Origin: Phoronis australis
Lineage: Eukaryota > Animalia > Phoronida
Length of the DNA: 64,000 nucleotides
Assembly (NCBI GenBank): GCA_002633005.1
Contig: NMRA01000064.1
Coordinates: 124,001-188,000 of the forward strand
Direction: 5' to 3'
Part shown: positions 1 to 64,000 of the stretch, piece after piece
Layout of the letters: the number at the start of each line of letters is the position of its first letter
How positions within the stretch are numbered: the stretch's first letter is position 1
Position numbers and translations under genes: made by a program
Notes under the pieces: model-generated
What the model was told of the DNA's origin: nothing
The model's database searches: none
What the model saw: only the letters and a program-made list of their open reading frames with translations

Positions 1-458
1 CAGGAGTGGTGTGAAGAATAGTTAACTTGCAGTGAAAAAAGTTACTTTGTTGGGCAAAAACCCATATCGTGAATTCAACACTCTACTATTCCGGAGGTAG
101 AGAAACGCATTGTATAATAACTTCCAAAAGTTTAGGCTGCACACCTCTGAGCCGAGTTGGATATTTTGATGTAACATTTTGATACGTTCTTCGATAAGTG
201 CCCTATGGATATGCAGCATAGATGCTAATATACAGCAGAATCAGTGTGGCACTTTGGAATTTCACTAAGTGGCTATTTGTGGTAACCATGCAGGGGAAAG
301 TTTGGGTATCTGAACAAAAATCTTGCCACTCTTCAGCCAACAAAGTTTGTCTAAAACAACGTCTCTGAATGACACCTTAAGTCCATGTTTCACACAATGC
401 AAACCAACCTGAAAACAGAATAGCATGCTTCTGAAATGTTAACATCTTAACCACTTAC

Positions 459-575
459 AGTATAAGAGACCCAGTTCACATCTATTCCTTCTTGTAAAAA
501 CTTCTTGACCTTAGCTGTATGGCCAAATCCACACGCCTCCCAGAAAGCTTCTTGTTTACTGTTGGCTGCTCCCAT
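459..575 (-). CDS. First coding exon of an ankyrin-repeat protein with probable N-myristoylation signal; gene probably continues left of the window
   Basis: Not in the ORF track. Acceptor ttgatttcag before 587, ATG at 575 and donor GTAAGT after 459 give MGAANSKQEAFWEACGFGHTAKVKKFLQEGIDVNWVSYT. MGxxxS fits the myristoylation consensus; 'AC..G....VKKFLQEGIDVN' fits an ankyrin repeat. A probable non-coding first exon ends at the minus-strand donor at 4649. Confidence 0.7.
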
Positions 576-1569
576 ACTGGATAATCACTGAAATCAAATG
601 AGCAAGTCGTGTCATATTATTGCTACTATAATAGACAAGTAATTTACACTGCCAGTAGCTATTGTTTCATAATACCTCATGTGACATGGGTTCCACTGTT
701 GTTGGGCACCAATGTAGAAAACTCCACAAGTACAGAGATTTCAACACAGGATCTTTGGTGTGCAAGTCAAGCGTTGAAGCCGATAACCCAACAGCAAATT
801 GTCCATTGGAAGCCATTTGAGGAGGCTTTACTCAACTGTATGTCACACTCGGTAGTCACGTACCGCAATATCAACAGAGTCTTGAGATGGCTGTCCATGA
901 TCGAGTGCAACCATGGTACAATACTGTACAAGTAAACAGCTTTGAACCAATGTAGGTAAAAAACTGGCCAAATAAAATGTGACTCAAAATTACTAACCAC
1001 ACTCTTATGAATGCTAAAATAACTATTTTACCCTTAATCTGATCCCTAATTTATGGAGTGGTAAGATGCCTAGGCTTTCACCACCATAAAAGAGTGACAC
1101 CTATTGACCAATTATTTCAAGCAACAGGCTGCGTACAATTAAAAAAAATATCACAATAGGTTTCCATTCATTATAAGTCTGTAGTATTTAATTAGGTAGA
1201 AAACCAAATAACTGAGCAAATTTTGCTTCAGAAAAGCTGTCGTCTCCCGAAAGATGTTGCAAAAAAGATTAACAAATGGTGTGTGTCACAAGCACATGTT
1301 TTGAAATTGATGACAAACTTATCTTTGTAACAAAAGTTAGAGAATGATTTAAGAAAACGATGTTTATAAGAGTGTTTTTCACTTAAACGGCAGTAATGAG
1401 CAATGGCAGTGTCAGTTGACTACGAGGTCTGTATAAAATTAACACGCATCAATTCCTGGCTACATTTTGACAAAAGTCTTCATACTGGCTAGCTCAACAG
1501 TAGGTGATGACATATCAGCCTGTATACTGCAAGATTTTCTGTAAATTATGCTCAACTCTGGCTAAACTC

Positions 1570-1890
1570 CAAAGTCACGTTACTATATATAACTTTCGAC
1601 TGTAGATTGACACCTTTGTAGACAGTTGGAGTCTACCAACAATAACAAATATTCCAACAGTCAAGACCTTTTCCCAAATAGTCCTTCATTCACTAATGCT
1701 CAAAAGATGGCTGCCAAGACTGCACCTCCTGCCACAAAATGGAGTCGTTGGCACACAAAGACACGGACCAGAAAGAAATCTCAATTACCGATGTATAACC
1801 TTTTTTAACTGGAAAGATTTAAAGACATCAATGACCTCCAAAGGCATCCTTCTATGGTTGTACAGTACCACAAACTAACGTGACTTTGAT
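1570..1890. mobile_element. Degraded foldback MITE related to 2421-2908
   Basis: Inverted ends caaagtcacgtta ... taacgtgactttg and internal segments resemble the arms of the 2421-2908 element. Confidence 0.45.
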
Positions 1891-1919
1891 GGTTTGATAA
1901 TGATAACCAGGTAAAATGT

Positions 1920-2076
1920 TGTAGTAATAGCCGAGATTACTCAACCTGGGAACCGAACTAGCAACCTGAATAAAACCAGCATTATACGTGCTAACCATTC
2001 AGCTAATAGGCAATTCCCATTTAGCGAGTGGCTAATGGAGGCTCATATATGATTCACCAGAAGCACATCCGCAACA
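1920..2076 (-). mobile_element. Solo LTR of the tRNA-promoter TRIM family
   Basis: TG...CA-bounded 157-bp copy of the LTRs at 2990-3146 and 3419-3582; flanks ATGT/ATGG are a 4-bp TSD with one mismatch. Confidence 0.8.
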
Positions 2077-2420
2077 ATGGTTATTTTATGTTAGTGAGAG
2101 ACTAAGTATACATGAACATGGGTTTAGCTACAACCACTCGTATCACAATAATATACACTATCCATAATCTGATTATACCTATCACGACAAGTGTCAAATC
2201 AATCGTTAAATGTGGCTATGGCTTAGCCAGGGTGAATCGTTATTTTCTAAATCTTATGGGATACGTGGCATATTAGAATATGCCAAAATAATGAGAAGCT
2301 ATGCCTAGTGCTAGGATATGGCCGTGGTGTGGGCTATGAATGCTGCCATGTCCTTTCAGGTTACAGATACACTTCATAGAATTCATGACACAAGTCACAC
2401 ACACTGCCAGTAGAGACAGT

Positions 2421-2908
2421 AGGCGCTTCGTACGCTAGAAGCTTTTTGGCGAATTATGCCTCACACTGACTGAACATCAAAGTCACGTTGTTATAGATAC
2501 CTTTTTCACATAGAGGGACACCTTAGAAGGCCGTCAATGAATTTAATTCCTTCCAACTTAAAAAAATACTCTTGGTTATCAAACTTTTTCTTCGACTGAG
2601 CAGTCCCTCGTTCAGTTCCCAAAATCGGTAACTTGCCATTTTCACTTTGCACACAGCAGGGGATATGACGTCATACCACCTGCCGCGCAGTAATAAAAAT
2701 GGTGAGATACCGATTTTGGGACTGAATGAGGGACTCCTCGAAGAAAGTTAGATAACGAGAGTATTAGAGTTGGAAAGAATTAAATACATCGATGGTCTCC
2801 TAAGGTGTCCCTCTATGCGCAAAAGGTATTTAATAACAATGTGACTTTGATGTTTTAGTCAGTGCGAGGAATGATTCGCCAAAACGTTTCTGGCATATGA
2901 AGCTCCTA
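2421..2908. mobile_element. Foldback/MITE-like palindromic element (~490 bp)
   Basis: The whole element is an imperfect inverted repeat (catcaaagtcac/gtgactttgatg, atagagggacaccttag/ctaaggtgtccctctat, cccaaaatcggta/taccgattttggg) centred on atgacgtcat at ~2666-2675. Confidence 0.8.
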
Positions 2909-2989
2909 TAGGAGCTAAATCATCTGTGCTACCTGCGCCAGCACTGACGATGCCCGGCGATGGTCTTATGATCGTCTATGTCTAAGAGC

Positions 2990-3582
2990 TGTCGTAATAG
3001 CCGAGATTGCCCGACCTCGGGAATCGAACCAGCGACCCCGATTTAACCGGCGAGCGTGCTAACCATTCAGCTAATAGGAAATTGCCCGTTAGCGAGTGGC
3101 TAACAGAGGCTCATATATATGATTCACTGGAAGCACTTTCACAACATTCCCCCCTTTCCTATCAACAAGTGCGCCATCAGCCAACTAGGTGTACTTTAAA
3201 TTATGCCTGTACATGCACCTTACACCATGCCTGCACATGTACCTTACTTTATGCCTGTACACGTACCTTACACCCTGTCTGTACATGCACCTTACATTAT
3301 GCCTGCACATGCACCTTACATTATGCTTGTACCCTACCAACAAGCGTGCTGTCTCAGGCCCCAGGGTCTATGAAGTGCTTCATCGGTATATCATCCGTTT
3401 TTTGCCGACTACGCCAATTGTGGTAATAGCCGAGATTGCCCGACCTCGGGAATCGAACCAGGGACCCCAATTTAACCGGCGAGTGTGCTGACCATTCAGC
3501 TAATAGTCAATTGCCCGTTAGCGAGTGGCTAACAGAGGCTCATATATATATGATTCACCGGAAGCACTTTCTATTCACAACA
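2990..3582 (-). mobile_element. Complete non-autonomous miniature LTR retrotransposon (TRIM) with tRNA-like LTRs (Helenus-like)
   Basis: LTRs 3419-3582 and 2990-3146 are both TG...CA. 4-bp TSD GAGC at 2986-2989 and 3583-3586. PBS TGGCGTAGTCGGCA (3416-3403) is complementary to a tRNA-Ser 3' end. PPT AGGAAAGGGGGGAA (3160-3147) abuts the 3' LTR. Each LTR carries A box TAGCTGAATGG and B box GGTTCGATTCC. Confidence 0.9.
3190..3333. repeat. 24-bp minisatellite inside the TRIM (about 6 copies)
   Basis: Unit approximately tgcaccttacattatgcctgtaca; explains the spurious CTCTLHYA-repeat ORF. Confidence 0.85.
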
Positions 3583-4648
3583 GAGCCCTTTCACTCATGA
3601 GTCACAGTGAGAGAAAGTGTAGTCAGTGTAGTTCAAACTTCACCACAGCATCATAATTATCAAGAAATATAACTTCCACAATACTCTATTGTAATATGGA
3701 CATTCTTACACAATATGAGACGAATAAGCCTTTCATTATTTGATGATTTTCCTACAGACTCGGAGTTCGGCTTCGTGCTTCGTGACCCTGTTGAAAGGAC
3801 ACCTGGTGGCTGACTGAGTCTCTATAAAAGAAGGTAAAATTCCAAAGTTTGTAAATGAAAAAAATTTTGTTTTGCTAATTTTGCTCTTGTAAGGCCATGG
3901 AAACATTGCAAGTATCTTCAATGTCCTGTAATTAATATGAATAGAGTGAAAATCAACGTTAAAAATGTTACATTATCGAAACGTTTTACTGAGTTAAGAC
4001 TTGATCACAAATGAAGAAATACGGAACAAGTTTTATCATATTTAAATATTTATTATATTATATATGCCTGTAGTTTTACTAAATTTTAAGCCCAATTCAA
4101 AAACATTATTATTTTTTTAAATTTAATTGCACATTTAAAAAAAAACAAAACAATAGTTTTACGATACAAATTTCAAGCATTTGTTTTGTTTTTTGTCCTG
4201 CTCATAGTCCACGAGGAAATTCCCCGGATGTATGTAAATTTTCTGCGTTTTGGTCATAGAGAAAGCAGTTCACATGCCTTTATTTACCGGTGTTGTAATT
4301 TAGGTTAATGGACGTTATGTGGTAAGTAAATTAAGACACAATAACTGCCACTACTAAAGCAAAATTGAATAACTTCCTGTTTGTCCCTCGGCTGTTTTGA
4401 CACCGGTTGTTTATTACCAACCTCGTTTCTCTGCCCGGTCATGCAGTCCAGTTTATGAGATGTGGGGTACTCGGTTAGTTAGGCAACACGTAGCCCGTTT
4501 GGCCAGTTAGGGGCTACAATACTTCCCATCGAATTTCGTCCGGTGTATTTTAAAGGGGCGGTAAGCCAAATCCGGACACTGATTAGGAGTTTTCACCTCG
4601 TCAAAAATGCATTCCACACTTAAAACTATCACTTAAAAAAGCACTTAC

Positions 4649-5063
4649 TTTCTTTATTGGTCCTTTCTACTTCTGCATATATCTTCGATGAAGCTTAGCT
4701 ACGAGAAGTAAGGTGACTTTGGCGAATAATTCCAACTCCACTTTTTTGGTCACCGTTAACTTTTTCACCTCGCGCACGATAACCACAAAGTATTTCAACT
4801 GAGTCATGTGAGTTAGGCAAAGGCTAGAGCGAGACTGAGCGAAGCGCGTGATCTGGTGCGTGACACTTGCAAAATAGCATGGGAGGGTATCAGGTGAAAT
4901 TTGTAAGATTTGTGTCCCTTGGACTTCTTATTCGTCTACATGCGTGATTTCACGTAACTTCCTCAAAATGGCACCCAGTAAGACTAGAAACTCGAGCAAA
5001 CCAAGACAGATTTTCATGGATACTTGTTCAATTTATGCTAATTAAATTGTATCCAGAGCCATG
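4649..5063. promoter_or_regulatory. Bidirectional promoter region with first exons of the ankyrin gene (-) and USP36 (+)
   Basis: A minus-strand donor GTAAGT (4648-4643) and a plus-strand donor GTATGT (5064) face away from a CpG-richer core at ~4770-4960; YY1-like caaaatggc at ~4963. Transcription starts are not determinable from sequence. Confidence 0.55.
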
Positions 5064-7741
5064 GTATGTATAAATTATAACTTCTTGTTCCTATCTGTAT
5101 GGTTTCTTTGATTTTATTTGCTGTATTTTGAAATGCGTAACTTTTTATGGGGATGTACTATCTCCCCTGCATGCCTGCGGCATCCAGGGCGATGTAATTG
5201 CCTATCGGTTAGTCTGTAGGGTTTCTACAGATAGTAGCAAAGTTTGTTTAAGTTTCTTCATAAAGCAATAATTCTGCACTTCTGTCTAAATTTTCAGGAC
5301 TTCAAGTGTTTGTCTAAAGTGTTTTTCACATCAAAATTGATAATTTATACGTAATGACTTTTCAAACACAACTTGAAAGGGGGAAAAATAATGCAGCAGT
5401 TAGCTGGTTCTAACAATAACATACAAATGAAAGTCACATTTGTCCGAGTTGCACACCAAAGCCGATACATATTTATTGTGAAAAGACTGAAATCCTGATA
5501 GCAATCGCTGATTGGCTGATATGTCAGTGACGTGACTGGTGGGGCCCCGACTGCTTATCACATATTGCTGTGCTGTAAAGAGTTTACATCGTATTTTATC
5601 ATTGTATCAGCCGTTACTATTTTTACTGTTTGCCACAGTACTGCAAAAGGTTCGCGGTGCCTTTTTGTATGGCTCCTGGTTGTTCGAACTCTTTGAAAAA
5701 GGTTTCTTCTAAGGGGATGGTCATCGCATACCATCAGTTGCCCCAGCCTTGGCTCAAAGCTGTATACTAAATATACAGGTTTGCGCCGATGTGAGTAAAT
5801 AAAATCTGACTTAATTAGTGTCATTAAAACTAATCTCTCTTTGAGTAAACTAACTTATTTACTGGCGTTGGAAAAGTTAGCGTTCTGTTGTTAATTGGCT
5901 GCTACTAAAATCTAAAATTGTAATACGTTCTTTTCAGTCGGCTTTTAGCAATTACGTCACCTGACCTTGACCAGTTTTTGTCTGATGACGAATGGGTATC
6001 ACTTTGTGTTGCCTCGGCTCAAACAGGTATCCCTGGTAACCCGACGTTCCACACTAAAATTTCTTATTCTGACAATTTGAAGAACACCACTTGACTGCAT
6101 GCTAAAATAGGGCATTGATTTTTCCCCACCAAATACGTCACAAGAAGCAGCGCTTTAATGGTTGGAAAATATAAATTTATTTTTTCTGATAAATTTGTGA
6201 AATTAATCAACAACTCATAGAAAACTATGCAAAATTTATTAAAAATAAAATACAGTTCTTTTAATTTCACTGTGAAATTTAAATACAGATGATGAACGTG
6301 AACTTGCGGTTTTGCTTAATCTCTGTATCGCTTATCTGTGAACTAGGGATCAAATATTCATTTAAGAATAAATGATTGCAGCCAGTCTGATACACGTACC
6401 AGACGTGCGCAGGCCTCTCAGGTGGGGTCATTACTCTTATTACCTGAATTTCTTTTGGGCTTTATTAATATATAGTTAAAGGCGAGCTGAGGAGTTCTAG
6501 AACTGACCAGTGTTTCTTGTGCGTGTAAAATATTAGGCAGCCTGCCATGATCCTTTTTAGCCATGTCACTCGTTATCGTGCTGAAATTGACCATCACACA
6601 CTTAATCCTGATTGGAAAACTTCACCGCTTTGCAAAAATTGCTATTCAAAATCAATACACAAGTTCAATAGCTACTGTCGATGATTGTGGATCAAACAAA
6701 AAAAAAATTAAAATTGGATTTTGAGCCTTTTTCTGTCATACGTAATCGTTTATACCCTTCCTTCCTTGCTTTCGCTTAGTGACGTGACCAGCATTCGGTA
6801 CTGGTTGGTTATCGGACAATGCACTGCAATTGTTTATGCGAGGATGCGCTGACACTCTAGACGTGTAAGTGACTAATGCTGATCCAGTTGTATAAATGCG
6901 CCTTAAGTGGAGCATGTCGCGCCGTAACAACTGACACCGTGACAACTGTCTCTCTCTCTCTTATGTTACGGCTGTGGTCTTGCAAATCTTAATCGGCACT
7001 GTGACATTTTGAATTTGAATGCATAATTAACCCCCAGGTGATGCTGTGTATTCAGTCTGGACAACATTTAGTGCTTGAAAGATATATTGAAAATACTTAA
7101 ACAAGTACATTGGTAGAACCTTCAGTTTTCAATGGTACTTTTTAAATTTTAAAAAATGTGACTTCCACTGTTTTGATTTTATTTTGACCAAAAACGCCTC
7201 TTGGTAGTCTTGGTGAGCAAACAACTTAAATGCTAGATGTCGCACAATGTTACGAAATCAAAAATAAAATGATTCATGACTCAAGGGATTTGTCAACTTT
7301 TGGACCTCAAAGGGTAGGAAGCTTTGCAACCTAAGGTTGCTTAAGTAGTGTTTGGTGTCTAGGGGTTAGAGAAAGAAGAATTAATCTAAATCACGTTATT
7401 CTGTCATCCTACCAATGATTTATGTTGCAATGTTGAAAAATCAGTGGTCCACATTTTCTACTCTACCCGGGCTTGAACCCACAATGCCTGAATCAAGTCT
7501 AGAGAGTTGATTAGTTACATTCAAGACCCATCTGAAGCACATTCAAAATGTCAGGTATGATGGGATTGGTTAATTTTCGGACTGTCTTTATTTAAATTTG
7601 GTGGTTTGTGGCCCAGCTGTTCTCTGTTTTGGGACCTGTTTCTAACTGGGTGTTAATGTCGGGAATTCTTCAATCTTTTTTCTTAATTTTCAGTTTGAAA
7701 ATCTTTTAATTGGCTATGCACACCAATAAAGAGATTGGACA

Positions 7742-10700
7742 ATGCCTGCTTTACAGTTCAACTTTGTGAGTGGTAGTAACGGGATCAGTGCTGCTGTCGA
7801 GCCTAGCAAGGAGGGTCTGCTGTCTGTTGATTCTCGTCTTAATGGTGTTACCAGCAAAATACTGCTGACGGAGCTAGAGTTCAAGGAAGCATCGAAGACT
7901 CCCAAGATGCAGCTAGACAAGCTCAAGTCTAGATACACTACATTTAACTCCCAGAAGCCTCCAGTGTTGTGTGAGTCATACAGTTAACGCGTGTTTTGAT
8001 GTCACAGTGTTTGGTATTATTCTCAAGCTTGTTGTTTCCTTTGAGGTTACAGATAACCGTAGAAAAATTCCCAGTTTGGCTAATATTTTTTCTCAGAGAA
8101 ATGGATGATCAAATTCACAAGAAAACTTTGATATACAATGCAGCCCTCGATACAGGCGAAAATGGCAGTTTGAAAATACATATGACTGCATATTCTGCTC
8201 TCACATTTCCTCTGTTGGACTCGTAGAAAGTGGCGGCCAAGAAAAAAACGGCGAATGTAAGGTCTTTGCCTGAAAGTTGTGATCGCGCATTTGCTTATGT
8301 TTAGCCTAGCTATGCATTAATGCACGCTGTTTGGAATAGTGTTAAAATATTCCACTTTTGCATGAGGGCTGTTAAAAATATAACTCATGATTTTTATAAA
8401 AAATCAATAGTAAAGTTGCATGAAACGAAAATCAGAATAATTGGAAATATTGTTTTAAGATTTCATTTTAAACATGGATGTCAAATGAAATATGGTCATG
8501 TTATTGTTATGCTATGAATCTACTGTTTTTTTTTTTTTGTTAAATTTTACTAAGAAGCCATGGTCATAATTGAAAGATTAGCCAAAAGTCAAACTCAACC
8601 GGCTTTCTTCTTTCAGGAAATATGTACTTTTATTGTTGAAACCTTTATTTTTCGACTTTTCAATAATTCTCGCATAATGTTTATAAGTTCCAGTTCTTAT
8701 TAGATTACATTTTAATGATTACTACATCCGTGTACCACTGCCAGTGTCTCTTGGTCTGTGGCTACATTCCGTAACCATGTACTTTCAGCTTCACCCAAAG
8801 GTGATGGTCAGGGTGAGGTGGCCGTGGCAGAAGATGGTATCCCCCTGCCCAAGACTGTGCTGTTTGACCCGTGTAGACTAGACATGGGCCCTATGAAGCT
8901 GAGTCACGTGGGGCCAGGACTGAACAACCAGGGTAACACCTGCTTCCTGAACGCCGTCCTCCAGTGTTTGACCTACTGCGCACCTCTGTTCAATTACTTA
9001 GCCACAGATGATCATACAGTACACTGTGAGTAGTGTGTTTATGCATTCATGTATTCATGTATTAAAATCTGAATGGAATTTTACATTACACAATGAAGTA
9101 CGATATATTTTAAATCCCTGGAGGCACTTTGTGTTACATTACACCGTCAAGTAGACACTCGGGACAATGGGAAGACATTGTCAAATGCCATGCTGCCTGG
9201 GTTTTGTTTATAGTGTATTTACTCACCATGTGGAATGTAAGCTGGTGTAAACCAGGCAATACAGTCCAGCTGCTGGTTTACACATGTTGACTGATACTAC
9301 AGAGTATCTTCATCACAAGTGATAATGGTATCTATACCGTATTGATGTTGTCGGTTGCTTATGAGTACTCTAGGTACACTCCCGTGACCGTGTGATAGTG
9401 TTCTATTCTTGATATTCACCTTGTCATGAACAAACCACCTCGTGCAGTTGGGTTGTTTTGGTGTTGAATTAAATACCAGCAAAGTAATGTTAGCATTTAT
9501 ATAAGTATTGGTGTTCTGTCTTCAGGTAGAGTTGTGGGGTTTTGTCCGTTGTGTGAGCTGAAGCGACACATGAAGCGTATCATCGATCACCGTGGTTACA
9601 ACGGACCCATCTCACCTCAGGCAATTTTGCACAAACTCAAGGGTGAGTAGTCCTTATGCTTTATAGTGGGGCTGGCCATATTGGTGTTCTATTATTTTAA
9701 TTTTTTGTCAAAGTGCATTATGACTAGATTCCGTATGTTATTTTAAATTAATATATAGCGCCGTAAGACAAATGACGGTGTTTGTGCACTCTAATCTACT
9801 GAATGCGTAACACAAGTAACAGTCCCATTCAGCAATGTGCAGTGTTTCAAAGTGGCATACAGTTGCAGTGCACTCTCATTCTTTCTGTTTCTGTTGTTTT
9901 TTTATTTAAAATGACAATGAATTGTATTTACTAGAGATGACTTTGTTAATTGTAAAGTTGGGGACTTTTTTATCATCAAAGTGTTGTCACATTGATTGAT
10001 GTCGTTTAAAAACGGGTTTTTTCATTTGGTATATGTTTTAGAGTTTATGTTATGTGAGTCGCCATTCCTAATTTCACGTAATTACTCTTGGAGTCGACAC
10101 CAGTTCCTTTATCACACTTGTGTCTGCATTCGCCACTGCAGACTTGCTCTACTTTGGTAAATTGTAATTTTTGCCTAATCTGTAATATGTAGGGATTTAA
10201 AGCTCCACATAGTGCTAGTAAGGTCAAGCTGAAATCTTAAACTTCCATCTGGAAATGGATCAAGTCAAAGACAAGGAGTCTTCCATTTAACCAATTAATT
10301 GACTTCATACTGTCAGTGGTGTTATCATGAGTAATTAGCTGTGATAACTCGCCGTATCTAAGGATCGAGTGTTCCATCCCAAAACATGAGACGTAGTTGT
10401 TTTCAAAGATGGCGTTGCGTGCGGTGTATCACGTTTTTGTTGCCAGAGATCTGCCGAACATTAACATCATTGTTTGTACTTTCTTCAGTGATAGCAAAGC
10501 ACATGTGTTGGGGCCGACAAGAAGATGCACACGAGTTTCTCAGGTTCATCATTGACGCCATGCAGAAGGCTTGTTTACAGGGAAAGAAACAGTAAGCCTC
10601 TTCTCAAAACTGACCAATAGTTGTTGGCTCTGATAGAATGTGCGTATTAGTCGGATATAATGTGCCTGTGTTCATGTCTGATACGAGGTTTGCTACACTA

Positions 10701-13700
10701 AGTTTATGCTCCAAGCAAATGATGTTTACTGTAAAATCTCACAAATCGCTGATAAAAATAAATGCCAAATATTGCGCACGTCATATTTTTCAACAGCTTC
10801 TAATATTGTTGAAAATGCACGCAGTTTTTCAGAGTATTGTGTTGTAGCTGCTGTGATACTTAACTTGAACATGTTAATTGACTAATTTACTAAATTTGCA
10901 TATTTAAAAACTGAGAAAATCAGAGCTTGGAATTTTTCTCTTTTAAGAGAATTTCCTCTTTTTTGGTTTCGATTTCCTTGTATTTGATTTCCAGTTTCCT
11001 CTTTTTGCATCTCGTTTTTTATCATTACTTTGACTGTATTCATACAAAAAAAATTATTTCTCTTAAATTTTACACCACAGAAAATATTTCTCTTTTCCTT
11101 TTTTGTCATTGGTCATTCCAGGCTGTGGAATATAAATTTCACTTGTCCGCCACATTGTGTGATAAATTGACGAGACTTGAATGTTCTCCAATTTGTCATA
11201 TTACACTCTGCGTTGTTATTTCCTCAGCCTCGACAAGTACTCCAAAGAGACAACACTGATCAACCAGGTGTTTGGTGGTTACCTTCGTAGCCAAGTAATA
11301 TGTCTTGGTTGTCGTCACACGTCCAGCATATACGAGACCTTTATGGACCTTAGTCTGGATATTAAGGTGAGTGCTAATGCACACAAGCGCATGGTGCTCA
11401 TTGCAATTGCAAGCCATGTTGCATAAAGTAGGCCAAGAATGCATTCTCGTTACAGAAAAGTTGGAAAATGATAAATAACTGTGCCCATGCATAGAAAACT
11501 AGTGAAATGAAAAAAGAATAAACTCATGAAAAAATTACAATTCTTATGCCTTAGTGTTATCTAAGTTCATTCATGGTTTAAGTTTTCCCATGTTTTGTGT
11601 ATGTGTGTATTTTGTTGTATTGTATCATATTATATATGGTGTCTTCTTCATTTTTTAGAGTGCCTCATCAGTTGAGCAGGCACTGTCTCAGTTTGTGTCG
11701 TTCGAGTCACTTGAGGGAGACAATGCTTATCACTGCAGCAAGTAAGTATTTTGTTGTCATTTAACCTATTGATTCCACCTAAATCTACAGAATCCTGTAA
11801 GCTGTGCCTCTTCAGCTTGTCAGATTATCTACACCTTCAATGAGCAGTTAAAAACCAGCGCATGTTCAATCCAAGTCGACTTTACTGTTTCTCACTTACT
11901 GCAAATTTGATTGCTTTTTCCTTGATGTGCAGTTGTGGGCTTCTTTTGGAATTCTTTTCAGGAAACATGTCGTGGTGAATTTGTCAATGTGTTCAACCCG
12001 CTGACATAGTTTGTTCATGGAAGGTTTCAGTGAGCAAGTTAATTACGATGAAACTGCTCGTTATGATGTGTGCTGATGAAACATCGCTTGTCATTCATTG
12101 TTTCAGGTGTCGCTCAAAACAGTCTGCTAAGAAGCATTTCACAGTTCATCGGTGTCCCAATGTTCTCACACTGCACTTAAAGAGGTATCATGCGTGTTTA
12201 GTGAATTAACAGTGAAAACCGAGAAAGCTAAAAACACACAGAATGAGCTGAACTTGATGTGATTTCACTTGTTAGTCAATTCTTTATATAGCATTCATGT
12301 CTCTTCATTGCTGTTTTACCTATTTGTTCTATAAACTTCTCTGCTGAGGTTTTGGTGTTTTATTTTGAGGATTGTAAGAGATGTAATTGTTCTATTGGTA
12401 ATTGCTTGTTTTCTGATACTGAATATTAACATTTATTTGGAAGATTTAATGAGATGTAACATGCCAGTAGTAATTGCTTGTTTTCTGCTGTAGGTTTGGG
12501 TATAGTGGTAATAAGATGCACAAACCAGTCAACTTCAGGGAGTGTTTGGATCTCCGGCCATACATGAGCAATAGACAGGTATGTATGTACTGCGGACTTG
12601 TCAATATTGTCAGGTTCTCAACCGCAATGGATATTATTTTGTGACAAGTGAATTACATTATTTGGCCAGTAATTTGTTGTCTTACATAGTTGATCAAACC
12701 ACCTGTAACATGCAGTCATGTGGCCAGAAGTGTGATGATTGAAGTGCATGTTTCAAGACTCTTGGCATACGTATTGTTCAGTGTGACTGTCTTGTGAAAA
12801 CAATTTGTTTAATATCTTTTAGCAGTGCTTGACACTTAATTTGACGCCAGGTCGCCAAATGCAATCTGAGGTCGCCAAAGTTGGCATGGAAATTGTCAAC
12901 CAAAATACATTCGTGCTGCACTCCGTTCTCAAAGAATTACGCATTCCTCTTCCATTTCTCCCCGTAAAAAAGGGCATGTGTTTCGATTTTTGCCGTACAA
13001 TTTCAACTTCTGTCTGTTTACTTCCTGTTGTAATTTAAGCACGTGTTTGATGTGTGCTGACTGCTGAGGATGGCAAATGCACTGATTTCATGAAATAAGT
13101 GGAACAACTGTGAACCAAAGGTTTTGAATTTAACTATTAGTAGTTTAAAGTTTGGGGAGTCAGTGCAGATTTTGAAACCTATTATCTGACTTTGATACTC
13201 GCTGTGGCGACTTGGGATATTTACCAGGTTGCCAAAGACAATCTGAAGCCACATGCAGGTTGCCAAATTGAGCAATAAATAATATGACCACGTTGTAATT
13301 TTCCCATTTATCAATTTGGTTTCTGTTTTGATCAGGGTACCCCAGTGAAGTACCGGTTGTTTGGAGTCACGTGCCATGAGGGTTACAGCAGTTCATGCGG
13401 TCATTACACAGCCTATATTAGAACACGGGACAATAAATGGCACCACTTCAACGACTGTAGGGTGAGTGTCGAAGAATCTTCCATTCTCGGAATTAAGATT
13501 GATGTATGCATTATTCATCAGAATGCTTCAAGGTTTGCCTTAAAATTCACATTTTAAACCAAACGTACATTAAACTAGTGTGTGTGTGTGTCACCAACTT
13601 TAAAAATGCCTGAGTCGCAGTGTGCAAGGAGGCTGTAAATTTTCAGGGTCAGAGCAAGTGAGATATGAATATACTGTCTTCTAGGGTAGCATATGGTGAT

Positions 13701-16700
13701 TTAGCTTTTCCTCTCCATTTTGCAATGATTTAATTTTGTCAGTGATTATGTGGTTATCTCGTCAGATCTCTCATGCCTCGGTGCAGCACGTTCTGAGTTG
13801 TCAAGCCTACATCTTGTTTTATGTCAAGGAGACGGCAGAGAGCACCAAGGTATTACTCAACTTATACCAGTTAGAAATGTCCAACTACAAATGTGAACTC
13901 TTTTAAGTGAATGAGCAGTGTAATTCACAAATGTGATTCTGTTAAGCAAGCAACAAATGTTGGCTACGACATCCAGCGCAGCTGTTAAAAAATGCTGGAA
14001 AATTTGAGCTGTAAACTTGTCTCATTTCATGAGTTGGCTTACTTCAAAAGAATTCAATTCAAAGCACTATCAACTCGTCCTGTTTTTTGTAAATAAACGT
14101 TACAGAAGCCCTTCCTTTGGTTTTATCTAATCATTTGGTTACTGGAAACTTTTCTCTTGAATAAATGCGCATCTTGTTGTTAGTCAATTTCATGTTCATT
14201 TTATTCCAGGCTTCCAATCACAGCATGCAATCTCCCATGCACAACAGTACCTTAAAAACACCCACAAAGTCAAGCTCAAGTAAGTTGATTGGCTGATAAT
14301 GGACTGATGATATGAAGATCTTTTAGTCTGTATTTTAAGCTGTCCTGTGAGTTTAGTGTTAAGTTTTTGCATATTGTCAATTTTGTTTCAAGTCAGCCTA
14401 AGATTCACCTGGGAATGATTTTCTTAAGCGTTTTTAGCTTACAGTAATTTTCTTACCATCACTGAACTTTTCACTTACATTTTGATATTGCTGTTTTTTG
14501 TGTGGTCTCAAAACTATACATGCATATATTAACATAATTTCACTTTACCATTGTGCCTGTTTATTTCAGGTGTAACAAATGGGTTCTCTAAATTAGACCT
14601 GGGCACCCCAGTAAAACGTGAACATTTGGGAGACAACAGAGCAAGCAAGCTTGTCAATGGATCGAAGCACACTTCTCAATCGTTGCCTAAAGTGATACCA
14701 GTGCCACCTAAACAACAACCATCTAAACAGTACCAGCCTTTAGCTGACAACCGATCAAAAATCTCCTTTGGTTTGTCAATGAAAAAAACCACACCAGGGA
14801 ACGAGAAGGTATCAAGTGAGCAGGTATCCACCAAAGGTCAGGATGGGGAGAAATTGTCGAAATTGGTTCCTTATGGAGATGAATCATCTGATTCAGAACG
14901 TGAGAATGGTAAGAGTGAAGGAACAATACATCAAGGGAGTTCAGTCCATAAGAGTTCAGTTGAGACGAAGGCAGCAAGGCTGGGTATTGTTCATAAGAAA
15001 TCTGACACTGCTAATGTTCACCTGAAGACCCCAACAGCGACTGACGTAGTTCCTGGCTCATCAGTACCACTGAGTAAGATCGTGCACAAGGAACCGATCT
15101 GTGTAACACCGCTGAGGAATCTCACACTGGTCACGTCACCGGCTAAGGTCAACTCTACTACGCCCAAGTGGAAGGTTCATAATCACGACGCGCTGGTTTC
15201 ACCGAGCATCGCCTCCGAGACGAGTAACGCCAGCGCGAGCTCCACATCACAATGGCATGTTGAGGATACGAGAATCAAACCCAAAGTGCCAATCCTGCCA
15301 GAGAGTCAACACGTAGGCTGGACAGTACAGGAAGAAGGTAAGCGCGGTGTTGACGCTTCGAAAACGACGGTGAAAGAAAATACGCACACAACACTGACAA
15401 ACGGCCACAAAAGTTGTTCCAAGTCGCCGGAAGTGGAGGATTATTTAGTGGACGTTAGTGATAAGGAGCCCCTTCTGAACTGTTCATCAGACAAGTCGAA
15501 ACATAAGAAGCACAAGAAGAGAAAACACAAAGAACGGGATTCAGATGACGAATACAGTGCTGGCAAGAAGCAAAAAGTTATGGAGAAGGACTGGGTGAGT
15601 AGGGATTCTGGAAGAGGGAAGGATCGTGTTGGCAGTCACAGAGACGGGCATCGCGAAGAAAAAAATAGGTCAGATAGATCTAGTCATGGCCGTAGTTCTG
15701 GAGATAAACGCCATCGAGTGAAATACGATAGCGATGAGTGCAGTGGTGGTGAGTCCAGAAAACACAAGCACAGGGATCATGAAAGAACTCAGGAGAAGCA
15801 CTCGTCCAGCAAACGGCGGCATGATGACGAGAGGAGAGAGTCTCGTCACCATGGTGATGACCGAAAGAAACATGCCAAATATTCAGATGATGGTGATGAT
15901 GACGCTCATTACAGAAGTTCAAAAGAAAGGAAGAGCAGTGGTTCTAAAGAGCACAACGGTCATGGTGATTATAGTGGGAACAGTGGTTACCATCGTAAGA
16001 GGTCAGAGAAGCATGGTATGGGGGAAGATGGCACTGTAGAGTGGGTTGAAGTTACCAAGAAGACGAGCCAAGGTTTGTGTAGTAGAAATGGCCTGTTTTA
16101 AGTGTATTGCATTTGCAGTTACTGGCATTTTGTTTCAGCTGATGGTCAGAAAGTGTTTAGAGCAATAAAGCTGTTGTAGGCATCTAAGTTGGAAACATAT
16201 TACCTTTATATTTCGTCTCTGATGACCAGTTTTCACGTGGGCAATAGTCTGATATAATGTGCCCGCATTTTGAGAACTAGTTTGATGCCTGTTATTTATT
16301 GGGAAACTGGTTCTCAAAATTCGGGCATGTTATATCAGACCATTACTGTCATGTGTGTGACCTGTTGTAACTTAGTTATGAATTTTAAGTGAATGTATAT
16401 GATTGGTGTCGCAACCTACATTAAGGAACTTGTATCAGCTTCCCTCATTCTTACTGTGATGTTGGAATCATTCCTTGCGTAACTCTGCTGGTTGTGCTGG
16501 TGGTCTGTTGAAGTCACAAACTGTTTACTGTTGACTTCGCACAGTGTGCAATCATACCTGGCTGTTGTTTGTCATGTTATTGTTGTTATTTATTTACTCT
16601 CTGTTGCTCTCTTTAGCCGAGTCCAAGTATTGGGATAGCCACATTAAAGATGGTTACAAGAGACCACGGCCTGAGGTTCCTGATGGTAAGAAGGCATTGT

Positions 16701-18844
16701 GGGATGGCAAGAAGATGTCAGAGGTTGCTGCACAGCTGGAGAAGATGTCTTCCAGTCGGGGATATGGAGATAACGGTGAGATGACTCCCGTAGTGAAGTC
16801 TTGTACTGAACTGTCATTGGTGCTTTTTTGTTTTCGTACCTCCCTGCTTAGAAGGGTATAGTTGGAGTTGACACTATTGGTGGTTTGCACTTCAGATATT
16901 TCTCATGCGTGTGCTTATCAAATCTGTGAATGTTATAAGTAAGATTTATTAGTCGCCATGTGTTTGTCACATCACGTGACCTATTAAGTCTGAAAGGTTT
17001 CTGTCTTTAGATAGATTATATATTTTCGATAGGATCTGTTAATGTGCATTTGCATTTGTTTCAATTGGTCATGGTTAGAAGTCAGGTCATGCGTCAAGTT
17101 TCCATGGTGATATATACAGAATGTGATTTCAGTCCTGTATAATCTACAATGGTTTCAGTTACTATGGTTCTGTCTTAGTAATAAACATCAAGAGAGGTGC
17201 TTGCATTCGGATAGAATACACGAGTCTGTGTAGAATTTGGGCACTTTTTTTTTTTAATGTTTATTACGAAATCTTCAGAATACAATGAATATACATAACC
17301 CAGAAAGTGCCAAGAGGCATTAGATTTGGGCACTGAATAGAACCTGTTTTGGTTTTTTAAGTTAAAGAGTTGAGAAGAGTGACAGCTAGAGCTGACTCAT
17401 CCACTAAGCAACATAAGTGGCTGCTTAGGTACCAGCAGAGGCCTGGGTGTACCTTAAGAATAAGCAATGTATTTGGTGTGTGATGAGACAGTCCCACACG
17501 TCAAAGCTAGAGTTTGGCCTCATAAGTTGGGGTTGGCCCTGGTGACGGTATGTGTAAACCTGACCGGTAAATGTTTCTATATATTTATATGTATTTATAT
17601 ATATTTGCCATAGTGAAATCGTGGAATGGTGAGAGTAGCCATGTCAACCAAGACGTTGAGCAGGACAGGTCACGTGCCGAACGTAGAGACAGTGATGACG
17701 AATATGATGCCGACTTTGATCGGGGCAAGACAAAAAAGCACAAGACGCCTAAGGAGGCGCGACCCAGGTCGGAAGGCGGTAACCATTTTCAGTCTTATCA
17801 AGATGATAGGAACTGGACAAAGACACAAGTAAGGTTCTTTAACTTGGAATTTTCCTCTTTTAAGAAGATTGCCTCTTTTTTGGTTTCTATCTCCTCTCAT
17901 TTGATTCCAGTTTCCTCTTTTTTGTCTCTTTTGACTTTATTCATACAAAAAATGTTTCTTGCAGATTATTTGTAGAACGATGCTTCACTCAAAATATTTT
18001 CCTCGTTTTTGTCATTTGTCATTCCAAGCCCTGAATAGTTTTCATCTGAAGTAGTTTCCACTATAGTGAGATCTCAATGGCAACTTCTGTCTCATTTCTT
18101 CCCAGTTTTTGTTGGAAAGGTGTTCTCACTGGGCATAGGGATGAAACAGAAATGTAATCATATTGGGGAATAGATGAAATGGAATCGCAGTCCCATTGGA
18201 GAGTGGATGAAACAAAATTGTGCTTCCATTGGGAGTGGATGAAACAAAAATATGCGTTCTTTTGGAGTGGATGAAACAGAAGAAAGATGGTCACACTGGG
18301 GAATAGGTGGAACTGAATTTCTGTTGTTTGTTAGAGATGTTTGCTCTTTTTGCATAATTTTGTTATTTAAAAATTCCACTGCAGAGCAGTGATAATTAGG
18401 CGTCATTTGTCCAACTAACCTCTGTTACCATCTACAAACAGCTTCATTCAAAGGATCACTACTTTGTTCCAAATTACGTTATTGCACTTTAAATGAGCAG
18501 TAATACTTTTTTTAATTATAACCATGGATTAGACTGTCCACATTGGAGATGGCTTTGTTGTCTTCACATGTGTTCTGTTGTATTGTTTAACATGTTAATT
18601 TTAAAACTTGCTTAGACCGATTGGTTCTCAAGCAACCTTAATTTCCGTGTATATTGAAAAGTGTGGGTTACTATTGCTTTGATTGTTTTAGATGAAAAAC
18701 ACTTACTCCACCTCCATTCACCAACACAGTCATCACAGCCACCATGACCGTGGTCGTAACCATGGCGACCGTAACCATGGCCACTACAGAAGTCACAGTG
18801 GGAATCACAGGCACCACAGCTACGACCACAAACGGCACAACTAA
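7742..18844 (+). CDS. USP36: Ubiquitin carboxyl-terminal hydrolase 36 (USP36/USP42/scrawny family), 15 coding exons, 1126 aa
   Basis: Exons 7742-7970, 8789-9025, 9526-9642, 10489-10591, 11228-11366, 11659-11741, 12107-12184, 12494-12578, 13336-13461, 13766-13849, 14210-14279, 14570-16072, 16617-16775, 17614-17828, 18692-18844, all GT-AG and phase-consistent. Cys box [27 protein letters not shown], His box GHYTAY and FND are intact. USP36-type N-terminus ([14 protein letters not shown]...LDKLKSRY) and C-terminus ([27 protein letters not shown]). Confidence 0.95.
10924..11125. repeat. Dispersed intronic repeat, copy 1
   Basis: cttggaattttt...tcctcttttttggtttc...ccagtttcctctttt...tttgtcattggtcattcca aligns with 17843-18032. 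Confidence 0.7.
17843..18032. repeat. Dispersed intronic repeat, copy 2
   Basis: Same orientation and conserved blocks as 10924-11125. Confidence 0.7.
18125..18318. repeat. Degenerate ~30-35-bp tandem repeat
   Basis: Recurrent ggagtggatgaaacaaaa / gggaatagatgaaa core. Confidence 0.6.
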
Positions 18845-19478
18845 ATCCAGGAAGTGTATCGGTTGCTGTGTATCTGTCTGCTGTTACTTTATTAGTGTGA
18901 CTCTCACACTGGCCTTGTTATTGGCCTTGATAGATTCAATTGATCAGTCCATACAAAGGTGTGAATGGGCAACATTGAATTCTGCTAGATACAACAGTGT
19001 ATGTCTGGAGTCCATATTGGGCTGAGCAGCTGTAATACGTTGTACATACGAGTGATTTTTCACTCTGTGGAAGGAATTTTAAAAGTGAATAATCTGTTAC
19101 CTATTTTTATAGAAGTATGAGGTAAAGACACTGAGTCTTTAATATGTGATCAATGTGTTGTTACTTCTGCCTTTCAGGCCACACAAAATTTGGTATTGTT
19201 TCCGGAAATGTGCAAATGAATCGAACGTTGGCAATATTTATATGTGCAGTTGTTTTGTTCTGGATGTGTTTTATGGAAGGATGTGTTGAGGTTGTTTTGT
19301 ATGAATTATGCCTATAATGTGTGTCGATCAAAGCGATGTGAATAGCTTTTGTCATCAGTACTCTCTTTGTATATGAGCTTGGTAGTAAAACACAGGATAT
19401 TTAGTTTTTTATGCAAAGATTTTTTGAGCTGTGGGAGTCGGGCAGCTACTGGTGTTGGGCTTCACTCACTTTGGGAAA

Positions 19479-19768
19479 GAAGACATCCCCACGTTTACAT
19501 GTAGATATTGGGTGAGAAGATATCCCCACATTTACATGTAGACATTGGGTGTGAAGATATCCCCACATTTACATGTGGACATTGGGTGATAAGATATCTC
19601 CATATTTACATGTAGACATTGGGTAAGAAGATATCCCCACGTTTACATGTATGTTTTGGGCAATAAGATATCCCCACATTTATATGTAGATAATAGGTGA
19701 GAAGATACACCCGCATTTACGTGTAGATATTGTGTGAGAAGGTACCCCCAGTTACATGTAGACATTGC
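19479..19768. repeat. 37-bp minisatellite (about 8 copies) in the probable USP36 3' UTR
   Basis: Unit gaagatatccccacatttacatgtagacattgggtga. Confidence 0.9.
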
Positions 19769-22700
19769 CTTGACTTAAAATGCCGCTAGACCAGGTTACA
19801 TTCAAGGTCTCAAAGACTGGTCAGTAATGCTCATAGTTGACCTCATTTCAGTTTGTTTTTATTATTAGAAAACCCATGTTCACCCCAGATGTTGTCTGAT
19901 TCTAAAAGTTCATGGATCCTTAATTCATTTTGTTAGTTTAGGAAACGGGGCATGTTATTGAATTTGTAACATAAACTTAATGGGTGTGTTTGAGTGTGTG
20001 AAAGTATTGTGGCACATGTATTGTAGTCTGAAAGTGTAGTTAAATGCAACAAAAAATAGTATTTTTATGAATGTTATAACGCCTGTTCGTATTGTGTCAG
20101 TTTCAGCAATAATTTGCCGAAGGAAATGCTTATTGTCACGTGACTGACCTATTTTTGATTGGAATTTATTGTGGGCCATTTCTGAATGTCAGGGTTGAAA
20201 AGGCCAATAAAATAGACAATTTTCTCATGCGTTTCTTGGTCTGTTGAGAGTTAGTTGTTTTTGGTAAGCAAAGTTTTGAGACATGTTTAAAAGCAGAAGG
20301 CCTAATCCAACTTTTGTTTTTAGCTGGCTAAACTGGACAAAATGGAGCTTTACCAGAAGTAGGAAGGGTGTAGTATTTGCATTTAGTGGTTGAGGGTCAG
20401 ACTCTAATAGTCTGACCATTTATTGGTTGTATGACAGAATGCAAAAACTTTAAGACTAAATAGTATGGCCAAAAAATGAACACTACAGATCAGGTGCCTA
20501 TTTCAGACATATTTTTAATTTCAGCCAGTTTTAAAATAAGATTTAAATTCGTCTCAAGTCCTTTTAAGAAAGATCTTAAATTTAAGTATTGTCTGAATTT
20601 TGGCTAACTCACTGGGTGTGGAAGTTTCGAATTGGAAGTTGAGACAGGGCTTAGACTTGAGTAAAAAAATGAACTTAAGTCCGAGACCTCTGGAGTGGCC
20701 TTGAATTACTGTTACTTCCTCTACTCTGTGGTGATCTATTTGTTGTCATTGGTGAAAGGAGTGAGATTATGTTGAGTCATGTTTTATATCCTCTCCATTT
20801 ATGTGCTGGTTTCACTTTAGTCATACTTGTGTTGGTTAATTACACTGCGTGTAACATTTCAGTCCATAAATGAATTAATCATATTTTCTGGTGAACCACA
20901 TAATGTGTGTAGGTCAAATATCAAAATTGTGAATAAAAATTGCAACTACCTGTACTTTACATTTTTATTTGGTGAGATATGCCTATTTTTCAAGGCTCGT
21001 TTTAGGGCATATGGTTATATTTTTTAAAACTGTTTTAGCGATATTCTCATCAATGTTGTATAAACACAATCTGTTCTTGTGTGTTGAATAATCTCTAATC
21101 TTTGGTTAGGTAGAAATAATCCATTATTTGATTGATCAAGTTGTCAAAAGATTTGGCCGTTTCTTCACCTATGTGTATGGCACCCCATCCAGCTTGTCAT
21201 TTTTTGTGCCTGCAGTACATATCTTATCCAACAGTAAAACTTATTGCTTTAAAGTGGCAAATTAAAGCGTGGTAATATCTAAAATAGTGATTTGCGTGCC
21301 AGCTGTGTACAATTATTGGATGAGGTCCTTGAATGTACTAAGTAAATAAATGATCAAGAGGGGGCGCTATGATACTTCGGAATGTTGTGGGGTACTCGCT
21401 ATATTTTTGATTGCAGTTGAAGCGGGGAATTTATGATACTGACCCGTCCAGAGAATGGTTTTGAAAAGGGGGACCTTTCCATAGTGGTTCAGAAAACATC
21501 ACCATTTGTAGGGTCGAGGTCATACACGTAAGCCTTTCGTGAGCCCGTATTATAAAATTTACAAACCGATGCGTGTAGGCATATTTAAGGGAGAAAAATG
21601 TCCCGCTCCACACCCATGGACACTCCCAAAAATAACGGTTCAGTTCTAATTTATGAAGGATGTAATTTTGCTATCCAACAATGGTAGCTATTTCCGGGTG
21701 TCACCCCAGAAATGTTAAAATCAAACTTGAATTTGTTTATTAAATAATATTTGTTTTAAAAGAGGATATGACGTTGGAAGTGGTTACTGGGATTTGACTT
21801 ATCTAGCTTTCTATGTAATACGTTTTATGAAGGCTTCAACTAAAATAAAGCGGAAATAACGAGTAACCATAGCGCTTGAAGTGAGCAAAGCTAGGTTGAA
21901 CGAATACAGCATGACTTGCATTCAGACATGCAAGCGAAACCACGTGCTAGCACACATAAGTCACCAATAATTTCACATTTTCGTTGTTTCAGCCATTTGA
22001 TTTCCGCCCTGGTTTTGTGAGTTCTTTCGTAATATGAAAATAAATTTCTCTCACTCTCTAGTGCATCAGTTTGACATTTGACAGTGTCGCATATTTTAGT
22101 GACGCACCTTAGTGGGGGCGTTTTGGGACGCAATAGGAGAACCATAAGGAAATTTTCTTAATTATTTTTAATTCTTTGTTTTTATTTCCTTCTTAGATTA
22201 AACATTTAAGAAAAAGATTTGTCTATATATAACAGGCAAGAGTATGTTGTGTTCACCGCAGTACCTCATACATTTCAGCCTCTGAAACTAAAAGTGCGTT
22301 ACTAACTGACCATGGTCACCTGTACACACCTGTTGTGACTGTTTGGTAACATGGACGGTAACTGTTGACTTTGTGACTAAAACAAGTCCCGTGCTCTGCG
22401 GATCCAGTGATCTATTTACTCATCCTTTCGTTAAGTCAGCAATCGACGTTTTGGGTAATCAGATTAAGACTTGTTCACCTAAAAGCACATTGCTTGGTTA
22501 GTAAAAGTACACTTGTACATTGTAGGTGGACGAGGAAGCGAGAATAGTAATTTAACTTCAAGACTGGAACTGTGAGTGGCTGATAATTATAGTGCAAAAT
22601 TCAAATCTCAGTTTACCTGACTTAGGAACCATTTGCTGTATACTAAATAGAAACTGTTCGCAACTTCCCATTTAGTGGACTTATAGGGACAATACTAATT

Positions 22701-22934
22701 GCTACGTTCTAATTTATGATTGTGACTCTCCATTTGCGCATTAACCACGGACAACTATTGACTGCATTTCGTAGTTTCGACAATTGGAATTTGTTTGCTG
22801 CAACTTTTTCCGTGTGACTTGCATTCTTGTTTTTAAAGCCTGTGTTAGGTTCTAAACATCTGTTGCCCTGGTTGGGCTACTAAGGGGAAATTTATGAATC
22901 ACTTATCCAATTATAGATAAGTTCAAGCACCTGG

Positions 22935-24639
22935 ATGATGGAGCCGATACTCGACGGACGACAACAAGGGGAAAGAGCTTCTACATCTGGAAATCGCGAC
23001 ATTCAAAGTGGAATTTCTTTGGATGGTTTTCTGGGAGGGGAGAGTAACGACTGGCAAGAGATTGAATTAACTGAACCAGATCCGCTACGCAAACCAACGT
23101 ATTTAGAACGGAAAGATTATACGAGTGACGTGAATGGCAAAATTACTGTTGGTTCCAGCGCAAATGGTTTATACGGGAACTTCAGAGTTAAACGGCAAGC
23201 TTGGTCAGGTGAATCTCATGATGACGCAAAATCATCACCGCGGTCAATAAAACAGCGAAGAAGTCATACAAAAATACGTGGTGTTTTTGGGAGAGGTAAA
23301 ATGTCGTCTGCTTGGCGGGCAAACAAAGTTTCTCCACGAAGTCCTGTCCATGGAAAACCAACTTCAGAAAGACACACCACACACGCGAAGCAAAAGACAG
23401 TCAAACGAAGGGGCAACATGACGTCAAATGCAGCTGAGGTATGGAAAACAAAGTTACAAAGACGGAGCAATAAAATTGACTGGATTGACGAGGAACCAGA
23501 CTTAAATAATAACAAAAAAACAATTGCACACAGTAGTTCCGAAATTTTAACTAACACAAAAGAAGAGGAAAATGTTTCGAACGACCAACCAAGCGTAGGC
23601 ATTTACGACACAAAGACTGAGACATCAAGTTTAAACGAGAATTTAATGAATTCCCGTACTTCAGTAGCAATTCTAGTAAGCGGTGTCACGGCGTCTGCTT
23701 TTCCCTTCCCAGCCATAGGTAACACTTACGTAATATCCGAATCTCCTTCACCACAATCCGAGAAGAAAATAATAGGTAGCACTGACGAATGGGCAAAGCC
23801 AGTTGGTGATCCACGACCGCAAACGAATGTTCCGGTAGCGATACTGCTAGCCGGCGTGAAAGCCGCCAAAGTCGGATTTCCTCTTGACGAACTTACAGAC
23901 GAACCTCCTCTTGAAATGGAGGAAATATCAGATGATGAATTAACCGATCATGAACACGTTATGACGGAAAAGAACCAAACAGAAATGTACTTTGGAACAG
24001 CCAGCTTTACAAGTCAGGTGTGTGCACAAGAACATTCTTTGTTATTATGATAGTTAATGAAGATCATCATTATCATCAGCAACACCAACATCACCATCAT
24101 CATTCTCTTCATCATCACCGTCATCTTCTTCATCATCATCTACATCATCAACATCATCTTCATCATCAACATCATCTTCATCACCCTTTATCTTTTTCAT
24201 CATCATCTTCATCATCCGGGCATCATGCCCTACCGTCATAATCATTGTCATCATTATCATCGTTGTCATCATAATCATTAGTATTTTCGCAATTCACTTT
24301 ATCATTATAACTCTTACTATTGGAGGGTCATTTATGATGCGAAAGTTAGTCACTAACACATCCAACTGGGCATTAAATTAATGAAGTGAGATGTTCAAAT
24401 GTAGTTTGAAAGTAAGTTGTTTCTGTTAAAAATTATCTCTGTGATTCTGAATTATGAAGCAGATTTAACCATAAGAATTCTACGATTTGTATACTGATTA
24501 TAAAATGTGTAACTGTATTCACAAAAAGTTGCGAACATTTTGTGATGCTTGGTTTCAGGCAAACGGTCAAGGGACCATTCGAAGCGTTAGTAGAAGTATG
24601 TCCAAGTACAGATACCAGCAAGAGGCGTCAGGCGAATGA
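22935..24639 (+). CDS. Uncharacterised, largely disordered protein (about 387 aa)
   Basis: Long exon 22917-24017 (acceptor ttatag, donor cag|GTGTGT, phase 0) and probable terminal exon 24559-24639 (tttcag| ANGQGTIRSVSRSMSKYRYQQEASGE*). No family recognised; start and last exon are uncertain. Confidence 0.6.
24060..24280. repeat. (CAT)n-type trinucleotide low-complexity tract
   Basis: catcatcat/caccat runs; similar tracts at ~30925-31060, 49845-49970, 50225-50350 and 63490-63560. Confidence 0.9.
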
Positions 24640-24781
24640 ATGAGTAACTCGGACATTCTCTGGAGGACGTTACGTCGTTACTGACAATATGAATAACTAC
24701 AAGTATTAAGTAAATATTACACCGGAACCGACGGTATATGGCAAGGATTTGAAAGTATTCAGTGAATTTAATACAAATGTT

Positions 24782-24988
24782 GCTTGTACCTCTAGTATAC
24801 TGTGGCTTGTACCTCTAGTATACTGTGGCTTGTACCTGTAGGTGACTTTTACCTCTAGTATACTGTGGCTTCTATATCTAGTATACTGTGGCTTTTACCT
24901 CTAGTATACTGTGGCTTGTACCTCTAGTATACTGTGGCTTGTACCTCTAGGTGACTTTTACCTCTAGTATACTGTGGCTTCTATCTCT
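24782..24988. repeat. 23-bp minisatellite running into an assembly gap
   Basis: Unit gcttgtacctctagtatactgtg, followed directly by the N-run 24989-25361. Confidence 0.9.
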
Positions 24989-25729
24989 NNNNNNNNNNNN
25001 NNNNNNNNNNNNNNNNNNNNNNNNNNNNNNNNNNNNNNNNNNNNNNNNNNNNNNNNNNNNNNNNNNNNNNNNNNNNNNNNNNNNNNNNNNNNNNNNNNNN
25101 NNNNNNNNNNNNNNNNNNNNNNNNNNNNNNNNNNNNNNNNNNNNNNNNNNNNNNNNNNNNNNNNNNNNNNNNNNNNNNNNNNNNNNNNNNNNNNNNNNNN
25201 NNNNNNNNNNNNNNNNNNNNNNNNNNNNNNNNNNNNNNNNNNNNNNNNNNNNNNNNNNNNNNNNNNNNNNNNNNNNNNNNNNNNNNNNNNNNNNNNNNNN
25301 NNNNNNNNNNNNNNNNNNNNNNNNNNNNNNNNNNNNNNNNNNNNNNNNNNNNNNNNNNNNNNGAAGACACTCTGTATAACAAGTTATGTCTATACAAGGA
25401 ATGACCAAGGGGGCACTCACATTGAGAAAGTGACCGCATTCGCGAAAAGTGTACAGTACCAGAAATTGCGGGGAGGCTGTTCTTTCACAACAAAGTCTTG
25501 CGGGACTCGTGCGATGTTCAATAGGCCTCCTAAGGAGCCCTAGTGCCGACCTCAACACCTACCGTCTGTCTACCTGCAATAAGCACACTGCCGTCTTCTA
25601 TACTGGGAATTTCCGCAGAAAGGCTCACCCGATGAAACACTCATGCCCATGGGCATTTATTTGAAATTAGTACTTCGGGTTTCAAGCGTTCAGACATTGG
25701 GACGTTTATTTCGAAAATTGCAAGAGATG

Positions 25730-26040
25730 CAAATAGGTCCTGGGATGCTTCGTCAAGGTTTGAAGTAGTACATGATGAACGGATCAAATTTAGTTGCGCA
25801 TATAAGACTTTCGAATGGACTTGGCAACCTCAAGTGTCTTAGTGTCAACTGAGCTGCGAAACGAGATGCTGACATTGTAGAGGCTTACAAGCTCATTGAC
25901 ACAGCAGTTGACGAAGTGCAAGCGTCGGGAACAAACATCGAAGATATCTGGGTAGAATGGTTCCAAGACGAGTAAATCATTGGATCCGATATACAAATTC
26001 CTCGGCAGTCTAGACAACAGAAGGATAGGACTAACGTATG
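25730..26040 (+). pseudogene. Degenerate hAT-superfamily transposase fragment
   Basis: Reading through stops: LKCLSVN*AAKRDADIVEAYKLIDTAVDEVQ...NIEDIWVEWFQDE*IIGSDIQIPRQSRQQKDR, similar to the 'LS..LQ....DI..A...I........PR...RQ..R' region of THAP12/ZMYM1-like hAT transposases (recognised from memory). Confidence 0.55.
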
Positions 26041-26929
26041 AGTAACCACTGGGGATTAAAATTTTAGAGAGAAGTTTTCAATTCAAAACATTTTGCATAG
26101 TACACTTTAGGTCTCACGACGGACCAGCCCAGCTTGATTTGTGTAGATGTTGAGTTTCAGTGTACTTCTAGTCCCTCGGCGAACTAGTGTGCTTTGTAAA
26201 ACTATTTATCTCAGCCAGTACTGTTTGGTCCCGCTACAGGTCGACTATTTTTATAGGGATAATAAGCACGGGTGTACTCTTGGTCTCGTGACGGACCAGG
26301 TCAGCTTTTTGTGTACTCTCAGTGTACATCTGGTCCCTCTGCAAACTAGTCCAGTGTATCTTTTCACCACTGTGCACAGGATGTTTTGGTTTCGTGAAAC
26401 TGTTTTCAGATGATTTGTTTGCTGATAGATTTGACGTTTTTCAATTGTTGTCAACGTGAATCAGCTTAATAATGTGATACCTAATTATTTATTGTCGCTT
26501 TTAATAATAGACTGTGAGTTGAGAGCACCATCGTTCGCCAGTTTTTCTCGTAACGAGACTGAACACATGTTTATTTCCGGACGAACAGTACAGATCTTCG
26601 TTCTTAAACAACTTGAGGCTGCTGTTACGTGATCATCTGATATTCAAGTTTTTACGCCCCGTCGGTGCTCCTTAATTATGCTCTTGAATATTTTGAAATT
26701 GTCTAAACCCCTGTATACACACCACACTTTTTCGTATACGACTTTTCGTATGCTAAAAAAGATGTGTGTAAGCAGATGCTCTAACAAAAATTTTTGCTGG
26801 TGGCGTGACTCATACCCAAATGTGCACAATACGGTTTCACAAAACTTATATGTGCCAAGTTCATGTGACGAAATCTTGAAGGGTTTTTAATTATCTTAAG
26901 AAAAACTCCATGTTAAGTGCCAGAAACTT

Positions 26930-27097
26930 ACCAGGATGCATGGAAATTTCACTATTTGGTTACAAAAACAAAAAAAATATCTTACACGGGAGGGGAAACC
27001 CCCCTCCCGACCTCCCCCCGCTCGGCGCCACGCGCCTATGATTCCACCTTGGCGGGAATCCTAACCCCCCTTGCTGAAAACGTAGATCCGCCACTGC
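26930..27097 (-). repeat. Fragment of a GC-rich non-autonomous DNA-element end
   Basis: Minus strand begins cagtggcggatctacg, followed by G-rich blocks; no matching second end found. Confidence 0.35.
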
Positions 27098-28401
27098 GGC
27101 ATAGTCTTTTGAAGTCGTCTTATCCCCTGTGTTTTATACAATGTACATTTCTAGAATCATCCCAAGTCGCAAATACTTTTAAAAGAAGTAAACAATAATG
27201 TTTTGAAATATTACGAGGAAAGTTTACTCACATATCCCAATACTGATATTTTCTTTTGCCATACTATGAAAAGTATTTTATATAAAGAGGTATATACATC
27301 GCACGAAAATGATAAGCTAATATCGAGGAAGTTGCATCACCTCCGAAAAGTATCGCTACTCTGGAATAAAACCTCGGGCTATTTAAAAAAGGCAATAATG
27401 ACAGTTTAGAAAATCACCCTCATCTTGGTCTGAAGACCTACTCAAGGCAGAAGTAATTTAAAGGCTAGAGAAAAACTGGGTCAGGATCATTGCTTATCAC
27501 GGCGGGTTTGTTTGAGCAGCTGACGTTAGCCTGTGGTCATTAGGATAATTCCAGGTGATTTATTGTCATTTCAGTTCAGACAAAGGGTACGACAAAATTG
27601 CTTAAAAAAGCAAATACGGCTGTGAACAAAGTTGATTTTGATAGCAGAGAATGGTTTATATAGGTTCTTGCAGTTAACGAATAACCGAGCCTGTGGCCGG
27701 AATAAATCAAATATTCACATCTCAGTACTAAATTATAGATTGAATTTAATTAAAGTTCCAGCTATCCCTGTTAAACCTGTGAAAACTTACCTCGAATTAG
27801 GCCTTTTACTCTCATAAAATGGGTCTAGTAATATTTTTTACTCTCATAGGAGTCCACTTTACCATAGCAAAAAGAGCCTCGAAACGCTCCCAACTTTACT
27901 GAGGTAGGTTGACCAACCTACATTCGAAAATGTCGCAAGTACGCCGCATTGCCCTGGACTTGAGATGGTAAGGAATATTGTAAGGCCGCCGGATTTCATG
28001 AGACATATTTCGATTCCCGTTTCTTGAGCTAAACAGATTTTAAAACTATCCGAGAGTATACTTTTTCTGAAAGTACGAGGCCTTCATAATTTCATTTTTG
28101 ACAAATTTACCTTACTCAGGGTTATTGGTAATTCATTATTATTAATAGAAAGTATTTTTGGAAAGGACAAAACAAGAATTTCTATACACTTTGAAAAGTA
28201 TCGAAAACCGAAATATGTGAAAATGCAGCGCCACGTTTTCGAGTCTCATCATGTTGAATTTATTACCCATTCAGAGAAATAGTAATTGAAACCTCACTAA
28301 TATCTTGATCCGGTGCAGTGTACATTTAAATTAACTTTTCGAAGCTATACGAAGAGGCTGAATGAACTTCTATTTGTTAGAAATAATGTGGTATTAACGT
28401 T

Positions 28402-28436
28402 TTACGTCACAAAAGGTTGAAACGGTGACGTCACCG
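28402..28436. promoter_or_regulatory. CRE-type sites upstream of the gene starting at 28534
   Basis: Perfect 14-bp palindrome cggTGACGTCAccg (28423-28436) and TTACGTCA at ~28402, about 100-130 bp before the ATG. Confidence 0.45.
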
Positions 28437-28533
28437 CAGCTACTCCATAACGTTGGTTAATTTTTTCATTTAATCCAAAACAGATCTTTTCAGTCGAAGC
28501 CGAAAACTTGTATTTGTATTTGAATTTAAAACG

Positions 28534-31500
28534 ATGCCGTCGATAATGCTGACACAGGCTCGCAAGAGCGAACGACGCGGAGAGCAGCACGGTGCAGCTC
28601 AACTTTTAGATTTTCACAAGTGTATTACTGAAATTGAACACAGAATGGCCACTGAGGCCATCAGGAAACAGACAAAGTATGCACATTTAGAACCATTCTT
28701 TTCTACAAATTCCTTCGTCAAACTGTACGAAAAACAACACAATATTGAGCATGATAAACCTCCAGACGAGCACGTCTCTGTCCCGAATGTAAGGACGTCA
28801 GGTCTCCGATGTGCAAGAGATAACCCGTGGAGTAAGGTTTCGTTTGACGAACCCGACGAGGCGATGGTTTTTGAGACATATAAAGATGTTGAGTCTGAGG
28901 TATGGTGCGAGAACACACCCGGTGCATACCCTGCAAGAAAGATGCACTTGAGTACAGGTAAAGATGTTCAGCTCGACTCCACAATAGATATCATTATTCT
29001 GCATTGTTTGAAGCGGTATACGTGCTATGTCTTTTCAACTGCTTTTAGAAACAAACAGTTGTCGTCACATTAATTCGGTGGATTGAAAACATTTGCCGAT
29101 TTTTCTGACCTTTATGTCATTATCGCGTAAACAAAAACTGTTTGGTTTGGTGGCACTGTAAACAAACAAAATAAAATTATCACAAACAACTCTTTATGTG
29201 GACAAAAAGTTTCTCCTTCTTTGGAGTTGATATTCAAGTTCATGTGCAAGTTAAAGATTACGTAGCAAAGCTTACAGGACCAAGACTCCTGTCACGACGA
29301 AACCTAGCGTTTTTGGAAAGTTACTGTGATAAAATCTCCATCTGTGTCGAAAATTATTCATCTAATGCTGTCCCTGGCGAGGCGACGATAAATTTTAAAT
29401 GATCTCATTGGCATTTTTTCAACTGGCAAGGGTGAAATAACTAGATTAAGCCCTACACGTGATGTTTTTCACTATAGAATTACCAGAGAGGTATAAAAAT
29501 AATCGAAGAAATTAAACCAGTTCAACAGAACTATGGTACTTACCAAAAATCCAGAGGAATGGTTGAATGGTTAGAATAACGGACTTCCCTACTAATGTGC
29601 TCTCGCGAGATCTGTAGCAGCGTGCCAAGCAGTAGACAGAGCAAACATGCCACCTCCGTGTCTGTTTAGAGCACAGCGGAACTAGCGCCACCTGTACCGC
29701 TATTATAATCATTCAACTATTCCTCAAGAAGGGAGAAGGAGGCTCCCCAGGGCTTCAGGATTTTTTGTAAGTGCCATAGTCCAGTTGAACAGATTTAACT
29801 TACTTGGTTATGAACTTTCCTGGACGATTTTTAACCAAAGAAGTCTTAAAGACTTTTAGTCTTATCAAAAGGTACGAAAATGATCAAATGCTATCTAAAT
29901 GCATTTGTAAAATTCTACATATCCAGGAATTCAAGGTTTCTCTAAATTTGGTGGTATTTTTAAAACGGAAACTACCAAACCTTAATGATCAACTTTTGGA
30001 AGGACTTACTTGAGAACCTCGTCTTTTTATTTCTTAAATGAATAAAACATATCTAATAGAGTTTCATAAAGAAACATTATCAGTTTTATGTCAAGTCATG
30101 GTCTGCCGTAAAATAATTTTAGCAATACTGTTTACAATGTTTAGATAATTTCTGGAACTATGTATACTCGAACGAGTGGGTTGATGTCAAGGTTCTTCGT
30201 GTGACCGAGGGGGGCTTGCTGGATTTAATACTTCACTACCTCAACCTTCTCAGCCACTCACGTGACCTTATCATGTGCCGACTCAGCGGATATCAGACAC
30301 ACTTACCAATCAAGCCTACTCAAGACGAACAAACGTTCCAATCGGAGGTATGGAACTTCTAATGGCCCCTTCGTTCAGTGTGTACAATGCTGGCCGCACT
30401 TTTATAGTATTTATATACTCATCAATTGACTCAAATTTCGTGCAGACATTTTTGTTTGTGATCTAATCTGAGATAACATGTCTGCTGAAGAGTTTTCTCC
30501 AAAACTTGTATTTTTGAACGTATCCCGTTCTGTAAATGTGCCGTTCTTCCAATTTGCTCAATTGCTGGAAAATGCATTCAACATTTAACTGATCTGACTT
30601 TAAGATGACGTGAATTTTTTTCTTGCAATTGTTTCACAAATTTATTTTGAAAGCATGAAACTGTACATTTTCCGTTTGAGGGTTGTGAGTAGGTTGAGAG
30701 ATTAGCCACTTACGTTGCGGCTACGCGATAAGAAGCTTTTTGCGTCATACTTAGCCCGTCTTCTGACAATATCTTCTGTTCTTATGATTCTTGAATATTG
30801 AATCACATCTGTCATGTGAAATGCTATCTGAAAGGGCGACAATTGTTAGGAAACTTATCCAAAATGAGGTAACTGACGATCACAGGCACTTGTCAAATTT
30901 CATTTTCAACTTGCTTATTATATCTCCATCAGAGTCATCTCATCCTTCTCTTTATCATCGCCTTTCTTATCAACATTGTCATCGACATCATTATCATCAC
31001 TATCACCGACGTCATCGCTGATGACGTCATTATTATTAGCATGGCTATTTTCATCATCATCAAGAGTCGTCCCGTCACGCTGTTGTCGTAACCTCCCCGT
31101 TACATTCGCAACTACGCTGCTGCCCACAAAAATGAAAAATTATCAAAAATAGGCATGACTATGCACACCTCGCTTTTTATGTTCGCGATAGTCTTCACAT
31201 ACATTCTTCTTTGTAGAGAATGAATGTCCGAAAAGAAGCGTATAGTAAAGAAACTCTTAAGATATCGGCAATATATTTCTCAAGGCCCAAACCTGGTGGA
31301 ACATTTGCCGAGTATTATAACAACCTTAAACAAGGCACGCTAGCGTCGGAAAGACTGTCACTTTTTAGCAAAGAAGAAAACGGGAGCAGGACTGCTAGCC
31401 GCGGAGGATCTTCACGAAGAAGCGAAATACCTATAAACGAGAGCCCTTCGTTTGAATTGTCGAAACCTAAACAAAGAAATAATACCATACCATCGATGAA

Positions 31501-34500
31501 ATTCACCAAGGCTAGTAACGCACAGATACCATACGAAAGCAGAAAGCTTGAAAAATATTTACAAAAGAAGACAGCTGGTAGTGTTCTAGAGTCTCATAAG
31601 AAATGTTCAAGAGAACAAAAATGCTCTAAAGAATCAAAAAAATCTATTAGTTCTTATTTACCAGAGGCTGGAAATGTGGTTACTCAAAGAAAGGATATCA
31701 AGTCTTCGTTATCTCATATGTCGTCTATTAGTAAACCTTGTCCCAGCATTTCATCCACAAAACTGGGAAATAGCAATTCAAAACAGTCAGTAAAGTCTGG
31801 CCACACTCATCAAACTCGAAGGATCTCGATCGTAGAACATGGCGACGTCCGCCATTTGGAAGACATGCACGTGCACAGTGATGAAAATGTGAACCTGAAA
31901 CAACAGAAGAGTCTTGAATTTGTTAATGTCAAACTGCCAACCCAACAACCAGCTGAAAGGTGTACAACAAACTTGTCTAGCAAAGGGTCTACGGAGACGA
32001 GGAAAGAGATAGGAGTCTCTCGAAAATTAGACATCATCTCCAGAAAATCATCATTTTCCAGCAAGTACGTAAAAGGGGATCAATCATTCACGAACCTGCG
32101 ATCACGTCGCGGATTTAGGATGTCGTAAGGGGGGCGGGGGGACCACAATTTTCGAACCAAAGATGTCTGCGTGAACCTAAGAAACAGGCATGCCAGTTTC
32201 ACAATGAATGGATTTTGGAACCACGGAAAACTATCAATATAGAAAAAGCTGTGCTGGGGGTTAGAAACTCATAGACAAATCTCTATTTCGTGTCTGTGAC
32301 GTGTACGATCCCTTTAGATAATTTGTTTTCCACTCAGAGTGCTATCGTGCCATTAGGTTGGTTATTTTGACAATGCAGAAGCAACGGGCACATACCCTTC
32401 GGTATTGCTAACAACTGGATAATGACATATACCTGGATCACAATTCAATTCATAACAGATACCAGTAATGCACGAGAAGTCACCTGTGAACACATTTCGC
32501 TGAATCGTATAAGACTATCGTATACGACAATCAGAATACATGGACTATGGTTCGATTGTTGTATATAAAATCGTACTGTAGTAGTCGTAGGCGGGGCTCC
32601 ATTCTGGTTGCTGTTGCAGTTTGGGTATTTTTCTGGAAAATGGTAGCCATTCATTTATGTGACAAACTAAACTCTAGTGCCATCTCCGTTCACTAGATGG
32701 CCAATTGAGAGCAATGTCCTCATATCCCCAGGGGCAGTCCATATTGACCGTTTTATCGTTCCTCTTTTTATCGTGCCTAGGATGATAAATTGTGTAAACC
32801 ATGCATGATTGCACTGAGGCAACATCTGAATTGGCGAAACGTACTGGCCTGTCTTCCGTCACAGAGCTAACATTTGATGTGATTCACTTGTTACAAAACG
32901 GTTATTGAATTCTATCTCTATTAATCTCTTTTGAAATACTTCACAATCGAAGTCGAGGAATTGATCATAGTCTGATTGAGAGGTCATTTCTTGGCTAATG
33001 AATGACCAGCAATTCGTTTGTATGCGCTGAATATGGTCCCAAGCAAAAATAACCTGTCGTCACTTCATTCCAAGCCTAGAAGTCCCTTCTCATCTTTAAG
33101 AAGGAGCAAATCTAGGAAATCAGCTTTTCAAGTGGTAAAGATCTCAATCAGAAGTGTGCTCAGTGGACGACAAATTCATTGTACTTTGAATACTAAAAGC
33201 TTTCTGTAAACTATATCTAATAGGTATCATTTGGTTCACAAGTCTGATTTGGAAGAACTGTTGAAGGATTCTGTTAAGAAGAGGGATAGTTCAAACAATA
33301 GACCACAACAGAATACAGACGTAGATAAGAAGGCACATTCGAACGATGAACTGCCATGCAGCATGATCATGACTGATGTTCGACTCGTCAACCATTACCG
33401 AGATGATGATGGTGAGGAGTGGTTAGAATTAGTCACTCAAATGTTTACAGACATGATATTACTTGCAGTTAAAAACTGAGACCCTGATTTATACACGAAC
33501 TTTTTACTTGATCAGTTCCGGTGTACATGTATCTTAAGTCACGTCAGACATGGAATCTACTAGCAAATATCAGCTATATGCGGTCGTCTGCTGACGTAAC
33601 ACCTTACTATCATATCTCACAGTTACTATAATTTTAAAAACAATTATTATCCTGAATCCTGTAGCCATTTTTGAGATGCGATTTCCGAAGTAAGACATAT
33701 TTTGTTCCAAGACCAACATGCCAAGAATTGTACGATGATTGAACGCAAGCATTTTTAAGTTTATTTGGAATAACAAAGTTGAGAGAGCGAAGAGAGATGT
33801 ATTCAAACTTATGAGGAATGATGATTTAAAACGTTGAATATAATTCTTTTTAATAAGGCTATAAAAATTTCACGGATAAAAAGACTACTTACCTCTGAAT
33901 CAAAATGGGTGAAATTGTTTGAACTTGAAACAGGGATTGCAAAGTCAAACATAAATTTTGGAAATGATTTTATTAAATATCATACTGAAGCAATCAATCC
34001 TTTTTGGAACGAAGTTCTAAGTAACTGGTCTTTTTTCATAAGTACACAGTCGCATAAAGATGCAAATGATTTACTCTCAACAAGTTTATGGCATAATGAT
34101 GAAATACTAATAGACAGAAAATCTATCTTCTTTAGTAAGTATGCAAGTGGTGGTGTTCTTTTTATTAATGACCTACTTTATGAAAATAACTGGTTTTACT
34201 CATTTACTGAATTTAAAAAGATCTCGAATATATCTACACACTTTTTGGTATATTGTTCTCTGATTGAGTCTATAAGGTCGTTTCTGAGGAGAACACCATT
34301 ACAAATGTAGTTAACTAAGATATATGGACCTATAATATCATTTAATATCAGTAATTTTTTAAACTGCACGTCAATATGTAAAATGATATATGAAATTGTT
34401 TGCCAGAACAAAATTTTGCCTATTGCCCAAAAAAGATTTCAAGAAGAAGGCTATAACTTTCGAAGTGATGACTGGAAAAATTATATTCATTGTCTTTTAA

Positions 34501-37500
34501 AACTACTTATGATTTCAAGTTATGTACACTGCAGTTAAGACTATTACATAGAATACTTGTAACGAACTCTTTTCTTAAAAAACTAACTTGGTGGACTCTG
34601 ATGTATGTACTTTCTGCCATTCACAAAGTGAAACAGTGGATCACATCCCTTTTGAATGCAATAATATAAAAATATTGATAGGAGAATTACGCAGTTGGGT
34701 GTTGTTGGTAAAAGGTATAAATATGGTTATTGACAAAAACAATGATTTTTGGCATGCACATAAGTAATGAAAATAAAGTTTTAAATTGGATACTTTTGCA
34801 ATTACGTATCTAGGTGTAAAAAGTAATCCCCAGTTTCCTTAAGATATTAGAAAGAGAATTTTATATTCAAAGAAGAATTTTATTAAATAACGGTAATTTA
34901 GATGAATACCATGCAACCTGGAGAAACTGGCTAATCATAACTTTTGCCTGACAACATCCTACTAAACGTGGGTGGGTATGTTGAGGGAAGGGGCGGGTGC
35001 GTGTGTGTGTGCATGTGTGTTAAGAGTGAGAATAGCTTGTTTTTTGTCCTATATGTCTTTGTATTTATGTTCTGTATACCAATAAAAAATAGAATAAAAT
35101 AAAGGAAGAATTGTACGATGACACTTGGCTTAACTAAAAATCCAACTCTGCCTGGTGGCTTGGTAATTGACCCAATTATGTCGCCTCGCTGGTTCCCTGC
35201 GTGTCGCTAGGTGGTCGGTAGCCAGCACGCGTGCTGGCTAAGCATGTAGGGAACCAGCAAGTTATGTTGCACACCCAGCAGAATTAATGAGGAACATATT
35301 ATTGCAACATTAAACACACATCTTACGTTGTAAAACTCACATTCCTTGTACATTTCTCAAAATTCACAAACCTAATCACGTGTGCTTTCACGAACTATTC
35401 AAATATGCTATTTACGAACTTTCAAAACGAAAGTTTAAAAATACTATTGTAATCTAGCTATAATGTGTTTATGGTGGTCTCCTTTTCTAGGAAACGATAA
35501 CATCAGCAGCCAGAGGCGATGTAATGTACCAAAACAGCATGGTCATGGTGTCTTTGATCTGAACCGGCCAATTATGTGGCGCGCAATCCGGTCGAGTTGC
35601 CCAATCTCGACCGGTTAGGATGTCAACGTAGGATTATGAACATGTCGGTGTCATAAGCTCAAAAGTCATCATAACCGAATATAGTTTAACACAATGCTAT
35701 TCTTATAGAGCACAAAAACGACATTTATAGCGAAACTAAGTCGGAACTTACAAAGTGCAGCAGAAGTGAAGGGGGAACGAAAATACACAGTGTGAACTGC
35801 CCGTCATGTGACCTCCACTACCTTCTTCAAGATGAGCAGACGATAGAACGAGATCCATTATATGATTGGCTAAGACAAGGCTGCATGCCACAAGGGTTAG
35901 TAGTTAGACCAGAGACTGTAGAGAGGGTGTTAACGTCTTTGGTTAGACTAAATCACAATGATACGTATTCATGTTCCAGAGTACTGTGTCATTCTACTGA
36001 AAATGACGTAGCTCATTTTACTGTATATGACGTAGCCTGCTCTATTATTCAACACCAGTTTAGCACGCAACATGAATTTCGTTTACAAACAAACTTATAC
36101 TTCCTTGTTATCGGTACCATATATTGCTCTGTGCAACTCTCAAAAACAATATTGAAAATTTAAAATTATTTGTAACACTTCCCATTCAACCTTTTATCAT
36201 TAATTTTTGACAGTAAATGAGTGACAACACAGATAAAACGTTAATTTTGCTCCGCTTTGTCCACGATAAGATTTGACACAATTTATATATATAATTATGA
36301 TAAACATTACTTTATTTTTAAAATGGGGTGACTGAGGCTACACAGTCTTAGTGTCTGGGTTCAAGTAAAGTACTGAAATAAACACAAGAAATAAGTGCCA
36401 AGACATCAACCCAAACCAAGTATCAACTCTGAACAGTGTTAATCTGAGTCATATAAATTAGAATAATAGACATTTTGAAGCCACGCCTTGGGTGTTATCT
36501 GTGTTGCATACACTTCGGATGTACGAATAAAAGGTTTTTTGCTATTTTCGATTTGTTTCGCCTACTACTTGTGAGGGAGTCGGTACCCGGGCAATAAGAC
36601 TTGAGTAAGACTGGAGGGAGAAGAAGATCTGGGAAAGAAGGACAGCAGGCCTTTAGCCAAGTGGACAATAGTCGCATTTTGGGAGCGAGTTTGATCTTAG
36701 TCATCCATTAGAATAAACTGGCTCTCAAAATGCTGGTCTCCTATATGTCACTACTACCGCGAAGTGCCGAAAGTAAAATATGAACTCTTATTAATGTAAT
36801 TGTGATGCCGGTGTTCGAATATTATGTAGGGTGCCAGTAACGTCTCTATACTAACGAGGATCATTTGCAGGTACGCTTGTGACGAAAGAAAAGGAAGTTG
36901 GGTGAAACTAGTACAGCCCCAACCTCCTCCGAGGGGTAAAAAGGATTGGAGATTAAAGACACCAAGGAGTCCATCACAAGCGCTGGAATATCGGTTGAAA
37001 AAACAAGAGAAAATGATGGAAAGCAAAAGAATTTTTCTTTTAAACAATCCCAAATTGTGGTACGTTAAGTACTGGAGAAATGAATTAGTCCGACTGGATC
37101 GCAAGAGCGCGGTATGTATTACATGCAAAACGACAGTTATATGCATCAACGCGGCCTACATATGGAACTGCTCCAATACCCGAAATTAGGCGCATTCGCC
37201 CATGTGAGAAATACTTGAGTAAAACTGACTAGTATTATCTCTTAAATTATGTAACTATACGGCCTTTTTCCCATTAACGCAATTCTTTTCTTCCGAAAAT
37301 CATAATTTGGTGTTGACTTTCTCTACCGTTAGAGGGCGCATTACTCGTGAACTTGATACTATTCACCATATTCACGAGCTTGAAATGAGTCCCATGTCAA
37401 ACGTTAAAATAAGAGGTATTTAAAAATTAATTTTTCCTATAATACCACGAAAACGAGATGTCTGAGAATTGTGATCGGGCCTTTTGACGGTATGAATGAA

Positions 37501-40500
37501 TATTGTTACTAAAGTACACGAGAAAAGAACTAAGTTCGTAAGAACTGAATTGCGGTTAATGACAAAAACTACTACTAACAAAAGAAATGCTTAAAGGGAC
37601 ATTACCGTTTTTGCCACAGAAAACGCATTGTGGTATTATTGTTGGATGGGATGGACTTTTTGAAGTTACTAGCTTTTGACCAGCCTAGAGCTTTAAAACA
37701 ATAAAAGCCGTTACGTTTCTGCGATTTTATTACAAATCGCGAATTCCTGCCAGGCATTCGCAAACGTCAAAACTTAAAGGCGAAGGCAACCTTTTTCCAT
37801 GTCATTTTGAGCTAAAATAAGATTGGTTGGTTATCCTAGACATATTTTCCACTTAATTACAGCTTTTCGAAATTTTATAGATTACTCGTCCGCTACTCCG
37901 GAAGTGACGTTTTAGGAGGCAGGCGTTTCCCGCCATTTGGTTTTGCGTTGACTTTACTGTGCGAATCTGTTCTATTCTACTTTTGTTTTGTGCTGTTTTT
38001 CAACAATTGTCGCCACCACTTTCCATCGGCGAGTATTCTGCGGCAAGATAGGTTAGTAGAGAACTCAACTACGTTGGATTTAGGGATTGTTTAGTGTGTT
38101 GTAAGCTGAAAATGGCTGGAGTCGGTGACCCGTATCACAGTGACAGTAAGTGACGGAGACGTTGTTCACAGCAGTGGTGACGAGGAATTTTTTTCACGGA
38201 CATTCAGTGGGTGGGTACATGTTTGAGCCCGAGTATAACGAGGCAGAGTACGCACAGGCACAGACAGCTGTTGAGAGAAACGAGGCGGCAACTGAGGACA
38301 GACGTGGTGACACATCTTGGTGCAAATGCACTGTGTGCGTTGTTATGCCTACCTCAATGGAATGCTTGTGCTGTTCAGAGTTCGACGAGACCAAGACACT
38401 ACTGGCCATGGTTAAGTGGACCTTCGGCATACCACGGACAGAGGAACAACTGTCCCACTTGCCAGAGTGTCCCGCGACATACTCCCACTGGATGGTGACC
38501 TGAGCACCCAAACTTCTTACACCTTGTCGTGTGACTCCCTCGCCACACACCTGGCACCTTCTAAATAGCTCCAACACTTTAGACAAGTCCACAATAAACT
38601 TATCAAAGTTTGGCTCACCGATCTGTTCACTGGACGACGAACTGTCCTCTTCACTGGGTGTCGAACTGAGCCTGTTATCACTCCCACTACTCAATATCGC
38701 TGCAGNNNNNNNNNNNNNNNNNNNNNNNNNNNNNNNNNNNNNNNNNNNNNNNNNNNNNNNNNNNNNNNNNNNNNNNNNNNNNNNNNNNNNNNNNNNNNNN
38801 NNNNNNNNNNNNNNNNNNNNNNNNNNNNNNNNNNNNNNNNNNNNNNNNNNNNNNNNNNNNNNNNNNNNNNNNNNNNNNNNNNNNNNNNNNNNNNNNNNNN
38901 NNNNNNNNNNNNNNNNNNNNNNNNNNNNNNNNNNNNNNNNNNNNNNNNNNNNNNNNNNNNNNNNNNNNNNNNNNNNNNNNNNNNNNNNNNNNNNNNNNNN
39001 NNNNNNNNNNNNNNNNNNNNNNNNNNNNNNNNNNNNNNNNNNNNNNNNNNNNNNNNNCTGTATGAAAAGAAATTGGCGCGAAATGCTTGCCTCCTAAAAC
39101 GTCACTTCCGGAGTAGCGGACGAGTAATTAATAAAATTACGAAAAGCTGTAATTAAGTGGAAAATATGCCTAGGATAACCAACCAACCTTATTTTAGCTC
39201 AAAATGACATGGGAAAAGGTTGCCTTCACCTTTAACAAGTAACGCTTATAATGAACAGTCACTTACACTACAGTGTACGATTTACGACTCGTCAGGGGAG
39301 CGTTTGATCAAGTTTGAGTCCACGGTGGGGCTGATTTTAGAAAACGCTTTCTTCGGCGTTGATGTCACTTTTATGGGATGTAAAAGTTGTTTATGAAAAC
39401 GCGCATGCGCGATGTAAGGGAAGAAGATTTTCAACCCTGTGTAAGTGAAACTGGTTATTGAGAAAAACACATAGGCGTGCCGTAATGGTTTGACATGTTG
39501 CTACCAAAATGTCAATTTGTCAAGCGTACAAACCACTTCCTTCTGTAAAGCTGTGTTAAAAGCAATGTAACCTGTCATAAATTTTACCTAATTATGAAAA
39601 GAGGGGGTTTATTTCCGTTGCCACGAAGACCATACGGGAAATGACTAATCGAAAACGATTCAAGGAGTTATAGAGATGGCCAGACTTTCCAAAAAACAAA
39701 TGGTTCATTTCCAAGTGAGAATTAAAATCGATGCTATCATGGTGAGGAAATGTGAGATTGTGCCTCTAATAGTCAATTTTGAATTTTTAACCATGGCGCT
39801 TTGGGGTTCAAGAACATGACTGTGTTCATCAGATCCTGAATTGTTACCGAATTAGTCGCCGATTTACCGGCAATGAGTACGTCCTGCAATTTTAGGAAAG
39901 GCTAACCCCAACAAACTGTGATGAACCGTTTTCTTGATTCGCCGATATCTTCAATGTTCTTGTTGGTGACGGAAATCAGCTCCAGGAATATTGTGAGATG
40001 GATTTGATAAGCGTTAACTTGAATTTCACCCAATTCAGTTGGTAAAAAACGAAAATCAAACTCTTTAAATAACTAATCAGGCGACAATACACTTGTGGTT
40101 AATGGGTTCACTGTTGGTTACGTCATTCAAACTCTCTCTTTACCGATATCGTCACGCTTATTGGCTATTTCAATATGAATAAAATGACAGCATATTGTGG
40201 TGAATTCCGATATATGTACCTTCCTGGATGGAACTTAATTAATTGACTAATTGGTTAATTAATCAGCCAATGGGTACATGAAAAATTTCATTATTACACT
40301 CTGTTATTTTTCACATTTTTGTAACACTCATGGTTTTTTACAATAAAGAATATTTTTAAACCTGCCAGGTATACAAAATGATAATTATTTATGAGGTAAA
40401 TTTTTTATCTTTTGCTTCTGGTATAATCATACGCCATCGAGAGCTCATGAAGGGCTTTCTAATGATATGACTGTTATGCAATTGGGTTACGGCGGGGTTG

Positions 40501-42139
40501 CGAAAAGTTTTAGTGACAGTAAAGAATTTTTCCCATTGGTCTGGTCTTAAAATATATACATGGTGCATGCTTTTGTTATCGCATTAGATGGTGCTTGGTC
40601 ATGTGGGTACATCTTAAGGAAATTGTAAACGTTTAAATTAATGTAATCCGTCTAAATTAAATTTAGCTTGTTAAATGCATTTATCGTAATTATTTTGACA
40701 CTTGTCTCTTTATTTTGATACCAGTCCTTAGGGTTTATTTTGCATTACTCATCTCTATTTATAGCCGCAAGGGCCTACTTTTGTATTCATACGTTTCTCT
40801 ACGCGACTCCTGATTGGTCGCCCATATTTCCTTTGTTCTGTTCAACGTGGTCTCTCATTCAGCCACCTACCTCGTCGTCTACAAGACCTACATTCGTTCT
40901 CTTCATTTTTCCCCACCCCCCATCCACTTTCTCTTTGCTCATATACATTTCCTGTTAGGTTTTTTCAAGTTTTGTGTTCATGTTCTGTACTTTTCCTTTA
41001 AGCCCTTCAGGCAGTTCTTTTGTTTTGTTCCCTCTTTCCGTACTATTCATTGTACACGCCGGTGGGCGTTTTATCCATGCCCATCTTGCAGAGTCTTAGT
41101 TAGTTTTATCTATTGACGTCATAATAAATGACAATATTCCCAATCCTCCTCTTGTTTTACTTTGCAACATAGCTCGTGGCGTACCCCGGGCAAAATAGAT
41201 TACGATAAATGCTTTACGTTGCGTTTACCAGCTGGCCAGCTGTTGTACCCTCTACCGCCTTCCTGAATCACGGAATCGCAAGCAGATAATCCTCTGTTTG
41301 ACAATTTTTGGGACCATTAGAACGTATAATGTTCCAAAAATATACATAAAACTTGTTCGGAAAACTGTTCGATGATTATTCTTCTGGGACTACTTCGTTT
41401 GTACTAAACGAACATTGCAGCCTAAGCCTTCTATATTCCATAGCAAGAAACTACACCGCAACAAACGAATGCAAACAACTCTCACGAATGCGCGGCGCAA
41501 ACTCAGTTGCGGGAGGTCGAATTTGGCATTCCATTTCTTCAGTTATNGTGTGTGTGTGTGTGTGTGTGTAATCAAATTAGCCTAGTATGTTGTGCACAAC
41601 GTTAACTTTATTTACAGTTGGCTTATTGGACTAGTGTTTTCGAAAAGAAGTTACTCTCAGAAAAGATGAAAAAGCAACGGCAGGCAGTTTCTAAGAAACG
41701 GAAAAGTAAAAAGACGGCTGCAAAAACAACCCCTAAGCCTGTGTCACCGCCGCAACAGCACAGTTTGTACGTCGAACGTTCTCCAACCATGCCCTCTGTC
41801 AGCAAGTCGAAAGAAGACCACGAGGAAAATTCGAATAGGTTTTTTAAACCAATTGAACCGAGAGATTTCGCCGAAAAGCTGTTTCAGTCATTGTATGATT
41901 TTGTGATCCGGAAAGAAGAAATAACAACAAGCTTTGGCTTTTATACAGTGAAGTCACTAACAATTGAAAGGAAAACTGTCCCTGCGATACCTGTTGAACC
42001 GTCGCCTAAAAAATGTGCACAGACTACGTGCTCGACTGAAACAGTATCGGATTCAGTTTTGCGGAACGTTGCCAGCAGCAAGCCTCAAGAATTAAGCACA
42101 AGCTCACTGGGAGAGCCCAAAAGATTGTCAATTCCATAA
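28534..42139 (+). CDS. Uncharacterised Ser/Lys-rich protein, 8 exons, about 852 aa
   Basis: Exons 28534-28957, 30254-30347, 31285-32064, 33224-33411, 35491-35613, 35709-35895, 36871-37111, 41618-42139. Every junction is GT-AG and phases chain without stops (1,2,2,1,1,2,0). AATAAA at 42168. Confidence 0.75.
33739..35105 (+). mobile_element. 5'-truncated, degenerate L1/Tx1-type non-LTR retrotransposon
   Basis: ORF2 C-terminal remnants (FKFIWNNK..R.KR, FWNEVL..W, LWHN..I, GVLFINDL, RLLHRILVTN, CTFC....ETVDH...EC zinc knuckle), A-rich tail at ~35081-35103, and 16-bp TSD AAGAATTGTACGATGA at 33723-33738 and 35106-35121. Confidence 0.9.
37778..39231. mobile_element. Internally deleted Kolobok-type DNA transposon
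   Basis: ~160-bp TIRs (AGGCGAAGGCAACCTTTT... / ...AAAAGGTTGCCTTCACCT) with TTAA on both sides (37774-37777, 39232-39235). Plus-strand remnant YMFEPEY...WCKCTVCVVMPTSMECLCCSE and minus-strand remnant KFIVDLSKVLELFRRCQVCG...GHSGKWDS. Contains N-gap 38706-39057. Confidence 0.8.
41548..41569. repeat. (GT)n microsatellite at a contig join
   Basis: GT run preceded by a single N at 41547. Confidence 0.8.
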
Positions 42140-42866
42140 CATCATTGGTCAAAAGTAATTTCCTCGAAATAAAAGCAAATCACATCCAAATTATTACTTT
42201 TTCCATAATACATAACAACATCACAGAACAAAAAGATTGGACATTGCTTCCGAAAATTCAAAACTCTGGCGTTTTCGAGGTTTATTGTACGTAAAATAAA
42301 TATCAAAACCATGAACAAAAGGAAAATTGGCGTTGTTACGGAAACAGCAATGATTGAAGCAGTGTTATCGGTGAAAACGTTATCATAAAATAAAAATTGA
42401 TTTTTATTTGTTATACTAAGAAAAACATTCAGACTGTAGTTTCAAGAGCTCTGTAGTTGTATTGAAAGGATACTAAATTCGGTTTTTGCCCTATTACAGA
42501 TATGAACAACGACCTTCCCATCCAGGTCTCAAAAACAAGCTACTCTGTAAACCTCGTCAAGCGTGGAAGAAATTTGAAAACTTACAAAGTCTGCTAAATA
42601 GACAAGCGTGACCTACGTTTTAGGCCAGTTACACGACAATTGTAGGGAAATACCACCCACCAAGAACCGTGAACCGTGCTATCCATTCTGTGACACGGTG
42701 ATTAGACCAATTTTTAATTGAATTCCGCTTTTATCACTCAAATGAGACACCAATGATGCATTAGCAAGGAACAGAACGATGATTGGTTGAAACCGACAAA
42801 GCAAGGTTTAGTATCCTTTCAGCAAACAGTAACGGAAAGTGACTTTATATGACGGTGTCAAACATT

Positions 42867-44949
42867 TTAAATTCTTCCCAGCGCTCTCAACTGGTCGAAT
42901 TTTTCCACTTCCTTGTAAAAAGGAATTAATTTCTCGTCCATGAAACTTGGATAAGAAATTTGGTCTGCATCGTCATTGTTGTTAGGTGGGCATAATGTAT
43001 TTTCTACTTCTGCCAAAACATCATGGCGCCGGATGTTTTTAAGCGCTAACTTTAGATCATCGAGTTTTGCCCTCGTGTGAAATCGTCGCCATTTTGTCAA
43101 GCATTTGCTTGCTTGTACACTTGGTGCATCCCGCACGTGACTCTTGATGTCATCGATGTCTGATTGGACAGTATTTATACCACGCGTTGGGTGGAATGGT
43201 AGACAGAAATAGAGCGGAACCCAGTCGCCTTCGATGTTCTCAGCGATAACTTTACAAGCCAAGTCAAAATCTGTAGTTACTTCTGGAATGAAAAATAAAA
43301 TAAACATAAACACTTGGAGCCAACTCGCAACGGGATATGTCGCAATGTTTAACAAGAAACTTACAAACAACTAACAGAACATTTTGACAATGCAATATAC
43401 CAAATCCATAGCGTTTAATTGGTTTGTAATCATGTTTCGTTGGGGAGCAGCTGAGCTCGTTCTGATATTGCAAAATAAGCGCTATATTGCAGGCGTCACG
43501 ATGCAGAATGTTACCTGTGATCAAATAGCGTTACTGTACCACGTTTAGTTTTGAAAGCTACGTGCCATTTAACTCACCTTCTTTCTGGCTCTCAGCTCCT
43601 TTGCTGATGGGAGTAAGAGTATTGTAGAAGATTTTTCTCACTGTATCGGGACACGTTTTCAATAAATATATACGCTTTGCCATTTCTAAAGTTTCACAAA
43701 GCGTCGCGTATTCTTCTTCAATCTCCAATTTATGTTCTTCCTTGTCGCCAACAATTTTACGCAGATCAAAACTCTTCTCTTCCAATGCTTCCAAGTGCTT
43801 TCGTTTCCCATTACTCCAATCTAGTCTGAGTTGAATTGTATTGAAACGCTTTTGCTTTTGCGGAAGTTCTTCGGCAATTCTCGCGAGATCGTTCGTCAAC
43901 TCCGTGTATGTCTCGTTCCACGCATCTGGATGGTACACTGCTACGTTTCTTTGGAGCTCTGCCAACCTGAACTCTTTAATGCTACTATCTAACTTCATAT
44001 CGCTTAGTTCTGTTGTCAGAATTTCCTGTTCAATCAATAATTCAATCTCTTTTTCTTGCAAGTTCATTAACTCCTTTTCAACCACCCTACTTTCAATTTC
44101 CAGTTGATGCACCTGGTATTGTATCTGATGAGTTTTAGTTTGTATTTCTCTGATGTAGTCAATCTTCTTCAGTTTATCTCTCTCCATGTCCTTGACGTCG
44201 TTCTTCAGAAATGTCTCGTACAACTCATCACTTTTTAACCACTGATTAATGGCATCAATCGCGTCTCTTATATTCTCGCACACTTCGGGGAAAATTAGGA
44301 GAAACAGCAAGTTCTCGGCTTCTGCCTTTATGGCAATGTCCTTGGAGTTAGCACCAAACATTCCAAGGTGAAGTGCACCGTCCTTAAATAACCCAGGAAG
44401 AAGATTTATCGTTTCTAGTATGTGGCTGATGTTCACAATCCAGTTGCGAATGGACTGAAAATAATCGTTGCAGGTACTAAGGGGCGGTTGAACAGCCGGG
44501 TCATAAAATGGAAGGCAGTATTTTTCAAGAAATTTCAAAATCTGACTAATCTCACTTTTTATGGCATCAAATTTTCCAGGAACATAGTCTAACACCTTTC
44601 CGTAGCTTTTTTTCACCTTGAGCAAGCCAAAGTTTGTTTTATTAAACGCGTCTCTTTCGGATAAACGTTTTGTCACGTTTTCAACGTGAGTCGGCGATAC
44701 TATTTGAGAGATCTGTAATGTTTTCATGGCCGATTGTAGTGTGGACACGTTGTTTTTTACTTCTTTAAGTGAACGCCCCTTTTGTTCGTTTCCATAGTAG
44801 GCCTTCTCCAAACCGCGCAGTTTGCTAATGACATTGTTCACGGAACGAGTGAGTGCCTTGCGGACGAATTCCATGGACTTTGGTGGTGAAGCTGCCTTCT
44901 CCAGTGACGTCGCGTCAGGAAACAATGAAACTCTTGCGAAAAGAGCCAT
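42867..44949 (-). CDS. Coiled-coil protein with C-terminal death-domain-like fold, 2 coding exons, about 595 aa
   Basis: Exons 44949-43578 (MALFARVS..., donor g|GTGAGT) and 43282-42867 (acceptor ttccag), phase 1. Long E/K/L heptad region; terminal exon FDLACKVIAENIEGDWVPLY...QASKCLTKWRR..TRAKLDDLKLALKNIRRHDVLAEV matches the death-domain pattern. Confidence 0.8.
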
Positions 44950-46341
44950 TTTTGTTTTAAGTTTACCCAAAACTTTCAAACACCTAAAAAAGAAAAGGTA
45001 GCATAATAATCTGCTAAATGTATCAATTTACACAAGTTATTCAATCAACTCCTTTCGGGAGATAAGATTACACCTGAAGATGAATTGTTGTTTGGTTATT
45101 TTAGTAGTATTAAGATTCGTACTACAAGAACATGTTTTATTATAACTGTACTTATTTTCATTGTCAGGATATAGATTTCAGAAATACGCCACCCAATTTA
45201 CACTACTTCTGCCATTGCTAAAACTAACGATATTGTTACGTAATATCTAATTGTTACAGTTGACCTAATACCACTTTTATTACATTGGTGAAATAACATG
45301 ACTTTCAACTGACAGTGTTCTAAATCGATTCTAATTAAGAGACTCTAGCATACTGCAATAATATGAGGCGCGACTACTGTCTGTGTGTCGGAGCTCTCTG
45401 TGCTACTTAGTATCGTTCCGTACACCCGTGTGTAAACAGTGGACGTAGCAAAACTAAGAAGCACCGTGTGCTGGGTTTACACGAATTAACTCAAAGCCTA
45501 ATGCTCGCATTTGAATAAGTGTCTCTGGTGTATAACTTGGGACCAAAATTTTATAACAGATGGTCCTCCCGGTGTTCTCAGCAAGTTAGAAATGACTACA
45601 ATTTTCATTTTTGTGAATCGAAGAATATGAATTTACTTTTCAGTTAAGTAGTAGCCGGGGCCTGCCGGCTTCATCATGAAGTAAATATTCCATGTCAAAG
45701 CACGTCTTGTCCACTCAGAGATTTCAGCAAGCCTATATATAGTGCAGTGATTAAGGGGTAAGGCAGCCGCTTTTTGATGTTACCTTTACTAAAATTACAG
45801 ATCTTTGGTTATCTGTTTACAATTGCCCTGGCGTGTATTTACTATCCATGGAACAACAGAAAGTGAAGTAAACGGTCCAGAAAACGGCTCACATCTTGAT
45901 TCTGCATTCACTGCTTGACTGAGCCAAATGTCCGACTCACGGAGCGTTTCTGTTATTCGTGACTGCTGAATCATTGGACGCTAATGCTGGCTTTTTGTTG
46001 GGCCGTTTACCGCACTTTCTGGTGTTGCATAGCAAGAAAATAAGGTAACACAAAAAGAATGGCCATGCTTGCACGACCAGGCAAAACCCGTTGAGAACTG
46101 TGTAATGCCTTCTGCAATATTGACCCGAATGACACGCGCTCCTAGCGATCCTAGCTGCGAGAACAAATATACAGTTTGGAACAAACAAGCATTTCCATCG
46201 GGAGGCTGTCCTTCGTTTACTGATAATGACCTATCATAGGCAGGTTAGGTTATTGTTGATTCGCAACGTTACACAAATCTGAATGAAACGTTCTTTATTT
46301 TCAGTGCAGGACGCCTGGTCGAAAATGACGTAAATCAATGC

Positions 46342-46396
46342 ATAAAATTTTACGGTTTTAGCCAGTAACTTACTGGCTAAAACCGTAAAATTTTAT
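46342..46396. repeat. Perfect palindrome, 27-bp arms with 1-nt spacer
   Basis: ataaaattttacggttttagccagtaa-c-ttactggctaaaaccgtaaaattttat. Confidence 0.95.
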
Positions 46397-49300
46397 TTTT
46401 GTTGAACAAAGCATGTCGAGTGGCGATTTCATCAGAAATTTAGGGGGTGCTACGATATACATTTCCCTACTCAGTCTCGAAATTTGGTGGAGATCCGTGC
46501 GGGCTGATTTTTTCAGTTTTTCTGTGAGAGCAGCGTCGGCGATCGAATGGAAACGCTCTCTGTCTACGCTGTGGACTAAACGGGAATATTTCGTAAATAA
46601 CAGTCCTCTATTTTGCGTTTTTACTTTTAATTGTTCCTTGCTTCTTTGTTAGAGAGTGAAACAGGAAGCAACGTACAGAGGATTGCATACTTTTCTTTAA
46701 ACCAAAACTTACTTTCATTTGTCTGCCATTATTACATCCCGCTGTCCGGAATGAAGAGTGGGTATATGCAATAACTTAAATATGACTGTTCTAAATGATT
46801 GCTCTGAATAAATAATGGCGTCTTTTATTTCTGACTGATCACACACTGTGTGTTTGCTCACCAGATAACGAAAGGCTGTCATGACTGCACAAGATGTTAA
46901 GCATGTCTAGCGATAACTATAGGTTTTCGATGTTTTTTTCAGTTCGACAAGGTGTGAAGTTATCATCTCAATAACAGCGTTGTAATACGTACACTTCATG
47001 TGGGCAAACATGTCTAAACAGTTACTTTTTGTTACTGCCAGTATGAATTATTCCTGCATCCCAAATTCCAAATTGCATAGAATGCAACAATTAAGGGATA
47101 CTCTTTAAAACATCGCAGTCAATGTGTACATGCGCCATATTGGAATCTTGCATTTTAGGGTTGGCTAACCCTAATAAATTCTGAAGCATTTTCCCGAGTC
47201 GATGGTTCCGATGTTCGTGTGGGCTTGAGACGGAAATTTAATCCTGTCACGGTAAGGAATCTCACGAGACCGATTTTATGAAACTAAAAGTGCCAATTTA
47301 TTTCGTCTGTACATTAAAACACGTTAACGAGCGGTTCTAGAGCAAACCACGGAGGCGTGGACCAAATAAATACACCAGAATCGACCAAGTCAAGAGAAAC
47401 TGTGAAAAAGTCTACTACATTGCATAATACGTGATTCGACACCTGTAAGCTAAAATTAGAAATGAGACGTCTCGCCTCCATTCTTTACAGCAGGAAGATA
47501 TTTGTGAAGCGCTAAAAGATTCCAGTGCGAGTAGCACAAGATCTGTAGCAAGATTATGACGTGTTCATTTTATGTCTTGCGAACTACAACGGAATATGGA
47601 AGACAAGGGGAATTACAAAATGCCTAACTTTGAACTAAAATAAATGTTTAACACTGTTTTCCTTCTGACAAACATTGGCCATATATGTTTGCTGGAAACA
47701 ACGGAAGAATGTTAATCGTCGTGAGTCAACACATTTTTGGAGAACAGTCGTTTAGACTACAGAGACTCGAAACATTACTGCGTTGTTGAGACCTGTGCTA
47801 GCTAAAAATCTTGTAATAAACAAGTTATAATGTTGAATTTACCCGTGAGTTTTACTAGCTGATTACAATAGTTCGGGTGTCTGTCATAACAATAGGACGA
47901 TTGAATCATCCATAGATACTAAGCTAGCTAAACACACAAGGGTGAACAAACATGTATTCGTGCGAACTCAGTTTTCAAAACACGACTCGACATTCCAGCC
48001 AACTCAGGAAGCAGGGGTAATAGATTTTCTATTGTGCTAAACATCGATAATGTTTTTTTCAAGCACTTGGAAACCGTTTAACATAAAGGCTTGTAGAACG
48101 GATAGGAAATACATTCATGGAAAACGAATACACTATAGGACGTCGTTTTTAACATGGATTTTATTAGAACACCAACAGTTGCTCCGAGTGATTCTTTATC
48201 GTTCAAGACGAATTAGTTTTTTACAGACTTCCAGGAGTCAGTATTTCTGTGATTGAATTCTGATTCAAACTCGAATGAACAAGACTTGTAGTGGTGCTCT
48301 GCTGACTGAGACACTTGGTAATGAGTACCGTTGTTCTATGGTAAATATAACGATTAGGAGCGTATGATTGACACAGGCGTATAATGCCTCGTACCTGGAA
48401 AAGGCAACCCCGTCCATAAATAATTTGCTCAAACCAGTATACAACCACCTCTAAAATAAAAACCACTCAGTTCCAAAACAAGACTAACATCAGTATCCTA
48501 CCTTTAAAATAAAATGATCACATCATCTGAATACGAAAGTGAGAAACAACATGAGCTGGTGGCGTGTAGGGTGAGACACGCTGGCCAGATATCAGTCTAG
48601 GTTCTCTTCAACATTTACGTAGTCTATTAGACAAATGTTTGATTGGCCTTACTTTTTAAAGAGTTAAAAAGCGGTGACAACGGATAGACATCACAGGTGA
48701 CAAACTCACTTGAAATCTATTTTTGTGGTCCAATGACGTTGAGCAGCTAACGAGGGTTTGTCATTTCGAGCTCAACGACATACACCAGCGACGAGGCTTA
48801 CGACAAATAAAGCCGGGAATGGATTTCCAACAAGACTTAGTAAATCTAAATCCCGTTTATGAGAACTTGAAGCTTTATTTTAACATACCTGTCGTCGAAG
48901 TTGATATGTTAGGGATTATCCATCACTTATCCGGGTTAATTCTTGATAACGTATCTTCAGTGTGTTGGCGATGCCATGACAATGTCTCTCCGTGTACACA
49001 GGACTGGCCTCAGTTAATAATACGGCTACTCTATTTACACGGGACCCACGGCGAGCACAGAACCCGAGTATTCTATTTATCATTGATAATAAGCTTTGAG
49101 GAGACGTATCAATACACCTCACAAAAGCTATATTAAATAAACAACACGCCACCTAGTGAGTAAGTTGTGTTGTCAAGGGCAGTTGAATAAACACAATCGT
49201 CGGACAACAAATGCAGGAAAGAATTTCAAATGAAGCGTTAAAAAATCCACACAGTTTTCTACGCTATTTTTGAATTAGGGCAATACGGACAATATTTGGA

Positions 49301-49733
49301 GTGGCACAGAATTAAAGATTAATATTTGCTTTACAGGCAAACATAACCCCAGGTCATATCCACTCGAGAACATTAATCACGTCTCAGACGTATTCTCGCA
49401 TTCAATAACATATGGATATCCGCCGCCTAATGGAACCTTAATGTATAGGTCTTTAGCGAGATAATATCTTGCTAATCGCTTTTAATATAATGCAAAACTG
49501 ACTTTGATTATAAATCCACTTGAAAATTAGTTCACCCATGAAGTTGTTTTTGCAACTCTCTGAATAATGTCAAAAGTTGTGAACAGTCGTGTGTGCTTTT
49601 ATGTACTATTAAAAGGTATACGTGTAATAATCCAGTTGTTCTAATGTTTCTTACGTCATAAATCAGGAATATAAAACACTATTTCACCACTTCATCATCA
49701 ATCATATCGAAATGTGTCACGGTATGACTGACA

Positions 49734-50486
49734 GATCATTTCACAGACACAACACCGTCCTTTAAAGGAACTCAACCAAGTACGTGTACCCTGCTTATTC
49801 CATTTGCAACGGAAATCAGTCGACGACAGTCATTTCTGCGGTCACACTCACCATCACCCTGACCTCCGCCATAATCTTCACCACTACCACCGCCACAATC
49901 ATCACCATCACTATCACCACCACTACGCCACTTCCATCCAACAATACCACCACCATCTGCATCATCATCAGATATCAAATTCATAGCAAACAGAAAAAGA
50001 AAACATGCTACTGTATTATTTTACATGTAAGCATACATGTATGTTTCAGTAAAGTAAACAAAAATTGTTAATTTATTTCTTATTTATTTAAAAATACACC
50101 CAATCAANACATATCATTTCACAGACACAACACCGTCCTGTAAAGGAACTCAACCAAGTACGTGTACCCTGCTTATTCCATTTGCAACGGAAATCAGTCG
50201 ACGACAGTCATTTCTGCGGTCACACTCACCATCACCCTGACCTCCGCCATAATCTTCACCAATACCACCGCCACAATCATCACCATCACTATCACCACCA
50301 CTACGCCACTTCCATCCAACAATACCACCACCATCTGCATCATCATCAGATATCAAATTCATAGCAAACAGAAAAAGAAAACATGCTACTGTATTATTTT
50401 ACATGTAAGCATACATGTATGTTTCACTAAAGTAAACAAAAATTGTTAATTTATTTCTTATTTATTTAAAAATACACCCAATCAAC
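49734..50486. repeat. 378-bp-period near-identical tandem duplication around a single N (probable assembly overlap)
   Basis: 49734-50107 repeats at 50112-50485 with a few substitutions; N at 50108 lies at the junction. Confidence 0.85.
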
Positions 50487-50651
50487 AGAAGAAATTTTTA
50501 ATACAAAAGCGAACCGTAGTTATGAATTCTGAAATCTGAAGACATTTTAATTGAATCTTGATTGCTCGTCATACGCTCCTCAGTAGGTTATAAATACAAC
50601 ATCTAACAAAGACAAGAATGTACAACAGTAATCGCTGACCCTCCTAAGAAG

Positions 50652-53600
50652 TTAAACATCAGGAATGGAACGCTCAAACACAGGACTAAGGGTTTCGCGC
50701 GTTCCCAAAATAAATACACGGCGTTCTTCACCACCGGAATCATCCGACGACTCGCTACACGAATAGTTTACATTCATGTTTTTCTTCATCCATTTCTTTA
50801 CTGCTTTCTTTTCAAAGCCCTCCTTTCGCTTCTGCCACTTTGCTACAACTTCCGCTTTCAATTCCTCTTCTCTCTCTTTTTGTAAAGCTTCCATCTCAGC
50901 CTTAAATTCTCTTGCCACAATCGTCAATATAAAAAACTGCCTATCATCCACGGCTGGAGTGGGTATGTGGTCCACCATTCGCAGACACTGGTCACATAGT
51001 CCCAAAGCCCACGCGTGAAACATCGCGGCTCCCGTGCTTAATCGATTCACTTCCTCTTCCGTGTACCTTAACAAGATCTCAAGAGCGCGTGCTGCGATTT
51101 CCGGATGAAGAAATCTTACGCCAAAGAATTTTATGCGCATCAGCAACCCCGGATAGTCGCCCACGCGTACTGTGCAACAACGGTTCCTACAAACCAGCCA
51201 GTCAGATGTTATGTCTTCCGTGTCTCCAAGAATCAATAGCACAGCCTTCATGACATCGTGAACGCATGTAGGGGGACATTTGTAACTCCTAATCTCTAGC
51301 ATCAAAGATCTGTCCAGCTGAAGAATTTTGACCTTTAATTTTTCTACTCTTTCCATAGATTTGAGAATGGCTCTTGCGTTAGCAATTTCAGTCGGCAGCC
51401 ACTTTTCGCCACCCATTCGTATTAAACGATCAAGAGCAACCTTCAATTTTCCACAATCGTGTCCTTTTATGGCACGGGCTATGGCATTCTTTTCGCGAGT
51501 TAGTGCCAGTACATTGTCAGTTTCCTGCAGCAATGAATTATCTGTAGTACCTATGCTTGCTTTATGTTGATGCACAAAATCAGTGTACTTTTGAAGTGCA
51601 CCCTCTACAGTCCTTTCGTTCAACGTTTCGTGGGCTGACAGCAAATTGTCCCTGAGTATCAACTCTCTTTCTTTTACACAATTACTGAATTGAGTAGGAT
51701 CATTTAATATAGCGTTTGCCTTTTCCACGAGACTTATGTGTTCGTCTGTGTCTGAAAGTGATAAGTTACAAAAATTCATATACTCAGCCAACGCCTCCTT
51801 TATTTTGTCTACGTCAGCACTTTCTACTGCTTTCCGCAGACGTTTTGCGCATTCATCTTTCTTTGCTTTATAAATAAATTCTTTGGCTTTCTTAACCATC
51901 CCATCATCGATTTTCAAATTGCACGCATTCATATACTGTGTATAGGCATTTAAGGCCGCAATGATTTCGTCAGCATTAACACCTCTTCCCATTCTCAATA
52001 ATTTTGCCTGAAGCGCCTCAATGGGATCTTTCTTTTCCCACTGCTTTTGACGTAATGTTTGCAGACAGTCATCCACTAATGCCGTATCCAGTAGGCAAAT
52101 CTTTGGATGCGCTTTGCAATAATCTCGGTAGGCTTGCAATCTCTCTCGTATTAACCTGTCATCACCAGCTTCGTTTACTGAGACTAACAACTGTTTTAAC
52201 TGGTCGCCTTCGGCTTTAATACGGTTTATCTCGGCTTCTTTTTTAAGTATCACGTCTTCGGCGCGAGAAACTAGAATTGAATCTAGATCTAACGCGTCCG
52301 CGTGAGCTTTGTGAAACCTCGTGTATCTGTTAAGCTGTTTTCGAACTTCGTCTATTGTAGAACACAACACAGTTATGGCGCGAACTAGACAGTCGCGTAG
52401 AATCTTGAACTTCTTTTCTTCAGGCGTCATTCGATTTCTAAAGGTTGCTTTGCAGCCAAAGACTTCTATTTTTTCATCATTATTTTTCGAAGTGCTTTCC
52501 TCTGTCTGCTTTTTTATTGAATCCGTCAGTGTACTGTCTTCTTTTCCGGGAATTTGTTTTTGTAATAAAAATGCGCCCTTATCATCGAGTTCAGGACCGT
52601 CTCTCAGTTTAATAGGAGTTCTGTTCAGTTCCCTACCGACAGTTTCAAAATGCTCATATTTGACCTTTTGAGTTGTAGCAGCTCCAATTTTTGGCTGACG
52701 CGTCCTTGTTTTCGTACGAGAGTCTTCTTGTGGTTGTTCTTGGCTGTCATGGCCACCGGTAGTAATTCCATCTAGATGCCGCGTTTTCCCAGAAAGTCTT
52801 GTGTGTCTTTGAATCCAGTCTGAGGCCTTTGTAATCAAACTCTTGTCCTTTTTGAATTCTGGTCTATTTTTGTCTAGGAATAACTCATAACTGCGAAGCG
52901 CAGCTTTCACGTTATCAACGGGTGTTCCATCCTTGTCGACCAGTTCTTGCAGTTTTCCTTTCAGACCCTCGTGCTCCAAAGTTTTAGACAACTTAGATAA
53001 AATATTCCTAGAACAATTTATTAGTTGAAAATCTTCTTTTAGTTCGTGCTGCCGATTCCGCCACAAAGAAACGTCTTTTGCAGCAGCCTTTTGCATCTCC
53101 AGCTTATTGGTTTCCCAGAAATGAATGTATTTTGCCAATGCCTCGGTAATTGCGGTTTTGTTTAAATTTCTGTTAGCATTTTGGAGGCGTACCTTCAACT
53201 CTTCTCCTTCACGTACTTGTTGAGAAAGTTTAGAATCTTTCTCGTTGCCTGTCTGTTTTGCATGCGACATTCTTACTACCTTGCTTGGCTTACCTTCTGT
53301 AGTGCCTTGTTTCACAGATTGCGATTTCAGAGTTACCGCTTTACTGCGTTCTTCTTTTCCACGCGCCTCCACAAACTTGTCTTGAGGCTTGGGAACTTCA
53401 CTCCGTACCTTTGATGGAGCGTTGGTCTTTCCGACTCCCTTCATCTTTGAAAGATCCTTATTAACAGTATTTTGTTTTGACTTAACTTGTTCTTTCTTAC
53501 CTAAAGCAACTCCACCTGTCGGATATACCTTCTTTTCATCTTGTATGGAGGCATCACGTGCATGTTTCTGTAACCACGTACTGACCTTGTTGACAAGACG

Positions 53601-56600
53601 CGTATCTTCTCCAAATTTTTTTTGGTGATTTTCAATAAAGTCTTTATATTTTTTCAAAGCTAATACAACTTCTTCAGGTGGAGTAGTATTACGTTTCGTC
53701 AGTTCTTCAAGGGTTGTCCTCAGCGCTTCATGCTCCACACTTAAATGGGACAATGAGTCTTTTACGTCTTCTCTGCCCGCACGCGACGTTGCATCCTTGG
53801 CAAATAATCCCTTAGTCGTCTTAACTTGTTCGCTGTCACCTTTCATAGTGGGTGATGTCACGGTTGCTGTTTTACGATACCCTTCTTGTCTGCTTGAAAT
53901 CAAATTTATGCCTTTAACATTGGAATCATCATTCCCCTCTTCCACCTTACCTTGGTTTTCACCAACTATTGACTTCGGATATGAATTTCTTTCGTCTTTT
54001 TCGAACGCATCCCGTGTATGCTTCTGTAACCAAATCTTGACCTTGTTAATAAGACATTTGTCTTCTTCAAATTTCTTGTGATGTTTGTCTGTAAACGATT
54101 TATATTTTTGCAAGGCTAATTCAACTTCTTTGGGTGGTGTTGCGTGGTTATTTATCAGCTCTTTAAGGGTTGTACCCAGTACCTCGTGTTCGGCACTTAA
54201 TTGGCACATTGTTCCTTTCATCTCTTCACCTCTTCTCGAACGTAAAGCTGCATTCGTTGACACAAAACCCTTGGTCATCTTGGCTTCAGTATCATCCTTC
54301 ATGGTGGGTGACGTCACATTTGCTCCTTTACTTGAGTCCAAATTTATGTCCCTGATCTGGGGCACAATTTTGCCACCCTTTAACATTTCTGGGTCATCAC
54401 CAGGTTGTTTAAACTTATTTTTTTCCTTTCCATCTGAGGCAGCTGCACCTTTTGGGTATGATTTTCTTTCTTCTTGTTCCAAACTGCCACGTGTATGTTT
54501 CTGTAACCACGCTCTGGCTTTATCAACAAGACATCTGTCTTCTCCAAACTGTTTTTGATTTTTTGCAATGAACAATTTATACTTTTGCAGGGCTAATTCA
54601 ACTTCTTTGGGCGAGAAAGCATCGCTCTTGGTCTGTTCTTCAAGGGTTGTCCTCAATGCCTCATACTCAATACGTAAAGGGGATATTGTTCGATTTCCCT
54701 CGTCGAATCTTATCGCACGCGACGCTGCATTCTTTGTCATTAATCCATTAGTCGACTTAGCTTGCTCACATTCATCTTTCATAATGGTTGATTTCATGGT
54801 TGCTCCTTCACGACAACCGTCTTGTCTACTTGAATACAATTTTTTGTCTTTGAGCAGGGGAACGTCTTTGACAACTTTCACTTTTGCGTGATCCTTGCTA
54901 ACTTGTTTTGACTTCACATATTCTTGTTCACATGCAGCAGCTGCACCTTTCAGATATGATTTTCTTTCGTCTTGCCCCAACGCACCACGTGTGTACTTTT
55001 GTAACCACGCCCTAGCCTTATTAACAAGATGCCTGTCTCCTTCAAAAATTTTCTTGTTTTTTTCAATAAATGACTTATATTTTTGCAGCGCAAATTCAAC
55101 TTCTTTCGGTGGGGTATTATTGCTTTTCACAAGTTCTTCCAAGGTTGTCTTCAGCTCTTCATGATCAGCATTTAAATGAGACAATGTTCCCTTTACGTCT
55201 TGATCTTTTACCACACGCAATGCTGCATCCTTTGCCAGGAATACTTTTGGCGGCTTAACCTGGTCATTACCATCCTTCAGAGTGGGTGATTTCATAGTTA
55301 CTGCTTTACGGTGATCGTCTTTTCTGCTTGAATCCAAATTCCTGTCTTTGGCGTCTTTGCCCGCTTTCCCCTTTCCTTTGTCCTCTCTAACTTGTTTTGA
55401 CTTAGCTTTATCTTTTTCATCTGAAGTAGCTCCAAATTTAGAAAATGATTTTCTTTCGTTTTGCCCGGACATACCACGAGTATGTTTCTGTAACCACGAA
55501 TTGACGTTGTCAACAAGTCGACTGTCTTCTCCAAATTGTGTCCGATGTTTGTCAATAAACAATTTATATTTCTGCAGGTTTGATATAACTTCTTTGGGCG
55601 GAGTAGCATCGCGTTTCATTAGTTCTTCAAGGGTTGTCTTCAATGTCTCGTGCTCCACTCCTAAAACAGACACCCTTTCCTCCGTTTTTTTACCTCTTAA
55701 TGCATTCGAAGGTGCACCTCTTGTCACTAGACCATTAGCTAACTTATTTTTTTCACTGCCATCTTTCACAGTGAGTGATTTTACACTTGCTGTGTTACGG
55801 TGCCCTTCGTGTCTTTTTGAATCCGAATATTTTTCTTTGACCTCGGGAGGTTCTTTGGCTACCTTCATCTTTGTTAAGTGTCCATTAGCTTGTTTAGACT
55901 TTACTTTTTCTTCTTCATTTGAAGCAGCTGCACCTCTCAGATATGACTTTCTTTCGCCTTGTCCTAACGTACCACGTGTATGCTTCTGTAACCACGCCCT
56001 GACCTTGTTAAGAAGAAATCTGTCTTCTTCAAGCTCTTTTTCGTGTTTTTCAATCAACACCATATATTTTTGCAGGGCTTCTTCAACTTCTTTTGGTGAT
56101 GTAGCATCGCTTTTTGTTAACTTTCCTAAAGTTTTCTTGAGTGCCTCATGATCGACAGCTGACTGGGAAACTTTTTCTTTCACCTCCTCTTGTTCCTCAA
56201 TGGCTTGGTGCTCCTCTTTTCTGTTTTCTATCTTAGTTCTGCCTTTGATCGTAGGAGCTTGGGAGCATTTATTCGAATCGTTGTACCACCCTTTGCTTAC
56301 TGTCATCTTTATATAATCCTCGCTAACTTGGTTTGATCTAACCTTTTCTTTTTCCACTGAAGCCGTTGCATCCTCTGGAAATGATTCTCGGTCGTCTTGC
56401 ATCGACGTATCGCTCGAATGTTTGTGTAACCACGCCTTGACCTTTTCAATAAGAAACTTGTGTTCTTCAAACTTCTCCAGGTGCTTTGCAATAAATGTCT
56501 TATACTTTTTCAAAGCTTTTTGTACATCTTGGGGAGGCGTAGCGTCGTCATTCGTCAGTTCCTCAAGGGTCGTCTTCAGTACCTCGTGCTCGAAGGTTGA

Positions 56601-59600
56601 CTGGGACAGTGTTTTGAATAAAAGTCTTTTAGAACGAGCTACAAGAGCAAAGTCTTCCTCAAGTTCGTTTTTATAATCCTCCCACGACATCCCTTGCCTT
56701 GAAGCCGCTTGTTGCATAACTAATTTATTTTTGTCCCTGAAGTTGAGATACTGTGTCAACGCTACAGTTATAGCGGATTCATCTCGTTCGTTGTTTGCCT
56801 TCTCTACCTTCGCCATTAATTCTTTGTTTTGGTCCATTATCTGCTGAACACTGAAATCATCAAAAATCTCATCCATTCGTACATTTTTAGTCTGTGGGTC
56901 ATTTACTTGTAGTAACGACTTCACCTGTCCCTGTGCTAAGCTATGAACAGGGTTTTGAATCCAAGCTGTGACCTTTTCAACCAGATCGGCATCTTCTTTA
57001 AACCCCCCTTTGTGTTTTTGAATGAAGTATTTGTATTTTTGCAGCTGAAATGTAACTTCGTCGACTGATGGTGTGCTATTTTTGATCAAGTCCCGAAGAT
57101 TTAGCTCCAGTGAAAGTTTAGATTTTACTCCAGACAAAAAGTTGTTTGACAGAGCTACTAACCCGGCATCTTCCCTAAGATCGTTGTTTTGAAATGCGCC
57201 TGACGAAGCATCCAACTGATGCAGAGTCGCCTTGTTCTGTTTATAGAAGCTGAGATACTGCTCTAGAGCGTCAGCAATAGAAGCTTCATTTTGTTCCTTA
57301 TTAGCTTTCTCCAGGTTAAGCTTCAGATATTTCCCGTGCTCTATAAGGTGAGCAACATTGGTATCATCGGTTGTACGTTCTGTTTCTTTTTGTAGCGATT
57401 GCGTTTGGTTGTCCTTAACGCAATTAAAGTGATACGGCAAGGTTGATTCACTAACTATTGGGTCACCCACTTCTCTTGAAATAGATGTCATGTCGGGGAC
57501 TGTCGCGTTCTCTTTTAAGTCAGCAACTCTCCAGGGGACTGCTTTATACTCCGCTATTCTAGGTGTAAAGTCGTCACTTTGTTTCCCCCTCTCATCTTGC
57601 CTGGAATCATATTTTGTTTTGGTGACAGTTTGAAGATCAAAATCCCCAATATCAGTTGTTATGTTCAAATCCTCTCTGTAATGAGATGTTATTTCATTGT
57701 CATCTATTTTGTCTAAACATTCTTCACGCTGCTGAGCCAACTCCTCATCTTTTTTGATCGACTTGCCACTTGTGTGCCTGTGAATCCATTGCGTCGCGTG
57801 TTCCATAAGATCGACATCTCCTTCAAACTGATCTTTGTGTTGGGCAATAAACGATTGGTATTTCTTCAAAGCTAGCCTGACCTTTTCAATGGTCGTGTTG
57901 TCATCATCTAGTTCGTTTTGGAGATTCACTTCAAGTGTTAATCTAAGTTTTAACGCTGACAGAAGCCTTTTCGAACGCATCACAAGCTCTGAATCTAGTT
58001 CAAGTTCTTCGTTACAGAATTCACTGCCTTGTTCAGGCTTCCTTTTGGTGAGCTGCCAGAAATTGAGATACTCTAGAAGAGCTATATTGATAGCCAGTTC
58101 ATCTAAATCGCTGTTGGCTTTCATGAGGTTCTTTCTAAGTTGCTTCCTTTGAGCTACCAGTTGGTGAAGTTGAAGATCAGTAAATGGTCGCGTGCTCTCA
58201 TCCAACGGCCACTCGTCCTGCGACAGTTGCAAGCTTGAAGCTATGGTGGCAGAAATTTTTTTATTAATATCTTGGTCACCTGCGCATTTTGTTTCCTTCA
58301 ATTTTTCATGATGCTGTGCACTGCTTATTTCATTGCTGTTTATTGCCTCTGCGTCATTCACATGCAGATAGGGTTCTTGACTGGTCTTAACATCCATGAC
58401 ATCGATTTCCGACCGACTTTTGATATTTGACTTACACGAATCAAGAAGCTCTTCCTCTCTTGCTTCACCATCTTGACCTTTTGTACCTACTTCTGTTTGA
58501 AGCTCGTTTTTGTCACCTTCTGTACCTCCATTCTGGAGACATAATTCAAACTCATTAAGTGATTGTGCAAACGCCCTTTCAGAATGATTTTCAATCCACT
58601 GGGTGACTATTTGTAAAAGCGATTCGTCTTTTATAAACTCTCCTTTGTGTTTCGAAATAAATTTGTTGTATTTCTGCAAAGTCGTCTCCACTTCAGAAAC
58701 AGGGTTGTCGTCGATCTCCACGAGTTCACGTAGCTGTGACTTCAGCAGAGAATGTTGCTTACTGATGGTTGATTCCAATTTATTGAGTATGTCCTTCGTC
58801 ACTTTAATGAGGCTGGCGTCTTCTTCAAAACAATGACGTTGCTCCAGCCAATTGATGCCTTCCTTTACAGCCATATCTTGCATATCCATTTTGTTTTCTT
58901 CCCAGAATTTGCAATACTGTTTCAAAGCATCAGTGATAGCACAACAGTCTAGTTCACCGTTGGCTTTTTCGAGTATCTCCTTCTGATGATTTCCTTGTTC
59001 CATGAGATTTGAAAGTTTGGTCTTGCAGAGAAACGCCCCCGTTTGGTCAAGCAACGTTTGAACATTTCTATGGCTCTCCACGTGCATTTTGTGTTTCTCC
59101 AGACAAGCCTCTATCTTGTCCGCCTGTCTCGAAGAATGTGCCGCCTGCAGTTCCTGGACAAGACCGGCGTTGGTTCTTAAAACAGTTTCCAAAGCAGATT
59201 CTGGCGCTGATGTTACTTTCTCCCTCATTTTACGTTGGTGCATATACCAGACGTATACAAAAGTGCCCCCCAGCAGACACAGGCCGACAGTACCAACAAC
59301 AACCACGGCGATTATGGTCCCCGATTCACTGGCTGTAAAAATTACGAGATATTTTAACTGTAAGTAAAAAAATGTGTCTTATATTTTTATTATGAGCTTC
59401 AAGTAATTAAGCAAAGTTTATTGTTGTAGCCAATGCTCAAGTGGAGTGTTGGATCTAGAGCGGTCCAATCACAACTTTCGAAGGAAAATGTTTGCATGTT
59501 GACGCGGGTGGAGCTCTTTGGTCATGTCTGGAGTGGCCCTAAGTCCGCCTATGACATGCTTGTTACAATGCATCGAGCTGTCGGCTGCAATTGAATACAA

Positions 59601-60158
59601 CTGTGTTTCACGCGCAAAAATAAATTGCGGTTCGACTCACGTTCGGTGAATAAGACGGTACAATTTCAAATTAAAACGATTTTTATGAATAATGATCTTT
59701 GATCCCTATACAAAAAACCAAAAGCCAAGTGTCCTTGCACAAAAAGTTCGTCGAAAATGATCACTGGAAATTTTTAGGACCCCGGAAAAGCCGAGGTCGT
59801 GAGACCACAAGACCGCATTATTTTCTCGATTAAAAATAAATGCGTGTGCTGAAAAATTTAGCTTTTTATGAATTTTCCCATATCTTGGGTAGTTTCCTTT
59901 TCAAACAATTTAAAATCAATACAAGAATTGGACAAAAAACTCGTGCAATAATGACCGTTGTGAAAAAGTTCAGTTCAGTCCAATGCCTTGGCAACTGCCA
60001 AACTTTCACGTTATTTTTTAAACTATAAAAATATAGGACAGTTAATTTTAGTTCATCCCATCTTCGATAAATCCAGTTAATTCTGAATTTTGCGTCTCAC
60101 CTGCTTGTGTTGTTGCTACAGGGGTCGCTGTACCATTCAACGGGCTCTCACCTGCCAT
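50652..60158 (-). CDS. Giant single-pass membrane protein (~2912 aa) with tandem helical repeats and a C-terminal dynein-MTBD-like domain
   Basis: Small exon 60158-60101 (gccATGg; MAGESPLNGTATPVATTQA, donor GTGAGA) splices in phase 1 to an 8.7-kb exon 59332-50652. TM segment IIAVVVVGTVGLCLLGGTFVYVWYM is followed by HQRKMREK. About 23 three-helix repeats; C-terminal LDRSLMLEIRSYKCPPTCVHDVMKAVLLILG...W...EVNRLSTGAAMFHAW. Confidence 0.85.
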
Positions 60159-63100
60159 GGCAACTAAGCAAATAAAAATGAAATCTATTGTCAACTATGT
60201 GCAATAAAGGGTGATAAAGGTACATTACAGGTTTTACAGCCAAAATAATGCATTTTGTAGGTCATTTCTAGATAGTATATATTTCTTAAAGTTATTAACT
60301 TTGGTAAGAGCTTTAAAACAAACAGAATCCATTGCGTATTTCCAATTTTGTTACAAGACGCCAACTCTCGCTGTTATTTGACAGACATTCGCTGTGTTTG
60401 CCATTTTAAAACACGCTTGAAATACTCTACTATTTAAGGCGTGGCATTTCATTCAATGCAGAGTTTTCAGCTGCTACTGAGGTTCTGGTGGGTTTAGATC
60501 GGCAGCACAGAGCACTTAGTATAGATGAAAGACGTTCCATCATATGACCACAGGAGCACTGAGAGTGCACCCCAGTATGCACAGAAATGGATGTCTGCTG
60601 CTGTCTGCATTCTGGGGTGGCCGGGTGCTAAAATTGACCTAGATTAGACATTCAAAGTACCGGCTAAAAGTGATTTAAAATGACCAATCATGCCGCATTC
60701 AGCACTGAATGACCCATGACAGATAAATTGCACTCTAGATAGGGTCCGTCAAGAAGCCAAAAGGACCCCAAAATTGACCTCTGGGATGCCGACCTACTTC
60801 GATTGCGCGCTACTGCTAAATCTTGTGACATTACTTTTGTCACCAAGAATGTTTACTTTTACCTTTTTAGGCATTTACGACACGTTAGGCTAAACAGAAA
60901 TAACGTAACGCAGTTTAACTGCATAAACGGTCACGGTTTCGTTCGTGAATTTCTGTTATATCCATGAATGCAAGAATTTTACTTCGAGCTAAACTATGAC
61001 TTGATGGTATGCACTTCGGAACATGCCCTTATCAAATCCATGACATGTTGAAAGTGTGTTATTTAGAAAATTGTTTTACCTAAAAATGTTCATGGTGTTG
61101 CAGTTCATTTCATGAGTAATTCTTGTCAGAAATGCTGCGGAAAGTCTAATAAGACAGATTCAAAAAGACCTCATTACATAAAAAATTCCAACAATGAAAA
61201 ATAAGAAGACACGCTCAAGTAGCTCTAACTCTTCATACTGGACTTTGGTGGGCACGCCAGAGTGACCTGCCTCCACCCTGGACCCAAAACTGATTTTTGA
61301 GGTGACGCAAATATTTGCCTTTCCGAAATTGTGGTTCACTCTAGCACCCACGGATCTAGGGTTTTGTAAGGCGTGGGGCAACCGTAATTTTTTCAATGTA
61401 ACCCTAAAACTGATGTCGTTTTGGTCGTGTCTTGGAGGTAGATGCCCTTGGACTTAATCCTAGATCCGTCTTGACTTCAAGCAACTGAGATCAGTTCAGG
61501 TTAATTAGAATAATCCATATTTACGCTGAAAACCAGTCATAAAACTGAACATATCTCTACACCATTTACCAAATACAATTAATAATTACGAAAACTCGAA
61601 AAAAGAAAAAATCGAATCGAGAGCAATAAAAACTAACTAGTGCCCCCTTTTAAATAATTCGAAGCTACGTAACTGTTGGATATAATGCACGGAAACCATG
61701 GGTGCCTAACCAGCTTTTGTACTGGGGAGCGAATTTTATTGTACGCTCCAGGAATTCCAAAAATAAGCGCGGGCGCACTTTTGAAAACGCTGGAAAATAC
61801 ATCATCAAACAGATCGCGATAACACCGCCTGGTTGCAAATATGTTTCTGAAGGCGACATAATGTTTAAGCGAAAGAGTAGCTAAAACAGCATGCTAACTT
61901 TATGACTGACTTTGCGTCAACGAAACCTTGTTTTTGGCTGACAATCTCTAAACATTTTTCATTTGCATTCTACAAACCCTGAGAATTATTGGCTCCAAAT
62001 TTTATGCCGTAGCTTACGCTTATAAATTTACCCAAACAGAGGGCCATGGGGGCTGTTTGTGGAAATTCACGGTATAATTAGATCCACTGGCACTTGAGGT
62101 TATCTGTTCCTCAATCACCACTGACATCACTCACAACTAATAAAACAAAAAGGTTGGACACTAAAAATCGGTTTGCTTAGAATTTTTTACTCAAATGTTT
62201 ATCGAACAAATCCAGTCTTTGAACACCTTCTTTCACTTGATTACATCAAATTGCCTTGAAGTGGTGATTTGACGACAACAATGTCAAAACATCACTAATT
62301 CAAGGAGGCTATTTTGTGACCTTCATGGCAGACGCCCTTCGCCCACATCGGATTTTTCATAGATGTCCCCGAAGCAATTCCAGGGCTTCGTTTTCGCGCG
62401 CCCACGAATGTTATTTGAGTGCCCTCCACATAATCTAGTTAGTGTCAGTTTGAATGGTTTTGTAAAATAACGTTGTCTATAACCGAAGAACCATGGGTTG
62501 CTGCCTACTAACTTACTGCGAAATCCGGCAGTTGCCGATAGATGATTTCCTGCGACTAAACGTGCCGTCGGACATTGGAAATCTCACGCCAACAGCCGAT
62601 TGTTTGTTGTGCTTCAACCAAGAGTAGCACATAATGTCAAGATCAAACACAAGATACGCCACTTCTTGTAATTAAATTCTAGCTTAGGTGATGAAATGAG
62701 CTATAAGACATAAGTGAAAGGCTAAGTAACCTCAATCATTTAAATTGGGAACAAATGTCTTGATTTTGACGTAGGGGTGGCTTGCTCTATATCGAAATTT
62801 TTTCTTCGACACGGTACAAGTTAAAGCACAACTAAAATCCGCCACGTTAAAACTATTTAGTCTCCTTGAGTTCAGTTTTCTGTTTATGGAAATTCCGTCA
62901 CCAGTTCACTACTCACAAGGACAATTTAATGGAATCGGGGGCAGATAAGGCTTCGGAGGTTTGTGTAATACCAGACAGAGGGAAGGAAGTGCACTCAGAT
63001 TTCTTTTGGATTTGGGACAGTTGAGGCTGGGAGCCTATGCTATGCAAAGTTTTAGTGTCCAAATTTTATGTTTCTTATGTGGTTTTGAGTCATTGGGATA

Positions 63101-63866
63101 TTCGTCTGCCTGTGTAAACCTTTGACACTCTCCGACATTCGTCATCAAATCTCTCTCCCTGACGGTCGCCAATTAGTCCAATCCTCACTTGTCATCCATT
63201 AATCCCTGGTTCAGTAAATAAACAGTGTAAGGACATTCATAAAACATCGTTTACATACCAATCCATGCAGTGAGAAGTTCCAAAAACTTATTTCCATATC
63301 CAAATAATGGTTCAAAAATGTTATTATACACGTGTGCATTGTAAGTTTGACGCGCGTCTTCGACATTTTTGTCGCGTGATCAAGTAAAAGCGAAGTCTGG
63401 CGCACATTATACAGAAGCCCTGATGATATAAATCTTTCCATGTCGCCAACCAAGAGAAGGGCTTCATGAAAACTAAAATGCAGTAAGGTTTCATCATCAT
63501 CATCATCACCACCACCACCATCACCATGACCATCATCATACGATCATCATCATCATAATCACGGCATGCAGAAAAAGAAAGAACGTCACTTTTATTTTAC
63601 ATGGTCATATAAAACAAACAAACAAACAATGTGCAAATCGATATGTTAATTATTTCTGGTCAATTAAAACATACCCAATCAACAGAAGACATCTTTAATA
63701 CAAAAGCGAACCGTTGCCTTGAATTCTATAATCTTGAGACATTTTAATTGAATCTTGATTACTCGTCATGCGCTCCTCAGCAGATTATAAGAACAACATC
63801 TAACAAAAACAAGAATGTACAACAGTAATCGCTGACGCTCCTGGGACCAACCTTTTGTCAGTAGCT

Positions 63867-64000
63867 CTAGCCAAGAAGTTGATCATCAGGTATGAAACGT
63901 TCAAATACAGTATTAAGGGTCACGCGCGTTCCCAAAATAAATAAATTGCGTTCTTCACCACCGGAATCATCCGACGACTCGCTACACGAATAGTTTGCAT
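63867..64000 (-). CDS. C-terminus of a tandem paralog of the giant membrane protein (partial; continues right of the window)
   Basis: ANYSCSESSDDSGGEERNLFILGTRVTLNTVFERFIPDDQLLG* versus VNYSCSESSDDSGGEERRVFILGTRETLSPVFERSIPDV*. The downstream non-coding region 63565-63840 also aligns with 50365-50645. Confidence 0.85.
   Translation of the reverse strand, partial: ANYSCSESSDDSGGEERNLFILGTRVTLNTVFERFIPDDQLLG

Follow-up and report, generated by a model that had tools for sequence, protein, structure and literature searches.

In the membrane-microtubule linkers CLIMP-63, p180/RRBP1 and kinectin, a single membrane helix is joined to a part that lies in the cytoplasm and is related to microtubules. 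Studies of the microtubule-binding domain (MTBD) of dynein, located at the tip of its stalk, usually treat it as a switch that the motor ring drives. In yeast dynein, excerpts of Nishida et al. (PMC7042235) describe six salt bridges to tubulin, formed by (i) K3117, E3122 and R3124 of helix H1, (ii) R3152 and R3159 of H3 and (iii) R3201 of H6. The same excerpts tie the H3 salt bridges to high-affinity binding, and state that Dictyostelium dynein relies on residues in the middle of H3 instead.

We analyzed a stretch of 64,000 nucleotides of the Phoronis australis genome (contig NMRA01000064.1, positions 124,001 to 188,000), referred to below as the window, whose own numbering is used throughout. 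A gene on its minus strand encodes a giant protein that belongs to an unnamed invertebrate family of motor-less MTBD-fold proteins, of which it is a giant form with a predicted membrane anchor. The features of this locus are summarized in Table 1.

Table 1. Features of the giant-protein gene and its product, in the order of transcription.
Position	Strand	Feature	Basis
63259..63320	-	5′ exon, apparently non-coding	Junction reads in X1 and X2; reads reach about 62 bases into the exon, which may extend further
60101..60163	-	Exon 2, 63 nt: ATG at 60158, short Thr/Ala-rich ectodomain, NGT sequon at 60137-60129	Sequence; spliced on both sides
50652..59332	-	Coding part of exon 3, 8,681 nt, uninterrupted by introns	Open frame; X1 and X2 coverage on one strand
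59244..59315	-	The one transmembrane helix predicted, with basic residues after it	Hydropathy scan, flank charges
51495..58997	-	21 three-helix repeats, each about 58 aa; between them lie short joints or linkers of 86-143 aa predicted to be disordered	Repeat profile, FoldIndex, two-unit model
53286..56600	-	Seven tandem blocks of 146-166 aa, each a repeat plus a linker	Pairwise identities, alignment
51342..51491	-	Helical unit typical before the domain family-wide; last helix enters the CC1-equivalent helix	Profile and model
50988..51338	-	Domain with the dynein MTBD fold, 117 aa; AAA+ ring absent, long stalk not formed in the model	Profiles and model
50652..50987	-	C-terminal tail: long helix with basic patch, then disordered end and stop codon	Model, charge scan
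50455..50651	-	Probable 3′ UTR, four polyadenylation-type hexamers at 50551-50455	Sequence and read depth

Structure and expression of the gene

The frame 50652-59378 is open for 2,908 codons from stop to stop, and the coding sequence joined to the ATG at 60158 encodes 2,912 aa (about 330 kDa). The 60101/59332 intron has GT..AG borders and is in phase. Its junction, given in a preliminary description of this DNA, is spanned by raw RNA reads in two of three runs (nine reads in X1 and three in X2); the runs were chosen by the same species label, and about a fifth of each was read. Every bin of the frame is covered in both X1 and X2 (mean depth 2-25), which establishes a transcript across the 8.7-kb exon, and no joint was found inside this exon in the reads of these runs. 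All of these X1 and X2 reads have the first mate on the plus strand, the pattern of a stranded library for a minus-strand transcript. In X3 there is zero coverage of the gene, yet four reads span a junction of the next gene. The gene is thus real and expressed, and since X1 and X2 cover it whereas X3 is empty, its expression is limited to some samples. The downstream neighbour gene differs from it in expression pattern. Read depth drops in the bin 50076-50739 and is zero in 49412-50075, placing the transcript end near 50450. A small contig set (X4) gave no coverage of the gene and is uninformative.

The gene start was only partly as previously described: the ATG at 60158 stands, but exon 60163-60101 is not the first one. 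It is joined to 63259 (four reads in X1, two in X2), which reveals an extra 5′ exon. Upstream, its frame has a stop at 63382, with no in-frame ATG after this stop. An acceptor-like site is missing, and the reads showed neither a loose end nor a joint leading beyond the exon. The 5′ exon is therefore most likely untranslated, and the ATG at 60158, which has a strong context (GCC-ATG-G), is retained as the start. The lack of an in-frame ATG also led us to reject the idea that the upstream exon encodes a signal peptide.

These data also bear on the reading that the giant chain is the tail of a type I receptor, for which more coding exons would have to lie beyond the window. Exon 2 is symmetrical in phase, an exon upstream of it does exist, relatives such as P0087 and P0145 have large ectodomains, and only the stated fraction of each run was read; however, the stop, the missing ATG, acceptor and onward joint, together with the strong context of the ATG, make this the least probable of the readings considered here.

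Membrane segment and topology

The protein was predicted to begin with an N-terminus of about 25 aa carrying an NGT glycosylation sequon and no signal peptide, followed by one hydrophobic helix and basic residues. The sequon is present, and the helix is well defined: hydropathy reaches up to 2.39 at 59315-59244 and nowhere else exceeds 1.4, which leaves one hydrophobic segment only. The 25 residues preceding the helix include two Glu and no K/R, and the 15 residues following it contain four K/R versus two D/E. By the positive-inside rule, this acidic N-flank and basic C-flank predict an N-out/C-in (type III) orientation, as proposed earlier. The short glycosylated N-terminus would then lie outside, and the rest of the giant protein would be placed in the cytoplasm.

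The C-terminal domain

The limits previously assigned to an MTBD-like domain, 51338-50988, were recovered exactly, and its suggested match to dynein was borne out by both profile and predicted-structure comparisons. When the last 382 aa were compared with solved structures, all eight matches listed were dyneins, the best being the stalk tip of DNAH10 (E 0.002). A profile of 58 family sequences matched the yeast dynein MTBD with an E-value of 1.2e-11. The structure model of the domain has high confidence (mean pLDDT 84.6), and a Foldseek search with it returned dynein entries throughout the top 15 matches listed. The model superimposes on the mouse MTBD (3ERR) over 140 residues (Z 17.4, rmsd 2.6 Å), and the mouse MTBD also heads the ranking when 48,161 representative chains are compared (Z 17.9). 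Sequence identity to dyneins is only 11-24%, and the region falls below detection by the Pfam MT profile (PF12777). On this profile and model evidence, homology of the C-terminal domain to the dynein MTBD may be regarded as firm.

In the model, long helices flank the domain; they deviate from whole dynein stalks by an rmsd of 22 Å and form no dynein-length stalk. A Pfam search with the 2,908-aa frame gave no AAA+, transglutaminase or Ig-like_KY domain (best match E 0.035, below cut-off), in agreement with the AAA+ and transglutaminase domains having been reported as absent. The giant protein is neither a dynein nor a KY protein. In its domain the core is preserved, as are all six residues that are invariant or nearly so in the family (Glu, Pro, Gly, Trp, Ser and Phe). 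The unit located directly upstream is matched by a profile of the corresponding segments of the relatives (E 4e-6); in the model, helix H136-160 forms the end of this unit and runs into the CC1 equivalent. The basic patch of the tail has a net charge of +7 in 25 aa.

Relatives of the domain

An exhaustive search with the domain yielded 345 protein clusters at E <= 0.001, with a best full-length single-domain match at E 3e-28. The best 150 of these clusters were listed, and the 75 of at least 330 aa were scanned for other domains. The similar domain previously attributed to KY-type proteins was indeed found there: 38 of the 75 long relatives contain the Pfam Ig-like_KY domain, most of them also a transglutaminase-like core. 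Other partners include CLCA/VWA, CD20-like, EGF, LRR, SH3, CARD and CFAP97, and no AAA family occurs among the matches listed for these proteins. A hydrophobic helix was detected in 12 of the 75. One of them, P0098, was dropped as a transmembrane relative, its weak helix being situated inside the transglutaminase core; none of the remaining 11 is of the KY type. An N-terminal lipidation motif of the MG..S type (a pattern match only) is present in 24 other long relatives, which brings those with a predicted membrane anchor to 35 of 75. The domain lies no more than 60 residues from the C-terminus in 88 of 107 relatives.

The two best single-domain matches are from the annelid Ridgeia (35-39% identity), and over its full length the domain is 25-39% identical to its nearest relatives. 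Of 20 relatives looked up, 14 carry names; they come from annelids, a brachiopod, molluscs, a flatworm, a rotifer, a sponge, amphioxus, a hemichordate and a tunicate, and are annotated as hypothetical, as uncharacterized or after their other domain. In the protein-cluster atlas the C-terminal part gave weak matches to three unnamed, mainly molluscan clusters (0.87-0.90) and to one cluster at 0.77 with PF12777 on 54% of its members.

The preliminary description did not recognize the architecture as described. Among the papers listed by searches of the open full-text literature, none dealt with an MTBD-like domain in proteins of the KY type or in membrane proteins, and the motor-less MTBD-fold family seems to be undescribed. 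The plan itself, on the other hand, is not unique: judged by their sequences, a membrane anchor, helical repeats and an MTBD-like domain are a recurring design in unnamed relatives (P0025, P0076, P0021 and P0087). P0025 reproduces the plan of the giant protein in 588 aa, without a signal peptide and with one helix. What distinguishes the giant protein is its size, its repeat type and its single giant exon.

No relative with the giant repeat type or size was found; word-index searches for homologues gave no useful match among 5,388 and 3,199 sequences and one (P0171) among 7,990, and these searches also missed known relatives. P0171 was rejected as a relative, as this helical-repeat protein has no MTBD-like motif by eye and no Pfam match.

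The repeat region

About 23 helical repeats had been thought to build up the roughly 2,850 residues that follow the membrane helix. The number holds, since a repeat profile found 21 clear repeats (it was built from these same 21 units, and its E-values are thus not independent), to which the pre-domain unit and one weak unit near the membrane may be added. Their extent was overestimated: the 21 repeats hold 1,222 of 2,578 residues, under half of the middle of the protein, and the rest is predicted to be disordered. All ten linkers of 86-143 residues have a negative FoldIndex, and in a two-unit structure model (pTM 0.31) the helices reach pLDDT values of 80-90 as against 32-42 for the linker. 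The middle is therefore predicted to resemble beads on a string, largely flexible, rather than a helical rod. The ten linkers sum to 1,120 residues, which by arithmetic corresponds to up to about 400 nm when fully stretched.

The repeat had no significant structural match among the solved structures searched (best E 0.42), and the N-terminal repeats had no match in the protein-cluster atlas. A comparison of the repeat profile with the profile of the family's pre-domain units gave E 0.008 at a probability of 5% (reversed control 0.25), and the repeat profile matched four of 150 relatives at E < 0.05 (reversed control: none). Descent of the repeats from the pre-domain units of the family is only suggested by these values.

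The seven tandem blocks are 37-53% identical to one another and, by this similarity, are read as an internal expansion. Their growth and divergence, as well as the low identity of the domain to its nearest relatives, would fit a protein whose function resides in the repetitive chain (as a spacer, a cortical gel or an elastic element of one cell type), with the domain being a mere leftover of the donor gene. The retention of the domain core and of the six family residues, together with the high-confidence model, argues against such a passenger role, which we consider very unlikely.

Origin of the gene

An unrooted FastTree phylogeny of 108 near-complete domains placed the domain of the giant protein in a group of 15 (support 0.89), the long members of which are mostly of the KY type. 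The transmembrane relatives are located elsewhere in the tree, suggesting that they and the giant protein are probably separate fusions.

Among the 150 matches, 41 stop in the middle of the domain, and 40 of these could be placed on the alignment. Val occupies one fixed position in 35 of the 40 truncated matches, versus three of 98 full-length ones. Codons for Val begin with GT, so that its presence at a single break point points to a conserved intron; the truncated relatives resemble gene calls limited to one exon that stops at a conserved intron of phase 0. The giant-protein gene reads through this position (51203) without a joint. Both the missing intron and the 8.7-kb exon would follow from copying through mRNA or from loss of the intron. 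It may be proposed that a membrane-anchor exon acquired, probably by way of an mRNA copy, the 3′ end of a KY-type gene behind it, and that the gene was then enlarged by tandem duplication.

Tubulin-contact residues and possible function

The six salt-bridge positions were placed by counting along the yeast sequence in the profile alignment. Four of them (K3117, E3122, R3124 and R3201) align with R164, E169, R171 and R253 of P0002. The position of R3152 is occupied by Leu, and R3159 falls in a three-residue insertion, with Arg nearby at 205, 207 and 212, a situation comparable to that of Dictyostelium dynein. Among 57 relatives the columns of E3122 (D/E in 56) and R3124 (K/R in 49) are the two best-conserved charged columns, and in a larger set they are kept in 153 and 133 of 157 sequences, respectively. 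A basic residue occupies the K3117 column in just 35 of 157 relatives; in the R3201 column, 53 of 116 relatives have an acidic residue and 16 a basic one. Behind H3 (columns 213-222) the family shows a conserved basic patch that matches none of the yeast salt-bridge positions. The giant protein lacks basic residues at three sites where they are common among relatives (216, 220 and 221), and the charges of its domain nearly balance (15 K/R and 14 D/E). From the sequence and the model, the chances that the domain binds microtubules appear about even. Binding, if any, is more likely to be weak, because the H3 positions, which are tied to high affinity, are not directly matched.

The explanation that we favour, with a probability of roughly 0.45, is that the giant protein is a flexible membrane-microtubule tether with a motor-less MTBD. 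Using helices H1 and H6, the domain would bind the intradimer site of tubulin as dynein does. Its binding would be independent of ATP and probably weak, and many copies in one membrane would hold a microtubule by avidity, with slack allowed. In favour of a tether, the intraconoidal microtubule of Toxoplasma, with its 8-nm repeat, includes a chain of this fold (9ya2_L). Against it, radial-spoke chains also contain the fold (7jtk_C and 7jrj_I, the latter entry covering the head and neck only), and there contact with the doublet is not required.

The radial-spoke chains are equally the starting point of the main rival, a membrane-anchored scaffold in which the MTBD fold has been re-used for another protein, the repeats serve as docking sites and the partner is not tubulin. 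This is somewhat less probable than the tether. It would account for the displaced H3 contacts and the near-neutral domain, for a family basic patch lying outside the yeast contacts, and for the great diversity of fusion partners (KY/transglutaminase-like, CLCA, CD20-like, EGF, LRR and CARD). It does not account for the coincidence of the two best-conserved charged positions of the family with tubulin contacts of dynein, or for the one structural relative found within the 8-nm-repeat map of a microtubule.

The evidence from fold and contacts applies identically to a third use of the domain, in which it would occupy the dynein site mainly as a brake on motors or a barrier to them, or for the parking of an organelle, rather than to bear load. 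The long flexible middle would suit the searching of a volume better than the setting of a fixed spacing, but a weak single-domain binder would be a poor competitor, and we judge this role, on sequence evidence, unlikely.

Should the tether reading be correct, its implications would reach beyond this gene. More tentatively, we propose a large unnamed invertebrate family of passive microtubule anchors, derived from the dynein stalk tip and repeatedly fused to lipid or helix membrane anchors; the giant protein would be its extreme, a 330-kDa leash reaching hundreds of nanometres and using the motor's own site. If the domain binds, an unrecognized class of animal membrane-microtubule linkers would be at hand, and hundreds of invertebrate proteins labelled "uncharacterized" or "KY-like" would gain a testable function. 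A ring-less family that keeps tubulin-contact residues would also supply natural fixed-state versions of the MTBD for probing binding strength.

Comparison with known systems

CLIMP-63, p180/RRBP1 and kinectin offer a works-like analogy only; they are not known to have a dynein-derived domain, and no homology is expected or seen. Judged from hydropathy, flank charges and the 5′ exon, the giant protein may belong to the single-pass membrane proteins of type III, which lack a signal peptide and have one reverse signal-anchor, a short exoplasmic N-terminus and basic residues behind the helix.

The MTBD fold was also found in chains that are not of dynein size: (i) 7JTK C (Z 11.7) and 7JRJ I (Z 7.2) of the Chlamydomonas radial spoke, (ii) 9FQR Xl of the bovine sperm doublet (Z 10.8), (iii) 9E5C 2e of the T. 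brucei doublet (Z 8.6) and (iv) 9YA2 L of the Toxoplasma intraconoidal microtubule (Z 9.9); scores of 7.2-11.7 are moderate for helical folds. These parts of microtubule-associated complexes are apparently motor-less, like the giant protein, and share 7-16% identity with its domain; they are absent among the best 60 sequence-profile matches listed. Motor-less use of the MTBD fold thus has a structural precedent. The radial-spoke chains may be RSP2, and the sperm chain may be EFCAB5. According to excerpts of Leung et al. (PMC11779644), EFCAB5 sits in the RS3 stalk. Excerpts of that paper and of PMC10994176, PMC12399478, PMC13406575 and bioRxiv 2025.05.19.654877 concerning RSP2, EFCAB5 or the MTBD make no mention of an MTBD-like fold. 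The "MTBD-like" motif of TTLL11 was rejected as a relative, being unrelated to dynein in the available part of its description (PMC12366701).

Dynein heavy chains (PF12777 MT core; 3ERR, 6RZB, 6KIO/6KJN/6KJO; DNAH10 and DNAH6) have the MTBD fold in common with the giant protein, which retains four of the six tubulin salt-bridge positions, with the H3 contacts shifted or lost. Unlike them, it has a predicted membrane anchor and lacks the AAA+ ring, the linker, the tail and, in the model, the long antiparallel stalk.

The invertebrate KY-type (kyphoscoliosis peptidase) proteins, such as Lingula XP_013404632.1, Sinanodonta KAL3861103.1 and Helobdella ESO03382.1, share the C-terminal helical unit and the domain (33-37% identity), and form the nearest clade to this domain in the tree. 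They possess transglutaminase-like (PF01841) and Ig-like_KY (PF23265) domains, both missing from the giant protein, and an N-terminal lipidation motif, whereas the giant protein has a transmembrane helix, a repeat type of its own and no intron in the domain.

The unnamed transmembrane relatives comprise P0025, P0076, the amphioxus proteins XP_066272931.1 (CD20-like) and XP_078700756.1 (CLCA-like), Saccoglossus XP_077867321.1 and the rotifer protein CAF0857834.1. No described function was found for them in the literature searched. They are two to eight times shorter than the giant protein, have another repeat sequence and are not its sisters in the tree, but show the same order of parts, with the anchor followed by helical units and then by the C-terminal domain.

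Variation in the transcripts of the gene

The RNA reads examined (about a fifth of each of three raw read runs labelled with the same species name, X1, X2 and X3) revealed heterogeneity in two parts of the gene encoding the protein with the MTBD-fold domain. At the 59332/60101 junction, five of the nine X1 junction reads carry three additional bases at the joint, and the same reads differ from the window at several positions of exon 2 (60118-60153). The ATG and the reading frame of this divergent version are intact, and no 3-nt microexon matching the extra bases was found in the intron between 59332 and 60101. The divergent version is an allele or a paralogue.

Near the end of the MTBD-fold domain (50782-51012), the RNA read depth rises twofold and about two thirds of the reads show linked differences, which represent a second haplotype or a paralogue. 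Five of the 12 read differences listed for the coding exon are silent, and the remainder are mostly conservative.

The 5′ exon contains two ATGs (63260-63300, minus strand), out of frame with the main start. As read from the sequence, they would start short upstream frames overlapping the main start, and it is possible that these frames exert translational control of the gene.

Genomic neighbourhood

Coordinates of the neighbouring features, including a duplication directly past the 3′ end of the gene, are summarized below.

Features surrounding the gene, with strand and supporting data
Feature	Position	Strand	Data
Exact-length tandem duplication, 378 bp	49731-50489		copies 98% matching
Next gene downstream	42867-48887	-	spliced RNA reads, open frames
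Stranded transcription	63650-64000	-	read depth 7-17 in X1
Long low-complexity exon of another gene	14533-16101	+	sequence
Long low-complexity exon of another gene	22917-24050	+	sequence
Long low-complexity exon of another gene	31217-32128	+	sequence

Junction 48887/44981 of the downstream gene is covered by three reads of X2 and four of X3. One of its frames (489 aa) is coiled-coil-like in composition, and another gives a weak, below cut-off match to a Death domain (E 4.5e-4). In X3 this gene yields spliced reads and the gene under study is silent. The stranded transcription stops close to an AATAAA (about 63595), which leaves only some 300 bases to the first exon of the gene; it probably corresponds to an upstream gene's 3′ UTR. 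The three low-complexity exons gave no Pfam match.

Relatives sharing the MTBD-like domain

Four relatives (P0018, P0036, P0037 and P0049), ranging from sponge to gastropod, form a subgroup whose N-terminus is EF-hand-like by eye, with no Pfam match to this part. Judging from this resemblance, they are possibly calcium-regulated.

Seven other relatives (P0087, P0106, P0021, P0024, P0145, P0129 and P0054) carry the domain in varied fusions. In amphioxus and a hemichordate it follows a CLCA-like, CD20-like or EGF membrane protein; further records show five copies after a CFAP97 domain and a single copy after LRRs.
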